This document shows positions 1 through 64,000 of a stretch of 64,000 bases of DNA, piece by piece; positions within the stretch are counted from its first letter, which is position 1; the number at the start of each line of letters is the position of its first letter. The DNA is from Salinivirgaceae bacterium (GTDB lineage: Bacteria; Bacteroidota; Bacteroidia; Bacteroidales; SZUA-534): NCBI GenBank assembly GCA_016342715.1, contig JAEINW010000003.1, positions 604 to 64,603 on the forward strand, written 5' to 3'. The notes beneath the pieces were generated by a model. That model made no database searches. It saw only the letters and a program-made list of their open reading frames with translations, and was not told the origin of the DNA. The translations under genes were made by a program, and so were the position numbers.

Positions 1-311
1 AAGAAACAAAGAGCCAAACAGGCACATTGTAAAAGGTCATTGATATTGATTTTGGAAGTTTGCCGCTTTACTCGCAGTACTTTTTTGTACTAATAATAAG
101 GTAAATAATAAAAAAGATACTTGCTGACATTAGGAGTACTAATAATTTCATAATCATAGATTTTTAAAGTTGGTATTTACTAATTGTTTTTAAAACTTAA
201 TTACATTGTGGTTCATTCATCTGTTTTGTGTAAGAAAAGTGACCTACTGTGTGCAATTTCTAGTCAAGTTACAAGAAAGATGAAGCGAAATATCAAGCCA
301 CGTGCGGAAGC

Positions 312-477
312 CAAAACTTTAAGCCAATGTAAACTTACAGAAAGGCAATGCAGCAAAACATTGGCTAATGTTGCATTACAGAAAGGCTATACACCAAAAC
401 ATTGGCTAATGTACACTTACAGAACTGCTATGCAGTAAAACATTGAACTTATGTAAACTTACATAAGGACACTGCGG
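312..477. repeat. Tandem array of four 41-42 bp units (approx CAAAACATTGGCTAATGTAAACTTACAGAAAGGCTATGCAG)
   Basis: Units read directly at 312-353, 354-394, 395-435 and 436-477. Each unit carries two mini-palindromes (ACATT..AATGT and TGTAA..TTACA). A related copy lies at 5920-6000. Confidence 0.85.
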
Positions 478-894
478 TATGTTTATTAAGTTCAAATCGT
501 ACGTTTCCGATAGTTTGTTATTTTCTTTTACCACAAGCTTAATAAGAGAGGTTTCTTCTTTATAACTGCGACGAGCCATTTCGTGCCCACCATATTTTTG
601 AATAATGTTGCTCACTGTATTAGCAAGTTCTACTACTTGAGCATTATAATGATAAGTGTAAGCTTCGCTCAGTTTAATAATCTCCTTTAAAGCACTATCG
701 CGACCAGCGTCGTCCATAGCAACATTTTCAGCCGATGTAGCACTCCTTGAAAGACTGGTATCGTAATTTTCTAGAGCTGTTTGAAAGCTGGCATACACCG
801 GAAGGTTTAAATCTTTGCTTGCATCATTAATACGATGGGCGGTTGTTCCAAGTTCGTTAATGGTTAATCTTGAGAATTTCTTTGGTAAAGACAT
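406..894 (-). CDS. Hypothetical protein (162 aa); the 3' end runs into the tandem repeat
   Basis: Intact ORF from the track. The last ~25 codons (406-477) are encoded by repeat units. I cannot assign a family with confidence; it may be a Bacteroidota-specific DUF. Confidence 0.45.
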   Translation of the reverse strand: MSLPKKFSRLTINELGTTAHRINDASKDLNLPVYASFQTALENYDTSLSRSATSAENVAMDDAGRDSALKEIIKLSEAYTYHYNAQVVELANTVSNIIQKYGGHEMARRSYKEETSLIKLVVKENNKLSETYDLNLINIPQCPYVSLHKFNVLLHSSSVSVH

Positions 895-1148
895 AACTAA
901 TTGTTTTCTAGTTTATAATTAATATTATTAATGTAAAAAATCTAAACATGAGGTTTTCTCTTTTCTTCAATCGTTATTCTAAATGCATTTTACATGATAC
1001 AGCTTTATTATGGATGCTTTTTTATGCAATAAAAAGTAATGTTTTTGTTTTTTTTGAATATTTATTTTACACTAATTTAGGCTTAACATTTATGAGACGG
1101 ATTTTTTTTATAAAATGCTTTCTGTTTTAAGCACCGTGTATAAAAAAA

Positions 1149-1631
1149 GAGGCTGTCAAAAAAGGATTGTTCAACTTTTGAAAACTTACAATACGAAATG
1201 GCCATAAGTACTAATTTGCATATAAACCGCAATGATTACTACCAAAGCCAGAGAGAACGCTTTGCTAAGTTATTTATGACGTATTCCCCTGAATAATAGG
1301 GGCAGGCTATCTGACCAATTTAATAAAAAATAAAAATAAACAAATGGAAGTTAAATTTAAAATGGAACGCACCTACCAGTAGGTAGGTTTTGGCTGATTT
1401 TAACTTTGTTGAGGGCTAAAGCCATTCACAAATCAAATCAGTGTAAATTAGTTTTTTTCATTGTTATCCCTGTCTGGCGGTAGGCAGGAGTGTTATATTC
1501 TTTCAACTTAGCGAACCTTGCTTGCAAGCTCATGATCCCGAGAATTCGGGAGAATAAAAAAGCTATCTCGTGAGCGATAACGAATAATTTGAAAGTGTAC
1601 ATATAAGGTTTTTTACTTTTTAGACAGCCTC
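1149..1631. mobile_element. MITE-like non-coding element bounded by 16-nt terminal inverted repeats
   Basis: Left end GAGGCTGTCAAAAAAG (1149-1164) matches the reverse complement of the right end, GAGGCTGTCTAAAAAG (1616-1631), at 15/16 positions. The interior has many short GC hairpins (CCTACC-AGTA-GGTAGG, TCCCGAGAATTCGGGA) and no credible ORF. Confidence 0.35.
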
Positions 1632-1725
1632 AAATCAAAAAAAACTGGCTCGCCTAATTAATGATAAATTTAACTTGCCAATTAAAAAATATGGTATTTC
1701 TTTGTGATCCGAAATAAAAAAGTAG

Positions 1726-2085
1726 ATGAGCTTAGAAAAACGACATATTCTTTTAGTATTAATTATACCACTAATTGTATTATTTCAATTTTGGCAGTCA
1801 AATTTTAGGCATTCTCATACAATAGAAAATGGAATAGTTGTAGAGCATTCTCATCCTTCTAAGTCTTCAAATTCTAGCCCATTTTCAACAAATCATCATC
1901 ATTCAAAATCGGAATTTATTAGTATTGCTGGTTTTAGTGCAAATTTTACAAATATTCAAAGTGTTGTTTGTTTAAACGATATTACAATACCATGTATTGA
2001 AATAAAAAAGGAAGTAGATTATAAAGCTGATATTCCTTTTAAGCATTATTTATCAATCTTATTCCGAGGACCACCTAGCTTATAA
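1726..2085 (+). CDS. Small His-rich membrane-anchored hypothetical protein
   Basis: N-terminal hydrophobic helix (ILLVLIIPLIVLF) followed by HSH..HSH..HHH clusters. Lies 250 nt upstream of a TonB-dependent receptor on the same strand. Confidence 0.5.
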   Translation: MSLEKRHILLVLIIPLIVLFQFWQSNFRHSHTIENGIVVEHSHPSKSSNSSPFSTNHHHSKSEFISIAGFSANFTNIQSVVCLNDITIPCIEIKKEVDYKADIPFKHYLSILFRGPPSL

Positions 2086-2335
2086 AATATTATCATTTAT
2101 TTTATGAGTCCTGTATAAAAAGCATTCGAATTAATATTTTTAACATTTTTTACCCTGGCCCTAAAGCCTGTCTGGCTGGTAGGTAGGGAAAAGCGTTGAA
2201 AATATGACTCTCTTTAAAATTGGGGTAATGCTGATTTTTAACTTTGCCCGATTTAGTCCCCTTTTATACTAGACACTTTTATTTAAACTTTAATTTTAAT
2301 TAGAGATAAGTTTTTATCTCAATAATAATATTTTT

Positions 2336-4774
2336 ATGAATTTTAAAAAGACAATTCTATATCTAATTGTACTGCTACTTATTAACAATACGTTTGCTCA
2401 AAATAAATCAGATGCACATATTATTGGACACGTTAAATCGCATGGTGAACATTTGCCATTCGCTACCATAATGTTAAAAGGAACCACCATTGGTACAGCT
2501 ACGGATGAAACTGGGCATTTTAGAATAATAAATGTCGATGCAGGGGAATATATCATAAAAGCACAGGCAATTGGTTATAAATCTCAAGAAAAAACAATTG
2601 TTGTTAAAAATAATAATACAACTGAAGTTAAATTTGACTTAGTAGAAGATTTAATTGGTATTGAGCAAGTGATTGTTTCAGCTAATAGAAATGAACAAAA
2701 TCGTCACGAAGCTATGACCATTGTGAATTCAATATCGCCTAAGTTATTTCAGAATACAAATTCGCTTACTTTAGGCGAAGGATTAAATTTCACACCAGGA
2801 TTAAGGTTGGAAAATAATTGTCAGAATTGCGGATTTACTCAGGTGCGAATGAATGGCTTAGAAGGGCCTTATTCGCAAATTTTAATAAATAGTAGAGCTA
2901 TCTTTAGTGGTTTAGCAGGCGTTTACGGATTAGAGCTTTTTCCTGCAAATATGATAGAACGAGTGGAGGTTGTTCGTGGTGGAGGTTCAGCACTTTTTGG
3001 TAGTAACGCCATTGCAGGAACCATAAATTTAATTACTAAAGATCCGATTAAGAATGGTTTCGATTTAAATACTGCTACTAATTTTGTGGGAGTTGGAAAC
3101 ACTAATGGAGGCAATATTAGTATTGATAAGAATATAAATTTTAATGCTTCGGTAGTCGATTTAGAAGCAAAAGCAGGAGTAACTGTTTTTGGATTTTACC
3201 GCGATAGACCAAATTACGATGCGAATGACGATGGATATTCAGAACTAGCTCAAATTACAAATGCAACCGTTGGTTTTAGAGCCTATCATCGCACAGGGCA
3301 ACGAGGAAAAGTTACGGTCGATTATTTTAATATTAATGAAGCTCGCAGAGGTGGTAATAAGTTTGATGGTTTATATCACGAATCAGACATTGCCGAAGCA
3401 GTGAGTCATAATATTAATACGGGTGCTATTAACTTTGATCAACTTTTTGCGAATAATGATAAATTAAGCATTTTCACTTCGATTCAAGACGTTAATAGGA
3501 ACTCGTATTACGGTGCAGGGCAAGATATGTCGGCTTATGGGAAAACAACCGATTTGTCTTATACTTCAGGATTGCAGTATAGTATGGATAGAGTTCGCTT
3601 GTTATTTGCTCCTGGAAATTTGGTAGCTGGTATTGAAAATAATGGAGGTTTTTTACAAGATAAAAAATTAGGTTATTATGATGTGGAAAACTTAGTACAT
3701 GTAGATAATTCGCTGAATACTGACCAGAAAATGAATACATTAGGTACTTTTGTGCAGTCGGAGTGGGATGTAAATCGATTTAAATTTTCAACAGGAGTAA
3801 GATTAGACCATTATCAGATTGAAGATAATACACATATAAGTGATAAAATTGTTGGAACTGTATTTAGTCCAAGGTTAAGTATTAAATATCAGGCATATGA
3901 GAATGTAATGCTTCGTGCAAGTTACTCTCATGGCTTTAGAGCTCCACAAATATTCGATGAAGATTTGCATATATTGGCATCGGCATCACGAAAAGTAATA
4001 CATACCAACGCTCCTGAATTAAAGCAGGAAGATAGCAGGAGTTATATGTTATCACTAGATATTGATATTCCCTTAGGGAAGATGCAAAACGAATGGCTGC
4101 TTGAAGCTTTTTACACCAAATTAATTGATCCGTTTTTTAATAAGCCAAATGGCATAAATGCTAATGGAGAAGAAGTTTATGAGCGAATAAATGCCAATGA
4201 TGGGGCTTTTGTTTCAGGTGTAAATTTTGAATGGAATTTAGCGCCAAAGCCTGGATTTATTTTAAAGGCAGGTTTTACTGCTCAGATTAGTGAGTATGAA
4301 AAAGCTCAAGAAATTACCGATGAAATTACTGAAAAGAAATTTATTAGAACCCCTAATTTGTATAGCTTTTTAACCGTTGATTACGATTTTCTTAAAAAGT
4401 TTTGCCTATCGCTATCAGCTAATTACACAGGTTCAATGCTAGTTCCGCATTTTGGACTTGAACCTTTAAGCGATCTTGAAAAAACAGGTGTTGTTGAACC
4501 TGAGAGAATAATGGAAGTATCTGAAATTCGTGCCGGAAATGTTATAACAGAAAATAGATTAGAGCATTCTGAACAATTTGTTGATTTGGGATTAAAGTTA
4601 ATGTATGACATTAAATTAAATGGAACTACATTACAACTTAGTGGAGGTGTGAAAAATATATTAAACGATTATCAAAATAGCTTTGATAAAGGCCAATTTA
4701 GAGATCCTGGTTATGTATATGGTCCGGGTGCTCCACGAACTATTTATTTTGGACTTAAGTTTAGTAACTTTTAA
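2336..4774 (+). CDS. TonB-dependent receptor with CarboxypepD_reg-like N-terminal domain
   Basis: Signal peptide; HFRIINVDAGEYIIKAQAIGY (carboxypeptidase-regulatory-like); plug motif VVRGGGSALFGSNAIAGTINLITK; long barrel ending in a terminal aromatic residue (KFSNF). Confidence 0.9.
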   Translation: MNFKKTILYLIVLLLINNTFAQNKSDAHIIGHVKSHGEHLPFATIMLKGTTIGTATDETGHFRIINVDAGEYIIKAQAIGYKSQEKTIVVKNNNTTEVKFDLVEDLIGIEQVIVSANRNEQNRHEAMTIVNSISPKLFQNTNSLTLGEGLNFTPGLRLENNCQNCGFTQVRMNGLEGPYSQILINSRAIFSGLAGVYGLELFPANMIERVEVVRGGGSALFGSNAIAGTINLITKDPIKNGFDLNTATNFVGVGNTNGGNISIDKNINFNASVVDLEAKAGVTVFGFYRDRPNYDANDDGYSELAQITNATVGFRAYHRTGQRGKVTVDYFNINEARRGGNKFDGLYHESDIAEAVSHNINTGAINFDQLFANNDKLSIFTSIQDVNRNSYYGAGQDMSAYGKTTDLSYTSGLQYSMDRVRLLFAPGNLVAGIENNGGFLQDKKLGYYDVENLVHVDNSLNTDQKMNTLGTFVQSEWDVNRFKFSTGVRLDHYQIEDNTHISDKIVGTVFSPRLSIKYQAYENVMLRASYSHGFRAPQIFDEDLHILASASRKVIHTNAPELKQEDSRSYMLSLDIDIPLGKMQNEWLLEAFYTKLIDPFFNKPNGINANGEEVYERINANDGAFVSGVNFEWNLAPKPGFILKAGFTAQISEYEKAQEITDEITEKKFIRTPNLYSFLTVDYDFLKKFCLSLSANYTGSMLVPHFGLEPLSDLEKTGVVEPERIMEVSEIRAGNVITENRLEHSEQFVDLGLKLMYDIKLNGTTLQLSGGVKNILNDYQNSFDKGQFRDPGYVYGPGAPRTIYFGLKFSNF

Positions 4775-5121
4775 ATCAGTGAGACTATATTTTTTGAGTT
4801 GCAAACAATAAAAATAAAAGTCCCGAAAGCGAAGCGTATCGGGAACTTGGTTCTTATACCTCGCTGCTTGCAGCTAGGTAGTTTCTTCGAATATAGATTA
4901 TTGAAATTTTATGTGCTAAATGTTTGGTTACTTAGCGTTTTATTAAATTGTTTGACTTATTCCCAAATTGAGCGATTCTCGCTCACGATTTAGTTCTTGT
5001 AAGTATTTCACTGCACTTTGTTTGTGAAACACTACAATCTCTACATCGGGGTTAACTCTAAGTAAAGCGCTTGTTCGCTATGCTCCAATCGCTCAACTTA
5101 GATTATTGTTGCTTTTTGTAA

Positions 5122-5436
5122 AATGGTGTTTTATTGGGTTTCGTTTCAGTTTTCTTGGCTATAAAAGTAAAGGGTTTGTTAATAGGACAAAGTACTAATG
5201 ATAAAATGCGTGTTGAAATAAAAGAATTTTTAGAATCGAGACCTGAAATTAAGCAGGTTTTTAATTTGATAAGCATTCAGTTGGGTACACAAATTATGGT
5301 TGCTGTTAAAGTTAAAATGGCAACGATGGATTCTGTAGATCTCTTAATTTCTGGTATTAATACTTGTGAACTAGAGCTTAAAAAGGAACATCCTGCCATA
5401 AAGTGGGTGTTTTTTGAGCCCGACAATAGGGATTGA
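5122..5436 (+). pseudogene. C-terminal fragment of a cation diffusion facilitator (CDF) transporter
   Basis: Only the last TM segment plus the cytoplasmic domain is present (LLIGQS..IKEFLESRPEIKQVFNLISIQLGTQIMVAVKV..VFFEPD). The frame opens straight after a stop at 5119-5121. The ~200 N-terminal residues are absent and there is no ATG start. Confidence 0.6.
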
Positions 5437-5471
5437 TTTTGCAAATAACATAAATAAAGAGTATTGTCCTC

Positions 5472-5819
5472 TTAAAGCGTAATCACCTTATCTGCCATTT
5501 TTTGTAGTTCTACAATATCCATCATGGTACCAACAACACCTACTTCTATTTTGTCTGTTAAGTTAAAATGCTGTAAGCAGGTTTTACATACAATCAGCTT
5601 TACACCTTTTTTTTCGATAGCTTTGGTGACCTCAATAACCGGGGAATCTTTACAAATTAGTTTAACCCCGCTGTTGTAGAATGCGATGAAGCGGGGCATT
5701 TCAGTTTCTTCATTAATAAGCCTTAAATAGTTAGTCATAAGTTGAAGTCCAAGAGCTTCATCTCCGGTTCCCATTGCATTATGTGATATTTGGAGTAGTG
5801 TGTTTTTGAAGTTTTTCAT
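5472..5819 (-). CDS. DsrE/YedF C-terminal-like small sulfur/selenium-relay-type protein
   Basis: 115 aa with a DsrE-like pattern (HNAMGTGDEALG..FYNSGVKL..LIVCKTCLQHF). Confidence 0.55.
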   Translation of the reverse strand: MKNFKNTLLQISHNAMGTGDEALGLQLMTNYLRLINEETEMPRFIAFYNSGVKLICKDSPVIEVTKAIEKKGVKLIVCKTCLQHFNLTDKIEVGVVGTMMDIVELQKMADKVITL

Positions 5820-5919
5820 AGTTGGCGAATGTAGTAAAAAAGTATTAAATATTTGTACGTGACAGATGTGGCATTATTATGATTGATTGTACAAACGAAT
5901 GAAAATTTAAGCTTAGGTT

Positions 5920-6000
5920 CACTTGCTGAATGGCTATGCAGCAAAACATTGAGCTTATGTAAACTTACAGAAGGGTTATACAGAAAAACATTGGCTTTAG
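5920..6000. repeat. Second locus of the 41-42 bp repeat family (about 2 units)
   Basis: 5942-5983, CAAAACATTGAGCTTATGTAAACTTACAGAAGGGTTATACAG, aligns to the units at 312-477, with partial units on both sides. Confidence 0.75.
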
Positions 6001-6432
6001 CGTTTAAGTATTTTGAGGCGCAAATTTATTTTTCTTACTTAAAACGCAAAAGGCTTTGCGCATTAGCGGGATATGCATGCTGTGTTCAAGATCTTTCCTG
6101 TTTTCCGATGCACTCTCAATTTGGTTTCGCTATTCTACCGTTCCAATGTAACTGCTTAGCGATGTCTCAAACGTATTGTTCAGCTTTTCTAGTTCGGCTA
6201 TTTGGTCTATGTTGTTTTTGTTGGGTTGGTAGCGTAAACGGTTTTTTCTACTATATATTTGCTCTCGCCAAGGCCCAAAGTCGCAGAGAGAGGATGTTGG
6301 AGTTCGTCGTAGGTGTTTTGTATTTGGTGGTTTCGGCTGGTCCAAGTGTATAGTGATTTTCCGGCTACATTGGCAAAATTTCTACTGAAGTAAGCATTGA
6401 AGACAAAAACACCATATAACAAATGAACCTAA

Positions 6433-6510
6433 GCACTGAATGAAGAAGACAAGCTAACTATTTTCAAATTTATTGACGAAATGCTAAGCAAAACAAAATT
6501 CAAAGACTTC
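6433..6510 (+). pseudogene. Orphan C-terminal tail resembling XRE-family HTH regulators of Bacteroidota
   Basis: Translates to ALNEEDKLTIFKFIDEMLSKTKFKDF directly after an in-frame stop. No HTH-encoding part lies upstream. The family resemblance is from memory only. Confidence 0.35.
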
Positions 6511-6725
6511 AGTTTTCGAAAATACAGCCATTTAAAATATCATTTTTATACAGCGATTATCGTGTGCTTTTCTTTGTTAGTATTGATTTTATAACATATT
6601 TATGTTGTTTAGTTTGCTTAATTATATATATATCTTGGGGCGATTTAAATTATCAGCTTTAAAGTGGTATTATCACTCAGTAGAGTTTGTTAATAGAATA
6701 CTTAATCAAGAATGAAAAAATAAAT

Positions 6726-8012
6726 ATTATGAACAAACAAGATAAAAAATACGCAAATTATTTAAGTATTTTACACGAAGAACTTGTGCCTGCTATGGGG
6801 TGTACTGAACCAATTGCTATTGCTTATGCTGCGGCAATGGCGAGGAAAGTTTTAGGTGAATTGCCTGAACGCGTCGAAATAGAAGCTAGCGATAATATTA
6901 TTAAAAATGTAAAAAGTGTAGTTGTTCCAAATACCGGAAATTTAAAGGGAATTAAAGCTGCAGCTGTTGCAGGAATTGTAGCCGGCGATGCCGATAAAAT
7001 TCTTGAAGTTATTTCAAAGGTAGATGATGCAGGTAAAAAGGCAATTGCCGAATTTATAGAAACAAAAGAAGTTAATATATATCCATCGAAAAGCGATTTA
7101 ATATTTGATATAGTTGTAAATGTATTTAGTGGAGAATTGAGTGCATCGGTTCAAATTTCAAATTACCATACCAATATTGTAAGTATTACAAAAAATGGTG
7201 AAATTGTTTTAAGCAATATTACTTGTGATGAAGAAGTAAATATTTTGCAAAAAACAGATCGCTCAATAATGACGGTCAAAGATATTATTGATTTTGCAGA
7301 TTCTGTTGAAATAGACGAAGTGAAAGCTGTTTTGCAACGTCAAATTGATTATAATATGGCCATAGCTGAGGAAGGAATTAAAGACGATTGGGGAGCAAAT
7401 ATAGGATCGGTTTTATTAAAAACTTATGGTAATGACGTGAAAATTCGCGCAAAAGCAATGGCTGCAGCTGGTTCTGATGCCAGAATGAGTGGTTGCGAAC
7501 TACCGGTTGTTATAGTATCAGGTAGTGGTAATCAGGGGCTTACTGCATCGGTACCTGTTATTGAATTTGCAAAGGAACTTAAAGTTGATCAAGAGGCTTT
7601 ATATAGAGCTTTAATTGTATCGAATTTGGTTACTATTCATCAAAAAACAGGCATAGGACGATTGTCGGCATACTGTGGTGCTATATCGGCAGGAGTAGGA
7701 GCAGGAGCAGGAATAGCTTGGTTGCACGGAGGTAAGTTTGAAGAAATTGCTCATACTATTGTGAATGCTCTTGCTATTGTTTCGGGTATTATTTGCGATG
7801 GTGCAAAACCATCATGTGCAGGTAAAATTGCATCGGCTGTTGATGCCGGGATATTAGGTTTCTATATGTATGAAAATGGGCAGCAGTTTTATGGTGGCGA
7901 TGGTATTATTCAGAAAGGTGTTGAAAATACTATAAAAAATGTTGGAAGATTAGGTAGTATTGGTATGCGTGAAACTGATAAAGAAATTATCAAAATAATG
8001 CTTGATAGATAA
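6726..8012 (+). CDS. UPF0597 / L-cysteine desulfidase-like (serine dehydratase alpha-like) protein
   Basis: MGCTEPIAIAYAAA motif, 428 aa from the internal ATG. The track ORF starts at a TTG at 6687. Confidence 0.8.
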   Translation: MMNKQDKKYANYLSILHEELVPAMGCTEPIAIAYAAAMARKVLGELPERVEIEASDNIIKNVKSVVVPNTGNLKGIKAAAVAGIVAGDADKILEVISKVDDAGKKAIAEFIETKEVNIYPSKSDLIFDIVVNVFSGELSASVQISNYHTNIVSITKNGEIVLSNITCDEEVNILQKTDRSIMTVKDIIDFADSVEIDEVKAVLQRQIDYNMAIAEEGIKDDWGANIGSVLLKTYGNDVKIRAKAMAAAGSDARMSGCELPVVIVSGSGNQGLTASVPVIEFAKELKVDQEALYRALIVSNLVTIHQKTGIGRLSAYCGAISAGVGAGAGIAWLHGGKFEEIAHTIVNALAIVSGIICDGAKPSCAGKIASAVDAGILGFYMYENGQQFYGGDGIIQKGVENTIKNVGRLGSIGMRETDKEIIKIMLDR

Positions 8013-8291
8013 AACCAATTGTGTTTCAGTAATTTTAAGTGGGTGGATTTTTTGACCTTGATGGTACTTAAAAAAATATCCACCCCGTATTCTAAAAATA
8101 TTTTAGCTTCTACTTGTTTTAGCCTTATAATGCGGAGAGTAAACTGGAGTAACTAAAGTTGGGAAAAACTAAGAATGACGAAGGGAAAACGGAAAATGAA
8201 AGTTCATTCTTTGCGATGTTTGCGTTTTTATCTTTGCGGGCTTGCGTGGAATTTTAATGTTTAAAAGTTTTAGGATTATTAAGCAAAGTTA

Positions 8292-9581
8292 CTAATGCTT
8301 TAAAAACCGTTGTTTCTCCAAATAGCTCAAACTTCTCCACAACCATTCCATAGGACCAAAACGAAAATAAGTAAGCCAAATTGGACTCGCAATTAGTTGG
8401 AATATCCATATAGCAAGCACTAAATAATACAATTCAAATCTTTCCCATTCTCCGTATTGTTTGAATCCTACAAAAATTATACTTGCTATTAACGAATGCA
8501 TCAGGTAATTGCTTAGAGCCATTCTCCCCACTGCAGCTAAAGCTTTTTTTAAGAAAAGGAGGATTCCAGATTTGCAAAATAGCATAATAAGTCCAATGTG
8601 ACCTACCATGGTTGCAATTCTACCCATGTCGTAGGTTCGCATAAGTTCATAATATTTTATTAGGCTAAAGTCGCTATTAATATAGGCCATGGTCTCAAAA
8701 TAATTAATAGGAATCCCAATTCCATATCCAATCAGAATCATTGTAAAATAAAAGGCAAGCGATTTTTTTGCATGTAATATTTTGAGTTTAAAAAGGGCAA
8801 TTCCTAAGAGCATCATGCTTAAAATATCAATGTAATTGTGACGGTAATGATATTCTGATTCAAAAAATTTAGCATATGCTTTATTTTCATTAAATGCACT
8901 TGTATAGCCACTTTGGTATTTTTTTATTCTGGATTGGAGAATAGCATCGTTTGGTTTCATGATTGCATATTTTTCAAGCCAGTTATAGTATCCAATCATG
9001 GTATCGTACGGAAGTATTTCTCCTTTGCTAATTAAAACATTGCCTTCGAAATATTGGGACTGCTGTACTTTGGCTGTTTTTGTATCTTGGAAATTCAAAA
9101 CTACGCCCAACATAATTATGCTTAAAGAAATTCCTATAAGTTTTATGGGACTTAGTCTTCTAAAGGGAAATAACAATAGGCCAATCATACCATACGAAAA
9201 CAGTATGTCTCCCGGCCATAGGAATACATAGGCATGTAGCATCCCAAACAAAACCAATAGTATTAATCGGCGAAACCATACCTCCAATAAATCAAAACGA
9301 TTGCCTTCCTCTTCCTTATTATTTACAAACAAAACAATTCCGGCACCAAATAGTAGAGAAAATATGCCACGCATGGTTCCTTCAAAAAATATACTATTGA
9401 TGATAAATACCCTAAGGTTCCAACCTTCATGTCCTCCGGCTAGTGAAGGATCAAAATAGGAGGGATCTGGTAATCCCATACCTACGATATTGATTAGCAA
9501 GATGCCAAGAAGTGCTATTCCACGCAGTGTATCAATTGAAGAGATTCTGTTTTTATCACTTAGCGGTTGTAAATTTTTCAT
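8292..9581 (-). CDS. DUF418 (YeiB-like) polytopic membrane protein
   Basis: RISSIDTLRGIALLGILLIN at the N-terminus, and GRMALSNYLMHSLI..FGPMEWLWRSLSY at the C-terminus. Confidence 0.8.
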   Translation of the reverse strand: MKNLQPLSDKNRISSIDTLRGIALLGILLINIVGMGLPDPSYFDPSLAGGHEGWNLRVFIINSIFFEGTMRGIFSLLFGAGIVLFVNNKEEEGNRFDLLEVWFRRLILLVLFGMLHAYVFLWPGDILFSYGMIGLLLFPFRRLSPIKLIGISLSIIMLGVVLNFQDTKTAKVQQSQYFEGNVLISKGEILPYDTMIGYYNWLEKYAIMKPNDAILQSRIKKYQSGYTSAFNENKAYAKFFESEYHYRHNYIDILSMMLLGIALFKLKILHAKKSLAFYFTMILIGYGIGIPINYFETMAYINSDFSLIKYYELMRTYDMGRIATMVGHIGLIMLFCKSGILLFLKKALAAVGRMALSNYLMHSLIASIIFVGFKQYGEWERFELYYLVLAIWIFQLIASPIWLTYFRFGPMEWLWRSLSYLEKQRFLKH

Positions 9582-10364
9582 CAGATATAGCTTGTCAAAT
9601 TTAACAGTACTTCTTATTCTTTCATCTTGAATTGTAAATTAACGAATAAAAAAGAATTACAAGCTATAAATTTAATCAACAAATATTTAAAATATTTTAC
9701 AAAGATTACAGTTGTATTGTCTTATATTCTTATCAATTGATGTAAAATCCTGTTTCTTGTTGCGAGTAAAAGTAATTATATTTTTAGCTGCATTCACAGT
9801 GAAATAAAACCCAACGGTAATACTATGAAAAGTACTGTATTAGTGACTTGTAAAGTTTTAGTAACCTTCATAGCAAATCAATTTCCAATATTGTGTGATA
9901 ACTGGTCTGTATTTTGGGATATTCGGGACAATTAACAATGTGTAAGAGTACTGAACAATTTAGTATATGTGCAAAACCCAAGGTAAAAATACCGAAACCC
10001 TTGAAGATGATTGTTTTGAGGTTTATAGATATTAGAATTTATTTCTAATTTTGTTAGCTGGATCACCGACTTTCAGTTGGTAAATGTAGGAGGTCATTTC
10101 TTTTACTATTACCGGGGAGATGGCGGAGGTGCGGTAAGAATTGTTAAATGGAGTTTAGATTTGTACCGCCTGCTTCCAGCAGGTGACACACACACCATTT
10201 AATTAACCGGCAATGATGCCAGAGATCCAACTTGTAGCGTCGACTTCTAGTGGGTAAAAAGCAGAGATTTAATTTTGTGTGATTTGTAAAATAAGATTTA
10301 TAGAGTAAAAAAAATTAAGATGATGTCATAAGGTTTTATAAATTTGCATCATAAACGATAAACT

Positions 10365-12044
10365 ATGTCAGACGATAAAAAGATTATATTTTCGATGGTT
10401 GGATTGAGCAAAACCTTTCCACCACAAAAAAAAGTACTGAATAATATTTACCTTTCATTTTTTTACGGTGCCAAAATTGGTATTATTGGATTAAATGGTT
10501 CAGGTAAGTCAACACTATTAAAGATTATTGCTGGAGTTGAAAAAAGTTTTCAGGGCGAAGTGGTTTTCTCACCAGGTTACTCAGTGGGTTTATTGGAACA
10601 GGAACCCGACTTAGACAATTCAAAAACGGTTCGCGAAATTGTTGAAGAAGGAACTGCAGAGGTGGTTGCCTTGCTAAAAGAATACGAAGAGCTGAATCTA
10701 AAGTTCGCAGAACCCATGTCTGATGATGAAATGAATAAACTCATTGAACGTCAAGGGGTATTGACAGATTTGTTAGATCAGCATAATGCCTGGGAATTAG
10801 ACAGTAAATTGGAACGAGCCATGGATGCCTTACGTTGTCCACCTGCCGATTGGAAAATTGAAAACCTATCGGGAGGAGAGCGTCGTCGTGTGGCACTTTG
10901 CCGATTGTTATTACAAGAACCTGATATTTTATTGCTCGATGAGCCTACCAACCACTTGGATGCAGAATCCATTCAATGGTTAGAGATGCATTTGCAGCAA
11001 TACAAAGGAACTGTAATTGCAATAACTCACGATAGATACTTTTTAGATAATGTGGCTGGTTGGATTTTGGAATTAGATCGTGGCGAAGGAATTCCTTGGA
11101 AAGGAAATTACACTTCATGGTTAGAGCAAAAAACAAAAAAATTGGCTCAGGAAGAGAAAACAGAAAGCAAACGAAGAAAAACCCTGGAGCGTGAATTGGA
11201 ATGGGTGCGTATGGCTCCAAAAGCTCGTCATGCCAAATCGAAAGCACGTTTGGGAGCCTACGATAAATTGTTGAATGAGGATACTCAGGACAAAGAAACC
11301 AAATTGGAGATATTTATTCCCAATGGACCGCGTTTGGGTGGAAAAGTTATTGAAGCCCATAAGGTAGCCAAAGCTTTTGATGAAAAATTGTTGTTTGATA
11401 ATTTAGAATTCATATTGCCTCCAAATGGAATTGTTGGAATTATTGGTCCCAATGGGGCAGGTAAAACTACCTTGTTCCGTATGATTATGGGCTTAGAAAA
11501 AGCTGATTCTGGAACTTTCTCAGTAGGCGAAACGGTGAAGATTGGTTATGTAGATCAGTCACATGCAGATATCGATCCGGAAAAATCGATCTATCAAATA
11601 ATTTCTGACGATTCAGAAGAGGTTCGTGTGGGTGGAAAATTGATTAATGCCCGAGCCTATTTGTCACGTTTTAATTTTAGTGGTGGCGATCAAGGGAAAA
11701 AAGCGGGAGTGTTATCGGGTGGTGAACGAAACCGCTTGCATTTAGCAATGACATTAAAATCGGAAGCCAATGTGTTGTTGCTCGATGAACCCAGTAACGA
11801 TATTGATGTAAATACTCTGCGTGCACTTGAAGAAGGTCTGGAGAATTTCGCAGGATGTGCTGTAGTAATTTCTCACGACCGTTGGTTTTTAGACAGAATT
11901 GCCACACATATTTTAGCTTTTGAAGGAAACTCGCAAGTATATTATTTTGAAGGTTCTTACTCAGAATATGAGGAGAATCGTAAAAAACGCTTGGGTGACG
12001 AAGGTCCAAAACGTATTCGTTATAGAAAGTTGACTAAGGATTAG
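10365..12044 (+). CDS. ettA: ABC-F energy-dependent translational throttle protein EttA
   Basis: Two ABC cassettes (GLNGSGKST / LSGGERRRVALCRLL; GPNGAGKTT / LSGGERNRLHLA), an inter-domain linker, 559 aa. Confidence 0.9.
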   Translation: MSDDKKIIFSMVGLSKTFPPQKKVLNNIYLSFFYGAKIGIIGLNGSGKSTLLKIIAGVEKSFQGEVVFSPGYSVGLLEQEPDLDNSKTVREIVEEGTAEVVALLKEYEELNLKFAEPMSDDEMNKLIERQGVLTDLLDQHNAWELDSKLERAMDALRCPPADWKIENLSGGERRRVALCRLLLQEPDILLLDEPTNHLDAESIQWLEMHLQQYKGTVIAITHDRYFLDNVAGWILELDRGEGIPWKGNYTSWLEQKTKKLAQEEKTESKRRKTLERELEWVRMAPKARHAKSKARLGAYDKLLNEDTQDKETKLEIFIPNGPRLGGKVIEAHKVAKAFDEKLLFDNLEFILPPNGIVGIIGPNGAGKTTLFRMIMGLEKADSGTFSVGETVKIGYVDQSHADIDPEKSIYQIISDDSEEVRVGGKLINARAYLSRFNFSGGDQGKKAGVLSGGERNRLHLAMTLKSEANVLLLDEPSNDIDVNTLRALEEGLENFAGCAVVISHDRWFLDRIATHILAFEGNSQVYYFEGSYSEYEENRKKRLGDEGPKRIRYRKLTKD

Positions 12045-12289
12045 TAAAAAAAAGATTCTAAACGAGTAGCGTAAATAATTTAAGAAAATAGGCATGGCTT
12101 AATCTTTTGATAAGCTGTGCTTTGTATTCTGTTTTGTACTTGGAATAAATTACTTTTTATCAATATGATAATTAGTGTATGCGCCGCACGAAAAAAGAGT
12201 CCAATTTATTCCATAGCACCCACCAATGATATTAAAAAATAATTATTCAATTTATCCGCTATTGTACCTAAAATACTTACCTTAGTGGT

Positions 12290-12673
12290 ATGAAATTCAA
12301 AGAGTATTATCTGCAATTTCCGGAAGAAGAACTATGCATTAAGATATTAAAAACCTTAAGAGAACAAAAAGGTTTACTATGCAAAAAATGCGGAAACCAA
12401 ACTCATTACTGGAAAAAGGATAAGAAAAAATTTGAATGTAAACGATGTAAGTTCAGAACATCGTTAAAAACAGGTACTGTTATGGAAAACAGCAATCTGC
12501 CTTTAAGATATTGGTTAGCTACCATATCTTATTTAAATACTACAAAAAAAAATATTTCGGCTTTGAATCTTCAGCAGGAATTTGGACATAAACGCTACGA
12601 ACCTATTTGGTTGATGCTAAAAAAAATAAAAAGTATGCCTGAAACAGATTTTCTTAACATAAAAAATAATTAA
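12290..12673 (+). CDS. IS1595-type transposase N-terminal zinc-ribbon/HTH module only (no DDE domain)
   Basis: CKKCGN..HYW..FECKRCKFRTSLKTGTVMENSNLPLRYW matches the Zn_Tnp_IS1595 style. The ORF ends after 127 aa, and no DDE-encoding sequence follows. Confidence 0.6.
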   Translation: MKFKEYYLQFPEEELCIKILKTLREQKGLLCKKCGNQTHYWKKDKKKFECKRCKFRTSLKTGTVMENSNLPLRYWLATISYLNTTKKNISALNLQQEFGHKRYEPIWLMLKKIKSMPETDFLNIKNN

Positions 12674-12674
12674 A

Positions 12675-12911
12675 ATGACAGTATCGGAAAGAAACAATGG
12701 TTTTGGTCGTGGCAAAGGACAAGGAAGCGGTGGAGGAAGAGGCAGAAATGATGGGGGTGGGTATAGTGTTGGTGGAAATTGCATATGCGCAAAATGTGCT
12801 GCAAAAATTCCTCATCAACAAGGGGTTAAATGTACTACCAAAAAATGTCCAAACTGTGGGCATACCATGATAAGAGAAGAACTTTTAAATGAAAAACGCC
12901 ACAAAGAGTAA
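12675..12911 (+). CDS. Small Gly/Arg-rich zinc-ribbon protein
   Basis: GFGRGKGQGSGGGRGRNDGGG followed by CICAKC..CPNCGHTM. The start codon is 1 nt after the upstream stop. Confidence 0.55.
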   Translation: MTVSERNNGFGRGKGQGSGGGRGRNDGGGYSVGGNCICAKCAAKIPHQQGVKCTTKKCPNCGHTMIREELLNEKRHKE

Positions 12912-12987
12912 TTTTAAACATTACTAAAATGAACCAGATTGTGCAATACATACCATTGATTTGGAAATCTTTTAAAATGTAAAAAAA

Positions 12988-13368
12988 ATGAAAATCAATC
13001 ACATAGCATTGAATATTGAAAACAAGGACGAAATCACCAATTTTTATCAAAACATCCTTTGTTTTAAATTTGAATATGACTTTGATATGCCGTTTAGCCT
13101 GTCGTCTGATATTTTTGGTATAGAAAACAGCACCAAAGTGTATTTAGTAAAAAAAGAAAATACTATTCTCGAATTGTTTATGCATTCGGTAAAATCCAAT
13201 ATTGGATATGCACATATTTGTTTGGATGTTGATAACAGGGAAAACACAGCTGTAAAATGCAATGAGGAAGGATATCCGGTAATAAGAATCGAGCGAAATG
13301 ATAAAACAGATCTTCTTTTTATTAAAGATAAAAACGGAAATATTTTTGAACTTAAAGACAAAAGCTAA
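12988..13368 (+). CDS. VOC / glyoxalase-family protein
   Basis: MKINHIALNIENKDEITNFYQNIL..HICLDV pattern, 126 aa. Confidence 0.65.
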   Translation: MKINHIALNIENKDEITNFYQNILCFKFEYDFDMPFSLSSDIFGIENSTKVYLVKKENTILELFMHSVKSNIGYAHICLDVDNRENTAVKCNEEGYPVIRIERNDKTDLLFIKDKNGNIFELKDKS

Positions 13369-13513
13369 TGAACACTTATACATAATTTTACAAGATGATA
13401 AGAAAGAGTTAAATTATTTAATAAATACTTAATTTAGTAGAGTCTAAGCAAACATTGATAAAATTTATTCTTGAGAGTGTTGAAAATAAATTCTAATTTT
13501 AAATATACGGTAG

Positions 13514-13903
13514 ATGGACAAGTTGGAAATACTGAAACAAGAAGTTTTAAATTGTAAGAAATGTGACTTATATAAAGAACGGAAAAATACTGTTTTCGGT
13601 GATGGAAATACCAATGCTGATATCATGTTAATTAGTGAGAGATCTGGGTATTACGAAGACTTAAAAAGCATTACTTTTATAGGAAAACAAGGACAATTAT
13701 TGAATAAAATATTAGGAGCAAGTGGTTTCAATAGAAAAGAACATGTATTTATTACAAATATTGTAAAATGCAGACCCACCAATAATCGGGATCCATTTTT
13801 GGAAGAAAGAGAAGCCTGTTTACCTTATCTGCATCAACAAATAGAAATAATTGATAGATACCGCGAACTTGTTAATCCTGATCATTTTGCGGAACATTAT
13901 TAA
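13514..13903 (+). pseudogene. Family-4 uracil-DNA glycosylase, degenerate and 3'-truncated
   Basis: CKKCDLYKERKNTVFGDGN and VKCRPTNNRDP are conserved. The GEAPG motif reads SERSG. The ORF stops after QQIEII, so the C-terminal His-motif half is missing. Confidence 0.6.
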
Positions 13904-13934
13904 ATCCTTATCAATACGAAATAATATTACTAAT

Positions 13935-14873
13935 ATGTATAAACATCTTTTTGGTCCGGTGCCTTCGCGACGACTAGGTATGTCGCTGGGGATAGATTTA
14001 ATTCCCAAAAAAGTTTGCTCACTAAACTGCGTTTATTGCGAAGTAGGTAAAACCACAAAACTAACTACTGAGAGGCTGGAATATGTAAAATATAATTCGG
14101 TGATTACTGAACTGAAAAAGTTTATGAGTACTAGCCCTAAAGTTGACTATATTACCTTTTCTGGTTCGGGGGAACCTACCTTAAATGTTAATATTGGAAA
14201 AGTATTGGCATTTATTAAAAAGGAATATCCTAAAATAAAAACTGCTGTGTTAACCAATGGTACGCTTTTCTATGATAAAAAATTAAGAACCGAATTACTG
14301 CTGGCTGATGTTATTTTGCCTTCGTTAGATGCTGCCAGTCAAACCATATTTAATAAGATTGACAGACCGTATGAAAGCCTTAGTATTGATAAATACATTC
14401 AAGGATTAATTGATTTAAGAAAGGAATACAAGGGGAAAATTTGGTTGGAAATACTCTTGTTGAAAGGATATAATGACTCGAATAAAGAATTAAACATGCT
14501 AAAAGATGCCATTTTAAAAATAGAGCCAGATAGCATTCAGCTAAATACTTTAGATCGCCCAGGTACAGTGCAAGGTTTAATTCCTTTAACATCTGATGAA
14601 ATGAATAAAATTATTGATTATTGGAATTTACCAAATATTGAAATTATTGCCAGTCCGCCTACACGTACAAATATTGAATCGTATAAAGGCAACATTGAAA
14701 CAGCAATACTTGAAACGATTGCTCGAAGACCCTGCACTTTGGATGATTTACACAACTTTTTGGGTATTCATGTGAACGAAATAAATAAATATTTAGGTAC
14801 TTTAGAAGTTAAAGGAAAAATAGAAACCGTTAACTTTGGCAGGGGTGTTTTTTACGAATTAATGCATAAATAA
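13935..14873 (+). CDS. Radical SAM protein
   Basis: FGPVPSRRLGMSLGIDL..CSLNCVYCEVG (CxxxCxxC). The start is set at the internal Met; the track ORF begins at 13851. Confidence 0.8.
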   Translation: MYKHLFGPVPSRRLGMSLGIDLIPKKVCSLNCVYCEVGKTTKLTTERLEYVKYNSVITELKKFMSTSPKVDYITFSGSGEPTLNVNIGKVLAFIKKEYPKIKTAVLTNGTLFYDKKLRTELLLADVILPSLDAASQTIFNKIDRPYESLSIDKYIQGLIDLRKEYKGKIWLEILLLKGYNDSNKELNMLKDAILKIEPDSIQLNTLDRPGTVQGLIPLTSDEMNKIIDYWNLPNIEIIASPPTRTNIESYKGNIETAILETIARRPCTLDDLHNFLGIHVNEINKYLGTLEVKGKIETVNFGRGVFYELMHK

Positions 14874-14889
14874 AAGAAAATTGATATTT

Positions 14890-15297
14890 ATGAAAATTAC
14901 AGAAGAAATTAAAGAGTTTTTTAAATCGATTCCAATAATGGCTTTTTCCACAGTAAATAATGAAGGAATTCCTAATGTTGTGATTATTGGCTCAAAAAAA
15001 ATAGTAAACGATGATACTATTTGGGTAATTGATACATTTTTTAATAAAACCAAAGAAAATATTTTACAAAATAACAAGGTGTCCATTGCTTTGTGGCAAG
15101 GCTTAAAAGGCTATCAAATAAAGGGCTCGTCAATTTATCATTCTAATGGAAAAACTTTTGACGATGCTAAAAATTGGATACTGCAATTAAAACCTCAAAA
15201 AATTGTAAAAGGTGTGGTCGAGATTAAAGTTTCTGTAATATTTTCAATAACTCCTTCATACGAAGAAGCAGGTAAAAAGGTAGCTTCCAATAGTTAG
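14890..15297 (+). CDS. Pyridoxamine 5'-phosphate oxidase-like FMN-binding split-barrel protein
   Basis: IMAFSTVNNEGIPNVVIIGS..VSIALW pattern, ~135 aa. Confidence 0.65.
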   Translation: MKITEEIKEFFKSIPIMAFSTVNNEGIPNVVIIGSKKIVNDDTIWVIDTFFNKTKENILQNNKVSIALWQGLKGYQIKGSSIYHSNGKTFDDAKNWILQLKPQKIVKGVVEIKVSVIFSITPSYEEAGKKVASNS

Positions 15298-15346
15298 CTT
15301 ATAATTAGAAGTAAAAAACGGATTAAAAAACTCACAATCAAATATT

Positions 15347-15736
15347 ATGAATGAATTAGAAAGAATAATTAGCAGTATGGATTTTGAATATTTTGGTTCA
15401 GGGCAACACAAAATAAATATTGAATCCTTTTTTAATAAAAAAAATGCTGTTTTTTTAGATGTTAGAGCAAAAGAAGAAGTTGAAACAATGAAACTACAAT
15501 TGAAGCATCATCATCTGGTTACCGAGATACCGCTTCATGAATTACCCTCAAGAATAAATGAATTGCCTAAGAATATATTTGTTGGAGTTTTTTGCTCGAG
15601 TGGAGTAAGAAGTACCATGGCTTTTGCTTATTTAAAAAGCAAAGGATATGAAAATGTTAAAATAATTGAAGGTGGCTATCATGAGCTAATGGATGTGCTT
15701 TTACCGGGTAAATTATTTAAACATCTTAATAAATAA
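15347..15736 (+). CDS. Rhodanese-domain sulfurtransferase
   Basis: FLDVRAKEE.., active-site loop FCSSGVRS, and YENVKIIEGG. Confidence 0.8.
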   Translation: MNELERIISSMDFEYFGSGQHKINIESFFNKKNAVFLDVRAKEEVETMKLQLKHHHLVTEIPLHELPSRINELPKNIFVGVFCSSGVRSTMAFAYLKSKGYENVKIIEGGYHELMDVLLPGKLFKHLNK

Positions 15737-15739
15737 AAA

Positions 15740-16519
15740 ATGAATAGTTGGTTGTTAGCATTGGTTATTTTAATAATTGCTGCAATTATGACCATGTCGG
15801 GTAGGGGTGGCGGTAATTTTTATGTATTAGCTCTTGCACTGGCAGGATTTAGTATGCATGAAGCCGCTACAACAGGACAATTTATTTTGGTCTTATCCTC
15901 ATTATTTGCAACAATATTTTTTGGTAAAAATAAAGTAGTTAGTTGGCAATTGGTGCTAATTATTGGAATTATGACAGGTGTTTCGGCATTTTTTGGTGGG
16001 TTTTTATCTGACATTTTTAATGATAAAATATTAAAAGTGGTGTTTGCTGTCTTTATTTCATTGGCTGCCTTTTTAATGCTAAAACCTTTAGGGAAAGAAG
16101 TGAAGTCAGAAAACAGGTTTATTTTAAAAATATCATCAAATAATGAAATTTACTATTTAAATGTGCTTTATGTAGTACCTGTTGTGTTATTTACAGGCTT
16201 TGTTTCTGGAATGGTTGGTATTTCGGGCGGGTCTTTTCTAGTTCCTTTAATGGTGTTGTTTATTAGAGTGCCTATGAAAATTGCGGTAGGAACATCAACC
16301 ACTTTGGTTATGATTACAGCATTATCAGGTTTTTTAGGGCATTTGAGTTCAGGTCATTTTGATATAAAATTAGCTATTCCTTTGGCAATTGGAGGCATTA
16401 TTGGAGCCATTATAGGAACAAAACTAACGTTAAAAACTAAACCAAAATTTCTTAAAATAATTTTTGCAAGTACATCACTTATTGCCGCATTAATAATGAT
16501 ATATATAGCTTTTTGTTAA
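15740..16519 (+). CDS. TauE/SafE family sulfite/anion exporter
   Basis: Two-repeat polytopic membrane protein (GRGGGNFYV.. and GISGGSFLVPLM). Starts 3 nt after the rhodanese stop. Confidence 0.85.
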   Translation: MNSWLLALVILIIAAIMTMSGRGGGNFYVLALALAGFSMHEAATTGQFILVLSSLFATIFFGKNKVVSWQLVLIIGIMTGVSAFFGGFLSDIFNDKILKVVFAVFISLAAFLMLKPLGKEVKSENRFILKISSNNEIYYLNVLYVVPVVLFTGFVSGMVGISGGSFLVPLMVLFIRVPMKIAVGTSTTLVMITALSGFLGHLSSGHFDIKLAIPLAIGGIIGAIIGTKLTLKTKPKFLKIIFASTSLIAALIMIYIAFC

Positions 16520-16568
16520 TAAAAAACGACCACCAAGTGGATGAAAATATAAAGTCGAATAATAGAAT

Positions 16569-19500
16569 TTATATAATAATTAATCTTTTGGTAAATCTAT
16601 TATTTCCATTAGTAACTTCTATTATATAAATCCCTTTTTCCATATCCGAAGTGTTTATTAAAAATTCATTATTTAATGAGAGCAGACCTGTTTGTATTTT
16701 AATTACGGATCCCATTAGGGTTCGAATTCTCACTATTATATCTTTGTTTTTACTTTGAGGTATTTTAATATTCATCCAATTGTGTGCAGGATTTGGATAA
16801 ATTTCAAGATTGTTAACTTGTTGTGATTCTTTTACTCCAACAGATATTGATACTATTTTTAAATATTCATTTTCGAATCCACAAACAGAATTTAGTGCCT
16901 TTAAGCGAATGTAATAATTGCCCGATTCAAAATATTCATGCATGGGTGCTTCTAAGGTGCTTGTGGTTCCATCATCAAAATCCCAAATGTAAGAGTCGGC
17001 ATAAATGGAATGATTTTTTGTAGTAATGATATTTTCATTTTGTTCAAATGTAAAATATGAAGTGGGTTGTCTGTGTATATATGCAATTATAGGGTTTTTT
17101 TTACTTTCACATATTTCATTGCTATATGAGGCGTAGTAGGTTTTGGAAATTGAAAGTTCAGGTGTTGTAAAAGTGTTTCCAACAAGAAAAGGATCAGTAT
17201 CATCAATAGACTCGTACCAGTTTACTTGATTTGTGCCATTAATAGTAAAAGTAAAACTTGTTTTTATGCAGCTTGAATCAGCCAATGACAATGGAGGCGA
17301 TATTGTTTGGTAAAGTTCAATTGTTTCAGTTTTTGTATCAATACCAAAATAACTATAAACGGTTAATGTTATGTTGTAAACTCCTGGTTCATTGTAATAA
17401 TAGTCAACGTAATTTAAATTTGAAAAATCGCCATTTCCAAAATCCCATAAAATACTATCAAAATAATTAAGTGTAAGGTTGTAAAATTGCACATGGCCTG
17501 AACAATCTGATAAGATATTGTATTTATAATCAGCATTAATGGTTTGATTGTTACTTATTCCAGGGGAACCCCCAATCAATGGGCTTGATCGCCAATTTTC
17601 AGCTAGCGAATTATCAAATGTTTCATCTCTTAATTCAAGTGTATAACCATTTCCATCACACAGTGTAGGCCAGGGTAATTCATCGTTATAATTTACGGCA
17701 TTTATTACTTGCATTTGTGGACTGATAATTCGCACAATGTCAGATTTGTTAGATAACTTAAAGTTTAAATCCCCAGTTCTGTTTGAAATATTTGAATAGA
17801 TATTGCTAAATAAGGTATCGTTCTGATGAACCACAAAATATGATTTTGGATGCAAGATAATGCCATCTATAAATGAAAAAGTATTATCATTTTTGCTATC
17901 CATTATACTCCATCCGGATAAATTTATTGATGAATCAGTTGAATTGTAGATTTCAACCCAATCGCCCGAATTAAGAGTGTCCGATGAATTATAGTTTATT
18001 TCATTAATTATTATTGACTGACTATCAGAGAGTGTATACGAAAACGATGCACCCATATCGGCAAGGGTTCCATCTTCATCTAAGGGTGATAATGGATCTC
18101 CAGCATCTATGCAAGGAGAGAGTGAGCTTAATTCAAAATTAAAAGCAATTTCGTCAACAAATTCTGGGCTGCTGAAAAAATTACCAATTCCGGTTAATTG
18201 TTCTGTATTTGATAAGGAATAATTAATAATAATTGATGAATATTCATCAACGTAATGAGAACTTGAACGTGAATTTGCAAAAATGCAGTTTGATATTATG
18301 GCAGAACCACCACCATCGCCATAGTTTTTCACAAAACAAGCCACGGCAATATCATTTTCATAAAAGGTATTGTTCGAAATGGTTCCAAAGGAGTAATAAT
18401 CTTTAATTCCGACTCCCTGTCCGCAATACGAAATAATATTGTTTTTGATTATTGCAGTTGAAGCTTGTCCGATAGATATTCCCTTATCAATACAATTAGT
18501 TATAGTATTTCCTTCAATTAATATATTTTTCGCATCTTCTCCTAAATCAATTCCATCGCTATTATATCCAGTAAAACCACTTATTATATTGTTACGAATA
18601 ATTCCACCTGATAAATTGTCGTAATCAATAGCATCTGCATCATAGGATCCATTGCCAATTAATTTTGAATTTTCAACCAAAGCCGAATCAGCATACTTTA
18701 TATTAATTAAATCACTTGCAACCGATGAGTGAAAAAAACTGTTATGTATTTCAATTTTACCATATTCAGAATAAAAGGGTTGCTTTTCACCATTAATGGT
18801 TAACCCATTTATCAGTAAATTAGTATTATATGATGATAGCGTTGAGAAATGTTTTTTAAGATCGGAACCACATGTGCCATTAATTAATTGCACATGATTT
18901 AATATTGACTTACCTGTTCCGGAATCAAAACATAAACCACCCCAGTTTTTTGTATTAATAAACGAGCTTTCTTTAATTATAATTGGATTAGTTGCACTTC
19001 CATTAAGTTCGAGTGTTCCAAAAATAAAAATATTGCTTTTTTCAAACATTTTTATGGTTACCCCAGCTTCCACTATTAATTTTGCATTTGCTTGAATGGT
19101 AATGTCTCCAGATGAAAAGTAAGGAGAATTTTCTTGAGTTAATTCATAATTAGATGTTATGACCGAAGGAATATAGTTTTGATTATCTGGTTCAAAAACT
19201 GCAATTAAGGTATCGATTCCAATTTCAATACGGTTGATGATTTGGTTGGTGTCATTTGTGTTTTTCCAAAAGGCAAATTTATATCCGGGTTTTGCACTTG
19301 CCTGTATATCGGTTGAAATTCCAGTAAAGTATTCGCCTGTATTTATCGAGTCAGTTATAAAATGGTCATAAACATAAATATTTCCTTTTTGTATAGGTTC
19401 TACCTCAAAAGTAATACTATCCATTTCTGAAAGGTTAAAAAAGCTTGTGAGGTGTTGTTTTTGGTATGAGGGTCTGTTTTCAGCAAAAGTTTTCATAATT

Positions 19501-21386
19501 TCCACATTGGTTTCCCATTGTTCCATGGTTTCAAGTGGATCGCCGTAATGTGGATGAGTGAAATTTTTCCATCGCTCAATATGATAAGGCATTTCAGTTG
19601 CTATGCGATTTTTATTTTTTTCGATAATGTTTAATGCAGCTTTTGAGCTGTAAATGGTATTAAGCTGCGCTGTAAATTTATTTATAAACTGATTTTTAAA
19701 ATCATCATTCTTTAATAAATATTTAAACAATTTGGCAATTCCAATATTAGAAGTTGCATCAATTAGGCCATTGAAATTATAATGGGCATTATAATTATAG
19801 CTATCCCAATTCATTCCATATGAAACATCGGTATCCAATAAAATCCATCGCCACTTTTTGCCCATTTTATTTTCCTTCCAAAACAGCATGTTGGTATTTA
19901 GCCAATCTATATTTGCAATATATATTTCAAAAATCATGTAGTCGATAAAGGAGTTTATGTCAAGTAATGAGGCTACATAATTATAATTTGCAGGAAATAT
20001 CATTGAATTTTCTTCAGAATAAATGAAATCCAAAAGTGTATTGTAGTGATAGCTTGATCCTTCTTCAACCACTGGGGTATTACTCCATCGATATTCTAAA
20101 ATATCTGTATAGTCAGGATTTACCTGATGGTGCATTATTAAATAATCGAGATTGTTTTTTTCTCTAATATTATATATTCCCCAGTAAGCTCCATTTAAAT
20201 ATAATTTTGACGGTTGATAGGCTTGGCAATCAATATCAGTTTTATTAATTGTAAGATCATGTACGGTGCCATCGCGCATCATTGTATAAAAAGCATCGGG
20301 TGTCCCCGATGTTCTTAAGTATAAATCTTTGAATTGCGTATTTTCTCTTGTTGAAAAGAATTTATAATCTAAATAATCGGCATTATATTTACTTTTTGCA
20401 CTTACCGTAAAAGGTTTTTGAGGACCCGCAGACGAAGCTTGTCCAGATAGTCTTATGTCGGTTAGTTGAGAGATTTTTTGCTCATTATCATTCTCAAAAT
20501 ATTCAAAATTTGCTGGTATTTCAAATCCTCGTAATGAGTTGGTGTATATGCCAGTATTGTCATCCCAAAGGGTGTTTGGAAATGCGCTTAAAGCAATGGT
20601 AGGTAAATTATTAGTATGCTCGTTAAAAATGTATGAATTGGTTTTTATTAAGCTTGGAAAATGATCAGTTTCAAAAACTTTTGCCCGAATTATTACCGTT
20701 GTATCAATTAGTAGCGGTTCAGAATAAATGTTTGAGGAACTGTTTGGATTTGTGCAATCTGTTGTATAATGAATTACTGCATTTGGTTTATCGGTTGATA
20801 AGGTTACAATTTGCTGATTGTAAAAAAAACCTCCATTCGTGGAGAATTGAACTTCTGATGTGTATTTTGGTTTTGAAATTGGATCAAATATATTGGAATA
20901 TGCTGGCGTTGGTTCAGCAAAATAAAACCAGTTTCCAGTTGCATCGGGTTTTCTTCCATAGGGAATATCATTGAATTGCTGCCCATAATTAACAGAATCA
21001 ATTATTTCTCCCTCAGTATTTGCAATGGATATTTGTTCGCCAGATTTTGAAAGTTTAAAATTAGTATGTATTCCAAAATTATCAATTTCATTAAAACCAT
21101 CAGCCCAAATAATAATAAAACTATTTGAATCAATTATTATAGAATTTGAAATTTGAAATTTAGTAGGATTTGATAAGTCGTCACTTAAAAAATATCCATT
21201 TAAATCGATGGGTGTATTACTTGTATTGTATAATTCTATCCAATCAGAAAATGCATCGTTTCCGGTTAGCTTGTGAATGGTTGTTGCATTTGACGCTAAG
21301 AATTCATTTATAACTATTTGTGAATGTGATGAATTTATTACAGAAATAAATAGTATGATGCTAATTAGTAATGCTTTTGTTTTCAT
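16569..21386 (-). CDS. Giant secreted CotH-family protein with two lamin-tail (LTD) domains, beta-helix, PKD-like repeats and T9SS C-terminal sorting domain
   Basis: Signal peptide begins at the Met at 21386. LTD signatures IVINEFLASN..DWIELYNTS and IIINEINYNS..DWVEIYNS; central CotH-like region; parallel beta-helix repeats; C-terminal LEIYPNPAHNWMNI..GIYIIEV. Confidence 0.8.
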   Translation of the reverse strand: MKTKALLISIILFISVINSSHSQIVINEFLASNATTIHKLTGNDAFSDWIELYNTSNTPIDLNGYFLSDDLSNPTKFQISNSIIIDSNSFIIIWADGFNEIDNFGIHTNFKLSKSGEQISIANTEGEIIDSVNYGQQFNDIPYGRKPDATGNWFYFAEPTPAYSNIFDPISKPKYTSEVQFSTNGGFFYNQQIVTLSTDKPNAVIHYTTDCTNPNSSSNIYSEPLLIDTTVIIRAKVFETDHFPSLIKTNSYIFNEHTNNLPTIALSAFPNTLWDDNTGIYTNSLRGFEIPANFEYFENDNEQKISQLTDIRLSGQASSAGPQKPFTVSAKSKYNADYLDYKFFSTRENTQFKDLYLRTSGTPDAFYTMMRDGTVHDLTINKTDIDCQAYQPSKLYLNGAYWGIYNIREKNNLDYLIMHHQVNPDYTDILEYRWSNTPVVEEGSSYHYNTLLDFIYSEENSMIFPANYNYVASLLDINSFIDYMIFEIYIANIDWLNTNMLFWKENKMGKKWRWILLDTDVSYGMNWDSYNYNAHYNFNGLIDATSNIGIAKLFKYLLKNDDFKNQFINKFTAQLNTIYSSKAALNIIEKNKNRIATEMPYHIERWKNFTHPHYGDPLETMEQWETNVEIMKTFAENRPSYQKQHLTSFFNLSEMDSITFEVEPIQKGNIYVYDHFITDSINTGEYFTGISTDIQASAKPGYKFAFWKNTNDTNQIINRIEIGIDTLIAVFEPDNQNYIPSVITSNYELTQENSPYFSSGDITIQANAKLIVEAGVTIKMFEKSNIFIFGTLELNGSATNPIIIKESSFINTKNWGGLCFDSGTGKSILNHVQLINGTCGSDLKKHFSTLSSYNTNLLINGLTINGEKQPFYSEYGKIEIHNSFFHSSVASDLINIKYADSALVENSKLIGNGSYDADAIDYDNLSGGIIRNNIISGFTGYNSDGIDLGEDAKNILIEGNTITNCIDKGISIGQASTAIIKNNIISYCGQGVGIKDYYSFGTISNNTFYENDIAVACFVKNYGDGGGSAIISNCIFANSRSSSHYVDEYSSIIINYSLSNTEQLTGIGNFFSSPEFVDEIAFNFELSSLSPCIDAGDPLSPLDEDGTLADMGASFSYTLSDSQSIIINEINYNSSDTLNSGDWVEIYNSTDSSINLSGWSIMDSKNDNTFSFIDGIILHPKSYFVVHQNDTLFSNIYSNISNRTGDLNFKLSNKSDIVRIISPQMQVINAVNYNDELPWPTLCDGNGYTLELRDETFDNSLAENWRSSPLIGGSPGISNNQTINADYKYNILSDCSGHVQFYNLTLNYFDSILWDFGNGDFSNLNYVDYYYNEPGVYNITLTVYSYFGIDTKTETIELYQTISPPLSLADSSCIKTSFTFTINGTNQVNWYESIDDTDPFLVGNTFTTPELSISKTYYASYSNEICESKKNPIIAYIHRQPTSYFTFEQNENIITTKNHSIYADSYIWDFDDGTTSTLEAPMHEYFESGNYYIRLKALNSVCGFENEYLKIVSISVGVKESQQVNNLEIYPNPAHNWMNIKIPQSKNKDIIVRIRTLMGSVIKIQTGLLSLNNEFLINTSDMEKGIYIIEVTNGNNRFTKRLIII

Positions 21387-21589
21387 TGCGAAATGATTGT
21401 TGTGTATGAAATAAGACACATTTAACACATTTTACCCTATATTAAAAATTAAATATAACTCATAATGTTATGTAAAAAAAATACTGTTAATTTTGGGCTC
21501 AAATTAATTTTGCATATGAAATAGCCATAAGCAATTAATTAAAATACATAAGTTACCGAAATACAAAGTATTAATCAAAGTTTATACAC

Positions 21590-22888
21590 GTGAAAATTTA
21601 TTTAAAAAGAGATGTAATTGTTTTTTTAGTCATTTTTACTCTTTTAAGCATCCCGTTTTTATTCACGAATCTTGATATTGCACTTCAAAAGCCATATTTC
21701 ACTGATGGTGAATGGTTTTTGATGAACCTCCCTTTTTGGGATTTTATTTATAAATACGGAATATTTTTGGGCTATTTTGTTGCCGTTGTTGCTCTGGTAG
21801 TGGTTTCTGTTTCTTATTGGAGCAAGAAATTATTCATATGGCGAAAAGCCGCTTATTTTATGCTTTTTGTTATGTTGGTTGGTCCTGGTGTTTTGGTTAA
21901 CGGAACCTTTAAAGACCATTGGGGAAGACCTCGTCCACGTGAGATAAAAGAGTTTGGCGGAAAAGAAAACTTTCATGTAGTTTGGGAAAAAGGCGATACT
22001 AAAGGCAAGTCATTTCCTTGTGGACACGCTTCCATGGGATTTTATTTAGCCATTCCTTTTCTTTTTTTAAGAAAGCGATATAAAAAATGGGCTTGGATTT
22101 TTTTTATTACTGGAACCCTTTACGGATTATTGGTGGGCTACGCTCGAATGATAGCCGGAGGTCATTTTGCCAGTGATGTTTTGTGGTCGGCAGGTATGGT
22201 TTGGCTTACAGGAATATTGGGCTATTATTTGCTTAAAGTTTATAAAGAACCTTCTTTGTCAGATTTTAGTGACGCCAAACAAAAACGAAAAGGAAAAATT
22301 GTTGCATTAATAATGGGTTTATTTTTACCCATTTTAACCATAGGCTTATTGTTGGCAACTCCCTATATTTCGAAAAAAGAGTTTACAAAAACAAGGGAGG
22401 AATTGGATGAAATACATTTAAAAACACTGAATGCTCAGTTTGATGAAGGTGTTATAAGTGTTGGTTTTGGAAATGATTTTAAAGTAAATTATGCAGTAAA
22501 TGCTTTTGGATTCCCAAATAGTAAAATTCGCTGGCAATGGGAGGCTTCAGAAAATTCAAAATATTGGTTAGAGAATATGGGTTGGTTTACCGAAATTAGA
22601 AATGAGGTAGATATTACATATCCCATTCAAGCAAGCTGGGAAAATGTATTGAATGTAGAGGAAGGTGATGTCTTTGTTAATCTTCAGAATGATACTTTGC
22701 AAAAGAATCTTATAATAAAATTGAATAGAGGACAAGTTGAAATATTTGCTCATAATTCAAAATTTGCATTGAAACATAATTTAGATCAAATTATTAATGA
22801 GGATGATCTTGTTTATGGAATTGATAGTTCATCTAATGTAATACTTGATATAGAAATTGGAGAAGGAACTATTGTAATAAAAAAATAG
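21590..22888 (+). CDS. PAP2-family phosphatase fused to an uncharacterised C-terminal domain
   Basis: KDHWGRPRP, PCGHAS and GGHFASD motifs on a multi-TM N-terminal half, plus ~170 aa of unknown sequence at the C-terminus. GTG start. Confidence 0.75.
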   Translation: MKIYLKRDVIVFLVIFTLLSIPFLFTNLDIALQKPYFTDGEWFLMNLPFWDFIYKYGIFLGYFVAVVALVVVSVSYWSKKLFIWRKAAYFMLFVMLVGPGVLVNGTFKDHWGRPRPREIKEFGGKENFHVVWEKGDTKGKSFPCGHASMGFYLAIPFLFLRKRYKKWAWIFFITGTLYGLLVGYARMIAGGHFASDVLWSAGMVWLTGILGYYLLKVYKEPSLSDFSDAKQKRKGKIVALIMGLFLPILTIGLLLATPYISKKEFTKTREELDEIHLKTLNAQFDEGVISVGFGNDFKVNYAVNAFGFPNSKIRWQWEASENSKYWLENMGWFTEIRNEVDITYPIQASWENVLNVEEGDVFVNLQNDTLQKNLIIKLNRGQVEIFAHNSKFALKHNLDQIINEDDLVYGIDSSSNVILDIEIGEGTIVIKK

Positions 22889-22889
22889 C

Positions 22890-23231
22890 ATGAATAAAAG
22901 TAAACTACTTCTAAAAGAAAATCCAAGCCTAAAAGATTTTCAGAAATATGTTACAGAGTTAGAAGAGGCAAGAGGATTCAGCAAGCAAACGGTTTTGCAA
23001 AAATGCCTGATGCTAGGTGAGGAAGTTGGAGAGTTATTCAAAGCCATTCGCAAAAGTGAAAACATAAGTGTCGATCAAAAGTCGGTGATTGGCTCCATTG
23101 ATGAGGAATTGGCTGATATTTTTATTTACCTCTGTGCAATTGCCAACAGGCATAATATTGATTTGGAAGAAGCTTTTCGCAATAAAGAGGAGATTAATAA
23201 AACCCGCAAGTGGGTGATTAAAAACCAATAG
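22890..23231 (+). CDS. MazG-like nucleotide pyrophosphohydrolase
   Basis: LGEEVGELFKAIRK and EELADIFIYLCAIANRHNIDLEEAF. Confidence 0.75.
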   Translation: MNKSKLLLKENPSLKDFQKYVTELEEARGFSKQTVLQKCLMLGEEVGELFKAIRKSENISVDQKSVIGSIDEELADIFIYLCAIANRHNIDLEEAFRNKEEINKTRKWVIKNQ

Positions 23232-23244
23232 GGTTTATCACAAA

Positions 23245-26200
23245 TTACACCTTAAAACCAATAATTAAAATATCGTCCATCTGATGTGTTTTACCGTCAG
23301 GATGATTCATCCAATCTTTAATAGTAGTATTTAATATTCTATGCTGCTCGGCAAAAGTTTTAGTGTGAATATCAACCAGTAGCTCACGCATATTTTTACG
23401 CATAAATTTTCGTTCTCTAGGACCACCAATTTGATCTTGAAAACCATCGGAGTACATATAAATACAATCGTCCTTTAGTAACTGAATTTTTGTGGCTGTG
23501 AAATCACTCATTTTAATATGATATCCAACAGGCATGCGGTCGGCTTTAAGTTCAGAGGCTTCGCTATTTCTAATAATAATTGCAGAGTTATAGGCTCCTG
23601 CAAAATTCATTTCTAAAGTATCAATATTAATAACGCAAATTGCCATGTCCATGCCATCTTTTGAGCTTCCGGCATAATCGCCTTGTTTTAATGACGAAAT
23701 TACATTTTGCCGCATCTGCCCAAGAATAATATCGGGAGCATCTATTTTTTGTTCTTTAACTATTTTATTTAAAAAACTCACGCCCAGCATACTCATAAAT
23801 GCTCCAGGCACACCGTGTCCTGTGCAATCGGCGGCTGTTACTATTAGTTGCCTATCAAGCCGCTCAATCCAATAGTAGTCGCCACTAACAATATGGCAGG
23901 GTTTGAAAAGTATAAACGCATCATCGGTATTTTGTTGTAAATTTTCAATACCGGGTAAAATTGCACGTTGAATACGTTCGGCATAATTTATACTGCCGGT
24001 TATTTCTTCTTTCTGACTTTGAATTTCATCCTTTTGTGCAACCACCTCTGCTGTACGTTCTTTCACTACTTTTTCAAGATGTGCTTTTTCTTTTAGTAAT
24101 TTTTTCTCGCGCCAGCGAATAAAAAGGTATAAAGCAACAATAAGAAACAGTATAATTATGGTTAAAAACCACAGTGTTTTCCAAAACGGAGCTTGAATAA
24201 CAAAATTATAAACTACGGGTTGCGACCAATTAATTCCATCGGCACTGGCTATTACTGAAAAGCTATATTTACTATTGGTTAAGCCGGGATAGGTTACTGA
24301 TGTGTTTGCTGTTGCAGGCGACCATTCTTTTTCATGCGGTGCAAGTTTGTATTTAAATATTACCTTTTCAGGATTTTTAAAATGAATACCCACATAGTCG
24401 AAAGTTACATGGTTTTGATGGTGGGGCAGCGAAAGTTTATTTGGATACGCATTCCATGCATCTGTATGAAAACCTTGAGCCTCCCAGTTTACATTTTCAA
24501 AAGATAGTCTTATGCCAGTTAAATGAACAGTGGGTGTTTTTGTAAGGGTATCTTCCATTTCGGGACGATAGCTGGTTAAGCCATTAACCGTTCCAAACCA
24601 TATATGTTTTTGTTCATCGCTACAAATGGCATTGTAGTTGGTTTCGCTCCAAATAAAACCATTGGATTTATCATACTGTCTCACATTTTTTACTTTTTTT
24701 ACATCGGTATCAAAAGTAAGTTTATTAAACCCATGGTTAGTGCCAACCATAAGGGTTGAGTCGTTATAAAACAGTAAGGAATTTATTGCCTTTGAATTTA
24801 ATATAGCCTGCGTAAATGGAGTAATTGTATCGGTAGTTGGGTTGTAATTATAAATTCCATTATTTGTTCCTATCCAAATCACATTATTTTTATCGGCCGC
24901 TAAGGTATGAATGCTTAAATCAAACAAGCCTTCCTGCTCGTCAAAGTCGCGATATTCACTGGTTTTTGCTCGAAAACGCGCCAATCCGCCAAGAGTTCCC
25001 ATCCAAATATTGTTAGCCTTGTCAGATATTACCGTTTGCACCTCGGGATTAATTAATCCTTGTTCCTCTGAGATGGTGTGTATTTGTTGTCCAGCAATTT
25101 CATTAAAACCTAAATCGGAGCCTACATAAATAGAACCATTGGGTGCATTGTACACACAGTTAATGTTGTTGTCGAGTAAGCCTTTGGCAGTAGTAAGGTA
25201 GTTGAATTGGTCATTAATAATTAAAAGACCTTGCCCTCTGGTGCCTGCCAATATACGTCCTTGATTATCAATATCGATAGTGGTTATCTCACTTGTTCTA
25301 TAAGCATTTGTTGCAGTAAAAGTGTGAACTTTTATTTGGTCGTTTTTTATCGATGCTAGGCCTAAACCTTGTTGGTTTGTGCCCAGCCAAAGCTGTCCCT
25401 TATCATCTGGTTTTATTGCCATAACGGAGGACCCCGGTAAGCCTTCGGCAACTGAGTAGTGAACCAATTGAAAGCCCTGAAATTTACTTAAGCCCTGACC
25501 TATCGATCCCAACCAAAGGTTTTTGTTGTTATCGCGGTAGATGCAAAATATTTGGCTGCCCAACAAACCATTGCTTGTTGAGATATTTTGTATGGTGTTG
25601 TTATTCGATCGGAATACACCATTTTTTTCCGAAGCAAACCAAACGCTGCCATCGGTATCGCAATGAATATCCCAAATTCTTAAATTTGCATCGGCGCTAA
25701 GCAAAGAACAAGGCGTAAATTCAGTGCTGTTTTTTTTCCATTTATAAGCTCCGGTATCCAGTGTTCCAAACCAGATATTTCCTTTTTTATCTTCAGCAAT
25801 ACTGGTTATGTATTTACTTGGTAAACGAATGGAGTCGTTAATATTTTTAATTTGAGGTTTGTTTTGGCTTAATGTAACTGTGCTTAATCCACCAAACATT
25901 GCAATCCATGTTTTACCATTGGAATCGTGCATTAAATCGAGCACAAAATCTCCAGCTAGGCCTTGTTGAGAACTGATATTTTGAATTTGGATGGAGTCGT
26001 TAAACGTGCTAATAATATTAACACCAGCATCGTTAGTGGCTGCCCACATTCGTCCTTTGTTATCGGGTAAAAGTTTGGTGATGACACTGCCCAGCAAGCC
26101 ATTTTCAGTAGTAATTGTTTTCCAGTTTGTACCATTGAATATACCAATACCTTTATCGGTGCCAAACCATATATTTCCCTGGCTGTCTTCAACAATGCTG

Positions 26201-26451
26201 CGTACAATATTTCCTGGCAATCCATTGCTGCGGTCTATAATTGAAAAATTAGTGCCATCGAAGCGTGCCGCTCCACTTTCGGTACCTACCCAAAGATATC
26301 CGCGAGCATCTTCATTTATACAAAACACGGTTGACTGGGGCAATCCTTGCTCCATATTGTAGTTTGTGAAATTGTACAATTGCCCGAATGTACAAGTACA
26401 GGGGGCAATTATTGCTAAAATAAAAGTAATCAGGATATAATATTTTTGCAT
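23245..26451 (-). CDS. Periplasmic beta-propeller/Y_Y_Y sensor with one TM helix and a cytoplasmic PP2C (SpoIIE) phosphatase
   Basis: Repeated Reg_prop-like blades (..G.IWFGT..G), a TM helix (LWFLTIIILFLIVALYLFI), a coiled coil, then SGDYYW..AADCTGHGVPGAFMSMLG. Confidence 0.85.
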   Translation of the reverse strand: MQKYYILITFILAIIAPCTCTFGQLYNFTNYNMEQGLPQSTVFCINEDARGYLWVGTESGAARFDGTNFSIIDRSNGLPGNIVRSIVEDSQGNIWFGTDKGIGIFNGTNWKTITTENGLLGSVITKLLPDNKGRMWAATNDAGVNIISTFNDSIQIQNISSQQGLAGDFVLDLMHDSNGKTWIAMFGGLSTVTLSQNKPQIKNINDSIRLPSKYITSIAEDKKGNIWFGTLDTGAYKWKKNSTEFTPCSLLSADANLRIWDIHCDTDGSVWFASEKNGVFRSNNNTIQNISTSNGLLGSQIFCIYRDNNKNLWLGSIGQGLSKFQGFQLVHYSVAEGLPGSSVMAIKPDDKGQLWLGTNQQGLGLASIKNDQIKVHTFTATNAYRTSEITTIDIDNQGRILAGTRGQGLLIINDQFNYLTTAKGLLDNNINCVYNAPNGSIYVGSDLGFNEIAGQQIHTISEEQGLINPEVQTVISDKANNIWMGTLGGLARFRAKTSEYRDFDEQEGLFDLSIHTLAADKNNVIWIGTNNGIYNYNPTTDTITPFTQAILNSKAINSLLFYNDSTLMVGTNHGFNKLTFDTDVKKVKNVRQYDKSNGFIWSETNYNAICSDEQKHIWFGTVNGLTSYRPEMEDTLTKTPTVHLTGIRLSFENVNWEAQGFHTDAWNAYPNKLSLPHHQNHVTFDYVGIHFKNPEKVIFKYKLAPHEKEWSPATANTSVTYPGLTNSKYSFSVIASADGINWSQPVVYNFVIQAPFWKTLWFLTIIILFLIVALYLFIRWREKKLLKEKAHLEKVVKERTAEVVAQKDEIQSQKEEITGSINYAERIQRAILPGIENLQQNTDDAFILFKPCHIVSGDYYWIERLDRQLIVTAADCTGHGVPGAFMSMLGVSFLNKIVKEQKIDAPDIILGQMRQNVISSLKQGDYAGSSKDGMDMAICVINIDTLEMNFAGAYNSAIIIRNSEASELKADRMPVGYHIKMSDFTATKIQLLKDDCIYMYSDGFQDQIGGPRERKFMRKNMRELLVDIHTKTFAEQHRILNTTIKDWMNHPDGKTHQMDDILIIGFKV

Positions 26452-26454
26452 TTT

Positions 26455-28302
26455 TTATTGATTCTGCTTTTTAATAAAAATAAACTGCCCACCCTCGTCG
26501 CCAGTATTTACAATAGGACTAAAGCCTGGAGTTTGGTTAGAGTTATTAATTACGGCTACTTTAAGGTCGTTGTATAGTTGGCTGGCATCAAAAAATTGAT
26601 TCTCGTTATTTGTCAATGATTTAAGCAAATAATAAGTAAAAACAGAATGTCCGTCTTTTCCACCATCCATAACTGGTTCAATGCCGCCTGAGGTAAGGGC
26701 TGTGCGCGATTGTTTTGAGTAAATTTGATTGTAATACTTAAATGAATTTTCGTAAGGTATTGTTAAGGTTTTTCCACGGAAAATATCCCCACTAAAACAG
26801 GCATCGGCAATCAAAAAAGTATGTTTCGATTTTATGCCGTTTAAAAACGATTGGATATCGGTGTTGGCAATAAGTCCTGAAATTGAACTGCTTGTGGCAT
26901 CCGAAGGAACCCAGAAGCCCCGCTGTAAGGCTTCGTTATAATCGCCATGGCCTGAATAAAAAATCAGTAGGTTATCGTTCTCTTTAATGTTAGCCATTAG
27001 CCATTCGTATTCTTTTAGAATGTTTGCTCGTGTTGCTTGCTCGTTATATAAAGTTCGAACCGATTGAAATTCATAACGACTTGTTAATTGTGCTTCAACC
27101 GCTTTAGCATCGTTCACTGCATTTTTTAGCGGTTTCCAATCACCTGAATAATTATTGATGCCAATAATTAAAGCAAAATATCGGCCAATGCTTACTTCCT
27201 GCATGGCTTTTGAAGCACCCAGACCTTTTAAGGGGTCGTTACTGCTACGATATAAAGCTAATTGCTCGTTTTGTTGAGGCGAGTTGTTTTGTATGGCTTG
27301 ATTTAAAGCTAATTCGAAATGTTGAACTTCGCCTTTTTCAAGTTGTGCACCTTCTACTTTTAACTCAATGGGTATTTTATTTAAATCGATGTTTTTATTT
27401 ATGTAAAAAACAAGTTCTATTTCTTTTGAACTTTGTGCTTTTAGTTGCAAATCGCTTTTGTTTTCGAGCATCATAAGCGATGATGGTAGGTTATATCTGA
27501 GCTTTAAGTTATTTGCATCGATGCTCGAATTGTTGTTAATGGTAAATTTCATAGTAACAGTTTCACCAGCCAAAACTTTTCCAGATGGACTTGAGAAGCT
27601 TTCGTTTGAAACCATGAGTTTTGGGAGCTTATCTGCATTGTTATCAGATAGTTGGCATACATGCAAATAATCGATTTGCACCGACGATTTTGCTGCTACC
27701 TGAAAACCAATACCATTGCCAAAGAAGGGTTCAAAAGGCATTTTGTGAACCAATTCACGGTTTATAAAAAAGTAATAACTATTGTCAACCTTGCGAACGG
27801 TTAAGGTATTGTAGGTGTAATTGTTGATGAGTTTTGATGACTTTACTGGAACAAAATCGGTAAATTCGCCTGTAAATTTATCGATGGTAAATTGCCCTTG
27901 TCCGTTAATAAAGAAATCAAACTGTTTTCCTTGGTCAATTGATTTCCCCCATTGCAATCCATAAAATTTATTTTGAATACCTTTATCAAGACGAATTTTA
28001 AGGTCAATTTCAAAGTCTTTACTTTGATCGATAATAACCTCTTTAAAGTCTTCTTTTGGGACATCTTCATACGATTGAAAAAAAAGAGTACACTCCTGAA
28101 TATTTTCGAACCATATATCTTCCTTGATTCCCAAATACCAATTGTTGTTATTGTTATTAAAATCTTCAATAAACAAAGCTGTTTTTTGATTGGGAGCAAA
28201 ACCTGAATAATTTTCAGCTACAGTATGAATCTGTGCATTAAGGGCTATTGAAAAAGAAAAGATTGAAAACTGCACTAATAATAAAATAGATTTGAGAGAC
28301 AT
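26455..28302 (-). CDS. Secreted caspase-family (peptidase C14) protein with N-terminal jelly-roll-like and Ig-like domains
   Basis: Signal peptide; His/Cys dyad contexts LLIFYSGHGD and FLIADACFSG. The stop lies 3 nt upstream of the PP2C-sensor start codon. Confidence 0.8.
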   Translation of the reverse strand: MSLKSILLLVQFSIFSFSIALNAQIHTVAENYSGFAPNQKTALFIEDFNNNNNNWYLGIKEDIWFENIQECTLFFQSYEDVPKEDFKEVIIDQSKDFEIDLKIRLDKGIQNKFYGLQWGKSIDQGKQFDFFINGQGQFTIDKFTGEFTDFVPVKSSKLINNYTYNTLTVRKVDNSYYFFINRELVHKMPFEPFFGNGIGFQVAAKSSVQIDYLHVCQLSDNNADKLPKLMVSNESFSSPSGKVLAGETVTMKFTINNNSSIDANNLKLRYNLPSSLMMLENKSDLQLKAQSSKEIELVFYINKNIDLNKIPIELKVEGAQLEKGEVQHFELALNQAIQNNSPQQNEQLALYRSSNDPLKGLGASKAMQEVSIGRYFALIIGINNYSGDWKPLKNAVNDAKAVEAQLTSRYEFQSVRTLYNEQATRANILKEYEWLMANIKENDNLLIFYSGHGDYNEALQRGFWVPSDATSSSISGLIANTDIQSFLNGIKSKHTFLIADACFSGDIFRGKTLTIPYENSFKYYNQIYSKQSRTALTSGGIEPVMDGGKDGHSVFTYYLLKSLTNNENQFFDASQLYNDLKVAVINNSNQTPGFSPIVNTGDEGGQFIFIKKQNQ

Positions 28303-28386
28303 ATCTAATAATTTTTGATGTGTGTTTTTTTATAAAAAATATTGGGTTTTTGAGAAGTCAATTACGTCATGTTTTTTGAATAACTA

Positions 28387-28424
28387 TTTATCAAATCGTA
28401 CAATTTGGAGCTCAAATTGATAAA
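28387..28424 (-). promoter_or_regulatory. 38-bp conserved motif, copy 1 (TTTATCAATTT-GAGCTCC-AAATTGTACGATTTGATAAA on the minus strand)
   Basis: Same 11+7+20 architecture as 32197-32234 and 32450-32487. It points toward the caspase gene, ending 85 nt from its start codon. Confidence 0.6.
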
Positions 28425-28620
28425 ATAATAGCGGTTTGCATATATTAAAATGAGGTAGGTATCGTGAAAGTTATTTTTTCAACAAGACTAAACGCAATAT
28501 AATCCCCTCGTTTACTTGATATTATATAACTTTTTTAAAAGTTAAAAAAAAATTAACGGAGTTTATTACATTCAGCAACTTTGCTTATATTTAAGACAAG
28601 ATAAAAAACCACAAAAAAAC

Positions 28621-29754
28621 ATGGATCTGAGTTTACATTTTCTTTCAAATACTGTCTTATTTGTGGTGTGTTTGAGTATGGGGACCATGTTTTTAGCATT
28701 CCCTGTTCCTCAAAAATCAGGGTTACGAAACTATAAAATATCATTACGAGTATTAGCTAGTGCCTATTCCATTTTAGGATTACTATCAATGATTATCATT
28801 GTTTTTAAAATACCTGACAATGCCCGCGAACATTTTACATTTTTAGGTATCGGTATTTCATCTTTTCAAGTATTACTTTTTTCAAGTGCGCTTATAACCC
28901 TGATTAATCCAAAATTTGTAACCTTTCGGTATCTAATCGCACAAATTACTCCCTTTTTATTTTTTATAACTTTTTTTATTCTTTCTGCAAAATTTTACGG
29001 CAATCCAGTAATCACGCATTTAAATGAAATAAGTCTCTATTTAAAGAATCCGACCCTGTGGATTAGGCTATTATTTTATGGCTATTATATATTTCAACTT
29101 TTCTTTTATACCTGGTTATATTTTAATGAGGAAAAAAAATATAAATCACGAGCTTTAAATTACTTTTCCGATGAAGTTTGGCTAAAATTAACATGGGTAC
29201 GATTTGCTTTTATTGCGGCTTTAGCCATAGGAACCATTGCAATGATATCATGCTTCTTTCCTCAAAAATACGATTGGATTTTTAACTTACTATATACTCT
29301 GTTTTATTTAGGTTTTGCCCTTGAATACATAAAATATAATAAAATATTTAGATTAGTTGAACCCATAATAGTTACAGAAAAAGTTGTACCTGCAGATGCA
29401 AATAAAAAACCAAGATCCAAAATGGAATGGCTTGGTTTGAAGCAACAAATTATTAACAATAACTATTATCTGGAGACAGGTGTTAACATTGAAGACATTG
29501 CACAACGCCTAAGAATTGGTCGCACTACCCTTTCCACCTTTATTAATCGCGAAGAGGGTGTTAATTTTAACACTTGGATAAATACCATGCGCATTGAAAA
29601 GGCAAAAGAGCTACTAATTAAAAACCCTGATGAACCCCTATCACTTATTTCAGAAAAGATTGGATATAGCGAACAGTCCAATTTCAGTCGTCAATTCAGA
29701 CAAATTACCGGATATGCTCCCACCTTATGGCGGCAGCAGCAAGGTTGTTTGTAA
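28621..29754 (+). CDS. AraC-family transcriptional regulator with polytopic membrane N-terminal domain
   Basis: About 250 aa of TM helices, then an AraC HTH (IEDIAQRLRIGRTTLSTFI..IGYSEQSNFSRQFRQITGYAP). Confidence 0.8.
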   Translation: MDLSLHFLSNTVLFVVCLSMGTMFLAFPVPQKSGLRNYKISLRVLASAYSILGLLSMIIIVFKIPDNAREHFTFLGIGISSFQVLLFSSALITLINPKFVTFRYLIAQITPFLFFITFFILSAKFYGNPVITHLNEISLYLKNPTLWIRLLFYGYYIFQLFFYTWLYFNEEKKYKSRALNYFSDEVWLKLTWVRFAFIAALAIGTIAMISCFFPQKYDWIFNLLYTLFYLGFALEYIKYNKIFRLVEPIIVTEKVVPADANKKPRSKMEWLGLKQQIINNNYYLETGVNIEDIAQRLRIGRTTLSTFINREEGVNFNTWINTMRIEKAKELLIKNPDEPLSLISEKIGYSEQSNFSRQFRQITGYAPTLWRQQQGCL

Positions 29755-29779
29755 AAAATATTGCCTTACAAATTACTGA

Positions 29780-30151
29780 TTGCCATCGCATTACAGTCGT
29801 TTTTATTATTTTGCGTTTTCAACAACACAATTTGGAATACCTTTATGCAAATTTAACCAAACGAATAAAGCTTGCAGACACTACCTTTGTTATGCCCTTT
29901 GTGATGAAACTCCACAAATAGGCAATTTGCGAGAAACCTTCTTTTTAAACCAATTACGGGCAAACGAAAAGGTACATTATGCCGAACCTGCTGATTTTAT
30001 CATTAATCAAATATACACCATTGAAGTAGGGGGAAAAACCAAAGACACTTCTCAAATTCGCAACATTGAAAATGCTTATCTGGCCATTGATGGCATTGAA
30101 ATAGGAACCCAACAACGAATACCTCTGTGGTTGTTTGGGTTTTTGTATTAA
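29780..30151 (+). pseudogene. C-terminal remnant of an AAA_14/DUF4143-type ATPase
   Basis: IGNLRETFFLNQL..YTIEVGGKTKDTSQI..IPLWLFGFLY is the typical C-terminus of this family. The upstream part is scrambled across two frames (29727..29921 and 29780..). Confidence 0.55.
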
Positions 30152-30343
30152 TGAAGCTTAAAACGGTTTTTGGAAAATATTGGAATTTGATTCCAACAAT
30201 ATCGGATATTTTTGGTAACCAATTTCGATACAAACATTAGCTTATTTCATTGTATATATCATTTCAAGTTTGACATGACAATAAAGTTAAGTCAAGTTTG
30301 ATATTTCAGATTAAGAAAGGTTCTGCTTTAGGTGATGAACACT

Positions 30344-30643
30344 TTATATAAGTCTGAAAAGCTGCTCGATATCGGCAATGTCACTTAATCGCATTTTACC
30401 ATCGGCTGCAATCATTTTCAAAGTGTGACAATTCGTCACGGTTTGGTTTCCTTCTTGCTTTAACCTTTGTTTCAATTCCCGCCAATACCATTGAGAGTCT
30501 ATGGTTTCGGTTAGTACTCTAACCACATCGACAATCGAAAAATACCATTTTTCCTGTTCCTCATCCCAATGGGTGCGAATTTGTTTTTCGTTGAATAGCT
30601 TTATTGCCGTTTCCTTTGCTTTATACTTTTCTAATTTATTCAA
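30344..30643 (-). CDS. Bro-N-like DNA-binding domain fragment (99 aa)
   Basis: IRTHWDEEQEKWYFSIVDVVRVLTE..LKMIAADGKMRLSDIADIEQLFRLI resembles the N-terminal half of longer Bro-N/antirepressor-like proteins. The family call is from memory. Confidence 0.45.
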   Translation of the reverse strand: MNKLEKYKAKETAIKLFNEKQIRTHWDEEQEKWYFSIVDVVRVLTETIDSQWYWRELKQRLKQEGNQTVTNCHTLKMIAADGKMRLSDIADIEQLFRLI

Positions 30644-30788
30644 ATAAAACCCATTTTTGGCTTTGTTTTGCTAAACTACCAATTTTTATTATGCACTAGT
30701 TTGTTTAAAATTAACATTTTACGTAGGTGTCTACCATTGCAAATTGAGGAGTGTAATCTAAACATCTAATAAACTTCTCTAATTTATT

Positions 30789-30838
30789 TATCTTTTCAAT
30801 AAGATATATTTATCCATATATATCTTATTGAAAAGATA
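30789..30838. promoter_or_regulatory. Perfect 21-bp inverted repeat (TATCTTTTCAATAAGATATAT - 8 nt - ATATATCTTATTGAAAAGATA)
   Basis: Arms at 30789-30809 and 30818-30838, read directly. Ends 28 nt upstream of the ATG at 30866. Confidence 0.7.
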
Positions 30839-30865
30839 TATTGCTATATTTGTAAAAAATTAATC

Positions 30866-32122
30866 ATGGATAAAGTTGTCTTAAAGAAGATAATAATTGA
30901 AAACAGGGAGTTTATTCAAAATCTCGAATTGACTACCAGACATCAAAACATTGATATTGCAGCAAACTATATATTTTGTGGCATCCGACGGTGTGGAAAA
31001 AGTTTTATGCAATTCCAGCGTATGAAGCAAATTATGAAGCAGTCCAGTGAGTTGGAATTCATTTATATCAATTTTGAAGATGAACGCTTCATAGAATTCA
31101 ACTACCTTGATTTTGACTTGATATTGGAATGTGCTTTTGAACTTTATAAAAAGAAGACGGCACTTTTTTTTGATGAAATACAGAACATTGAAAATTGGGA
31201 AAAGTTTGCACGACGCCTGGCCGATACTGGTTATTTGGTTTATATATCCGGAAGCAATGCAAAAATGTTAAGTAAAGAAATGGCGACTACCTTGGGTGGA
31301 AGATATCTGATTGAAGAGGTTTATCCCCTATCATTTATCGAATACTTAAGTTTTAAATCTATTAAACCAGAAATAAATTTTGAATATTCGAATCAGCGAT
31401 TCGAAATTAAAAAACAATTTGATACGTATTTTTACCAAGGAGGTTTTCCTGAATTACTGAAATACCAAAACTCAAGAGAGTATCTTAGTAGCGTTTATAT
31501 GAAGGTTTTTTATGGCGATTTAATGGCACGCAATCATCTTCAAAATGAACAAATATTAAAATTGTTGATTAAAAAATTGGCAGAAAGTGTGAATAATGAA
31601 ACATCGATAAACCGAATTAAAAATCTGATAATATCTACCGGATTAAAAGTTGGCAACAATACCATTACCGATTATTTAATCCATTTGTTTGATTCTTACC
31701 TCATTTTTCCACTCAATAATTACGCTTCGAATTTCACCGAACGCGAAACAAAAAAGAAATACTACTTTGTTGATCAGGGAATTCTGAACCTTTTTATTAC
31801 TGACCAAAACACTAAATTATTGGAGAATATTGTGTTTATACACCTTTACATCCAATTTAAAGATAAACTGTTCTACTACAAGCGTAAGATGGAGATTGAT
31901 TTTTATATTCCAGAACAAAATCAACTCATTCAAGTTTGCTACTCACTTTCAAACATTGAGACCAAACAACGCGAAATAGCTGCCTTGCAATGGGCAATGA
32001 ATGAATTGAATATAACTAAGGCTACCATAATTACTTACGATGAAGAGGAAATAATTAAGCTATCGGAAGCAATGTTAACGATTGAACTTGTACCTATATG
32101 GAAATGGCTATTAACCACTTAA
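30866..32122 (+). CDS. AAA_14 / DUF4143 ATPase (COG1373-like)
   Basis: P-loop-like GIRRCGKS, Walker B-like LFFDEIQ, and a C-terminal DUF4143-like region. Confidence 0.75.
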   Translation: MDKVVLKKIIIENREFIQNLELTTRHQNIDIAANYIFCGIRRCGKSFMQFQRMKQIMKQSSELEFIYINFEDERFIEFNYLDFDLILECAFELYKKKTALFFDEIQNIENWEKFARRLADTGYLVYISGSNAKMLSKEMATTLGGRYLIEEVYPLSFIEYLSFKSIKPEINFEYSNQRFEIKKQFDTYFYQGGFPELLKYQNSREYLSSVYMKVFYGDLMARNHLQNEQILKLLIKKLAESVNNETSINRIKNLIISTGLKVGNNTITDYLIHLFDSYLIFPLNNYASNFTERETKKKYYFVDQGILNLFITDQNTKLLENIVFIHLYIQFKDKLFYYKRKMEIDFYIPEQNQLIQVCYSLSNIETKQREIAALQWAMNELNITKATIITYDEEEIIKLSEAMLTIELVPIWKWLLTT

Positions 32123-32196
32123 AGCACTATCAAAGAACAATGACCCAAATTTACCCCCAAGATTAGGATAACAGAAATCATACTTTTACCTCAATT

Positions 32197-32234
32197 TTTA
32201 TTAATGATTATGTTAATTTGTACGATTTGATAAA
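32197..32234 (+). promoter_or_regulatory. 38-bp conserved motif, copy 3 (TTTATTAATGA-TTATGTT-AATTTGTACGATTTGATAAA)
   Basis: Direct reading. Lies 323 nt upstream of the adhesin start. Confidence 0.6.
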
Positions 32235-32449
32235 TGTCTTACACATTAAAGTGAAATATTTATACAAAAGTTGGTGAAGGAATAAGGTACTTATGTTTTT
32301 CATGGAACTAGTCTTTCAAAAAGATAACATGGTTCTGAATTTAGTCATCGGATGAATGAATTTGTAAAATATGGTATAAATTAATGCCAATACATTCAGC
32401 TTGTTACTAATTCATCCAATGACTTTAACTAAATTTTCTTCCCCGCACT

Positions 32450-32487
32450 TTTATCAATCTACACGGTAAATTGTACGAATTGATAAA
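32450..32487 (+). promoter_or_regulatory. 38-bp conserved motif, copy 2 (TTTATCAATCT-ACACGGT-AAATTGTACGAATTGATAAA)
   Basis: Direct reading. Ends 70 nt upstream of the adhesin ATG at 32557. Confidence 0.6.
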
Positions 32488-32556
32488 TGGTTCAGAATAC
32501 TACTAATTATCTTTGGGGCTTTTATCTGTGATTTTGAAAATTATCATTCTACCACT

Positions 32557-35500
32557 ATGAATTACTTATATACTAAAACTTGCTTGGCGAGTATTCTAAT
32601 GGGTATGCTTTGCATATTTCAGTTTTCTAGTAAAGCACAAAACAATTGCTTGGATTTTGATGGCGTTGATGATTACGTATCAACCACAGCCATTAACCCT
32701 GCAAGTTTTACTTATGAGGCATGGATTAACCCCGATAACACAACAAATGACCAAGCTATAATTTCCTCTTTAAATGAGATTGGTTTAAAAGGATCCGAAT
32801 TACACATTAGCTCGAATGCAGTCTCGCTTACCATGAGAAATAATACCGAATGGCATAATATTATTACATCTGCTGGTGTTATAAATACCGGAAATTGGTT
32901 TCATTTGGCTACTACTTATGATGGAACTACAGCTATTATTTACATAAACGGGGAGCAAGCAGTATCGGAAACGGAAGCTACCTACATTGCTGGCAGTACC
33001 CCTCTCACTATTGGAAGAAGATCGAGTGGATTACTAAACTTTGATGGTAAAATTGATGATATCTGCGTTTGGAACAGGGCACTTACTCAAACAGAAGTTC
33101 AAGCTAGAATGAATACAAGTATAGCTGGTATCGAAAGTGGACTCCTTTTAAATTATAATTTGAATCAAGGCATTGCTGATGGCAATAATACTGGTATTAC
33201 CTCAGCGACCGATGCAACAACAAATGGAAACGACGGGACGCTTTCAGGTTTTGCTTTAACAGGCACAACTTCAAACTGGACTAAAGGAGCGCCAAAACCT
33301 GAGCCTACAAATCATGCTACAATATTTACTGCAAGTTTAAATGGAAGTAATATTGAATTAGCTTGGAGTGACGAAGCCTCTGCTGAAGGATATTTAATAC
33401 TTGCCTCAACTACAAACTCTTTTACCGACCCTATCGATGGTGTGGAGTCCAGCGTAGATAAAGATTTAAGCGATGGCTCAGTTGTTATTAAAGTGCCCCA
33501 GGGAACGGAAACCTACTCTGGTTTTACAAACGCTGCAACTGGTAATACTTATTATTTCCGTATTTACCCTTACAATAATTCTGGCTTAGATATTAACTAC
33601 AAAACAAACGGAACAGTTCCTGAAAGTTCAGTATTTTTACCAAAAACAGAACCAAGCAATCATGCAACGGCTTTTACTGCCAACGTAAATAGCGGAAATA
33701 TTGAACTTAGCTGGATAGATGAACCTACTGCTGATGCATACTTAATTTTGGCATCAACCACAAATACTTTTACTGTGCCCACCGATGGGAATATTCCTGT
33801 TGCTGATAATGATTTAGCAGATGGCTCAGGAACTATTTTCGCATTGCAAGGAGACGAAATTTACTCAACTTGGCTAAATACTTCCTTTGGTACAACATAC
33901 TATTTTCAGATATATGCTTATACCATAACGGGATCTTACCCAAATTACAATACAAATCCAACCATTCCAACAGTAGACATTATAATACCATATCAACTTT
34001 TCTCTTATCATTCAACATCAATATCTGATTATAACCAAGGAGCAATAGCCTGGGGCGATTTTAATAACGATGGTGCTTTAGATATAATTGCAACGGGAAA
34101 AACAGGTGGAAATGTAACGAGTTTGTACAAAAACAATGAAGACAAAACATTTAGTTGGCAAACTTCCTATTCAGGTGTTCAGGGCTCTATTGTTTGGTGT
34201 GATTATGATAACGACAATGATCTTGATTTTGTTATGGCAGGTAGCGGGGTTACCAGCATATTTAGAAATGAGAGTGGTTCGTTTGTAAAACAATCCGACA
34301 TTTCATTTATGGGCGTTACATCGGGTTCTGTCGATTGGGGTGATTTTGATAATGATGGATTTATGGATTTAATTGTTACCGGCCTCGATAACATCAGCGT
34401 TGAAATCACCAAAATATACCACAATAACGGCAACAATACGTTTCAGGAATTAAATATTGATAATATTATTGGAATACAACATGGTGTAGTTTCTTGTGGA
34501 GACTATAATAATGATAAATTCTGCGATTTTATAATTGTTGGCGGTTATTTTGATAATTACGATATGGGTAAATTATACAAAAGCAATGGTGATGGTACTT
34601 TTACAGAACAGTCAGATATTGAAATACCACCATTAAATATGGCTAGCGCAGATTGGGGCGATTATGACAATGACGGTGATTTGGATCTGCTACTTTCCGG
34701 TATCCATAAAACATCAAACAATGAAGTAAATACAGTGTACCAAAATAACGGTAATAATACGTTCACTGAACAAACTGGTATTACATTAGACGATCCTACC
34801 GACTATCGCCATTCAATAGCTTGGGCTGATTACGACAACGATGGTTATCTGGATATTTTCCAATTGGTTGGCGATTACACTCAAATTTATCATAATGATA
34901 AAGATGGTTCATTTACCAAGAAATCGCTAACAGAATATTCAATAGCTCCTGGCAATATGGCCTTTGGCGATTTTGATAAAGACGGAGATCTTGACTTATT
35001 GGTTACCGACAAATCTAGCAACGATTACGCAACCACACTTTACAATAACAATTGTGCTACAATAAATACAGCACCCACGGTACCCAATGGGCTTACTATT
35101 ACCCAAACAAAAGATAACGCAATATTAAGCTGGAATAAAAGTACCGACAATACTACGCCATCTGAAGGTTTAACCTACAATATTCGCATTGGAACAACTG
35201 CGGGTGGATGCGATTTATTGTCGCCGCAAGCTTTAACTGACGGAACGCTTCTTATTCCAGCAAATGGCAACAACAGTACTGATACCTCCTATGGTTTTTC
35301 ATGCGATCCAGAAACGTATTATTGGGCAGTACAAACCATTGACAAATCCTATGCAGCTAGCTCTTTTTCCAGTGAACAAACATTTATTCGCACCTCATTC
35401 CCGGCAACCAATTTAAGCGCACAAATTAATTCAAGCAGTTCGCTAATGTTGCGATGGGAAACCGGAAGTTTATCACGACGTGCTGTTTTCTGTAAACAGG

Positions 35501-38500
35501 CATATTCTGGATCAGCAACACCTGTCGACGGCGATTACTACCTTGCCGACCCATATTATGGAAAAGGCGACGAAATTGGTGCAACCGGTTGGTATTGCGT
35601 TTACAATGGCAAAGCGGATAGCACTATGGTTTATGGTCTGGATGCCGATTATGGTTATATTTTCCATGTGTTGGAATATACCAGCCAGTCAGAAACAACC
35701 GATTATGTACTGGATGTAGCAGATGGCAATCCAGCGGTTTTTGGTGTAACTGAATTTTTATCGCAACCCAGTTCCATATCAGGTATAACAACCAACTTGT
35801 CAGGTGGCACTTCCAGTTGGGTTGATTACAACAATAACGGATATCTTGATTTGTTTTTAACCGGGAGCTCATCATCCAGTTATTTATACGCAAATAATGG
35901 TGATGGTTCTTTTACCGAAAATTCAATTTTTAACTCAAATTACCATATTACTGAAATCGCTTGGGGCGATTATAATAACGATGGATTTCAAGATGCCATT
36001 GCTTCGTGTGATTCAAATGTTTATACCAGTGTATATAAAATTGACAGCACTTATGACTCCAGTGCTAATAGCTGGATTTATGATTCTACGTATACAGGAT
36101 ATACCACTCAAACAAATTATTTTTCAGTAATATATAAGAACAATAATGGCGAAGAATTTATAAAACAAAGTATTACAAACATTCCCCCCGCTTATGACGG
36201 AAGCATAAAATGGGGCGATTATAATAATGATGGGCTTTTAGATTTGATTTTAACGGGCAGAAGTACTTCTATTGTTAATACAAGTTCTATTTCATACACT
36301 AAACTATTCAAAAATAATGGAGAAAATAGTTTTAGCGAAGTATCAGAAGAATTTCCCGGAGGGGGAAATGGTGATGTGGAATGGGGTGACATTGATAATG
36401 ATGGAGATTTAGATATCGTTTTAGCAGGAAATAATGTTTCAAAAATTTACATTAACAATAATGGAACATTTGATGAACAAACAACATTGCAATTAACGCA
36501 AATAGATAGCCAAGCCACTATTAGACTTGCCGATTTTAATAACGACGGTTTAATTGATATTATATTATTTGGATACACTGATAGCAGACACATATCAGAA
36601 ATTTATCGCAATACCGGAGATGGGCAGTTTAATAAGGAGTCTACATGTGCAATTACTACCATAACATCAGGTTCTGTTAATATAGGCGATTATAATAATG
36701 ATGGCCTTATAGATGTTTTGGCAATAGGATATGCAACTTGGTATGGCTGGCTATCTGGCGAAGCCCCATTTGCCAAATTATACCTTAACATAAGTAATTC
36801 CAATGACAATTTAATCGAATTTGAAGAAGTTAAACAAAACGGGTTAATTGGTTCTAGTAATGGAGCCTCCAATTATGGTGATTATGACAATGATGGAGAT
36901 TTAGATGTAATTATAACCGGTCAGAATGATTTAATTGCCTATACCAAATTTTACACCAATAATACCATCATGAATGCCGGTAGTTTTGCCCCTAATAAAA
37001 CCCCTACCGTTCCACAAAACCTCACCAAAGAACCCCTTCGGGGAGGTGTACTCCTTAGTTGGAATGCTATTACTTCCGACGAAACCCCTTCTTCAACCAT
37101 GAGTTACAATATTCGGGTAGGTACCTCAAAAGACAGCATGAACCTGTATGCTCCAAATTTTGTAGATTCGGTTAATTTTAAAAACCGCACGGTTACACAA
37201 ATGGGTAATGCCGGGCTAAATACCTTTTATAAAATTTATAACCTGCCCGATTTAGCTGATGATAAATACTATTATTGGCAGGTACAAGCTGTGGATGGTG
37301 GATTTTTGGGAGGCGAATGGTCACGGGTAGATTCATTCCAAATTCAGTCGGCACAAGCCTATTTTTCCTATAATATTGCGTGTAAAAGCGACACCACCTT
37401 TTTCAAAGATGAATCGGTTGCCTACGATGGTATTACAGCCTGGAAATGGAATTTTGGCGACAATTCCGGATTAAACTACGAACAAAACCCAAGCCATGTA
37501 TTTCAATCTGCTGGGGAACATAGTGTGCAATTGGTTGTAACCAATAGTCAAGGTAAAACCGATACCATTACCCAAATTGTTTATGTGAAACCTACGCCTT
37601 CTGTTTCATTTACCGCCACCGATGGTTGCGGAGCATTCTCAACTGAATTAGACAATTTAACAAGCACTACCGGTTTAATTAATAGCTGGTTCTGGAATTT
37701 TGGCGATGGGCAAACATCAATTTATGGCGACCCATTAAGTCATGTGTATGGTGCAACAGGTAATTTTACTATTACGCTTTCTGCCTCCGACACTAATGGA
37801 TGTTCCTCAACAATCAGTCACGATATTGTGGTTACCACCAAACCCAATACCTCTCTCACCCTTGAATATGGAACTTTGATCAATGGAAGTCCCAGTTTCT
37901 GCTTGGGCGACAGTGTAATGTATTCTGTGGCTGCAAATGCTAATTACAGCTACCAATGGCAGCGCGATAATTCAAATATTGCCAATACTACCAATCAGTT
38001 AAAAGTAAAAACGGTTACAGGCAATTACAAGGTAATTATAAGCAATAATTTAGCGACCACTTGTGCTGATACCTCCGAGGTAAAAACCATTACCGTGAAG
38101 CAAGTTCCAGCACCTCCAGTTCTGGAAGCTGAATCAGCTGTTTCATTCTGTCAAGGGGACAGTGTTAAAATAACTTTAGGAAGTTATTCCGGAGTTACAT
38201 TTAACTGGTTTAAAAATGGCGGTTCGCTCGATGGCTCACAAAACTATTTTATGGCAAAAGAATCAGGGAATTATACCAGCAGGGTAACATTATCAAATAA
38301 TTGCTATTCAAGTTCAGAGATTCCTGTTGTGGTTAATGTTAAGCCCAACCCACCAACTCCATCACTAAACTATGGCGATTCAACTATTTGCAGTGGAATT
38401 ACACTTAATTATTCAACCGTTAATAACCCAGCGTTGACTTATCAATGGTACAGTAATAACGACCCTATTCCGGGCGCAACCAACAACCTATTTCCTATTG

Positions 38501-40803
38501 CCCAAAGTGGCAATTATAAATTGGAAGCTACATTAAATAACTGTTCGGTTACTACCAGTCCGGTAGCCGTAACGGTTAATCCAGTGCCGACTACGCCTGT
38601 AATTGATGCCCCGGCATCAACCAATTTTTGCGAAGGAAGCAGCGTTACCCTACAAACAAATTATATTGATGGACTTACATACCAATGGCTTAATAATAAT
38701 GCCAGCATTGGTGAAAACAGTAACCAATTATTCGCCACAATTGGAGGAAATTACTCTGTAGAAGTTATCAATAATTATTTATGTAAGGCAGCCTCAAACA
38801 CTATTAGCCTAACCCGCACTTCTGCTCCAACGGCACCTTCACTAAACTATGGCGATTCAACTATTTGCAGTGGAATTACACTTAATTATTCAACCGTTAA
38901 TAACCCAGCGTTGACTTATCAATGGTACAGTAATAACGACCCTATTCCGGGCGCAACCAACAACCTATTTCCTATTGCCCAAAGTGGTAATTATAAATTG
39001 GAAGCTACGTTAAATAATTGTTCGGTTACTACCAGTCCGGTAGTAGTTACCGTTAATCTATCGCCCGTGCAACCTGAAATTATAATTTCGGGGGCTGACA
39101 TAGTTTGCAGTGGAGAATCATTGGTGTTAAGTACCGAATATTTTAACGATGAATCTTACCAATGGTATAGGGGGTCAACTGCACTGAGCGGCCAAACTAG
39201 TGATTCGTTGTTTGTTAGCCAACTTGGTGAATATGAATATAAAGTGCTGTCAAGATTAGGAAATTGTGTCCTCACATCAACCCCAGTAACGGCAAAAGTT
39301 AATGAATTACCATCAGTTATCAATTTAACTCTTTCGGGCGATTCTATTTTTTGTTCTGGTAGTAGTCTTACTCTTACAGCAAATGGTAATCCAGCCAATT
39401 ACTATTATCAGTGGTTCCGGGGTTATGGTATCTCTATAGATGGAGCTACAAGCAATGAATTAATTGTAAATGAAAGCTATCAATATAAAGTCAGGGTGCA
39501 GAATCCGCAGACCTACTGTGAGCGTGAATCGCGTTCTATTCAAGTAACAGTAAAAAACTCACCCAATACACCAGAAATTACTGTTGATAATAATAAAACC
39601 GATTTTTGTCAGGGAGAAAGTACCCTACTTCGAACATCTGCAACTAATGTAAATTGGATTTGGGGAAAAGTTGGTGACAGTAATTCATTGTCGGATAATA
39701 ATAATCTTACGGTAACTAATTCTGGCGATTATTTTGTGAAAGTTATCAATAGTGAAAATTGTGAGGCCACCTCTTTAACACAAACGATAACTGTTTTTGA
39801 TTCGCCTGTAAAAAACTATCTCTATTACGAAGGGGAAACCCAGTTTTGCGAGGGAGGGAGTGTATTGATAAAAACAAATTACAATACCAATATTAATACC
39901 GATTATATATTGCAATGGAAAACTCTGGAAGGTAGTATCGATGGGGCTAATCTGAAAAATTATTTGGCAAGCCAATCGGGTTATTATTGGCTTGAGGTTA
40001 TTAATGCGAATCAATGTTCAGTAGTTACCGATACCTTACAAGTTCTGGTTGATGCCATGCCACCCACACCTTTTATAATGGAACAAAATAATACCACTGA
40101 ATTTTGTCCAGGTACACAACTTGAGCTACTTGTTGATAATGCTTCATCCAATTATGAATATCAATGGCAGCGGTTTAGCAATAATATACCGAATGCTACT
40201 CAATCGGTTTATGGAGGAAAATTAACAGGTGGCGATTATTCGGTTGAGCTTACTTATGGAACTTGTATGCTTACTTCAAATATTTTAACATTAACCGAAA
40301 AGTTGGCACCAGAAAAACCTTTAATTTCAGGTCAAGGACCGGTTGAGTGGATGCTATTTTGTAGTGAAACAAATGCTACGGCTTACCGCTGGTATTTTGA
40401 TAATGTATTGATAGTTGGAGCTAAATACTCCATGTATTTTGCCAATAGAAATTTGGGTAACTATTATGTTGAAATTAATATGGGCGAAGAGTGCTGGACT
40501 AGGAGCGATATTCTAAATATTCCATCGGGCGATTTAATAGATGGTATCCCAACTCTGAATTCTAAGGCTATAAGTATTTATCCAAATCCATCACAAGGGG
40601 AGTTTACGGTGCATTTGGGAACCCAATTGCCAGGAAATCTGAAGGTGCAACTTACCGATGTATTAGGAAAAAACATGGCTAATTATGAATATTCTTTTGT
40701 TCGTGAATTCTCCGTCTCCTTGCATGAATTTCCTCAGGGGATATATTTCTGTAAAATGGAATACAAAGGAAATATAGTTATGAAAAAAATTATTAAAAAT
40801 TAA
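32557..40803 (+). CDS. 2748-aa T9SS-secreted adhesin-like protein (LamG, FN3, two FG-GAP/VCBS blocks, PKD, ~11 Cys-containing Ig-like repeats, T9SS CTD)
   Basis: Signal peptide; LamG-like FDGKIDDICVWNRALTQTEVQ; many WGD(F/Y)(N/D)NDG.LD repeats; PKD WKWNFGDNSG and WFWNFGDGQT; C-terminal ISIYPNPSQGEFTV..GIYFCKM. Confidence 0.85.
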   Translation: MNYLYTKTCLASILMGMLCIFQFSSKAQNNCLDFDGVDDYVSTTAINPASFTYEAWINPDNTTNDQAIISSLNEIGLKGSELHISSNAVSLTMRNNTEWHNIITSAGVINTGNWFHLATTYDGTTAIIYINGEQAVSETEATYIAGSTPLTIGRRSSGLLNFDGKIDDICVWNRALTQTEVQARMNTSIAGIESGLLLNYNLNQGIADGNNTGITSATDATTNGNDGTLSGFALTGTTSNWTKGAPKPEPTNHATIFTASLNGSNIELAWSDEASAEGYLILASTTNSFTDPIDGVESSVDKDLSDGSVVIKVPQGTETYSGFTNAATGNTYYFRIYPYNNSGLDINYKTNGTVPESSVFLPKTEPSNHATAFTANVNSGNIELSWIDEPTADAYLILASTTNTFTVPTDGNIPVADNDLADGSGTIFALQGDEIYSTWLNTSFGTTYYFQIYAYTITGSYPNYNTNPTIPTVDIIIPYQLFSYHSTSISDYNQGAIAWGDFNNDGALDIIATGKTGGNVTSLYKNNEDKTFSWQTSYSGVQGSIVWCDYDNDNDLDFVMAGSGVTSIFRNESGSFVKQSDISFMGVTSGSVDWGDFDNDGFMDLIVTGLDNISVEITKIYHNNGNNTFQELNIDNIIGIQHGVVSCGDYNNDKFCDFIIVGGYFDNYDMGKLYKSNGDGTFTEQSDIEIPPLNMASADWGDYDNDGDLDLLLSGIHKTSNNEVNTVYQNNGNNTFTEQTGITLDDPTDYRHSIAWADYDNDGYLDIFQLVGDYTQIYHNDKDGSFTKKSLTEYSIAPGNMAFGDFDKDGDLDLLVTDKSSNDYATTLYNNNCATINTAPTVPNGLTITQTKDNAILSWNKSTDNTTPSEGLTYNIRIGTTAGGCDLLSPQALTDGTLLIPANGNNSTDTSYGFSCDPETYYWAVQTIDKSYAASSFSSEQTFIRTSFPATNLSAQINSSSSLMLRWETGSLSRRAVFCKQAYSGSATPVDGDYYLADPYYGKGDEIGATGWYCVYNGKADSTMVYGLDADYGYIFHVLEYTSQSETTDYVLDVADGNPAVFGVTEFLSQPSSISGITTNLSGGTSSWVDYNNNGYLDLFLTGSSSSSYLYANNGDGSFTENSIFNSNYHITEIAWGDYNNDGFQDAIASCDSNVYTSVYKIDSTYDSSANSWIYDSTYTGYTTQTNYFSVIYKNNNGEEFIKQSITNIPPAYDGSIKWGDYNNDGLLDLILTGRSTSIVNTSSISYTKLFKNNGENSFSEVSEEFPGGGNGDVEWGDIDNDGDLDIVLAGNNVSKIYINNNGTFDEQTTLQLTQIDSQATIRLADFNNDGLIDIILFGYTDSRHISEIYRNTGDGQFNKESTCAITTITSGSVNIGDYNNDGLIDVLAIGYATWYGWLSGEAPFAKLYLNISNSNDNLIEFEEVKQNGLIGSSNGASNYGDYDNDGDLDVIITGQNDLIAYTKFYTNNTIMNAGSFAPNKTPTVPQNLTKEPLRGGVLLSWNAITSDETPSSTMSYNIRVGTSKDSMNLYAPNFVDSVNFKNRTVTQMGNAGLNTFYKIYNLPDLADDKYYYWQVQAVDGGFLGGEWSRVDSFQIQSAQAYFSYNIACKSDTTFFKDESVAYDGITAWKWNFGDNSGLNYEQNPSHVFQSAGEHSVQLVVTNSQGKTDTITQIVYVKPTPSVSFTATDGCGAFSTELDNLTSTTGLINSWFWNFGDGQTSIYGDPLSHVYGATGNFTITLSASDTNGCSSTISHDIVVTTKPNTSLTLEYGTLINGSPSFCLGDSVMYSVAANANYSYQWQRDNSNIANTTNQLKVKTVTGNYKVIISNNLATTCADTSEVKTITVKQVPAPPVLEAESAVSFCQGDSVKITLGSYSGVTFNWFKNGGSLDGSQNYFMAKESGNYTSRVTLSNNCYSSSEIPVVVNVKPNPPTPSLNYGDSTICSGITLNYSTVNNPALTYQWYSNNDPIPGATNNLFPIAQSGNYKLEATLNNCSVTTSPVAVTVNPVPTTPVIDAPASTNFCEGSSVTLQTNYIDGLTYQWLNNNASIGENSNQLFATIGGNYSVEVINNYLCKAASNTISLTRTSAPTAPSLNYGDSTICSGITLNYSTVNNPALTYQWYSNNDPIPGATNNLFPIAQSGNYKLEATLNNCSVTTSPVVVTVNLSPVQPEIIISGADIVCSGESLVLSTEYFNDESYQWYRGSTALSGQTSDSLFVSQLGEYEYKVLSRLGNCVLTSTPVTAKVNELPSVINLTLSGDSIFCSGSSLTLTANGNPANYYYQWFRGYGISIDGATSNELIVNESYQYKVRVQNPQTYCERESRSIQVTVKNSPNTPEITVDNNKTDFCQGESTLLRTSATNVNWIWGKVGDSNSLSDNNNLTVTNSGDYFVKVINSENCEATSLTQTITVFDSPVKNYLYYEGETQFCEGGSVLIKTNYNTNINTDYILQWKTLEGSIDGANLKNYLASQSGYYWLEVINANQCSVVTDTLQVLVDAMPPTPFIMEQNNTTEFCPGTQLELLVDNASSNYEYQWQRFSNNIPNATQSVYGGKLTGGDYSVELTYGTCMLTSNILTLTEKLAPEKPLISGQGPVEWMLFCSETNATAYRWYFDNVLIVGAKYSMYFANRNLGNYYVEINMGEECWTRSDILNIPSGDLIDGIPTLNSKAISIYPNPSQGEFTVHLGTQLPGNLKVQLTDVLGKNMANYEYSFVREFSVSLHEFPQGIYFCKMEYKGNIVMKKIIKN

Positions 40804-40861
40804 GTTTTTTAAAAAAGTATGGAATAATAATTCAGCCTAAACTCATAAAAAAAAGAAAAGA

Positions 40862-42775
40862 ATGCAACGACTTACAATTTTAATATTTTCACTAATCTGC
40901 ATCACACATGCAATTGCAACTGACTTTAACGAAAAGCAAACTGCCATTATATATAACGAAGCCATTAAAGTATTAAAAAGCTATGAAGATTTGTACAATA
41001 AAATGGCTGATGCTGCTTTTGATGTTGATGAAATAAATAAAGCAAGCCAACAGTTAATTGATCTTTTTGTAAACAGAAAGGCTATTATTTATAACGATCT
41101 TGACCCAAATAATTTGCTAAGCAAAGCTTACGAATTAGAAAGCTATGTAAATAATTTACAGTTATGGTATCCCGATGGTATGAAAACTTCTATCGATTTT
41201 GAAAATGTGAAAGCAGGTATTATTATTGATCATGGTAATGACATATTCACCGTTGATTTAATGATTACAAAAAAGAATAATGGTAATTATTTAAATAGAC
41301 AAAAGAATGAATTGCACGAGGAACTTCTTTACCGAATTGCATTCTTTCAAAAACTTGGCACTTTTAAGAGCTTTAAAATAGCTGGAATTCGGAGTAGTAA
41401 GTTAAACGATCAGGTGAATGACGACCATTTGTTGGCCGAAGTTAAAAGTGTTGATTTTTCGGAAAAAGAGCTGACACAAATTAAAGATCAATCGAAATCG
41501 TTAATGAACGATTATATAAATTTTATAAATCTATTAACCGATCCAAATGAAAGTAGTGAAGATAAAGGTTATTATCGTATTTCATTTCTTGATCTTTTTA
41601 AAGACTCGACCCTAAAAGTAAGTAACGACATTGATCCTAATCCCCAAGAACGTTGGCTTTCAGTTTCTGAATATCAAAAAAATCTGGTCAACTCATATCC
41701 CGATGGTATAAAAAATTTGGGATTAAATATTGATTCTGCTGAGTATAGCAAGGTTATTCCCGAGGGCAACGATAAATATTATATAAACGGTTACATCGAT
41801 AAGTATTTTTCAGGAAAATATCAGAGCAACACTATTTTTCGAGCAAATTCCAAATACGATTTTAAAATATCATTTGAGAAAGATGAGAATACTTTTAAAA
41901 ATTTCAAGCTTTCAAGTATCGATAAATTTGGTGTTAACCTTTACGAGCAAAGCAAATCGAACATTACAAAAGAACTGCCTAACAAGCCCATTACTAGTTT
42001 AAAACGCAAAGGTTTTTATTATGGATTAACTTTTACTGGCGGTAAAACCATTTACAACAATCCAAATTTATCAGCAGACCCTGTTTTGGAATGGAAAACT
42101 AAAAACAATGCAGCTTATGGTGTTGAACTTAATGCAATATGGTATGCCTTAAATCAATTGGGTATAAATGTGGGACTCGCTTACGCTCATTATTCAACAA
42201 ATGTGACTATGAATGGCGAATATCAGAACACTAAAAGTTTTGTTATTGAAGCTAATAACTTGCAGTATAATAAAATAGTAGCAGCCGATATCGATTCTCT
42301 TTTATCTTTTAATTATTTGAGTATTCCTATATCTGTAATTTACCACTCTAATAAAAATACAGATACTTGGGGTATTTTTGCCCAAGTTGGAATAGTTAGT
42401 TCCTTTAGTATAGGTAGTACTATTCAAACAACTGGTAATATGGAAACTTCTGGTTATTTTCCCGATTATCCTGTAGGATCCCAAATTGTAACTTCCGAAA
42501 TTAATCCTTCTTGGGGTTTTGAAAAACGAACCAAAATTGATGAAACCCATGATGCAGCTATTAAATCAATGAATATTTCGGCAACTCTTGCTATGGGCAT
42601 TAGTTATCCTTTAGATTATTTCACTACTGTTTTTATGGGTCCTGAATTTGTGTGGGGCTTTAGTAATATTTATAAGGATAATGAATTTGTTGATGTTTTT
42701 GGAAATAGAACTTCTGTTAAAAAGGTAACATTGTCAAAATATGGTATTAAATTTGGAATTAGTTATAAATTTTAA
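40862..42775 (+). CDS. Outer-membrane beta-barrel protein with two tandem N-terminal copies of an unassigned ~170-aa domain
   Basis: Signal peptide. Internal repeat: DLF..ND(L/I)DPN..E(S)Y..NL..YPDG(M/I)K..F(K)(S/N)FK(I/L). The C-terminal 260 aa have an alternating beta-strand pattern ending GISYKF. Confidence 0.55.
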   Translation: MQRLTILIFSLICITHAIATDFNEKQTAIIYNEAIKVLKSYEDLYNKMADAAFDVDEINKASQQLIDLFVNRKAIIYNDLDPNNLLSKAYELESYVNNLQLWYPDGMKTSIDFENVKAGIIIDHGNDIFTVDLMITKKNNGNYLNRQKNELHEELLYRIAFFQKLGTFKSFKIAGIRSSKLNDQVNDDHLLAEVKSVDFSEKELTQIKDQSKSLMNDYINFINLLTDPNESSEDKGYYRISFLDLFKDSTLKVSNDIDPNPQERWLSVSEYQKNLVNSYPDGIKNLGLNIDSAEYSKVIPEGNDKYYINGYIDKYFSGKYQSNTIFRANSKYDFKISFEKDENTFKNFKLSSIDKFGVNLYEQSKSNITKELPNKPITSLKRKGFYYGLTFTGGKTIYNNPNLSADPVLEWKTKNNAAYGVELNAIWYALNQLGINVGLAYAHYSTNVTMNGEYQNTKSFVIEANNLQYNKIVAADIDSLLSFNYLSIPISVIYHSNKNTDTWGIFAQVGIVSSFSIGSTIQTTGNMETSGYFPDYPVGSQIVTSEINPSWGFEKRTKIDETHDAAIKSMNISATLAMGISYPLDYFTTVFMGPEFVWGFSNIYKDNEFVDVFGNRTSVKKVTLSKYGIKFGISYKF

Positions 42776-42790
42776 GCAAATTGTAAAGAA

Positions 42791-43411
42791 ATGAGATTTA
42801 AAATAACGGTACTTTTTATAAGTTTTTTATTTTCTGCATTGGCTCAAGAACCTTCAAAATCTGCTTCAGCAAGTAAAGAGGCGAAAATTGTAGATGAGAT
42901 TAATTTATCCGACGCCGATATTGAAATATTCAAGGAGCAAACAAAACAAAAGGTTGAGGAGTTTCAGCAGCATATTATTACAATTGGAAGCAAAGATCAG
43001 TCACCTGAGAAAAGAAATATGGCCGAGAAAGAAGCTTTGAAATTATTTTTTAAAGGTGCTGAGATGCAAACCTCAAAAGTTAATTCTGACGGTACTGTTG
43101 CGATCCAGTCGCGGTCCATGGAAATATACTTGGCTCGTTTAAAGTCGTTACCTTATACGGCTGTGGTTATTAAGTTTTACGATTTGGTTTATATATCAAG
43201 TTTCACCAAAGGACCTGATGGCAGATATTATTCTTCGGCCACTGTAATTCAAGAATTTACTGGTTTTACGGGTGATAATTTAGTTTACAAAGATATTACT
43301 AAAAAAGAAATTGAAATTGTTATTGATTTAGTAGAAGATAAATTCTTTAACGAGAAAAAATGGAGAGTGTTTTTAGGAAATATTAAAGCTACTGAAACTA
43401 AAAAAGCCTAA
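42791..43411 (+). CDS. Secreted hypothetical protein carrying one copy of the same unassigned domain
   Basis: Signal peptide; ALKLFFKG..SMEIYLARLKSLPY..KKWRVFLGNIKA parallels the repeats of 40862..42775. Starts 15 nt after the upstream stop. Confidence 0.5.
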   Translation: MRFKITVLFISFLFSALAQEPSKSASASKEAKIVDEINLSDADIEIFKEQTKQKVEEFQQHIITIGSKDQSPEKRNMAEKEALKLFFKGAEMQTSKVNSDGTVAIQSRSMEIYLARLKSLPYTAVVIKFYDLVYISSFTKGPDGRYYSSATVIQEFTGFTGDNLVYKDITKKEIEIVIDLVEDKFFNEKKWRVFLGNIKATETKKA

Positions 43412-43415
43412 TAGT

Positions 43416-44213
43416 ATGCAAGTAAAGGTATTTTATTATTATGTACTATGGTTTGTTTTTTCTGCTTATCATATAAATGCACAAGCACATTTGCAAAGCA
43501 CTACAAATGCAGAAACTCCCAATGAATACTATTTACAAGTAAAACAGTTTAACGAATTTATCGATCGTTTTAATTACAAAACCGATTGGAAAGGAAATAA
43601 AATAGACAGCAGTTTTATGTTAAAGTATTCCCGACCCTTGTATTTAAGTTATTTGTTAAACCAAAGCGATAAACGACTTGCAAATCAAAACGATTCAAGT
43701 TATAACGTACTTTGCAAACTCTTTATCCAAGAAATGACTAACCCTGTTGAGCCGCAGTATATTTCATTATTTAGCGGTCAGGTAAAAGCAAAAGCTACTG
43801 TGAATATTAGTTATTTAGAAAAACAAGAGAGGATTATAGTTTGGTTTACGCCTGAAGTTTTAGATGATAGATCGGGGAAATGGGTCATAAGTCAGGTGGA
43901 AACAACTTGTTTTGTAACCTTAGTTGATAGTTTAAAAACTCATTTTTTAGCACCCAATAGTCACGAAACCAGTTTTTTAAACCTTAATAAATTGGAACAT
44001 TTAAGCAATCCTATATACTTTCTTCCAACCAGTATGGCAAACGATACGAAATTGCAGTTTGTTACCGAGGTGAATTCAGGTAGATTGCTTATTAATAATA
44101 TTGAAAGCGTTGTTTACGAAATTGACTTTTTAAATTGGGTTATTACGGTTGAAGAATTTAACCGTTCAGATTATAATTCTGGTTGGCTTATAAGTAATGT
44201 TAAACGTTTGTAG
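43416..44213 (+). CDS. Secreted hypothetical protein (two sub-domains ending GKWVISQVE and SGWLISNVK)
   Basis: Signal peptide. Starts 4 nt after the upstream stop. No recognisable catalytic motif. Confidence 0.5.
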   Translation: MQVKVFYYYVLWFVFSAYHINAQAHLQSTTNAETPNEYYLQVKQFNEFIDRFNYKTDWKGNKIDSSFMLKYSRPLYLSYLLNQSDKRLANQNDSSYNVLCKLFIQEMTNPVEPQYISLFSGQVKAKATVNISYLEKQERIIVWFTPEVLDDRSGKWVISQVETTCFVTLVDSLKTHFLAPNSHETSFLNLNKLEHLSNPIYFLPTSMANDTKLQFVTEVNSGRLLINNIESVVYEIDFLNWVITVEEFNRSDYNSGWLISNVKRL

Positions 44214-44467
44214 TTTATCTATTTGTAATTAGAAATTGGTATAACATTGATTTGGAAAAAGTCTTTCGCGAAAAAGAAGAGATTAACATAACTAGAAGGT
44301 GGTCTAGTCCATAATGCTATAATTTTTGTAAAAATTATAAGACTTAAACTATGGATTCTTAATGGCAAGTAATAATTGGCTAAGAAATTGGAGGTTTGTT
44401 ACTTGCTTTTTTTGGTTTCTATAGATTATATTTGAGCGAAAGTAAAGAGTATAATGAGAAACAAAGC

Positions 44468-44563
44468 ATGGCAAAAGTATCAATCGTTTTTGGATTGTCA
44501 GGACTTGTTTTGATCGGGGTTGGAGGCTTGTTTGTGATAATTTTAGGTTTTGTTTCCATGTGA
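44468..44563 (+). CDS. Possible 31-aa hydrophobic micro-protein (MAKVSIVFGLSGLVLIGVGGLFVIILGFVSM)
   Basis: ATG-to-TGA ORF below the track cutoff that encodes a single predicted TM helix. There is no other support. Confidence 0.2.
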   Translation: MAKVSIVFGLSGLVLIGVGGLFVIILGFVSM

Positions 44564-44747
44564 GGGAAACAGTACAAAGCACTTTCAAAAATTCGAATAG
44601 TATTAAGTTTATTAACTTTTTTGCCTTGCTTGTTGTATTGGTTTTTTGGAGAATAGCTAGTATAATAAAAAGAGTTAAATCTATTAAGACATACCTTGTG
44701 CATACTATGCTAAAACTTCCAACTCTTTACATAAAAAGAAAAATATA

Positions 44748-44780
44748 GAAATGTGAATAATAGTGAGCTATTCACATCTC
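44748..44780 (-). terminator. Rho-independent terminator of osmC-like gene
   Basis: Stem ATGTGAATA/TATTCACAT (44751-59 and 44769-77), followed on the minus strand by a T-rich run. Confidence 0.6.
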
Positions 44781-44790
44781 CGATAAATTT

Positions 44791-45243
44791 TTAGGAAGCA
44801 GTAACCTCATATTTGAGAGAGGCAACAATCTCAGTAGCATTTTTTAAGTTATCACCTACTGGGCAGCGATCTAAGATGGCTTTTAACCATTTTTCACTAG
44901 TTGGTTCATCCATATCGGCATCAGGTTTAAGTGTTACTTTAATTTCTTTATAACCTGCACGTTCATCGAATGATTGACCAAACAATCTAGCGGGATTTAA
45001 ATTTCCGACTAAATCAATTTTAATTCCACGCATTTCAATTCCTAGTTCTTTTGCACAAACATGAGCCATAACGTTTAAGCATCCAGCATAAGCGGCTAAA
45101 ATATATTCAACAGGGTTTGCGGCTGTATTGGTTCCTCCTAAATCAGTAGGTTCATCAATTACAATTTCAAATCCTCTGGCTTTTACAATTGTTTTTGTTG
45201 GGTTTTCGCTATGAGCTTTTACTCTGAATTTTAAATCTGACAT
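44791..45243 (-). CDS. OsmC/Ohr-family protein
   Basis: GGTNTAANPVEYILAAYAGCLNV.., 150 aa. Confidence 0.8.
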   Translation of the reverse strand: MSDLKFRVKAHSENPTKTIVKARGFEIVIDEPTDLGGTNTAANPVEYILAAYAGCLNVMAHVCAKELGIEMRGIKIDLVGNLNPARLFGQSFDERAGYKEIKVTLKPDADMDEPTSEKWLKAILDRCPVGDNLKNATEIVASLKYEVTAS

Positions 45244-45421
45244 ATTTATATAATATTAGTGTTGTTTTTACTCATTACAATTATAACTAAGCTTTTAATT
45301 ATTTGATTTATTATGTAGTACTAAATTTAAACCCTAAATGATTGAATATTTAATGATTAATGATGTAGTTTTGCATCATAGGGGAAATAAATTATTTATC
45401 GGTTTTTATAAAGAGTAGCAT

Positions 45422-46120
45422 ATGGTTGAGAGAATTGTTGACAATAAACCAGAATTAACATCGAATTTAATTTCAGCTGACAATTGTCTTGATATTTTAA
45501 CAGAGAAAGAACAACAAGAGTTGTATGTAAATTCAAATAAAATTGAATTTGAACCTGGAGAAACAATCATAAAAAAAGGCTTTGTGGCAAGTAATGTTTT
45601 ATACCTAGAGAGAGGTTTAGCAAAATTAGATATTAGTTCCGCTAATTTTCATTCAACGGTAAATCTGATAGCACCTAAATCATTTGTTGGGATTATATGT
45701 ACTTTTGCAAGTCATAATTTTGATTTTTCCGCAATTGCTATAGAAAAAACAACCATTATTTCATTTGAAATGACCTTGTTTGAGAAATTTGTTCATCAAA
45801 ATGGTGAATTTGCCTGCCGCCTTATCAGGCATATGTCAGGTTTAACTAATGTATTAGTGCATAGAGCTTCACGATTGGCTCAAAAAAATATCGATGGGGC
45901 ACTTTCAATTATTCTTATTGAATTTAGTATTATTTATAAAAATGACAGTTTTGCTATTCCTCTAAATAGAAAAGAATTAGCTCAACTGATAGGTTATTCT
46001 AAAGAGAGTGTGATTAATACTTTATCAAAATTTAATAAAGAAGGAATTATTTCAGTTCATGAAAAGAAAATTACAATTCTTGATAAAAATAAGTTAAGCC
46101 AAATTGCTGAAGTTGGATGA
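45422..46120 (+). CDS. Crp/Fnr-family transcriptional regulator
   Basis: cNMP-binding-like N-terminal half and a C-terminal HTH (RKELAQLIGYSKESVINTLSKFNKEGII). Confidence 0.8.
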   Translation: MVERIVDNKPELTSNLISADNCLDILTEKEQQELYVNSNKIEFEPGETIIKKGFVASNVLYLERGLAKLDISSANFHSTVNLIAPKSFVGIICTFASHNFDFSAIAIEKTTIISFEMTLFEKFVHQNGEFACRLIRHMSGLTNVLVHRASRLAQKNIDGALSIILIEFSIIYKNDSFAIPLNRKELAQLIGYSKESVINTLSKFNKEGIISVHEKKITILDKNKLSQIAEVG

Positions 46121-46237
46121 ATCCTTGAAATGCTTTTTATGGGGATAGCTTAAAAACAATTTATATAATGAAATAAATATTTTGCAAATCCCGCCAGTAA
46201 CACTAATTTTGCCAAGCAAAAATTTAAAATTTATATC

Positions 46238-47605
46238 ATGGCTCAAAAACCATCTATACCAAAGGGAACCAGAGATTTTGGTCCCGAAACAATGGTGAAA
46301 CGAAACTATATTTTCGATACAATAAAATCTGTTTTTAAGCTTTATGGCTACCAACCCATTGAAACTCCTGCAATGGAGAACCTTTCTTCGTTAATGGGTA
46401 AATATGGCGAAGAAGGCGATAAGCTGCTTTTTAAAGTATTGAATTCGGGTGATTTTATGAGCAAGGCTGATGATACAGTTTTATCTGAAAAAAATTCCAT
46501 AAAAGTAACCAATCAGATATCTGAGAAGGGCTTACGTTACGATTTAACAGTACCTTTTGCACGTTTTGTGGTGCAACATCAAAACGAATTGCAATTTCCG
46601 TTCAAGCGTTACCAAATACAGAATGTTTGGCGTGCCGATCGTCCTCAAAAAGGACGCTATCGTGAATTTTACCAATGCGATGTTGATGTAATTGGTAGCG
46701 ATTCCTTATTAAATGAAGTGGAGATTATTCAAATTGTAAACGATGTTTACAAAAAGCTAAAAGTAAATGTGGTGGTAAAAATGAATAACCGCAAAATTTT
46801 AGCTGGAATTGCGGAGGTAATTGGTCAGCCCGATAAAATTATTGATATAACTGTAGCCATTGATAAGTTAGATAAAATTGGTTTAGATAAGGTAAATGAA
46901 GAATTGGTAGAGAAAGGATTGCCGCAAGAGGCGGTTGATAAATTACAGCCTATAATGAATTTATCTGGAACAAATACCGAGAAACTTCAGCAAATAAAAG
47001 AAGTATTGAAAGAGTCAGAAGTTGGGCTGAAAGGTGTTCAGGAAATGGAAACCGTATTTTATTGGTTAGCGCCATTAAATGTTGAGACAGAGGTTGAATT
47101 GGATTTAACTTTGGCTCGTGGTTTAAACTATTATACAGGAGCTATTTTTGAAGTTAAAGCTTTAGATGCTCAAATGGGCTCTATTACTGGTGGTGGACGT
47201 TACGACGATTTGACAGGAATTTTTGGATTGCCAAATGTTTCAGGGGTGGGAATTTCATTTGGAGCTGATAGAATTTATGATGTAATGGAGCAATTAAATT
47301 TGTTCCCGAAAGATACGGCCACAACCACTAAAATAATGTTTGTAAATTTTGGCGAAAAAGAACAGACTTGGTGTTTGCCAGTGATAAATAAATTACGTCA
47401 GCAAGGTATTGCAGCCGAAATATATCCGCAAGCAGGAGCCAAAATGAAAAAGCAGATGAATTATGCAAATGCTCGTAATATCCCATTCGTAGCGTTGGTT
47501 GGTGATAATGAGATTGAAAGCTCTACCATTACCTTAAAAGATATGGATAAAGGTGAGCAAAAGGCTATTTCAGTTGAAGAATTAATTCAAATATTAAATA
47601 AATAA
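46238..47605 (+). CDS. hisS: Histidine--tRNA ligase
   Basis: Class II motifs (GTRDF.., [35 protein letters not shown]) and a C-terminal anticodon-binding domain. Confidence 0.95.
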
Positions 47606-47615
47606 TCAATGTATG

Positions 47616-47648
47616 AGCCCTACGAGGGTTCGAAACCCTCGTAGGGCT
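47616..47648. repeat. REP hairpin R1 (AGCCCTACGAGGG-TTCGAAA-CCCTCGTAGGGCT)
   Basis: Perfect 13-bp arms, read directly. Confidence 0.9.
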
Positions 47649-47669
47649 TGTTGCTTCGAAAATATTGTC

Positions 47670-48264
47670 ATGGCAGATTCAAAAACACCACTTGAAGCGG
47701 ATAGATATTACCACATTTATAACCATGCTGTTGGAAATGAAAAGTTGTTTTCAATTGAAAAAAAATTATTGTTATTTTCTAAGTCTTTTTGGTAAATATC
47801 TGTCAAAATTGGTTGATGTTTATGCTTATTGTTTAATGCCAAATCATTTTCATTTAATTATAAAAGTAAAAAGTAGAAATGAGATTTTGGATTTTAGCAA
47901 TGAAAATTCGGATATTGATGTTCCAAAAATAATAAGCAAACAGTTTTCTCATTTTTTTAATAGCTATGCACAAGCATATAATAAACAGCAAAACAGAAAG
48001 GGTAGTTTGTTTAATAATAGATATAAAAGAATTGAAATTATTTCAGATGAATATTTGATTAAATTAATTCATTACATTCATTTTAATCCTGTAGAAGCAA
48101 ATCTTTGTAAGAAGATTTCTGATTGGAGATATTCTTCATATAATTCTGTTTTATCTGAAAAAGAAACATTACTAGCTCGTGATGAAGTTATAAAAATGTT
48201 TTCTGATGTAAATAATTTTATTTATTGTCACCAAATACCGCCAAGCATCTCAGGTATTAATTAA
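47670..48264 (+). pseudogene. REP-associated tyrosine transposase (RAYT, IS200/Y1 HUH family) with a +1 A frameshift
   Basis: YYHIYNHAVGNEKLF (frame 1) continues as NYCYFLSLFGKYL..YAYCLMPNHFHLIIKV..IHYIHFNPVEANL (frame 2). The break is in the A8 run at 47758-47765; A7 would restore one ORF. Confidence 0.8.
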
Positions 48265-48280
48265 TAAAATTGCTTAATAT

Positions 48281-48313
48281 AGCCCTACTAGGGTTATAAA
48301 CCCTAGTAGGGCT
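48281..48313. repeat. REP hairpin R2 (AGCCCTACTAGGG-TTATAAA-CCCTAGTAGGGCT)
   Basis: Perfect 13-bp arms. It differs from R1 by one compensated base pair (G-C to T-A). Confidence 0.9.
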
Positions 48314-48420
48314 AGGCTAATTTTAAAATGCTGCTTTAAATCATGCACAAATTTAGTGTGTGAATGCTAAGGTTTTATTAATCTTGCACAACTTTTAATA
48401 ACTACAATATATATCTAATA

Positions 48421-49923
48421 ATGGGAAACATACATTATATATCTCCAGATTATTTAACCTTCGATAAAATCGAAGAAATTTTAGAAAGTGGCTGTAAGTT
48501 AGCACTTTCAGAAGAGGCGATTAAGCTAATTGCCAATTGTCGTGAATACCTTGATAAAAAAGTAGCATCACATCCCGATCCAATTTATGGAATTAATACA
48601 GGTTTTGGTTCGCTTTGTAACAAATCTATCTCAAACGATGAGTTAGGCCAGTTACAGAAAAACTTGGTTATGTCGCATGCTTGCGGCACAGGAGCAGAAG
48701 TGCGCGACGAAATTGTAAAATTAATGCTTTTACTAAAAGCGCATGCCTTGTCGCTTGGTAAGAGTGGTGTGCAGGTTGAAACGGTAGAGCGAATTATTGA
48801 CATGTATAACAACGATGTAGTACCTGTGGTTTTTGAAATGGGATCGTTAGGTGCATCGGGAGATTTAGCTCCTTTAGCAAATCTTTTTTTACCCTTACTT
48901 GGCTTAGGTGAAGTGTATTATAAAGGAACAAAATATCCTTCGAGCGAAGTTTTTGCTGAGTTAGGTTGGATGCCCATTGAGTTAAAATCAAAAGAAGGTT
49001 TAGCACTTTTAAATGGAACGCAATTTATGAGTGCTCATGCAGTATATTCATTATTAAAAACTTTCCGTTTGGTAAAATTTGCCGATATTGTTGGGGCTAC
49101 TTCATTAGAAGCTTTCGATGGCAGGTTAGAACCTTTTACTGATTTGCTACATCAGATTCGTCCACACGAAGGACAAATCGAAACCGCAAAAAATATTCGA
49201 AATATTTTAAAGGGAAGTCAAATTATGGCTCAACCTAAAAAACATGTTCAGGATCCTTATTCATTCCGTTGCATACCACAGGTTCATGGTGCAACTAAAG
49301 ATTCAGTCAAACATATTTCCAAGGTAGTTGAAATTGAAATAAATTCAGTTACCGATAATCCAACCGTATTTCCGGAAGAAGATTTGGTGCTTTCTGGTGG
49401 AAATTTTCATGGACAGCCTTTAGCCGTAAATTTAGATTATTTGGCCATTGTTGTTGCTGAATTAGGCAATATTTCAGAACGCAGAACCGCTCAATTGATT
49501 TTGGGATTGCGCGGGTTACCAGAGTTTTTGGTGGCTAATCCTGGATTAAATTCTGGGTTTATGATTCCGCAATATGCAGCTGCATCTGTAGTTAGTATGA
49601 ATAAACAACTTTGTACACCTTGTAGTGTTGATTCTATCGTTTCATCAAACGGACAAGAAGATCATGTAAGCATGGGTGCAAATGCAGCTACAAAAGCTTT
49701 AAAAGTAGTTGAAAATGTGGAACGAGTGCTGGCTATTGAATTAATGAATGCGGCTCAAGGAGTTGACTTGCGAAAACCCTTACAACCTTCGCCATATATA
49801 GCTGATTTTGTAGGGCAATTCCGATTGTCAGTTCCATTTATTGACGAAGATAAAGTGATGTATAAAGAAATGGATGAAGCAGTTAAATTTCTACAACATG
49901 GTAAATTTGGAAATTTTAATTAA
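48421..49923 (+). CDS. hutH: Histidine ammonia-lyase
   Basis: GSLGASGDLAPL (MIO-forming ASG), 500 aa, typical HAL length. Confidence 0.95.
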   Translation: MGNIHYISPDYLTFDKIEEILESGCKLALSEEAIKLIANCREYLDKKVASHPDPIYGINTGFGSLCNKSISNDELGQLQKNLVMSHACGTGAEVRDEIVKLMLLLKAHALSLGKSGVQVETVERIIDMYNNDVVPVVFEMGSLGASGDLAPLANLFLPLLGLGEVYYKGTKYPSSEVFAELGWMPIELKSKEGLALLNGTQFMSAHAVYSLLKTFRLVKFADIVGATSLEAFDGRLEPFTDLLHQIRPHEGQIETAKNIRNILKGSQIMAQPKKHVQDPYSFRCIPQVHGATKDSVKHISKVVEIEINSVTDNPTVFPEEDLVLSGGNFHGQPLAVNLDYLAIVVAELGNISERRTAQLILGLRGLPEFLVANPGLNSGFMIPQYAAASVVSMNKQLCTPCSVDSIVSSNGQEDHVSMGANAATKALKVVENVERVLAIELMNAAQGVDLRKPLQPSPYIADFVGQFRLSVPFIDEDKVMYKEMDEAVKFLQHGKFGNFN

Positions 49924-49947
49924 ATTTTAATCAGTATTATATAATAT

Positions 49948-49983
49948 AAAACGGTTGTCATTTTATGGCAACCGTTTTTTTTT
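49948..49983 (+). terminator. Rho-independent terminator after hutH
   Basis: AAAACGGTTG..CAACCGTTTT stem followed by a T9 run. Confidence 0.75.
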
Positions 49984-50030
49984 ATTGTTGTATCTTTAGA
50001 ATGATAGAATGACGTTTACGTTAATAAGTT

Positions 50031-50960
50031 ATGATAAAACAACAAGGTTATATTTTGATTTACGGTGCCACCGGATTGGTTGGGCAAGAACTAGTGCCTT
50101 TTTTGATAGAAAAGGGTCACAAAGTTGCGGTTTTAGCCCGAAATGTAACTAAGGCAAAACAATTATTTGGCACTGCTATAATTATTCTTTCCACTGAAGG
50201 GAATTATCAAAATATTTGTAGTGATACTGATTTTCATTATAAAGCAATTATAAATCTTGCCGGAGCTAATGTTGGTTCAAAATCGTGGACCAAAGAATAT
50301 AAAAATGAAATAGTTAAAAGTAGAGTGCAATCTATTGAAGTTTTAAAAGCTTGTGTTGATCAAATGGTAGTAAAACCTAAGGTATGGGTTCAAGCTTCTG
50401 CAGTTGGGTATTACGGTGCAAATGTTATAAATGAAACAGATGAATTGGGCAAAAAAGGTGAGGGCTTTTTAGCAAATGTAGTTTCAATTTGGGAGGAAAC
50501 GCTTGATATTTATAATTTGCCTGTAATGCGTAAAGTATTTTTACGATTAGGCATTGTAATGACCAAAAAAGGGGGTTTTTTGAAGCAAATGTTAAATGTT
50601 TCAAACCTAGGAGTTGTTGCTTTGCCTTATGTTGAAAATCAGAAATTGGCATGGATTCACATCCATGATTTAATTAATGTAATTCAAGAAAGCATTAGCA
50701 ATATTAATTACACAGGAAAAGTAAATGTAGTTTCCCCAAAGCCTGCATCTTTGGATGAAATGAAAAATCAGTTACTTAAAAATTCAAGGGCATTTTTTAA
50801 AATTAGAGTCCCAAAATTCATTTTTAACTTAGTTATAGGATCAGTTAAAACCAAAGAAATGATTTTGGCTAATCAAAATATAGTTTCAAATGTATTGATT
50901 AATAATAATTTCAATTACCAGTTTGAAAACCTGAATTCTGTATTTGAAAGTGATTTGTAG
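50031..50960 (+). CDS. TIGR01777-like NAD-dependent epimerase/SDR (YfcH-like) protein
   Basis: ILIYGATGLVGQELVPFLIEKGHKV Rossmann N-terminus, ~300 aa. Confidence 0.75.
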   Translation: MIKQQGYILIYGATGLVGQELVPFLIEKGHKVAVLARNVTKAKQLFGTAIIILSTEGNYQNICSDTDFHYKAIINLAGANVGSKSWTKEYKNEIVKSRVQSIEVLKACVDQMVVKPKVWVQASAVGYYGANVINETDELGKKGEGFLANVVSIWEETLDIYNLPVMRKVFLRLGIVMTKKGGFLKQMLNVSNLGVVALPYVENQKLAWIHIHDLINVIQESISNINYTGKVNVVSPKPASLDEMKNQLLKNSRAFFKIRVPKFIFNLVIGSVKTKEMILANQNIVSNVLINNNFNYQFENLNSVFESDL

Positions 50961-51066
50961 CGTTGTGTTTCCTTAAAGATATTTTTGTTAAAATAAAATA
51001 TTGTTTAAGCTTTGAACAAAAAACGTTAAACAATGTTTTTATGCAACAAGCTTTAAATTGAATGTA

Positions 51067-53460
51067 ATGAAAAAATATATAGTATTACTTTTTTTAATAG
51101 TACCAGGTTTTTTGATGGCTCAAAAGGGAACCTTACAAGGCTTGCTTGTTAATGCTATTAATAATGAACCTGTTCCCTTTGCAAATGTGCTTATATATGG
51201 AACAGCCATTGGATCGGTTAGCGATTTAGATGGTAATTTTAAATTTTTTGGATTGGAACCCGGTTTTGTGCGAGTGCAAGTTTCATCCATTGGATTTGAA
51301 ACTAAAGTATCTGATGAAATTCAGGTGACCAATGCAAAAACAAGATTTATAGAAATTAAAGTAGTGGAAAGCACAACGGATCTGGAGGAAGTAACAGTTA
51401 AGACATCGCAATTTAAGCGTAAGGAAGAAAGTCCTGTGTCGATGCGCAGTATTGGTATTGCTGAAATTGAAAAAAATCCGGGTGGTAATCGTGATATTAG
51501 CAAAGTAATTCAGTCATTACCTGGAGTGGCTGGTTCTGTCTCTTTTCGAAACGATATAATTGTTCGGGGTGGTGGACCCAGCGAAAATAGGTTTTATTTA
51601 GACGCTGTGGAAATTCCAAATTTAAATCACTTTGCAACTCAAGGTGCATCAGGCGGACCTGTTGGTATGATTAATGTTGATTTTATCAGGAATGTTGATT
51701 TTTATTCGGGGGCTTTTCCTGCAAACCGTGGAAATGCATTAAGTTCCGTGCTCGATTTTCAACAAATTGATGGAAATAAAGAGAAAATGAAATATAGAGC
51801 AACTATTGGAGCTTCCGATTTAGCTTTAACTTTAGATGGTCCTATCGGTGATAAAACCAGTTTGGTGTTTTCTGCTCGTCGTTCGTATTTGCAGTTTTTA
51901 TTTCAAGTAATTGGATTGCCCTTTTTGCCTACATACAATGATGTTCAGTTTAAAATAAAATCGCACATCGACGAAAAAAATGAAATCACATTTATTGGTT
52001 TGGGAGCTTTAGACCAGTTTGAATTGAATTTAAAAGCCAATGAAACAGAAGAGCAACGTTACATTTTAGGATACTTGCCAGTTAATGAGCAGTGGAATTA
52101 TACCGTGGGGGGTATTTACAAGCATTACCGAGAAAAAGGGTATCATACCTTGGTTTTAAGCCGCAATCATTTAAATAATTCTGCCTATAAATATTTGGAT
52201 AATGATGAAACTACGCCTAAAATATTTGATTATAAATCAGATGAGGTTGAGACAAAACTAAGATATGAAAATACCATGCGAACCGAAAAGGGTTTTAAAA
52301 TAAACTTTGGAGCTGGTATGGAATATGCGCAATATTTTAACGATACCTATCAACTTCGCTTTGTTAATAATGCTCCTGTAGCAATTGACTATGAAACAAA
52401 TTTAGATTTGGTTAAATGGAGTGGTTTTGGTCAAGTGAGTAAAGGTATTTTTAATCAACGCTTAATTGTTTCATTGGGTTTACGAATGGATGCAAATAAT
52501 TATTCGAGCGATATGAATAACTTGTTTGAGCAAATTTCACCAAGATTATCCTTAAGCTATCCTATAGGGGATAAATGGGCGGCGAATTTTAACACAGGTA
52601 AGTTTTATCAATTGCCTCCATATACAACGCTTGGTTATGGAGGACAAAATGGAGTGTTGGTAAATAAAGACAATGGTATAAAATATATCCAATCAGATCA
52701 TTTAGTAGGAGGTTTAGAATATTTACCCAACGAGAAATCTAAAATTACCTTAGAAGGGTTTTATAAAAAGTATAATGATTATCCATTTTCAGTAAACGAT
52801 GGTGTGGCAATATCCAGTAAAGGTAGTGATTTTGGCACTTTTGGAGATGAAGAGGTTACTCCAACAGGTGTTGGTCGATCTTACGGAATTGAGCTTTATA
52901 TGCGCCACACAAGTTTATTTAAATTTAACACCATATTATCTTATACTTGGGTTACAAGTGAATTTGAAGATGCTACAGGTTCTTACATTCCAACAGCATG
53001 GGATAATAAACATTTATTTAACTTAACAGCTACTCGCAGTTTTAAAAATAATTGGGATTTTGGTTTTAAATATCGCTTTGCCGCTGGTGCTCCATATACT
53101 CCCGATGATTTAGTAAAATCAAGTTATATTTCGGCTTGGGATGCTCAGCAAAGAGCGTATCTTGATTATTCGCAATTTAATAGTGTGCGCTTAAATAATT
53201 TTACTCAGTTAGATGTGCGTGTAGATAAAAGTTTTTATTTCGACAACTGGTCGTTTATGGTGTATTTAGATATTCAGAATATTTTAGGTTCAAAAATAGA
53301 CACCCCTGATATTTTAACTGTTGATACAGATGTAAATGGAGTTAAGGTTATTGACAATCCTGGTGACCCTATTGCAGATCAACGATATAAAATGCGTTTT
53401 ATTGAAACCAATGGACAAGGCACTGTTTTGCCAACCATTGGAATTATGTTTGAATTTTAA
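51067..53460 (+). CDS. TonB-dependent receptor with CarboxypepD_reg-like domain
   Basis: Signal peptide; GNFKFFGLEPGFVRVQVSSIGFE; plug IIVRGGGPSENRFYLDAVEI; barrel ending MFEF. ATG at 51067 (the track starts at a TTG at 51058). Confidence 0.9.
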   Translation: MKKYIVLLFLIVPGFLMAQKGTLQGLLVNAINNEPVPFANVLIYGTAIGSVSDLDGNFKFFGLEPGFVRVQVSSIGFETKVSDEIQVTNAKTRFIEIKVVESTTDLEEVTVKTSQFKRKEESPVSMRSIGIAEIEKNPGGNRDISKVIQSLPGVAGSVSFRNDIIVRGGGPSENRFYLDAVEIPNLNHFATQGASGGPVGMINVDFIRNVDFYSGAFPANRGNALSSVLDFQQIDGNKEKMKYRATIGASDLALTLDGPIGDKTSLVFSARRSYLQFLFQVIGLPFLPTYNDVQFKIKSHIDEKNEITFIGLGALDQFELNLKANETEEQRYILGYLPVNEQWNYTVGGIYKHYREKGYHTLVLSRNHLNNSAYKYLDNDETTPKIFDYKSDEVETKLRYENTMRTEKGFKINFGAGMEYAQYFNDTYQLRFVNNAPVAIDYETNLDLVKWSGFGQVSKGIFNQRLIVSLGLRMDANNYSSDMNNLFEQISPRLSLSYPIGDKWAANFNTGKFYQLPPYTTLGYGGQNGVLVNKDNGIKYIQSDHLVGGLEYLPNEKSKITLEGFYKKYNDYPFSVNDGVAISSKGSDFGTFGDEEVTPTGVGRSYGIELYMRHTSLFKFNTILSYTWVTSEFEDATGSYIPTAWDNKHLFNLTATRSFKNNWDFGFKYRFAAGAPYTPDDLVKSSYISAWDAQQRAYLDYSQFNSVRLNNFTQLDVRVDKSFYFDNWSFMVYLDIQNILGSKIDTPDILTVDTDVNGVKVIDNPGDPIADQRYKMRFIETNGQGTVLPTIGIMFEF

Positions 53461-53475
53461 TTAGTAAAAGTTACT

Positions 53476-53508
53476 AGCCCTCGTAGGGTTTAAAACCTTA
53501 CGAGGGCT
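53476..53508. repeat. REP hairpin R3 (inverted orientation, one G-U pair)
   Basis: AGCCCTCGTAGGG-TTTAAAA-CCTTACGAGGGCT, 16 nt after the receptor stop codon. It may double as a terminator. Confidence 0.85.
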
Positions 53509-53524
53509 CTAAATTTTAAAAATT

Positions 53525-54286
53525 ATGAAGTATTTTAGAATAAATATTCTATTGGCTGCAGTAATTGTAATAGGAGTTATATTACAAAGTAGTTTTGAGC
53601 CTGATAAGAAAAAGAAAGCACCCAAAGAAAGCATTCAAGCAAATGTTAATGCAAATGGCACTATTTTGGAATTTATGCTTGTTGCAGGGAAAGAACACAA
53701 TCATCCAACATTTGCATTTTGGATTGAGAATTTAGATGGAACATTTGTGCAGGAGCTATTTGTAACTAAATCATTATCGACTGGAATTTACGGTCATGGA
53801 CAAAAAGTTGAAGGGGTTTGGGATACTGAGCCAGGAGAAGTCAGAAGGCCTGCCACTTTACCTTATTTTCTGCATAAACGTGGTGTAAAAGCTGAAGATG
53901 GCACCTATTTACCAACTCCTAAAAAACCAATTGTTGATGCATATACTGGAGCTACTCCTGCAGCTGACTTTGATTTGGAGGCAAAATCGAATGAAAAGTT
54001 GAGCGGGAAATATCGAATACTTTTTGAGCTAAACCAGTCTTGGGACTGGAATGAGTTTTGGAACAATACAAAACATATTGATGAACTTAATTATAAAACA
54101 TCCTGTCAGCCAGCTCTAGTATATTCTGTGGTAATTGACTTTGACAATCCTATGGATTATTATGCTTTAAACCCAATGGGTCATAGCCATTATTCTGGAA
54201 AAACAGGAGAGTTATTTACAGATATATCTACTCTTACAACTGCCAAGCATATTTTTGATAAAATTGAAGTTAGGGTAAAAAAATAA
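53525..54286 (+). CDS. Secreted hypothetical protein, possibly DUF2271-like, partner of the TonB receptor
   Basis: Signal/anchor helix; PTFAFWIENLDGTFVQELFV segment. The family assignment is tentative. Confidence 0.45.
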   Translation: MKYFRINILLAAVIVIGVILQSSFEPDKKKKAPKESIQANVNANGTILEFMLVAGKEHNHPTFAFWIENLDGTFVQELFVTKSLSTGIYGHGQKVEGVWDTEPGEVRRPATLPYFLHKRGVKAEDGTYLPTPKKPIVDAYTGATPAADFDLEAKSNEKLSGKYRILFELNQSWDWNEFWNNTKHIDELNYKTSCQPALVYSVVIDFDNPMDYYALNPMGHSHYSGKTGELFTDISTLTTAKHIFDKIEVRVKK

Positions 54287-54334
54287 TAGTAATATTTATT
54301 GCCATCAATTTGGATCACCTTCATCCGTGATAGT

Positions 54335-54945
54335 TATTTTTGTTTTCTAATGCCGACATATCCTTTGGATGCTGTCATATTAGTGTTGCCTTATCACAAA
54401 AGCGTCGCAGAACTTTTGTCAATAAAAAACGAGACTAACAAAGCAAAAGGTTTTCCAATACTAGAGTTTTAGTAGTTCCAATGCCGATAGATCTTGCAGA
54501 TGCTATCGGATAGGTGATAACTTTATCACGAAAGCATACTGAATATTTTTCATCGATAGCATATTGAGTTAACCATAGCGTTTATTAATAATGGAGTTTT
54601 TGTTTTCTAATGCTGACAGATCCTTTGGATGCTGTCAGATTGGTGTTGCCTTATCACGAAAGCATACGAAGTATCTTTCGTCGATAAAAAAAGATGTTAA
54701 CAACAGCGTAGGTTTGCCCATGAAGTAAGGTGCTGCGCATGGTTTTTGCATGGTGTTGTCTTATCACGAAAGCGTCGCAGAACTTTTGTTGATAAAAAAC
54801 GAGACTAACAATGGGAAAGGTTTTCCAATACTAAAGTTTTTGTTTTCTAATGCTGACAGATCCTTTGGATGCTGTCAGATTGGTGTTGCCTTATCACGAA
54901 AGCATACGAAGTATCTTTCGTCGATAAGCATACTAAGCTAATAAT
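54335..54945 (+). repeat. Array of five head-to-tail ~120-nt modules, each with two conserved hairpins (candidate structured ncRNA array)
   Basis: 54595-54687 is identical to 54835-54927 (240-bp period), and 54391-54475 is about 90 percent identical to 54761-54840. Compensatory stem substitutions occur between modules. The strand is uncertain. Confidence 0.7.
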
Positions 54946-55198
54946 GTAGATGCTAAGCTAATTGGTTTTTCATCAATGCGGCAATATGCATTACATATTT
55001 ACTAGTTGATAGAAAAAAACGTTATGCGAATTATAGGCTGTAAATTTATTTTGAAGTGTAACCCAGCCCGAAACTTCAGTTTTACTCTGTATTATGGTTA
55101 AAAATTATAGCAATTCATTACTATTTCCTGTCATATTATTGCAATCACCAATTCCTAAATAGTATATTTGTAATCTAAAAAATCTAGAACTGCAATTG

Positions 55199-55543
55199 AT
55201 GAAGATACAGGAATTATTGGCATTAGTCGATGGTAAGGTTGTTACCAGTAGTGATTACAATTCATACGATATTGAATATGGTTTGGCATCCGATTTAATG
55301 AGTGATGTGCTCACGTTTGATGTGGAAAACTCAATTTTAATTACAGGTTTAGCAAACTTGCAAACTATTCGCACCTTGGAGATGTCAGATATTGAATGTG
55401 TAATTATTGCACGAAATAAGAAGGTAACTCCTGAAATGATTGAATTAGCTAATGAAAAACAAATTACAATTATTGATTCGCCTTACACTATTTTTAGAAT
55501 TTCAGGTATACTTTATGAAAACGGCATAAAACCTTTATATTAA
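55199..55543 (+). CDS. DRTGG domain protein
   Basis: ASDLMSDVL..ILITGLANLQTIRTLEMSDIECVIIARNK. First gene of the hydrogenase-sensor cluster. Confidence 0.75.
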   Translation: MKIQELLALVDGKVVTSSDYNSYDIEYGLASDLMSDVLTFDVENSILITGLANLQTIRTLEMSDIECVIIARNKKVTPEMIELANEKQITIIDSPYTIFRISGILYENGIKPLY

Positions 55544-55968
55544 TGATGCAGTTTGAATATAAAGTTGAGGGGGGTGATTTTACCAATGCTGGGAATGCAT
55601 CAAGCGAGGTAAAAAAAATATTAAAAAAGCTCAATGTAAGTCCAAAAATTACCCGTAGGGTGGTAGTAGCTTTATATGAAGCAGAAGTAAATATTGTAGC
55701 TCATGCCTACCGAGGAGATATTATTGTTGAAATTGATACTGAAAAAATTAGAATTCAATTAAATGATGAAGGTCCGGGTATTGATAGTATTGAACAGGCT
55801 ATGACTGAAGGATTTTCAACCGCATCAGAACAAGTTCGTGAAATGGGATTTGGAGCTGGAATGGGTTTGCCAAATATTAATAGAAATGCTGATGAATTGA
55901 ATATTACTTCTGAAATAGGCAAGGGAACCAATTTGGAAATAATAACTTATTTAAATAAAGAGAATTAA
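55543..55968 (+). CDS. RsbW-like HATPase (anti-sigma-type Ser/Thr kinase) protein
   Basis: EAEVNIVAHAY..DEGPGIDSIEQA..GFGAGMGLPNI..GKGTNLEI. The start overlaps the upstream stop. Confidence 0.8.
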   Translation: MMQFEYKVEGGDFTNAGNASSEVKKILKKLNVSPKITRRVVVALYEAEVNIVAHAYRGDIIVEIDTEKIRIQLNDEGPGIDSIEQAMTEGFSTASEQVREMGFGAGMGLPNINRNADELNITSEIGKGTNLEIITYLNKEN

Positions 55969-55969
55969 A

Positions 55970-57334
55970 ATGGATCAACCGTTTTTTTTTCATGCACTAA
56001 AAGTTGATGATAAAGCCTGTATTGGTTGTTCTCATTGTATGAATGCATGTCCTACTGAAGCAATTCGAATTTGGAATGGGAAAGCGGTAATTGATGATAA
56101 TAAATGTGTAGATTGTGGGGAATGTTTTCGCGTTTGTCAGGTAAATGCTATTTATGTTGAGGATAATGACTTTGAACAAATCTATCGTTTTAAATACAGA
56201 GTAGCGTTATTCCCAGCAGTTTTTGTAGGTCAGTTTCCCGAAGAAATAAAGGTCAGTCAGATTTATTCAGAGTTGCATAAAATTGGTTTTACTCACTTGT
56301 TTGAGGTAGAGCGGGCGGTTGAAATATTGAATGAATCTATTGTGGATTATCAAGAAAATAAAGAAAATGAATTACCCATTATTTCATCTTTTTGCCCAGC
56401 AATTATCCGATTGATACAAGTTAAATTCCCATCGTTGGTTGATAATATTCTCCGACTGGGAACGCCTAGCGATATAGCAGCCCATTTTTATAAACAAAAA
56501 CTAATCGATGAGGGTATTCCAGTTAATGAAATAGGAATTTTTTACATTACCCCATGTGCAGCTAAAATTGCCGCAATTAAAAATCCGGTTGGTGAAGAAA
56601 AATCAATTGTCGATGGGGCTATTAATTTAAATCGTTTATTCAATAAGGTTTATCGAAACATTAAACAAGCAACCGAAGATGTTTTAATATCGCAAGCTAC
56701 GGAATTATTTAGTTATGAGGTTTTATGGACCCTTACTAAAGGAGAATCGTCAAGAGTAAAGGGCAGAGCTTTGGCTATTGATGGAATAAATAGCGTCATG
56801 GAATTTCTTGAAAAAGTAGAAAATAGGGAGGTTCATAATATTGATTATTTAGAATGCCGCGCTTGCAAAGAAGGCTGTGCAGGTGGAATTTTAAATCCTC
56901 AAAACAGGTTTTTAACCGTCGAACGCTTAAATAAAAGAGTTTCATTAAACTTAAAAAAGAATAAGCAATTTTCATCTTCAGGTATTGTGAATTACAAGGA
57001 ATATTTGAATGAGAAAATGATTTTAGATAAGTTGGTTCCACGATCGATGATGATGTTGGATTCAGACATGGCTTTGGCCATGAAGAAAATGGTAAAAGCA
57101 CAAAAAATTGAAGCCGAACTTCCTGGAATTGACTGTGGAGCTTGTGGAGCACCATCATGTAAAGCGTTGAGCGAAGATATTGTTAAGGGAGATGCAACAC
57201 TTTCGCATTGTGTTTTTGTGCAAAATGTGCTCATGCAAAATGGCGAAATTAATATGGAAACGGCTTTTGCTATTATTGATAAAATTTGGGGTGAGCACAA
57301 AGTTGTAAAAGGATCGATAAAATCGGGTAAATAA
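55970..57334 (+). CDS. [FeFe]-hydrogenase-like sensory protein (2x[4Fe-4S] ferredoxin, divergent H-domain, C-terminal 4-Cys domain)
   Basis: CIGCSHCMNACP and CVDCGECFRVC. H-cluster motif positions read SSFCPAI, ITPCAAK and ECRACKEGCAGG. C-terminal CGACGAPSCKALSEDIVKGDATLSHC. Confidence 0.8.
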   Translation: MDQPFFFHALKVDDKACIGCSHCMNACPTEAIRIWNGKAVIDDNKCVDCGECFRVCQVNAIYVEDNDFEQIYRFKYRVALFPAVFVGQFPEEIKVSQIYSELHKIGFTHLFEVERAVEILNESIVDYQENKENELPIISSFCPAIIRLIQVKFPSLVDNILRLGTPSDIAAHFYKQKLIDEGIPVNEIGIFYITPCAAKIAAIKNPVGEEKSIVDGAINLNRLFNKVYRNIKQATEDVLISQATELFSYEVLWTLTKGESSRVKGRALAIDGINSVMEFLEKVENREVHNIDYLECRACKEGCAGGILNPQNRFLTVERLNKRVSLNLKKNKQFSSSGIVNYKEYLNEKMILDKLVPRSMMMLDSDMALAMKKMVKAQKIEAELPGIDCGACGAPSCKALSEDIVKGDATLSHCVFVQNVLMQNGEINMETAFAIIDKIWGEHKVVKGSIKSGK

Positions 57335-57346
57335 AAAAGTACTGAA

Positions 57347-57682
57347 ATGAAAATAAAGGATATAATTGAAAAGCTTGAGTTAAAAGTTATTGGCGGTGAA
57401 GCTGGACTTGAGAATGAAATAAGTGGAGCATATACCAGCGACTTATTAAGCGATGTTATGGGCAATATTGATGATGGAAATGTTTGGATTACTCTTCAAA
57501 CTCATAAAAATGTAATGGCCATTGCTTCCTTACGCGAATCTAGTGCGGTTATCTTAGTAAAAGGACTACAACCTGATGTTGATATGCTTGAAAAAGCAAA
57601 CGAAGAAGGCATTCCAGTTCTTGGAACCGAGTTGGAAACATTTGAAATATCAGGAAAATTGTATCAATTACTAAATCCATAA
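57347..57682 (+). CDS. DRTGG domain protein (second copy)
   Basis: TSDLLSDVMGN..VWITLQTHKNVMAIASLRESSAVILVKG. Confidence 0.75.
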   Translation: MKIKDIIEKLELKVIGGEAGLENEISGAYTSDLLSDVMGNIDDGNVWITLQTHKNVMAIASLRESSAVILVKGLQPDVDMLEKANEEGIPVLGTELETFEISGKLYQLLNP

Positions 57683-57687
57683 CCAAG

Positions 57688-57720
57688 AGCCCTACGAGGG
57701 TTCAGAACTCTCGTAGGGCT
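57688..57720. repeat. REP hairpin R4 (AGCCCTACGAGGG-TTCAGAA-CTCTCGTAGGGCT)
   Basis: One mismatch in a 13-bp stem. Sits in the 66-nt gap between the DRTGG and PHP genes. Confidence 0.85.
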
Positions 57721-57748
57721 TAAATACTTGAAAGATTTAAATCAAACT

Positions 57749-58486
57749 ATGAATACATACCAAGCCGACCTACACATTCATACCATATTATCTCCTTGCG
57801 GCGATTTGCAAATGAGTCCTAAAAATATTATTGCAGAAGCTGCTAAAAAAGGTTTGGATATTATAGGGATAACAGATCATAATTCCACACGCCAATCTCG
57901 ACTTATAAAAAAACTAGGTGAAAAAGAAGGAATTTTTGTTTTATGTGGCGCTGAGCTAACATCAAAAGAAGAAGCTCATTGTTTGGTTTTTATGCCCGAT
58001 GATGAATCATTGGCTTTATTACAAGCTTTTTTAGATACTAATTTGCCAAATATTCAGAATGACGTAAATCAATTTGGGTATCAGGTTTGTGTGGATGAAA
58101 AGGAAAATATTGTATTTGAAGAGCCACGCTTATTAATATCGGCAATAAATAAATCAATAAAAGAGATTCAGGAGCTTACGTATTCTTTAGGTGGAATTTT
58201 TATTCCTGCCCATGTTAATCGCCCTAGGTATAGTATTATAAGTCAATTGGGCTTTATCCCCGACGATTTATTGGTAGATGCATTAGAACTATCGAGACAT
58301 ATTACTCGTGCAGAGTTTATTAAACAAAATCGTTATTTAGAAAAATACAATTTTATCAGTAATTCTGATGCACATTTTGTGAATGATGTTGGAGCCGTAA
58401 ATACTCTACTGCAAATGGAGATGCGATCATTTGAAGAGCTGAAAATGGCTTTAAATGGGTTGGATGGTCGTAAAATAATTTATTAG
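57749..58486 (+). CDS. PHP-domain phosphoesterase
   Basis: ADLHIHTILSPCGD..IIGITDHNS..IPAHVNRP..SNSDAH metal-ligand pattern. ATG at 57749 (the track starts at a TTG at 57728). Confidence 0.8.
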   Translation: MNTYQADLHIHTILSPCGDLQMSPKNIIAEAAKKGLDIIGITDHNSTRQSRLIKKLGEKEGIFVLCGAELTSKEEAHCLVFMPDDESLALLQAFLDTNLPNIQNDVNQFGYQVCVDEKENIVFEEPRLLISAINKSIKEIQELTYSLGGIFIPAHVNRPRYSIISQLGFIPDDLLVDALELSRHITRAEFIKQNRYLEKYNFISNSDAHFVNDVGAVNTLLQMEMRSFEELKMALNGLDGRKIIY

Positions 58487-58590
58487 TTTGTGACACTCTT
58501 TTGTTTTGAAAACAGGAAATAAATAAGCATGAAATTCCAGTAATAAATAAGTAACACAAAGTAAAAATATATTTAAAACAGTTTGTATAA

Positions 58591-59130
58591 ATGAAAGATA
58601 TAGCGGAACATATTTTAGATATTTCTCAAAACAGTATTTCTGCTGATTCCACATTTGTTGAAATTAAAATCCATCAATCGATCGCAGATAATAGCTATAC
58701 CCTTATCATTATAGATAATGGTAAAGGAATGGATAAGAATACAGTTCAACGTGTAATTGACCCATTTTATACCTCCAGAACAACGCGCAAAGTTGGGCTC
58801 GGATTACCTTTGTTAAAACAAAATGCTGAAATAACGGGCGGTAATTTTTCTATTCAATCAAAAGTTGGCGAAGGCACTAAGGTGCAAGCCGAATTTATAT
58901 TAGATAATATTGATAGAATTCCAGAAGGAGATGTCTCTGGCACGATCGTTTTGTTAGTTGTGATAAATCCAACATTAGATTTTAAATTTGAATACGCTAC
59001 CGATCGTGGAAATTATATTTTTAATACCCGAGAAATTAAAGACATATTAGGAAATGTCCCCATAACAGATAATTCAGTGCGGAAGTATTTAATTGAAATG
59101 ATTCAAGAAAATATCAAAGAGATTTGCTGA
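58591..59130 (+). CDS. HATPase_c-type ATP-binding protein
   Basis: IIDNGKGMD..FYTSRTTRKVGLGLPLL..GEGTKV. Confidence 0.75.
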   Translation: MKDIAEHILDISQNSISADSTFVEIKIHQSIADNSYTLIIIDNGKGMDKNTVQRVIDPFYTSRTTRKVGLGLPLLKQNAEITGGNFSIQSKVGEGTKVQAEFILDNIDRIPEGDVSGTIVLLVVINPTLDFKFEYATDRGNYIFNTREIKDILGNVPITDNSVRKYLIEMIQENIKEIC

Positions 59131-59307
59131 TCATTATGGCTGTATTCTAACTGCAGATTGTGTTTTATTAAAATAAGGTTTTATTTGCAATCTTTAAACC
59201 TTCGTATGTGAAATTATAGAAAGCATGATAATCTTATTAGCTTATTAAATAATGATTTAGCAGAAGGTTTTTTTATCTGTAATGGCTGAAAGCCATAAAT
59301 AATATAG

Positions 59308-59326
59308 CTTAGGGCAACGCCCTAAG
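59308..59326 (+). terminator. GC hairpin CTTAGGGC-AAC-GCCCTAAG followed by a T-rich tract (possible terminator of the sensor operon)
   Basis: Direct reading. A second small palindrome, ATGGCT-GAA-AGCCAT, lies at 59282-59296. Confidence 0.35.
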
Positions 59327-59886
59327 TTGTTTATTGTTAATAACAAGCGATGCAAGCAAAAAATTAGTTTTTTATGAAATTATCTGCATGCATCGCCATC
59401 TTTAACATTAAATATCTCGGTGATTTAATTTAAAAACCAACTTTTTTCTGTGATCCGTTTTCACTATCATAAGTAATAAAATAACAATCACTCACAAATT
59501 AGAAAAGAGCCATCATTATTTAGAATGAATATAAATTTAGTGTTTTGTGAATACGTTTGCATGACAAATATATTTTATAGTTTAAAGCGTGCACTACTCT
59601 GGCATGGGTATCAATAAAGAAATAATTCTATGTTTATATTCTATAACATTATTTTTTAAAGAAATAATTCTTTATTAAAAACAAACATTATTAAATAGTT
59701 GCAAAACAAATGAATAAGTGATTTGCATGATGCGTGAAAACCAAAAAACATGATTTTATTCATACAAAAAGCCCCTTATCTAAAATCAATATAAATAACT
59801 GGTTTTTATTATCCTATCATAATTTTGTAACATTGCAAAGTAATTTATAACAAAGAACTTTTTAAGTAACTAAAACGATATAATTT

Positions 59887-60282
59887 ATGGCAAAGGTTAA
59901 ATCTTTAGCTGATTTGCAAAAACTTAAAGCAGATTTGCAGACTAAAGTTGATCTAAGAGAAAAAGGCGAAGGCGCTGAAAATCTGGTACAGATTAAGGTT
60001 GCTATGGCTACTTGTGGAATTGCTTCTGGAGCAAAACAAGTAATGGAATTTTTCATGGATGAACTTGAGAAAAGAAATATTGAAGCTGTTGTTACTCAAA
60101 CAGGCTGTATGGGTTACTGCTATGCAGAACCTACTGTTGAGATAAAACTTCCAAATCAGGATCCTGTAGTTTTTGGTGATGTTGATATCAAAAAAGCAGA
60201 TGAGATTATAGAGAAGTATGTGAAAACTGGGGAGCTTGTTAACGGCATAATACCTCAGAATTATAATACTATTGACGAATAA
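59887..60282 (+). CDS. Thioredoxin-like [2Fe-2S] ferredoxin-domain protein
   Basis: VAMATCGIASGA..TGCMGYCYAEP. Confidence 0.75.
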   Translation: MAKVKSLADLQKLKADLQTKVDLREKGEGAENLVQIKVAMATCGIASGAKQVMEFFMDELEKRNIEAVVTQTGCMGYCYAEPTVEIKLPNQDPVVFGDVDIKKADEIIEKYVKTGELVNGIIPQNYNTIDE

Positions 60283-60302
60283 ACGATTAGGAGGCAATTA
60301 GA

Positions 60303-62096
60303 ATGAATAAATATAAAATGCATCTCCTTGTTTGCGGTGGAACAGGCTGTAAAGCTTCAGCAAGCGATGCTTTAGAAGATAAGTTAACCAAAGAGTTAGA
60401 AGAAAAATCTCTTCAAGATGAAGTTCAGGTTGTTAAAACCGGATGTTTTGGCTTTTGTGAAAAAGGACCTATTGTAAAGGTGCTTCCTGACAATACTTTT
60501 TATACTCAGGTGAAACCTGAAGATGCAAAAACAATTATTGAAGAGCATGTTATAAAAGGGCGTAAGGTTGAAAGATTACTTTACTTAGATCCGGAAACTA
60601 AAATGCATGTTACTGACTCTAAACACATGGGATTTTATAAAAAACAAATACGTGTTGCTTTACGTAACTGTGGTTTTATTAATCCTGAAAGTATTGAAGA
60701 AGCTATTGCACGTGATGGTTATGCTGCATTGGCAAAAGTGCTGACTGAAATGACCCCTGACCAAGCGATTCAAGAGATATTAGACTCAGGACTTCGCGGT
60801 CGTGGAGGAGGTGGTTTTCCAACAGGTTTAAAATGGAAACTTACGGCTAAGGAAAAAGCCGATCAAAAATATGTTGTTTGTAATGCAGATGAAGGTGACC
60901 CCGGTGCATTTATGGACCGTTCAATTCTCGAAGGCGATCCGCATTCAGTTATCGAAGCAATGGCTATCAATGGCTATTGTACTGGAGCTACAAAAGGTTT
61001 AATTTATATTCGTGCGGAATATCCTTTGGCTATTACGCGTTTAAAAATCGCCATTGATCAAGCACGTGAATTTGGTTTGTTAGGTAACGATATTTTGGGT
61101 TTAGGTTTCGATTTCGATCTTGAAATGCGTTATGGTGCAGGTGCTTTTGTATGTGGAGAAGAAACTGCTCTTATTCATTCTATGGAAGGTGAACGCGGTG
61201 AACCAACATTTAAACCACCATTCCCATCGGTTGAAGGTTATTTGAAAAAACCAACCAACGTAAACAACGTTGAAACATATGCCAACATTCCAGTTATTTT
61301 CTTAAAAGGAGCCAACTGGTTTAATAAAATTGGTACCGAAAAATCAAAAGGAACTAAAGTTTTTGCCTTAGCCGGTAAAATTAATAATGTGGGACTTATC
61401 GAAGTTCCAATGGGAACCACTTTACGTGAAGTAATTTACGAAATTGGTGGTGGAATAAAAGACGGAAAGAAATTTAAAGCAGTTCAAACTGGCGGACCTT
61501 CGGGAGGTTGTTTGACTGAAAAGCATTTAGATACTCCAATTGATTTTGATAACTTGATTGCTGTTGGTTCTATGATGGGATCGGGTGGTATGATTGTTAT
61601 GGATGAAGATGATTGTATGGTTTCTATGGCTAAATTTTATTTGGAATTTACGGTTGAAGAATCATGCGGAAAATGCGCTCCATGTAGAATTGGAAACAAG
61701 CGCTTACATGAACAGTTAGAATTAATTACAAAAGGTATAGGTTCAAAAGCCGATCTTGAAAAACTAAGAGACCTTTGTAATGTAATAAAAGATACTTCAC
61801 TATGTGGTTTGGGGCAAACTTCACCAAACCCTGTGCTTTCAACTATTGATAACTTCTATGATGAATATTTAGCGCACGTTGAAGATCAAAAATGTCCGGC
61901 AGGAGTTTGTAAGGATTTAATGCAATATGTGATTTCACATGACGAATGTGTGGGTTGTACAGCTTGTGCCAGAGTTTGCCCAGTTGGAGCAATTGCAGGT
62001 GAACGCAAAGGACCACATACTATTGATTCAGCAATCTGTATCAAATGTGGAGCTTGTATCGAGAAGTGTAAATTTAATGCAATTAGCATACAATAA
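60303..62096 (+). CDS. hydB: NuoF-like flavoprotein subunit of NAD(P)-linked/bifurcating [FeFe] hydrogenase (HydB type)
   Basis: GLRGRGGGGFPTGLKW (FMN), ESCGKCAPCRIG, N-terminal 2Fe-2S Trx-like domain, two C-terminal 4Fe-4S motifs. Confidence 0.9.
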   Translation: MNKYKMHLLVCGGTGCKASASDALEDKLTKELEEKSLQDEVQVVKTGCFGFCEKGPIVKVLPDNTFYTQVKPEDAKTIIEEHVIKGRKVERLLYLDPETKMHVTDSKHMGFYKKQIRVALRNCGFINPESIEEAIARDGYAALAKVLTEMTPDQAIQEILDSGLRGRGGGGFPTGLKWKLTAKEKADQKYVVCNADEGDPGAFMDRSILEGDPHSVIEAMAINGYCTGATKGLIYIRAEYPLAITRLKIAIDQAREFGLLGNDILGLGFDFDLEMRYGAGAFVCGEETALIHSMEGERGEPTFKPPFPSVEGYLKKPTNVNNVETYANIPVIFLKGANWFNKIGTEKSKGTKVFALAGKINNVGLIEVPMGTTLREVIYEIGGGIKDGKKFKAVQTGGPSGGCLTEKHLDTPIDFDNLIAVGSMMGSGGMIVMDEDDCMVSMAKFYLEFTVEESCGKCAPCRIGNKRLHEQLELITKGIGSKADLEKLRDLCNVIKDTSLCGLGQTSPNPVLSTIDNFYDEYLAHVEDQKCPAGVCKDLMQYVISHDECVGCTACARVCPVGAIAGERKGPHTIDSAICIKCGACIEKCKFNAISIQ

Positions 62097-62112
62097 AGGA
62101 GGAGATTGAATA

Positions 62113-63882
62113 ATGGAATTTGTTAATTTAACTATAGATAATAAGTCCGTTAAGGTAGAAAAAGGAACAAGTATCTTAAAAGCTGCACGTTCAGTTGGTA
62201 TCGAAATCCCTACCTTATGTTATATGAGCCTTGGCGACATGGATATTGAAAATAAGCCAGGTGGATGTAGAATTTGTGTTGTTGAAGTTGAGGGTAGAAG
62301 AAACCTCGCACCTTCGTGTGCCACTAATGTTGATGAAAACATGGTGGTTAAAACAAACACTATGCGTGTAATGAATGCACGTAGAACAGTTCTTGAATTA
62401 ATTTTATCCGATCACCCTGCTGATTGTTTAATTTGTCCAAAATCTGGCAATTGCGAATTGCAAGATATGGCACATCAATTAGGGGTTCGTGAAATTCATT
62501 TTAAAGGAGCACAATCAACCTATCAGCCTGATTATTCACCATCAATTATTCGTGATCTTGATAAATGTATCATGTGTCGTAGATGCGAAACCATGTGTAA
62601 TGACGTACAAACGGTTGGCGCACTTCATGCAATAAATCGTGGTTTTGAATCGGTTGTTGCACCTGCATTTGAAATGGATTTAGAAAAATCAACCTGTACC
62701 TATTGTGGTCAGTGTGTGGCAGTTTGTCCTACAGGAGCATTAACAGAGGTTGATCATACCAACGAAATAGTGAGAGCCTTAGCTGATCAAAGTAAAACCG
62801 TAGTTGTTCAAACTGCACCCGCAGTTAGAGCTGCTTTAGGTGAAGAATTTGGACAGGAACCGGGAACCTTGGTTACTGGAAAAATGGCCGCTGCTTTACG
62901 TCGCTTAGGATTCAATTATGTATTTGATACCGATTTTAGTGCCGACCTTACCATTATGGAAGAAGGTACAGAATTATTAGGTCGTTTAGGTAGGCATTTA
63001 GCTGGTGATAAAACAGTTAAACTTCCAATTTTAACATCATGTTGTCCGGCTTGGGTAAATTTTTTCGAAAAACAATTTCCCGATATGTTAGACATTCCAT
63101 CAACAGCACGTTCTCCTCAGCAAATGTTTGGTGCTATTGCAAAAACATATTTTGCTGAAAAAATTGAAATCAAACGTGAAGATATGATTGTTGTTTCTGT
63201 GATGCCTTGTTTGGCTAAGAAATACGAATGTCAACGCGATGAGTTTAAAACTGATGATAATCCAGATGTAGATTTCTCAATTTCAACTCGCGAATTGGCT
63301 CAACTTATCAAACGTGCAAATATTGACTTCAATTCTTTACCTGATGAAGATTTCGATCATCCTTTGGGTGAGTCAACAGGTGCTGCTGTAATTTTTGGAA
63401 CAACCGGTGGTGTTATTGAAGCTGCTTGTAGAACTGCCTACGAAGTTTATACAAAGAAAAAATTAGAAAAAGTTGACTTTGAAGAATTAAGAGGATTTGA
63501 AGGCATTCGTTCAGCTACTATCGATTTTGATGGCTTACCAATAAGTATTGGAATAGCTCATGGATTAGGAAATGCAAGAAAACTTCTTGAAGATATTCGC
63601 TCAGGAAAATCAAATTATCATGCTATTGAAGTAATGGCATGTCCAGGTGGATGTATTGGTGGTGGTGGTCAACCATTACACCATGGTGATTCTTCAATCT
63701 TGAAAAAACGTCAAATGGCAATTTATCAGGAAGATAAAAATAAACCTATTCGTAAATCGCATGAGAACCCATACATTACTAAATTGTATGAAGAATTCTT
63801 AGGTGAGCCTTTAAGCGAGAAAGCACATCATTTATTGCATACGCATTATTTCAATAAGAAAAAGAATATTGAATTAGAGTAG
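62113..63882 (+). CDS. hydA: Catalytic [FeFe] hydrogenase (HydA/HndD type)
   Basis: Canonical H-cluster motifs TSCCPAW, MPCLAKKYE and EVMACPGGCIGGGGQP, plus N-terminal 2Fe-2S and 4Fe-4S modules. Confidence 0.95.
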   Translation: MEFVNLTIDNKSVKVEKGTSILKAARSVGIEIPTLCYMSLGDMDIENKPGGCRICVVEVEGRRNLAPSCATNVDENMVVKTNTMRVMNARRTVLELILSDHPADCLICPKSGNCELQDMAHQLGVREIHFKGAQSTYQPDYSPSIIRDLDKCIMCRRCETMCNDVQTVGALHAINRGFESVVAPAFEMDLEKSTCTYCGQCVAVCPTGALTEVDHTNEIVRALADQSKTVVVQTAPAVRAALGEEFGQEPGTLVTGKMAAALRRLGFNYVFDTDFSADLTIMEEGTELLGRLGRHLAGDKTVKLPILTSCCPAWVNFFEKQFPDMLDIPSTARSPQQMFGAIAKTYFAEKIEIKREDMIVVSVMPCLAKKYECQRDEFKTDDNPDVDFSISTRELAQLIKRANIDFNSLPDEDFDHPLGESTGAAVIFGTTGGVIEAACRTAYEVYTKKKLEKVDFEELRGFEGIRSATIDFDGLPISIGIAHGLGNARKLLEDIRSGKSNYHAIEVMACPGGCIGGGGQPLHHGDSSILKKRQMAIYQEDKNKPIRKSHENPYITKLYEEFLGEPLSEKAHHLLHTHYFNKKKNIELE

Positions 63883-63917
63883 TAATAAATTCTTGTTGAA
63901 CGAAAAAAAATAAAGAT

Positions 63918-64000
63918 ATGACCAGTGTAAAAATAAAACTAAATCCGGCTGAAGTAGCTAAGTTAAGAGAAGCTTGTGCTTCATTTAACAACGAAGCTGG
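63918..64000 (+). CDS. 5' end of a further ORF (MTSVKIKLNPAEVAKLREACASFNNEA..), truncated by the window edge
   Basis: An ATG 36 nt after the hydA stop, open to the end of the window. Identity not determinable. Confidence 0.4.
   Translation, partial: MTSVKIKLNPAEVAKLREACASFNNEA

Follow-up and report, generated by a model that had tools for sequence, protein, structure and literature searches.

An exported caspase-like protein and a propeller-PP2C sensor are inherited as a pair across Bacteroidota and may form an envelope-signalling cassette

What an exported caspase-like protein and a membrane-anchored phosphatase might do together, when their genes lie end to end, is the question raised by one locus in a 64,000-nt stretch of DNA from a Salinivirgaceae bacterium (the whole stretch is called the window here). 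The first gene, P0001 (positions 26455 to 28302, minus strand), encodes a 615-aa exported caspase-like protein (C14, metacaspase/orthocaspase type; ORF call, Pfam, AF2 and Foldseek), and the second, P0002 (23245 to 26451, minus strand), a 1,068-aa sensor phosphatase (ORF call, Pfam and PDB homology). The coordinates, strands and lengths of both ORFs were as originally predicted, as was the 3-nt gap from caspase stop to sensor start (26452 to 26454, minus strand), where the junction reads TAA-AAA-ATG. Because the spacer is only 3 nt long, the sequence implies co-transcription of the two genes, and probably also their translational coupling.

P0001 starts with a predicted Sec signal peptide (residues 1 to 23; 28234 to 28302, minus strand), cleavage of which would expose Gln24. 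This residue is near-invariant (at least 90% in alignment A2), and 21 of 22 sensor-linked caspase homologues open with a hydrophobic leader, mostly ending in A-Q; a “Q-rule”, that is, Gln after the signal-peptide cleavage site, is described for Bacteroidota (PMC5837995, PMC10653852). The AF2 model of P0001 (mean pLDDT 86) consists of a ConA-like/CBM66-like beta jelly roll at residues 38 to 218 (27649 to 28191, minus strand; strands at 40 to 218, pLDDT mostly 83 to 96), an Ig-like beta-sandwich at 228 to 332 (27307 to 27621, minus strand), a disordered linker at 342 to 367 and a caspase fold at 370 to 612 (26467 to 27195, minus strand; pLDDT 94 to 98 across most of 370 to 500). Foldseek matched the jelly roll to CBM66 (4b1m, 4azz) and GH16 (3d6e) structures, and this module is likely to bind a ligand. 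Among its ESM Atlas neighbours are 3keto-disac_hyd and GH16-like clusters, a match we regard as a lead only. The Ig-like region gave a weak DUF11/Ig match at residues 241 to 284 (Pfam), with CARDB/DUF11 matches in orthologues. The linker holds the motif YRSSNDPLKGLG (27217 to 27252, minus strand; family consensus Y-R-G-x-x-D-P-L-K-G-L-N; pLDDT 36 to 48), of which R352 is kept in 67, G360 in 62 and K359 in 49 of 79 homologues; it is not confined to sensor-linked caspases (22/36 linked versus 14/34 unlinked).

Assignment of the C-terminal domain to C14 rests on a profile score above the curated threshold (Peptidase_C14, PF00656, residues 376 to 595; 77.3 bits, cut-off 21.4), canonical His-Cys motifs and a caspase-hemoglobinase fold, for which the best Foldseek matches were AtMC9, Candida and yeast metacaspase-1, GSU0716 and MALT1 (E values of 2e-10 to 1e-8). 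A specific assignment as an EACC1-associated caspase (NF047832) was rejected at 55 bits against a cut-off of 140. The domain reading of the original prediction (signal peptide, jelly roll, Ig-like domain, caspase) was thus borne out by Pfam, AF2 and Foldseek, and the catalytic contexts that it called intact, YSGHGD (26935 to 26958) and DACFSG (26788 to 26805), do not belong to a domain that is dead on alignment: His452 (codon 26947 to 26949, minus strand) and Cys502 (26797 to 26799, minus strand) are invariant in 79/79 aligned homologues. D398 and D500 are likewise invariant; D398 sits in LKNAVNDA, aligned to LRGCINDA of Yca1, and the two residues may, by comparison with the TbMCA2 structure, form the acidic S1 pocket with which metacaspases accept a basic P1 residue (Arg/Lys). 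The metacaspases and orthocaspases Yca1 (4F6O), TbMCA2 (4AF8), AtMC9 and GSU0716 (3BIJ) have in common with P0001 the fold, the His/Cys dyad, the “L-x-x-x-x-N-D-A” motif and, two positions ahead of the catalytic Cys, an Asp; orthocaspases are described, in the accessible text of PMC6426788, as cutting after basic residues. P0001 differs from them in being Sec-exported, in carrying lectin-like and Ig modules and in its operon coupling to a membrane sensor; among the matches found, no solved homologue is described as exported or sensor-coupled in this way.

The sensor, too, was read correctly in the original prediction. Its periplasmic part (residues 24 to 757; 24181 to 26382, minus strand) comprises two Reg_prop beta-propellers (188 bits, Pfam) and a Y_Y_Y domain (residues 691 to 752; 23.7 bits, slightly below the cut-off of 26.6), and is homologous to the ectodomain of BT4663 (4A2L, E = 2.4e-55) as well as to 3V9F and 3OTT/3VA6. 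A single transmembrane helix, KTLWFLTIIILFLIVALYLFIR (residues 758 to 779; 24115 to 24180, minus strand), leads into the cytoplasmic part (23254 to 24114, minus strand), which consists of a putative coiled-coil linker (about 780 to 850, read directly off the sequence) and a SpoIIE-type PP2C domain (PF07228, residues 867 to 1066), the latter a member of the PP2C family at 60.5 bits against a cut-off of 25. The PP2C domain of SiaA (PDB 6K4E) matches residues 786 to 1067 (E = 1e-30). Invariant in 32/32 sensors are Q24 and, in the cytoplasmic part, D858, D875, G878-H879-G880, D935, D1002 and D1006, of which we take the acidic residues to be the metal-binding motifs; judged by these residues, the PP2C domain is intact.

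Across Bacteroidota, the caspase and propeller-PP2C genes are passed on together. The gene-neighbourhood check named in the original prediction found the pair conserved among orthologues, among diverged paralogous pairs and across a class-wide sample. In 5/5 related genomes examined, the top match to P0002 sits near the caspase orthologue: the two adjoin in three (G013, G019 and G001), the sensor is next but one in G002, where a Fic/Bro-N gene is inserted, and in G021 the orthologues occupy abutting contig ends. In the forward direction, 80 related caspase loci were fetched, 79 of which were analysable and 62 had at least 1,500 nt downstream. A Reg_prop sensor with PP2C was the next same-strand gene in 23 of these 62, at spacers of −4 to 130 nt; one further sensor was convergent and two were cut or split. 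A different gene came next in 36/62 (in L035, which is among them, the sensor directly follows the inserted gene), and no family recurred among the other genes downstream of caspases in the 62 loci. No caspase in these loci was paired with a sensor that has a kinase or cyclase output. In the reverse direction, 21 class-wide sensor relatives (E ≤ 1e-125) had a caspase ORF directly upstream in 10 cases, across eight genome families, and none in 11, six of these coming from a single genome family, in which the conserved surroundings are different. Genes combining Reg_prop with PP2C are rare (by coordinate comparison, four sensor-HMM ORFs overlap SpoIIE matches in the 5.5-Mb genome), and the pairing is far above chance. 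The linkage is not obligate, with 12 or more changes of its state over the caspase tree. Conservation of the pair, the invariant dyad and the export signals on both proteins support the claim that the two genes are one functional unit. Literature searches found no paper describing a caspase and propeller-PP2C pair, in agreement with the original prediction, which knew of no characterised example.

The pair occurs in several forms. The window's genome holds a diverged second pair, a TPR-Ig-caspase with its sensor, on another contig (C76); such pairs are present in G000, G001, G013 and G019, and G001 also has a TPR-PP2C paired with a TPR-caspase. The TPR-Ig-caspases are about 20% identical overall to the lectin-like variant, and their sensors 31 to 32%. 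Across sensor-linked caspases, the caspase domain and the sensor are constant and the N-terminal module varies (lectin-like, WD40, WG_beta_rep, CARDB/Ig, DUF2846 or TPR; WD40 in 8/19 scanned), some having no such module and a separate FGE-sulfatase gene instead. The cassette type varies by N-terminal module, and the window's pair is its lectin-like/Ig variant, set apart from the TPR-Ig pair also by a clade-specific divergent AraC-type membrane regulator. Pairwise distances between caspase domains correlated with those between ectodomains (Spearman 0.76; 0.50 without the TPR pairs), a relationship that is confounded by shared descent. For the PP2C domains of the same sensors the correlation was weaker (0.32; 0.22 without the TPR pairs), as was the partial correlation with the caspase domain (0.12, versus 0.47 for the ectodomain; observed value reached in 0/999 Mantel permutations), which may reflect less signal in the PP2C domain.

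The regulator is P0003 (28621 to 29754, plus strand), a 377-aa protein with a multi-pass membrane domain and a C-terminal AraC-type HTH (Pfam HTH_18), transcribed divergently from the pair. Its homologues (49 to 62% identity) are divergent from the caspase gene in 5/5 of the closest loci with upstream DNA (L034, L035, L036, L039 and L040), and it is kept beside the pair only in this closest clade. The 318-bp divergent intergenic region (28303 to 28620, by gene coordinates) should hold the promoters of both the pair and P0003; consensus scans of this region were uninformative. Partner switching is recognised by a substrate and a kinase encoded with the phosphatase, and this locus has neither. 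As originally stated, no STAS, RsbW or sigma partner lies nearby: profile searches of the window's contig gave no STAS, SiaC or sigma-70 r2 match, and its sole RsbW-like HATPase_c_2 gene (55543 to 55968) belongs to a separate, hydrogenase-like sensory operon 27 kb away. Genome-wide there are 32 SpoIIE matches, 7 STAS matches, 16 SiaC-family matches (15 above cut-off) and, above cut-off, 5 HATPase_c_2 matches, of which 4 are small ORFs of RsbW size; by coordinate comparison, some SiaC-family genes adjoin other PP2C genes.

Three known systems resemble parts of this arrangement. The Bacteroides HTCS sensors (BT4663, 4A2L/4A2M; 3V9F; 3OTT) have the same two-propeller and Y_Y_Y ectodomain followed by one transmembrane helix. 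P0002 itself cannot be classed as an HTCS, having a PP2C as its cytoplasmic part and no histidine kinase, receiver or AraC HTH. The locus also differs in having no PUL around it, a peptidase rather than glycan-degrading enzymes as the partner gene, and an AraC-type HTH only in the separate protein P0003. PorU, a cysteine peptidase of the Bacteroidota envelope, shares its peptidase clan with caspases; unlike P0001, it is not a C14 peptidase. It works with PorZ, which has a BT4663-like double propeller and a C-terminal beta-sandwich; according to the accessible text of PMC8545088, PorZ binds glycan and, once loaded, docks more tightly to the PorU sortase. PorZ and PorU are cell-surface T9SS parts that have no signalling output, and Pfam found no T9SS C-terminal domain (Por_Secre_tail, CHU_C) in P0001 or P0002; as a PorZ (NF052228), P0002 scored 104 bits against a cut-off of 260. 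SiaABCD of Pseudomonas aeruginosa is described as a partner switch in which SiaA is a membrane PP2C (PMC7647112). P0002 is likewise a membrane-anchored sensor with a C-terminal PP2C (NF038263, E = 1.8e-48), and the window's genome is likewise rich in SiaC-family genes. P0002 is not a SiaA orthologue, because its equivalog score was 165.6 bits against a cut-off of 700 with only the C-terminal 280 residues aligned. Its input, a double propeller with Y_Y_Y, is unlike that of SiaA, its operon has no SiaB, SiaC or SiaD gene, and SiaA has no co-transcribed exported peptidase.

The reading we prefer, at a probability of roughly 45%, is that P0001 and P0002 form one envelope-signalling cassette, in which a periplasmic co-sensor protease feeds a PP2C partner switch. 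Because both proteins are exported or membrane-inserted by Sec signals, P0001 and the double-propeller domain of P0002 would meet in the periplasm, where P0001 would act as co-sensor. Its variable N-terminal module (here the lectin-like jelly roll and Ig domain) would capture a cue, probably a glycan or glycoprotein of the envelope or from outside the cell, and the constant caspase domain would then act on the propeller ectodomain, itself constant, or together with it, by docking, cleavage or both. The cytoplasmic PP2C, so switched, would dephosphorylate a switch protein of the SiaC or STAS type whose gene lies elsewhere in the genome. A bacterial protease-activated receptor seems rather unlikely: here the caspase would be held at the propeller and, on target capture by the interchangeable N-terminal module (lectin, WD40, TPR or others), would cleave the ectodomain or a tethered segment, switching the PP2C irreversibly. 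Receptor cleavage, if true, would explain the strict active-site conservation and the co-variation of caspase domain and ectodomain, and also the fixed gene order and near-zero spacer, as stoichiometric co-synthesis of a consumable pair. P0001 might even be a transpeptidase, like PorU, instead of a hydrolase.

A ligand-processing enzyme would account for the invariant active site no less well than one that acts on the sensor. P0001 might leave the sensor untouched and, guided by its N-terminal binding module, cut after Arg/Lys in a protein or glycoprotein of the envelope or from outside the cell, the propeller domain binding the released product. Bacteroides hybrid two-component sensors receive their oligosaccharide from PUL enzymes by the same logic, and in Bacillus subtilis the PAS-PP2C phosphatase RsbP needs the hydrolase RsbQ. 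The dyad conserved in all 79 homologues, the carbohydrate-binding-module-like N-terminal fold, the tight operon coupling and the homology of the P0002 ectodomain to that of BT4663, an oligosaccharide sensor whose ligand is a glycan, are all consistent with such an enzyme. We nonetheless find it doubtful, since a sensor pocket for released products should vary with the N-terminal module, and the sensors are alike across lectin, WD40, TPR and FGE partners; moreover, the part that co-varies with the ectodomain is the constant caspase domain, and the known Reg_prop ligands met here are glycans, not peptides (PorZ, in the accessible text of PMC8545088).

The peptidase could instead share an operon with the sensor and take no part in signal perception, as an envelope maintenance or maturation enzyme or as a target co-dosed with the sensor. 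The frequent loss of linkage (at least 12 changes, 36/62 other next genes, 11/21 sensors without a caspase) would fit this, and OmpA-family or TolB-like/OmpA genes precede the pair in some loci, which suggests a general envelope context. We consider it improbable, as pairs are found again at about 20% (caspase) and 31% (sensor) identity and with at least five N-terminal modules, the caspase gene invariably preceding the sensor gene at a very short distance. Besides, these caspases have no other gene family as a repeated companion, and the sensor type is rare, at four genes in 5.5 Mb. Least credible, very unlikely in our judgement and without support, is the conflict module that the original prediction offered as an alternative, with the caspase as a death or attack effector under sensor control. 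Fusions of caspase domains with modules of WD40, TPR or FGE type are described in bacterial conflict systems (PMC7159879, accessible text), the PADLOC “caspase” model matches P0001 (residues 376 to 533, E = 9e-21) and a PDC-S01-like ATPase gene lies 2.5 kb from the pair. That match is to the generic caspase domain only, however; P0002 has no PADLOC match, the EACC1-type model stays below its threshold, and no NTPase, toxin, immunity or effector-associated component is present. The exported caspase sits on the sensor's input side, not under its control. Envelope proteins and a regulator make up the conserved neighbourhood of the pair, to which neither toxins, immunity genes nor the PDC-S01-like gene belong; the genes that flank the pair have housekeeping roles or encode T9SS adhesins.

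The conservation of this tightly linked pair in many Bacteroidota points to an unstudied route by which signals from the cell envelope may pass into the cell.

The exported caspase-like protein P0001 (615 aa; 26455-28302, minus strand) and the sensor phosphatase P0002 (1,068 aa; 23245-26451, minus strand) are encoded by adjoining ORFs whose junction reads TAA-AAA-ATG, confirming the lengths, coordinates and 3-nt gap of the original prediction. From this spacing we infer co-transcription. Promoter and terminator scans were uninformative: they returned 29 sigma-70-like sites (21.2 ± 5.3 in shuffles), 4 terminator-like sites (5.2 in shuffles; none on the minus strand between the two genes) and 116 occurrences of the Bacteroidota -7 motif TANNTTTG (110 ± 11, chance level). 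Peptidase_C14 was matched at residues 376-595 of P0001 (Pfam; 77.3 bits against a cut-off of 21.4), and the motifs YSGHGD and DACFSG are both where they had been predicted. For P0002 the matches are Reg_prop repeats at 188 bits, Y_Y_Y slightly below cut-off (23.7 bits) and a SpoIIE-type PP2C domain at residues 867-1066 (60.5 bits against a cut-off of 25). In the AlphaFold2 model of P0001 (79 homologues as input; mean pLDDT 86), a signal helix is followed by a beta jelly roll at residues 38-218 and an Ig-like sandwich at 228-332; a linker modeled as disordered (342-367) then leads to the caspase fold (370-612). In Foldseek searches the C-terminal domain resembled the metacaspases AtMC9, yeast and Candida metacaspase-1, TbMCA2 and GSU0716, as well as MALT1. 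Matches of the jelly roll were to CBM66, to a GH16 glucanase and, in clostridial neurotoxin binding domains, to the lectin-like half, which makes it a ConA-like lectin/CBM fold.

Both proteins carry Sec export signals: the hydrophobic leader at each N-terminus ends just before Gln24, a residue invariant in 32/32 aligned sensors and nearly invariant among the caspases. Gln after the leader is described as the Bacteroidota signal-peptidase-I “Q-rule” (PMC5837995, PMC10653852). A lipobox Cys directly ahead of the cleavage site is absent from both P0001 and P0002, as is a T9SS C-terminal domain. P0001 is thus expected to be a soluble periplasmic protein, sharing its compartment with the 734-residue ectodomain of P0002.

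An orthologue search of P0001 in 60 relatives plus its own genome recovered full-length or contig-cut orthologues (61-78% identity) in genomes G019, G021, G013, G002, G023 and G006, and a shorter one in G001 (318 aa, with a separate FGE-sulfatase-domain gene ahead). Those of G006 and G023 were cut by contig ends and left out of the profile check of neighbors. The best P0002 match lay by the caspase gene in 5/5 genomes searched (39-62% identity, full length). In G013 and G001 the sensor gene is directly 3' of the caspase gene; in G019 it follows at a distance of about 340 nt, and in G002 an inserted Fic/Bro-N gene separates the two; in G021 the sensor starts one contig and the caspase gene ends another. 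The inserted G002 gene (locus L024, contig C75, 8497-9378, minus strand) encodes 293 aa, and the orthologous locus is otherwise collinear.

With one genome scanned per species, the best 80 of at least 598 loci encoding caspase-domain relatives were examined with profiles built from the PP2C and sensor paralogues of the organism's own genome; 79 were analyzable and 62 had ≥1,500 nt downstream (L095 was left out of the neighbor count, its caspase ORF having been removed by the overlap filter). Within this best-80 set, a Reg_prop sensor with PP2C was the next same-strand gene in 23/62 loci (spacers -4 to 130 nt). The sensor gene was convergent to the caspase gene in one further locus, cut or split in two, and placed after the inserted gene in one (L035, which is G002); five shorter loci ended within a sensor-like ORF. 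The remaining downstream genes of the set (PheT, IspD, DUF2851, T9SS cargo, peptidases and others) formed no recurrent family. Every complete sensor ORF adjoining a caspase at the 62 loci carried PP2C, and the only sensor-only ORFs were cut or split ones. Chance adjacency is negligible, because only 4 of the 13 sensor-HMM ORFs in the organism's own 5.5-Mb genome overlap a SpoIIE match (coordinate comparison).

The reverse scan used the ectodomain as query against 300 genomes evenly drawn from the class; with the top three candidates of each genome scored, 21 loci reached E ≤ 1e-125. A caspase-profile ORF lay directly upstream in 10 of these, from eight genome families, and 6 of the 11 sensors without an upstream caspase came from a single genome family, f58. 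In that family the sensor gene is accompanied by a tandem Reg_prop sensor gene and by no caspase (L118, L123, L127, L130, L133), and 5/5 loci checked for it had a divergent GT2 glycosyltransferase (L118, L127, L130, L133 and L120, the last without the tandem sensor). The f58 arrangement is a different conserved context for the sensor type of P0002. Six weaker reverse-scan loci had no caspase (0/6), and 5/6 lacked PP2C. On a quick caspase-domain tree, the 12-row clade holding P0001 (support 99) comprises eight linked loci, three with contig-cut sensors and one of unknown state; across the whole tree the linked state requires at least 12 changes. Gene-neighborhood analysis, one of the checks proposed in the original prediction, thus bore out conservation of the pair, and the locus counts and tree together show that it is inherited together and is common and ancient, not obligate.

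It is also worth noting that one pair (L051, JBLNAO010000123.1) comes from a MAG labeled Chloroflexota; it is about 50% identical to the Bacteroidota pairs and nests among them on the tree, and mis-binning and gene transfer are both possible. At L067, L070 and L079, OmpA-family or TPR/PD40/OmpA (TolB-like) genes lie directly 5' of WD40-caspase and sensor pairs, which hints at a peptidoglycan or envelope context.

A second pair is present in the organism's own genome (contig C76), where a 775-aa protein with TPR, Ig and diverged caspase domains precedes a 1,063-aa Reg_prop/Y_Y_Y/PP2C sensor, followed by a thioredoxin-like gene. The same trio recurs in G001, G019 and G013, and G001 has, in addition, a TPR-PP2C gene with a TPR-caspase gene behind it. 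In a 12-sequence alignment including these diverged pairs (identity to P0001 down to 20%), His452 and Cys502 are invariant, so a dead caspase, which would have spoken against the original prediction, was not found. Pfam analysis of 19 further sensor-linked caspases placed WD40 repeats in the N-terminal part of eight, CARDB/DUF11-type Ig domains in three, WG_beta_rep in one and DUF2846 with an Ig-like domain in one, and gave no match in six (one of these is 306 aa long with an FGE-sulfatase gene ahead). A signal peptide was predicted at the start of 21/22 sensor-linked caspases and at a later Met in the 22nd. The pattern is therefore that of a cassette whose sensor and catalytically intact caspase domain stay constant, while the exported, predicted binding module varies.

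Caspase-domain distances correlated with ectodomain distances over 31 pairs (Spearman 0.76; 0.50 without the TPR pairs) and with PP2C-domain distances of the same sensors at 0.32 (0.22 without the TPR pairs). Partial correlations were 0.47 for the ectodomain and 0.12 for PP2C, and the observed value was reached in 0/999 Mantel permutations. These values point to co-adaptation between caspase domain and ectodomain, the parts that meet in the periplasm, but are not proof, as the pairs share descent and PP2C may carry less signal. The linker of P0001, disordered in the model, carries the strongly conserved YRSSNDPLKGLG (motif Y-R-G-x-x-D-P-L-K-G-L-N, 27217-27252, minus strand; R352 in 67/79 and G360 in 62/79). 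A role as a sensor-docking peptide was rejected, the motif being carried by 22/36 linked and 14/34 unlinked caspases; it is a feature of the caspase subfamily, not of the pairing. Speculatively, it could be a pro-segment, or a site of autoprocessing whose P1 residue is basic.

Both active sites are intact. In a profile search against solved structures, the L-K-N-A-V-N-D-A segment of the caspase family aligned with LRGCINDA of yeast metacaspase-1; D398 within it and D500, two residues N-terminal of Cys502, are invariant and presumably correspond to the acidic S1 pocket behind the Arg/Lys specificity of metacaspases. Orthocaspases are described as cleaving after basic residues (PMC6426788). On the sensor side, the acidic and GHG motif residues of PP2C are all kept in 32/32 aligned sensors, and the nearest solved relative of the P0002 domain is that of SiaA (6K4E, E 1e-30). 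P0002 is not itself a SiaA orthologue (165.6 bits against a cut-off of 700). In the Pseudomonas aeruginosa partner switch, SiaA and the kinase SiaB are reported to set SiaC phosphorylation (PMC7647112). Profile searches of the organism's own genome returned 32 SpoIIE matches, 16 SiaC-family matches (15 over cut-off), 7 STAS matches, 24 sigma-70 region-2 matches and 5 HATPase_c_2 matches over cut-off, four of them small RsbW-like ORFs. Given these tallies, it is probable that many sensor phosphatases share a smaller number of switch proteins as their targets; the substrate of P0002 is most likely one of the SiaC/STAS-type proteins encoded elsewhere in the genome. Several PP2C genes adjoin SiaC genes on contigs C26 and C35 of this genome, and three PP2C genes stand in a row on C25.

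No STAS, SiaC or sigma-70 region-2 match was found on the window's contig, in agreement with the earlier remark that PP2C has no partner nearby. The sole RsbW-like gene of the contig (55543-55968) was rejected as a partner, since it belongs to an operon (55196-58486, plus strand) of DRTGG, HATPase_c_2 (RsbW-like, 141 aa), [FeFe]-hydrogenase-like Fe-S protein (454 aa), second DRTGG and PHP-domain genes, which looks like a sensory-hydrogenase regulatory cluster. Flanking the pair are a convergent MazG-like gene downstream and, 318 bp upstream, a divergent gene whose 377-aa product combines a multi-pass membrane domain with an AraC-type HTH. Farther out are a PAP2 phosphatase, TauE, a rhodanese, an AAA_14/DUF4143 ATPase and two giant T9SS cargo proteins (1,619 aa with CotH kinase, lamin-tail, beta-helix and PKD, 16569-21428, minus strand; 2,748 aa with LamG, FG-GAP, Ig and PKD, 32557-40803, plus strand). 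At L041 and L091, giant T9SS cargo genes stand divergent from the pair.

Our preferred inference is a co-sensor mechanism, in which the variable N-terminal module would pick the cue (the CBM-like fold of the jelly roll makes a glycan or glycoprotein probable here), the constant caspase domain would act on or with the constant sensor ectodomain, and PP2C would pass the result onward. The nearest precedent found lies in PorZ and PorU of the T9SS: PorZ is reported as a double propeller like that of BT4663, a Bacteroides hybrid two-component sensor; it binds glycan and docks to the cysteine-peptidase sortase PorU, more tightly when glycan-loaded (PMC8545088). In the main rival reading, the peptidase does no more than make the ligand of the sensor; the conserved active site fits this equally well, but a constant sensor combined with a variable module is a poorer fit. 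It is less likely that the two genes share an operon without sharing signaling, since the two gene types are found together again in strongly diverged pairs (about 20% and 31% identity), with five or more N-terminal modules and very short spacers, and no other gene family recurs beside these caspases. A defense role, the conflict-module alternative of the original prediction, is also less likely and was rejected: the caspase is exported and lies on the input side of the sensor, and the sensor has no PADLOC match. The AAA_14/DUF4143 ATPase (418 aa; 30866-32122, plus strand) matched the PADLOC candidate defense model PDC-S01 (E 4e-94), and this gene is outside the set of conserved neighbors of the pair. 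A similar gene is convergent to the caspase gene at L083.

In the full-text literature outside subscription-only papers, no paper was found coupling a C14 peptidase to a Reg_prop or PP2C sensor, in accord with the earlier statement that no characterized example was known, and nothing on exported caspases was found in the searched passages of the eLife survey of caspase-containing conflict systems (PMC7159879). The parts are individually of known kinds; together they make an undescribed variant of membrane PP2C sensor. The lectin-like variant is new here, as are the finding that one genome can carry two variants, the breadth of N-terminal modules, the counts of linkage in both the forward and the reverse direction, and the co-variation result. 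A Bacteroidota genome can encode PP2C sensor phosphatases by the dozen as orphans (SpoIIE was matched 32 times here), and this two-gene cassette is simple, widespread and open to in vitro testing. If the exported caspase homologue is indeed wired to this class of sensors, the swappable ligand-binding module would offer a handle on what propeller sensors detect, and the poorly understood caspase homologues of prokaryotes would gain a concrete physiological role in envelope signaling, not cell death.

Follow-up and report, generated by a model that had tools for sequence, protein, structure and literature searches.

A conserved 38-bp motif ahead of a caspase-PP2C operon and a giant adhesin operon as a candidate operator for a seven-transmembrane AraC-type regulator

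Here we analyzed a 64-kb stretch of DNA (the window) in which a 38-bp motif stands ahead of two operons, one encoding a caspase and a PP2C-type phosphatase and the other a giant adhesin, with the gene for a membrane-bound AraC-type regulator between them. Together with the -7 box that follows it, the motif is a real, conserved operator-promoter pair. It is probably the operator of the adjacent seven-transmembrane (7TM) AraC regulator, which would co-activate both promoters. The initial annotation had proposed a small regulon in which the intervening membrane AraC protein links the caspase-PP2C operon to the adhesin, and this proposal is supported by eight separate lineages in which an AraC orthologue is present and the motif stands ahead of both operons.

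The motif, TTTATYAAT-N9-AAWTTGTACGAWTTGATAAA, has exactly three copies in the 64-kb window, and all three were confirmed at the coordinates and on the strands first reported for them. Copy 1 (28387..28424, minus strand; TTTATCAAT-TTGAGCTCC-AAATTGTACGATTTGATAAA) lies ahead of the caspase-PP2C operon and copy 2 (32450..32487, plus strand; TTTATCAAT-CTACACGGT-AAATTGTACGAATTGATAAA) ahead of the giant adhesin operon, while copy 3 (32197..32234, plus strand) is an extra one that only this window carries. The distances given earlier to the two start codons and between copies 3 and 2 hold on re-measurement: 84 nt separate copy 1 from the caspase ATG (28302), 69 nt separate copy 2 from the adhesin ATG (32557), and the starts of copies 3 and 2 are 253 nt apart, with copy 3 on the upstream side. 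With up to three mismatches allowed, the 20-mer has three matches in 64 kb against 0.17 expected, a number reached in none of 100 shuffles. A position-weight matrix built from 24 related sites scored copy 2 at 47 bits, copy 1 at 45 bits and copy 3 at 36 bits. The same profile detected no weaker copies in the 64 kb, where the next independent position scored below 14 bits (two further entries in the profile listing are reverse-strand and 1-nt-shifted readings of the same copies), and no position of at least 10 bits in five shuffled windows. Since the sequence around the copies cannot be aligned from one to another, the motif is a discrete unit. Copy 3 combines an intact proximal 20-mer (29 bits) with a weak distal half (6.7 bits), and the -7 box after it is poor (AATATTTA, 4/6). 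Neither this copy nor the 215 nt separating it from copy 2 is matched in any related locus.

The first target operon (23245..28302, minus strand) is a caspase and phosphatase pair present in every orthologous locus. It comprises a signal-peptide caspase (26455-28302, minus strand; Peptidase_C14) and a sensor-phosphatase (23245-26451, minus strand) in which a Reg_prop/Y_Y_Y sensor is fused to a SpoIIE/PP2C domain. The second (32557..44213, plus strand) begins with the adhesin, a protein of 2748 aa with Laminin_G, FG-GAP, PKD and CHU_C domains and a T9SS C-terminal sorting domain (Por_Secre_tail). Three same-strand ORFs of 637, 206 and 265 aa follow, with no family match for any of them; a 637-aa gene is likewise found 3' of the adhesin in L046. 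The putative trans factor is encoded at 28621..29754 (plus strand; 377 aa, Pfam HTH_18/HTH_AraC). Seven transmembrane helices are predicted from its hydropathy profile; a linker connects them to an AraC-type double helix-turn-helix domain at the C-terminus. The AlphaFold model of the regulator has a pLDDT of 83, and Foldseek matches its DNA-binding domain to AraC, YesN and MarA domains (TM 0.7-0.8), with a MarA-DNA structure among the fold matches; 152 homologues were found. These family assignments bear out the original gene calls for the caspase, the sensor-phosphatase, the HTH_18 AraC protein and the adhesin.

Between the AraC gene and the adhesin promoter is an insert (29780..32122) that contains a DUF4143-type ATPase fragment, a truncated PDC-S13/S04-like ORF and a full PDC-S01 (AAA_14/DUF4143) ATPase. 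This insert is outside the regulon. It is missing from L040, L044 and L046, in which the motif and then the adhesin come immediately after AraC, and L049 has a similar ATPase in its place. Elsewhere in the window, a Crp-family regulator gene lies 1.2 kb past the adhesin operon, and a weak IS200/Y1-transposase-like ORF is found at 47665-48264.

Nearly every copy of the motif is followed, 20-22 nt downstream, by a -7 box (TAnnTTTG/A). For copy 2 this is a perfect TAnnTTTG (TATCTTTG, 32508..32515, plus strand) after 20 nt, implying a predicted adhesin transcription start near 32522; for copy 1 it is a putative box of the caspase operon (TAATTGAC, 28357..28364, minus strand), a TAnnTTTG variant, after 22 nt. 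TAnnTTT[G/A] lies exactly 20 nt past the motif in 9/9 adhesin promoters, and the box lies 21 nt past it in 4/4 sites associated with distant AraC homologues, with 5-6 of 6 positions matching at the same offset in both sets. Orthologous caspase promoters carry TAATTTG/TTACTTTG-type boxes 20-22 nt past the motif, TAATTTG being a one-base-shifted variant of the -7 element. Given this spacing, the motif spans about -72 to -35. No -33 TTTG was found where one is expected, ~19 nt ahead of the -7 box, a position that coincides with the 3' edge of the motif (..ATAAA, then tgg), and TTG directly follows the motif in a minority of sites only. The lack of a good -33 element is consistent with activator dependence. 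The motif had been described as falling outside the TTTG/TAnnTTTG consensus; this is correct for the motif itself, which is no such promoter, but the description missed the box just downstream. Nor is the motif an alternative promoter, as an ordinary Bacteroidota -7 box adjoins it at a fixed distance of 20-22 nt.

Both the position of the motif and its neighborhood are conserved. At orthologous caspase genes it lies 48-87 nt upstream of the start (L003, L040, L042, L043, L044, L045, L046, L049), and at orthologous adhesin genes 54-72 nt upstream of the ATG (L040, L042, L043, L044, L045, L046, L049), with two adhesin genes carrying it in L045. The AraC orthologues of the eight lineages are 51-71% identical, and at most 71% to each other. 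In L043, six genes and 7.6 kb separate the adhesin from the AraC gene, and the motif is still at both promoters; in L042 another gene lies between AraC and the caspase, and the motif is retained. Distant AraC homologues (39-46% identity) occur without the caspase in L047, L048, L050 and L051, and each of these four loci has one motif copy (33-43 bits) directly 3' of the AraC gene, facing other genes. The AraC gene adjoins the motif in 12 of the 12 lineages in which this could be checked, and it encodes the sole regulator consistently present across the related loci. One further lineage (L055/L056) has a caspase-PP2C operon head-to-head with an FG-GAP giant protein, and there AraC is absent and no motif was found. 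The four distant loci and this last one lend additional weight to the proposed AraC link, and the overall distribution supports the view that the motif goes with the regulator and not with the targets.

In the related genomes, approximately 20 kb around each locus were inspected, and genome-wide scans used the exact 20-mer. No further motif sites occur in the 250 kb of related loci. Across 596 Gb of genomes, and in metagenomes, the exact 20-mer was found ahead of orthologous caspase genes and otherwise as chance coding matches, and in viral contigs only as chance coding matches. With its matches limited in this way, the motif is not a generic repeat, a concern that had been raised when it was first described. 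In the AraC-caspase intergenic region of the orthologues, only the motif and the caspase-side -7 block are conserved. Autoregulation of AraC from copy 1 is therefore unsupported, because it is only the caspase-proximal part of this region that is conserved.

The relatives show the motif as an imperfect inverted repeat with a 16-6-16 layout, TTTATCAAWTCGTACA-N6-TGTACGAWTTGATAAA. Its outer halves had been noted as inverted repeats, and the palindrome is genuine, with pairing in 80.7% of cells compared with 34-48% when the partner is slid. Conservation is strong in the promoter-proximal half and weaker in the distal half, and the information content over the 24 sites is correspondingly asymmetric (24.5 bits proximal, 14.7 bits distal). 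The information profile of these sites shows two conserved blocks in the proximal half, TTGTACG and TTGATAA, with 9 bp from the start of one to the start of the other. This offset of roughly one helical turn is what the footprint of one AraC-type domain should show. In some lineages the distal half-site has little conservation, for example at the L044 and L043 caspase sites, so the motif could possibly represent a monomer site plus an auxiliary element instead of a site for a symmetric dimer. In the outer stem, all 19 non-Watson-Crick cells are sense-strand G.T and 0 are A.C, a pattern that a pure DNA-site model does not predict.

The analysis shows the motif to be conserved, set at a fixed spacing from the -7 box and co-occurring with the AraC gene. 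From the sequence, we infer AraC as the binder, its dimeric state, its role as an activator rather than a repressor, and the position of the start. One AraC-type domain would occupy each half-site, its two helix-turn-helix units inserting into consecutive major grooves. The two half-sites, approximately 22 bp apart centre to centre, would then be bound by a two-fold symmetric dimer joined by the membrane domain. Bound at about -72 to -35, the motif would stand in for the missing -33 TTTG element. After a signal at the membrane domain, the regulator would recruit primary-sigma RNA polymerase to both promoters, and the exported caspase, the PP2C envelope sensor and the T9SS adhesin would be co-induced. 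A bolder version, which we consider quite a long shot, is a prokaryotic 7TM receptor wired to DNA, in which the dimer tethers both promoters at the inner membrane and the palindrome doubles as an RNA hairpin. If true, an envelope or ligand signal would lead in one step to co-expression of a T9SS adhesin and a protease/phosphatase module, which may process or monitor the adhesin. The sense-strand G.U bias would then mark the palindrome as a dual DNA/RNA control element, forming a hairpin in read-through transcripts.

As a candidate AraC-type operator, the motif has several known counterparts. The araI site for AraC covers -72 to -35, and the XylS, RhaS and MelR sites also abut or overlap the -35 element. 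As in araI/pBAD, XylS/Pm, RhaS/rhaBAD and MelR/melAB, the site measures approximately 38 bp, occupies about -72 to -35 (here counted from the predicted start) of a promoter whose upstream hexamer is poor, and is in constant register with the core promoter. Like AraC/XylS-family sites, it has two half-sites of 16-17 bp, each with two blocks about one helical turn apart, and the regulator gene is adjacent and divergent as in those systems. Inverted half-sites can be used by RhaS, RhaR, AdpA and ToxT, and those of RhaS/RhaR are inverted as here. Unlike AraC/XylS sites, the motif serves a Bacteroidota promoter (-7 TAnnTTTG) instead of a sigma-70 -10/-35 promoter, its inverted half-sites have a gap of 6 bp only, and its binding is predicted. 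The proximal 20-mer also resembles the MarA/SoxS/Rob marbox, an asymmetric site of approximately 20 bp for a two-helix-turn-helix AraC domain that depends on promoter orientation. However, marboxes are monomer-bound without a partner half-site, and the sequences are unrelated.

The regulator itself differs from AraC/XylS regulators in having no cytoplasmic ligand/dimerisation domain and a 7-helix membrane domain instead. Like ToxR, TcpP and CadC, its DNA-binding domain would be tethered to the inner membrane, and transmembrane transcription regulators are reported to be enriched in Bacteroidota (PMC10269533). ToxR-type proteins are bitopic and winged-helix, whereas in this protein the AraC domain is fused directly to a polytopic 7TM bundle. 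Bacteroides hybrid two-component systems ending in an AraC domain show that AraC domains can work from the membrane in this phylum, but those systems have periplasmic sensors as well as kinase and receiver modules. No operator for a 7TM-AraC-type protein was found in the literature searched.

The motif could instead be bound by another protein encoded elsewhere, for example one acting downstream of the PP2C sensor, with AraC as a co-regulated or coincidental neighbor. The Crp-family gene past the adhesin operon would be a candidate, and the link between AraC and the DNA is drawn from sequence, over about 20 kb in each related genome. We regard this as unlikely: the motif adjoins AraC in the four distant homologues, which have entirely different neighbors, the related loci share no other common regulator and lack the Crp gene, and a 16-bp bipartite half-site suits an AraC domain better than the Crp/FNR-type 5-4-5 arrangement. 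It is less probable still that the motif and box form a promoter for an alternative sigma factor, for instance one released by PP2C partner switching, with TTGATAAA as an extended -35 element. The motif-to-box spacing is fixed, and the regulated genes include a SpoIIE/PP2C phosphatase whose domain resembles SiaA-type partner-switch phosphatases. Yet the box after the motif is the -7 element that marks promoters of the primary Bacteroidota sigma factor, a dyad-symmetric stretch of 38 bp greatly exceeds a -35 element, and no sigma, anti-sigma or STAS gene is present in the window, nor consistently in the related loci.

The palindrome itself raises two other explanations. A mobile or recombination repeat, such as a REP/MITE-type palindrome or an invertase site, would fit the inversion of copy 1 relative to copies 2 and 3, the position of copy 3 beside an inserted block of defence-candidate genes, and the IS200/Y1-like ORF mentioned above. 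This explanation is barely credible, as the window has just three copies, all in promoters, and no recombinase gene; none occur elsewhere in the 250 kb of related loci, and viral contigs have chance coding matches only. In addition, lineages with 51-71% identical AraC proteins keep the motif in the same place and orientation with respect to the start codons and the -7 box, and housekeeping genes separate the two copies in L043. We also give little credence to a sense-strand RNA or ssDNA hairpin, acting as a 5'-leader or read-through element in stability, processing or termination. Copies 1 and 2 do out-fold shuffles (z = -2.9 and -2.6), and folding energies of -15 to -17 kcal/mol were obtained for the Tenuifilaceae copies. 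The outer 8 pairs deviate only as sense-strand G.U, and T-to-C changes opposite G occur in L046 (adhesin site) and L044 (caspase site). However, covariation gives no support, at 0.196 compared with 0.187 for shuffled columns (107/500 shuffles as high), copy 3 does not fold (z = +0.7), and the most conserved bases, TTGTACG, fall in the loop or inner stem where pairing is poor. Rfam gives no match, and no U-tract follows the stem. Identical distal-arm variants recur at both sites of one genome, which is what co-evolution with a single trans factor would produce. Because the -7 box follows the motif at a constant spacing, transcripts from these promoters would probably not include the motif. At the adhesin sites, read-through from the AraC gene is possible, with the motif probably upstream of the predicted start.

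Here we determined that the 38-bp palindromic element shared by the caspase-PP2C and giant adhesin operons is very probably a protein-binding cis-regulatory operator. Its binder is rather likely to be the membrane AraC-type regulator encoded between the two operons, acting as an activator. The initial annotation had proposed a small regulon in which this regulator controls the caspase, phosphatase and adhesin through the shared motif, and phylogenetic footprinting over twelve lineages together with a defined promoter architecture indicates that this interpretation is essentially right. The three motif copies it described were recovered from the sequence of 28100-32700 and by a mismatch search. 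With up to three mismatches, the gene-proximal 20-mer AAWTTGTACGAWTTGATAAA matches the window only at 28387-28406 (minus strand), 32215-32234 (plus strand) and 32468-32487 (plus strand); 0.17 matches are expected by chance, and three were reached in no shuffle. Aligned with 60-90 nt of flank, the copies share a discrete unit of about 40 nt, TTTTATYAAT-N9-AAWTTGTACGAWTTGATAAAT. With a weight matrix built from 24 sites, the window gave no hits other than the three copies (47, 45 and 36 bits), with the next independent position below 14 bits and nothing at or above 10 bits in shuffled windows.

Copy 1 (28387-28424, minus strand) precedes a Peptidase_C14 caspase with a signal peptide (26455-28302, minus strand) and a Reg_prop/Y_Y_Y/SpoIIE protein, the PP2C (23245-26451, minus strand). 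Copy 2 (32450-32487, plus strand) precedes a 2748-aa Laminin_G/FG-GAP/PKD/CHU_C protein with a T9SS sorting domain (32557-40803, plus strand), and the HTH_18 AraC protein is encoded at 28621-29754 (plus strand); all four assignments come from the ORF listing and Pfam. The PP2C protein has the propeller/Y_Y_Y type of periplasmic sensor that characterises Bacteroides hybrid two-component systems, fused to a SpoIIE phosphatase domain; the latter is similar to the biofilm regulator SiaA, with an NCBIfam match of 166 bits that is below cutoff. The window encodes no STAS-type partner for it. Just past the PP2C gene is a second giant T9SS-sorted protein of 1619 aa (16569-21428, minus strand), with CotH kinase, lamin-tail, beta-helix, PKD and CHU_C domains and no motif copy upstream. 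The adhesin is followed by three same-strand ORFs of 637, 206 and 265 aa (40862-44213, plus strand) with no Pfam, NCBIfam or PADLOC match; a 637-aa gene likewise lies 3' of the adhesin in the related locus L046.

A total of 152 homologues of the AraC protein were detected, and the surroundings of eleven were examined at the DNA level. No two of the twelve lineages compared have AraC proteins more than 71% identical. A recurrent layout is shared by the window, L040/41, L042, L043, L044, L045, L046 and L049, eight lineages whose AraC proteins have 51-67% identity to that of the window: a caspase-PP2C operon diverges from AraC followed by a giant FG-GAP/T9SS adhesin. The motif stands before both operons in these lineages, 48-87 nt from the caspase start and 54-72 nt from the adhesin start, with the 20-mer always on the gene-proximal side. 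It is found at both operons in L043 despite six unrelated genes between AraC and the adhesin, and in L042 despite a Flg_new gene between the caspase and AraC. In L045, it is kept at both adhesin paralogues that carry a copy.

More distant homologues, with AraC proteins 39-46% identical to the window's, occur in L047, L048 (Paludibacter propionicigenes WB4), L050 and L051. These loci have no caspase and no FG-GAP adhesin, and each carries one motif copy of 33-43 bits directly 3' of the AraC gene, facing other genes that include Collar-domain proteins, patatin and GEVED/T9SS cargo. The gene sets downstream of these AraC members recur (L047 11411-18378, L048 11522-20199, L050 11560-18542) and comprise phage-tail-collar (Collar) proteins, Peripla_BP_6 proteins and GEVED/T9SS-sorted proteins; short ORFs (about 64 aa) occur repeatedly near them in L047, and L050 has one immediately before the AraC gene. 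This may signify a general role for the AraC family in the control of T9SS cargo loci. Conversely, in a caspase clade at 50% identity (L055 2-11406 and L056), the caspase-PP2C operon and a giant FG-GAP/PKD/CHU_C protein are arranged head-to-head, and neither an AraC gene between them nor a motif is present (best score 8.6 bits, in a coding region). The caspase/PP2C-adhesin linkage therefore appears to predate the AraC-plus-motif layer and to be independent of it, with one lineage as the negative case. The motif, in turn, co-occurs with the AraC gene and not with the target genes, the negative case again being a single lineage, and this co-occurrence is the strongest available argument for AraC as the cognate factor.

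The listing of 20-mer sites that the initial annotation called for was made by exact scan of two collections, 185,579 genomes representing one species each and a set of metagenomes, neither of which contains the window's own genome. The scan yielded 27 genome loci and 12 metagenome loci. A single conserved coding sequence (..LDEIVRFDKS..) accounts for about 15 matches in Flavobacterium, and the others are mostly inside ORFs too. The only real sites (L002, L003, L029, L031, L032 and L035) all precede caspase orthologues, in a Bacteroidales MAG (L003) and in Marinilabiliales UBA12394 and relatives (L002, L031, L032, L035), with the caspase 76% and the neighbouring AraC 64% identical to the window's. 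By these scans, the motif is not a generic repeat. The weight matrix found no further sites in 250 kb of related loci. Three 20-mer matches on viral contigs were judged to be probable chance coding matches because two of them are on contigs already seen as coding matches in the metagenome scan. With these matches set aside and no recombinase gene in the window, a phage or mobile origin of the motif was rejected. A weak IS200/Y1-transposase-like ORF (47665-48264, plus strand; E = 1e-4, below the Pfam cutoff) lies downstream of the adhesin operon and is absent from related loci.

Bacteroidota promoters have a -33 TTTG, a spacer of about 19 nt and a -7 TAnnTTTG, with transcription starting a few bases past the G. 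We anchored the sites on the motif and scored TAnnTTTG along each. All nine adhesin promoters have a -7 box exactly 20 nt past the motif (TATCTTTG in the window, L040 and L042; TAATTTTG in L045 and L046), and all four distant sites have one at 21 nt. The caspase promoters carry the variant boxes TAATTTG, TTACTTTG and TAATTGAC at 20-22 nt, and no other offset was enriched. With the transcription start predicted from the -7 box, the motif would span roughly -72 to -35. The -33 position coincides with the 3' edge of the motif, and TTG is present there in only a minority of sites. A location of this type, also seen for araI at pBAD and for XylS, RhaS and MelR sites, is the usual signature of an activator-dependent promoter, and it is this position relative to the promoter that the motif has in common with them. 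Within orthologous caspase-AraC intergenic regions, only the motif and the core-promoter block of the caspase are conserved and the AraC-proximal part is not. Autoregulation of AraC from copy 1, as first suggested, is therefore not supported.

The alignment of 24 sites has two high-information blocks in the proximal half, TTGTACG and TTGATAA, with a 9-bp offset between their starts. The distal half mirrors the outer block as TTTATCAA and has 14.7 bits of information, versus 24.5 bits in the proximal half. The adhesin sites of Tenuifilaceae form an almost perfect 16-6-16 palindrome over the entire unit, as in TTTGTCGATTCGTGCA-TGCATT-TGTGCAAATCGACAAA of L046. Two bipartite 16-bp half-sites about 22 bp apart, centre to centre, would suit two AraC-type double helix-turn-helix domains on one DNA face, by analogy with the MarA-DNA structure and the AraC literature. 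Copy 3 (32197-32234, plus strand) is confined to the window; its proximal 20-mer is intact (29 bits), its distal half is weak (6.7 bits) and the box at +20 is only AATATTTA. Recent tandem duplication was rejected as its origin, as the surroundings of copy 2 cannot be aligned with those of copy 3 and the 215 nt between the two copies have no match in related loci. Copy 3 may be an auxiliary upstream site, its distance of 253 bp (about 24 helical turns) recalling araO2, or alternatively a promoter relic of a lost adhesin paralogue.

The AlphaFold model of AraC (39 homologues, pLDDT 83) is composed of seven long helices spanning residues 5-237, followed by a disordered linker and then the AraC domain, in agreement with hydropathy. 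Using Foldseek, the C-terminal domain matched the DNA-binding domains of AraC, YesN, AdpA and MarA (TM 0.7-0.8), the MarA-DNA structure among them. The membrane part gave only weak GPCR/rhodopsin-like matches (E >0.02, rmsd 7-10 Å). Since the N-terminal 240 residues, modelled as the seven-helix bundle, belong to no Pfam family and were assigned no sensor family by Foldseek, the sensor domain is uncharacterised. We infer that, if the membrane domain forms a symmetric dimer, an inverted repeat would be the natural target of the regulator. Transmembrane transcription regulators are a known class, reported to be enriched in Bacteroidota (PMC10269533). A full-text literature search found no description of this AraC family, motif, operator or regulon.

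An AraC-family operator at an activator-dependent promoter is of a familiar kind, of which this is an uncharacterised member. Two features are less common: the regulator is a polytopic 7TM protein, and the regulon brings together an exported caspase with a PP2C envelope sensor and a giant T9SS adhesin. The polytopic-membrane family has more than 150 members, in Tenuifilaceae, Salinivirgaceae, other Marinilabiliales/Bacteroidales and Paludibacter, and now has a concrete, testable operator, promoter layout and target set. The regulon links three gene classes, exported caspase-like proteases, PP2C envelope sensors and giant T9SS adhesins, whose regulation in Bacteroidota is, to our knowledge, almost unknown. 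The promoters also make a clean case of activator dependence in Bacteroidota: the -7 box is good and an operator takes the place of the -33 element. We know of very few such promoters that have been dissected. Once the signal is known, the 38-mer and core promoter could be used as a transferable inducible module.

The palindrome could instead be a hairpin acting in RNA, which we consider improbable. An explicit 16-pair structure was evaluated over the 24 sites, and 80.7% of cells pair versus 34-48% with slid partners. Covariation is 0.196 versus 0.187 in column shuffles, however, and 107 of 500 shuffles are as high. Copies 1 and 2 fold moderately well, but copy 3 does not fold. The outer eight pairs (alignment columns 5-12 with 36-43) comprise 169 Watson-Crick, 19 G.T, 0 A.C and 4 other combinations, so internal deviations are wobble-compatible on the sense strand; L046 and L044 have T-to-C changes opposite G. 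A G.T-only pattern is not predicted by a plain DNA-site model, and a purine requirement at these positions would explain its transition-only character. Because of this G.U bias, the hairpin was retained as a minor rival. Against it, the motif is upstream of the predicted transcription start, and its best-conserved bases occupy poorly paired positions. The two sites of a genome also have the same variants of the distal arm (TTTGTC..), a pattern compatible with co-evolution with a common protein. A known RNA family was ruled out, as Rfam has no matches in the window. As for other factors, no sigma, anti-sigma or STAS gene is present in the window. A Crp/cNMP-binding regulator is encoded downstream of the adhesin operon (45422-46120, plus strand), but an FNR/Crp box (TTGAT-N4-ATCAA) does not fit in half-site order or spacing, and this Crp gene is not conserved in related loci.

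In L040, L044 and L046 the adhesin promoter directly follows AraC, and window positions 29780-32122 are therefore an insertion. PADLOC identified this segment as a candidate phage-defence block. It contains a full-length AAA_14/DUF4143 ATPase (PDC-S01, 314 bits), a 99-aa truncated ORF whose match to PDC-S13/PDC-S04 is limited to the N-terminal third, and a further DUF4143-type ATPase represented by a C-terminal fragment. A defence-island reading of the locus was rejected, as only this inserted ATPase block fits the PADLOC candidates; the PADLOC match of the caspase is to the generic catalytic domain only. A DUF4143 ATPase is also found at the equivalent spot in L049 and in none of L040, L044 and L046, and the gap separating AraC from the adhesin may have received insertions repeatedly.

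Follow-up and report, generated by a model that had tools for sequence, protein, structure and literature searches.

Five tandem hairpin modules upstream of a HydS-type operon in a Salinivirgaceae bacterium: a candidate lineage-specific minisatellite

Introduction

Repeated, hairpin-forming DNA between two bacterial genes may represent a regulatory RNA, a binding array, a mobile element, a set of very small genes or a simple tandem repeat. This leads to the question as to which of these explanations applies to a repeat array in a 909-nt intergenic gap (54287-55195) of a Salinivirgaceae genome, located between a gene for a 253-aa hypothetical protein (53525-54286, + strand) and an operon led by a gene for a DRTGG protein (55199-55543, + strand). 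A first-pass annotation of the window (the whole 64-kb stretch of DNA that was analysed) had described five tandem two-hairpin modules with compensatory stem changes and had proposed that a structure, rather than a peptide, is conserved. Here, we dissect the array, evaluate the pairing of its hairpins, compare the locus with that of related bacteria, and weigh the explanations for its origin.

Anatomy of the array

The array consists of five head-to-tail modules of ~125 nt each, all on the + strand, at 54325-54965, and its GC content is similar to that of the surrounding DNA. TRF reported a period of 128, and a repeat search placed copies at 54320, 54580 and 54820, at a spacing of 260 and then 240. 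A profile HMM (nhmmer) and a covariance model, the latter run with filters off and scoring the modules at 74-114 bits, agreed on five + strand modules and no others in the 64 kb. Together with RNAalifold, these analyses bear out the five tandem two-hairpin modules that had been proposed from inspection. The head-to-tail order, the near-constant period and the graded divergence of the copies are those of a tandem array.

Each module carries a combination of two hairpins (H1 and H2), an intervening linker and a tail. Module 1 (54337-54470, + strand; covariance model 90.3 bits) has a weakened H1 (54353-54378), variant B of H2 (54391-54425; basal stem ACAAAAG/CTTTTGT and a 10-nt loop) and tail variant B. 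Module 2 (54471-54596, + strand; 90.4 bits) possesses a fully paired H1 (54484-54509), which differs from that of module 3 by three compensated pairs, and a degenerate H2 (54523-54559) with two C·A and two G·U oppositions; its linker is altered to GTGATAA-CT-TTATCAC (+ strand), a perfect inverted repeat with the 5' arm of H2. Module 3 (54597-54727, + strand; 114 bits, fold z -3.05), the 'master' copy, is composed of H1 (54613-54638), the linker ATTGGTGTTGCC (54639-54650) and H2 (54651-54687). The 5' part of module 4 (54728-54836, + strand; 74.8 bits) is truncated or replaced, leaving no H1, and is followed by H2 variant B (54761-54795) with one G·U pair and by a tail that is 90% identical to that of module 1. 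Finally, module 5 (54837-54965, + strand; 109.7 bits, fold z -3.8) comprises H1 (54853-54878), H2 (54891-54927) and a tail resembling that of module 2, its first 91 nt (to 54927) falling within a 93-nt repeat that is common to module 3.

This repeat (54595-54687 and 54835-54927) is a maximal exact repeat of 93 nt whose copies are 240 nt apart, precisely as had been described. The second tail variant, reported as common to modules 1 and 4, was likewise recovered, the H2-plus-tail segments of these modules (54383-54473 and 54753-54843) displaying 90% identity. Across the array, pairwise identities range from 55 to 84%. The H2 and tail variants are spread as a mosaic across the modules, and this combination indicates gene conversion on top of duplication. 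Furthermore, the copies decay towards the operon. A strongly degenerate sixth module may be present at 54966-55092 (+ strand), where TTTTTCATCAAT (54966-54977) resembles the H2 3' arm of module 2 and GTTGATAGAAAAAAACGTTA (55005-55024) the end of H2 with its A-run and tail; support for this module is weak (10.2 bits and E 4 with the covariance model, E 0.42 with nhmmer in 301 nt, Smith-Waterman p 0.06 against module 3).

Since the contig belongs to a single-sample MAG and modules 3 and 5 are identical over 93 nt, the copy number might in part be an assembly artefact, a mis-resolved loop in the metagenome graph lying behind the 93-nt repeat and the 240-nt period. We consider this scarcely credible: modules 1, 2 and 4 are 55-79% identical to each other and to modules 3 and 5, so that at least four distinct modules are real, and the tails of modules 3 and 5 differ, as expected for real neighbours.

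Hairpins and pairing statistics

H1 (11 bp) and H2 (16 bp) were each predicted independently by RNAalifold. On the named structure 92.9% of cells pair, as against 33-47% with the 3' partners slid. Five pairs are altered on both sides, a number that was reached by 2 of 500 shuffles, all of this covariation being drawn from four distinct paralogues inside one array. The H1 stems of modules 2 and 3 differ at 6 of 22 positions, and all six differences belong to three compensated pairs with none broken, which confirms the three compensated pairs claimed for module 2 relative to modules 3 and 5. In a neutral simulation with independent substitution, compensation of this kind had a P of about 1e-4 to 6e-3. 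The three pairs are non-adjacent, and the bulged G is retained. The basal stem of H2 also follows the series that had been reported, with one pair being A-U in module 1, G·U in module 4 and G-C in modules 3 and 5. Pairing, especially that of H1, is kept through double changes. Between modules 2 and 3, 4 of 32 H2 stem positions have changed versus 12 of 33 non-stem positions, and the 5' arm of H2 and the linker are nearly invariant across modules; judged from these alignments, the low stem divergence and the near-invariant arm and linker suggest constraint.

The claim of two hairpins in every module stands only in part. Both hairpins are predicted, but module 4 is without H1, the H1 of module 1 has lost its three outer pairs, and the H2 of module 2 contains C·A mismatches and G·U pairs, two of each. 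A fold more stable than that of shuffles is limited to modules 3 and 5 (z -3.0 and -3.8), the values for modules 1, 2 and 4 being z 0.06 to -0.7, and the covariation term of RNAalifold amounts to only -0.24 kcal/mol. The half-compensated pairs comprise three G·U on the + strand versus four C·A (equivalent to G·U on the - strand), and there is therefore no strand signal. As single-stranded DNA, the module core folds equally on both strands, at z about -5 (module 3: -5.1 on the + strand and -5.5 on the - strand).

A mutational route to such stems is known. Template switching in replication can create and 'compensate' stems without selection, in multi-site changes that need no stepwise selection, and clustered changes are its signature (PMC8794818). 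The linker of module 2 presents such a cluster, in which GGTGTTGCC-TTATCAC has been turned into GGTGATAAC-TTTATCAC, so that the linker now forms a perfect inverted repeat of 7 bp with the adjacent H2 arm. By analogy, this change may be read as a template-switch signature, and the H1 pattern could have arisen by the same route without serving a function. The three compensated pairs of H1 would be hard to produce by one template switch, the retained bulge arguing against a single event for all three, and the bulge and the non-adjacent pairs fit hairpin selection at least as well as template switching. It should be borne in mind that template switching is a mutational mechanism and not a functional class.

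Coding potential

An ATG directly precedes H1 in modules 1, 2, 3 and 5, opening ORFs of 40, 10, 25 and 25 codons, respectively, and the N-termini of the encoded peptides can be aligned (MPTYPLDAV, MLTDPLDAV, MPIDLADAI). The modules might, on this basis, be tandem small-peptide genes, encoding for instance RiPP precursors or type I toxins, or else decayed pieces from the 5' end of a protein gene, a reading that we regard as very improbable. Frames and lengths disagree between modules, as the variants are thrown out of frame with each other by a 2-nt indel in the H2 loop (in agreement with the first-pass annotation), the ORF of module 2 stops after 10 codons, and module 4 has no start. The tails of modules 1 and 4 display nine nucleotide differences in seven codons, all of which are non-synonymous, as are nearly all of those found between modules 1, 2 and 3 in their first 10-18 codons. 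The homologue search that had been suggested for the module peptides returned nothing for the module ORFs, neither the 40-aa nor the 63-aa ORF finding a relative among 5.8 billion clusters or among 1.84 billion representatives. The peptides lack hydrophobicity (Kyte-Doolittle values peak at 1.15 or less), and the array has no similarity to the genes that occupy the corresponding position in relatives. The modules are non-coding. An array of type I toxin-antitoxin or other small-peptide genes was rejected on the same ORF lengths (40, 10, 25, none and 25 codons), lack of hydrophobicity and lack of homologues.

Searches for copies and known families

No named RNA family, IS end, attC site or CRISPR repeat was matched, as the first-pass annotation had supposed. 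Rfam 15 gave no match in the whole window at gathering thresholds, and none inside the array at E up to 10 (53800-55600 searched); ARAGORN detected no tRNA or tmRNA genes. The covariance-model search that had been recommended recovered the five modules only, both in the 64-kb window and in the syntenic loci of relatives, of which five were scanned without finding a module. A 17-bit match of the model at 53434-53513 is an unrelated strong palindrome between two genes. A pattern for H2 that covers all five modules produced chance matches only, three in 596 Gb of GTDB representative genomes and five in JGI metagenomes; in all of these, which included matches from Acinetobacter, Dependentiae and Subsaximicrobium, similarity was confined to the pattern and the flanks were unrelated. 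Pattern scans of IMG/VR viral contigs, the H1/linker pattern included, and BLASTN against phage and plasmid records gave no match. The complement of the linker, GGCAACACCAAT, which was sought as a possible target, was found no more often than by chance.

The known classes of repeated or structured element can be set against the anatomy of the array. An integron attC array is rejected, given that GTTRRRY/RYYYAAC core sites are absent from both strands of 54287-55195, each unit has two separate hairpins, and no integrase occurs among the annotated ORFs. Indeed, none of the 27 annotated ORFs, all neighbours of the array included, encodes a transposase, RAYT or integrase. A MITE is rejected by the absence of terminal inverted repeats (no inverted-repeat pairs of at least 12 nt in 54200-55200) and of other copies in the 64-kb window. 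REP/BIME elements, as identified by a RAYT and alternating palindromes, are rejected by the lack of such a gene among the annotated ORFs and by the same-strand orientation of all modules; the dispersed-copy count is 0 in the other 63 kb of the window, which lies on the only contig of the MAG that was covered, and dispersed copies may exist elsewhere in the genome. CRISPR arrays consist of near-identical repeats of 23-55 nt, whereas here the whole ~125-nt unit is repeated with no unique spacers. A tandem sRNA gene array would have a promoter and an intrinsic terminator in every unit, and neither pattern was seen: a scan for sigma-70 promoters and terminators showed no enrichment, and the gap contained no terminator-like site on either strand. 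Type III toxin-antitoxin antitoxin repeats are also rejected, based on the ~125-nt unit, the 55-84% identity between units and the downstream genes (DRTGG, HATPase_c_2 and Fe_hyd_lg_C).

Genomic context and possible origin of the unit

The upstream 253-aa protein is identical to JEZ09_00810 of a Salinivirgaceae MAG and served as the synteny anchor. Downstream, the first DRTGG gene is followed by genes for an HATPase_c_2 protein, a HydS-like Fe-hydrogenase/FeS protein, a second DRTGG protein and a PHP protein. The gene order in the closest relative (loci L009 and L010) is conserved, with a TonB receptor gene, a 252-aa gene, a slot and the DRTGG operon, and the comparison extends to relatives whose neighbouring protein is at most 71% identical. 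The slot is occupied in L009/L010 by a gene for a 186-aa signal-peptide protein, and in L011/L012 and L015 by a gene for a 1030-aa Reg_prop/HisKA sensor kinase; TBLASTN and BLASTN revealed no remnants of either gene in the array.

A Bacteroidota-type promoter-like site marks the 5' edge of the array on the + strand (54309-54342), with a -33 TTTG (54309-54312), a 22-nt spacer and a perfect -7 element, TATTTTTG (54335-54342), after which comes TTTGTTTTCTA. The operon has a promoter-like site of its own on the + strand, composed of a -33 TTG (55139-55141), a 21-nt spacer and the -7 element TATATTTG (55163-55170), 36 nt before the start codon. On the + strand of the gap, TAnnTTTG occurs at 54335, 54709 and this operon promoter (55163) only, and no Bacteroidota-type promoter motif was found on the - strand of 54200-55250.

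The 11-mer TTTGTTTTCTA starts modules 1, 3 and 5, and in L011 and L015 it is also found after the orthologue of the 253-aa gene, just upstream of the kinase gene. At the other end of the gap, a relic module at 55128-55193 (+ strand) lies in phase with the array, 256 nt past the same point in module 5, overlaps the operon promoter and has no hairpins. Its alignment to modules 1 and 3 runs from the 3' arm of H1 through the linker and H2 to the A-run, and its 14-mer CTGTCATATTAtTG matches at 13 of 14 positions; outside the array, no other site matches with one mismatch or fewer. Smith-Waterman scores exceed those of shuffles (p<0.002 for module 1 and 0.004 for module 3), but the link is a 66-nt gapped alignment. 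When real windows serve as the null, it places no better than the top 0.6-0.8% and is outscored by unrelated A/T-rich windows. The relic region is orthologous to the region upstream of the operon in L009 (p 0.0025). Direct comparison of the operon upstream regions of L009 and L011 with modules 1-5 was not significant (p 0.17-0.99), and only the upstream region in our window links those of the relatives to the modules. The two native regions are without hairpins, with fold z of +1.6 for the relic and +0.25 for the other. A unit formed from the orphaned upstream sequence of a lost gene, fused to operon promoter-proximal DNA, is moderately supported by these alignments. The possibility raised earlier that the modules are 5' fragments of a gene region thus comes close to what was found, in that they look like promoter-proximal DNA of this locus.

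A minisatellite and its alternatives

We favour, at about even confidence, the explanation that native regulatory DNA expanded here into a lineage-specific minisatellite once a gene had been lost, and that the array is not a gene family. The slot gene, present in relatives, would have been lost in this Salinivirgaceae lineage, and the remaining sequence before it (TTTGTTTTCTA...) would have been joined to the promoter-proximal region of the operon (CTGTCAtATTAtTG...ATCAC...GTATnTTTG...A-run). Slippage or unequal recombination may then have multiplied the fused segment head to tail, with gene conversion shuffling the copies, a history to which the mosaic H2 and tail variants, the 93-nt exact repeat and the decay towards the operon all point. 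The H1 and H2 palindromes would have been created or sharpened inside the array lineage. Their pairing would have been maintained in one of two ways, through conversion together with mutation templated from one arm to the other (template switching), or through modest selection on the hairpins. The array is probably transcribed rightward, as a non-coding, hairpin-rich RNA, because the + strand carries every neighbouring gene and the sole promoter-like motifs. The operon retains a promoter of its own and so does not need the array for its expression, and most likely the array has no dedicated trans-acting function.

The conserved structured-RNA or sponge family envisaged in the first-pass annotation found no support beyond comparisons inside the array, as there is no conservation in any collection searched, most modules are thermodynamically unremarkable and there is no strand asymmetry. 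A functional structured RNA that is restricted to this locus would be a multi-module transcript from the 54335 site, either as the 5' leader of the HydS-type operon or as a separate sponge or protein-binding RNA whose units present the conserved GGUGUUGCC linker. Several features speak for such a transcript: the H1 compensation is unlikely under neutrality, the H2 series of G-C, G·U and A-U passes via a + strand G·U, the linker and H2 5' arm are nearly invariant, the promoter-like motif at the array edge has no counterpart on the - strand, and the array is co-oriented with the operon. We nonetheless find this explanation unlikely, as it must contend with the lack of a homologue in the collections searched or of an Rfam match, folding of modules 1, 2 and 4 that is no better than that of shuffles, a minimal covariation term with C·A as frequent as G·U, the lack of a terminator and of a promoter per module, an operon whose own conserved promoter has no need of a leader, and closest relatives that are without the array. 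A further possibility, which we consider clearly doubtful, is that a lineage-specific, five-module leader or sponge has newly evolved and is transcribed from the orphaned promoter of the lost sensor-kinase gene, that it partly controls the HydS-type operon, and that its hairpins arose by template switching; duplicated promoter DNA would then be giving birth to a regulatory RNA. The modules may instead act as DNA, through extra promoter or operator copies that are decoy or cooperative sites for RNA polymerase or a regulator of the operon, or as cruciform-prone DNA, so tuning the sensor/hydrogenase cluster. Here, the modules do align with the -33/-7 region of the operon, the 3' arms of H2 carry a -7-like box with one mismatch (TATCTTTC, TATTTTTC or AACTTTTG), and the folding of H2 as DNA is as good on one strand as on the other (z about -5). 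In addition, an operator-like TGATAA-N-TTATCA is situated just after the -7 box in L009, which recalls the TTATCA...GATAA of the modules and the GTGATAA-CT-TTATCAC of module 2. Yet none of the module boxes matches TAnnTTTG, their spacers are 22-23 nt, the window's own operon promoter is without the TGATAA motif, and a protein that recognises the H1 palindrome by its sequence is hard to reconcile with the covariation seen there. With no candidate regulator and no conservation, a role at the DNA level seems rather unlikely, slightly more so than a functional RNA.

Recognition of structure, not sequence, is what compensation would also fit in a hairpin-dependent mobile or selfish element (REP/BIME, PATE/MITE or IS200/IS605-end), whose single-stranded DNA hairpins are recognised by a Y1 transposase and which was amplified in tandem. 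The two imperfect, bulged palindromes per unit are stable as single-stranded DNA on both strands, the location is intergenic, and the C-GAA-G loop of H2 resembles the d(GCGAAGC) mini-hairpin, which is very stable. Against this, there is no second copy in 64 kb and none in the public collections scanned, no transposase, RAYT or integrase among the 27 annotated ORFs, and no terminal inverted repeat; the units all point the same way, and some of their sequence is native DNA that relatives have as well. A mobile origin is, in our view, improbable, distinctly more so than the RNA and DNA functions above.

Under the minisatellite explanation, the array would be a neat but commonplace bacterial example of its kind, of little importance in itself. 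It would nevertheless illustrate that 'covariation' among a handful of paralogues inside one array can mimic an RNA family, that palindromes can arise and stay paired in duplicated DNA, and that the scar of a gene loss can be re-filled by amplified flanking regulatory DNA. Were transcription and an effect on the sensory-hydrogenase operon to prove true, the locus would provide a rare view of a structured regulatory RNA emerging de novo.

Comparison with known systems

Tandem sRNA arrays, such as those of NsiR1 in Nostoc and LhrC1-4 in Listeria, comprise several head-to-tail units of ~60-110 nt with conserved hairpins in one intergenic region. In arrays of the NsiR1/LhrC type, every unit is equipped with a promoter and a Rho-independent terminator, and the families show conservation between species; the array studied here is not conserved, lacks terminators and has a single promoter-like site for all its modules. 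ToxI-like type III antitoxin repeats are likewise tandem repeats placed directly upstream of, and co-oriented with, a protein-coding operon. They are 34-45 nt long and near-identical, and are followed by a terminator and a gene for a ToxN-family endoribonuclease, whereas the units described here are diverged and ~125 nt long, and the next gene encodes a DRTGG-domain protein.

REP/BIME and BOX elements share with the array an intergenic location, hairpin-forming modular units, the possibility of tandem clusters and a structure that is conserved above sequence. They differ in having tens to hundreds of dispersed copies, and REPs alternate in orientation and associate with RAYT transposases; the array has no other copy in 64 kb, only direct units and no transposase. 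The template-switch hairpins described previously (PMC8794818) parallel the array in their clustered changes that give perfect inverted repeats, as in the linker of module 2, and in multi-site 'compensatory' stem changes.

The array is also similar to intergenic minisatellites or VNTRs such as the mycobacterial MIRUs, which are head-to-tail, non-coding units of 50-130 nt between co-oriented genes, with copies that range from identical to strongly diverged and that expand by slippage or unequal recombination. MIRUs are dispersed over many loci per genome and often contain small in-frame ORFs, whereas the present array is a single locus within the 64-kb window and has two strong palindromes per unit. 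As a VNTR, it could serve as a strain marker for this Salinivirgaceae lineage.

Turnover between the 253-aa gene and the sensor operon

In this Bacteroidales lineage, the interval between the gene for a 253-aa hypothetical protein (window 53525-54286, + strand) and the DRTGG/HydS-type operon (from 55199, + strand) is a hotspot of turnover. In the window, this slot holds the repeat array, and at the syntenic loci of relatives it is occupied by a 186-aa signal-peptide (outer-membrane-like) protein (L009, the closest relative; 6760-7741) or by a 1030-aa Reg_prop/HisKA sensor kinase (L011, 6766-10081; L015, 2640-5928). The sensor operon and the downstream hydrogenase genes lie at window 55199-59130 and 60303-63882. 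The operon follows the order DRTGG, HATPase_c_2, HydS-like Fe_hyd_lg_C+FeS protein, DRTGG, PHP and HATPase_c, which is kept across the relatives examined, and after it come genes of an electron-bifurcating-type [FeFe]-hydrogenase, encoding its NuoF-like and HydA-type subunits.

L009 has an inverted repeat that is operator-like, CTGATAA-A-TTATCAG with TGATAA after it (7702-7724), immediately 3' of the -7 box (TATCTTTG), a Bacteroidota-type promoter element, of the DRTGG operon. The repeat bears a loose likeness to the Fur-type 7-1-7 box, and an equivalent is absent from the window's own operon promoter.

Hairpin features within and near the array

The apical loop of hairpin H2 in modules 3 and 5 (ATAC-GAA-GTAT; window 54664-54674 and 54904-54914) is a C-GAA-G triloop, of the kind that forms very stable DNA mini-hairpins, and an unstructured 10-nt loop takes its place in modules 1 and 4. 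The linker of module 2 has been altered through a substitution cluster and one insertion, a change that is a candidate template-switch mutation. This linker (window 54512-54529) reads GTGATAA-CT-TTATCAC, a perfect inverted copy of the adjoining H2 arm; as RNA, this inverted repeat would compete with H2.

Upstream of the 253-aa gene, the 64-nt spacer that separates it from a TonB-dependent receptor gene contains a near-perfect 15-bp palindrome (window 53476-53509) of the type AGCCCTCGTAAGGTTT / AAACCCTACGAGGGCT, the actual sequence being tagccctcgtagggtttaaaaccttacgagggct. Its probable role is that of a terminator or of a hairpin that stabilises mRNA. The covariance model built from the five modules scored it at 17 bits, solely because the site is a hairpin. 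Elsewhere, the window carries two very large ORFs, of 2748 aa (32557-40803, + strand) and 1619 aa (16569-21428, - strand).
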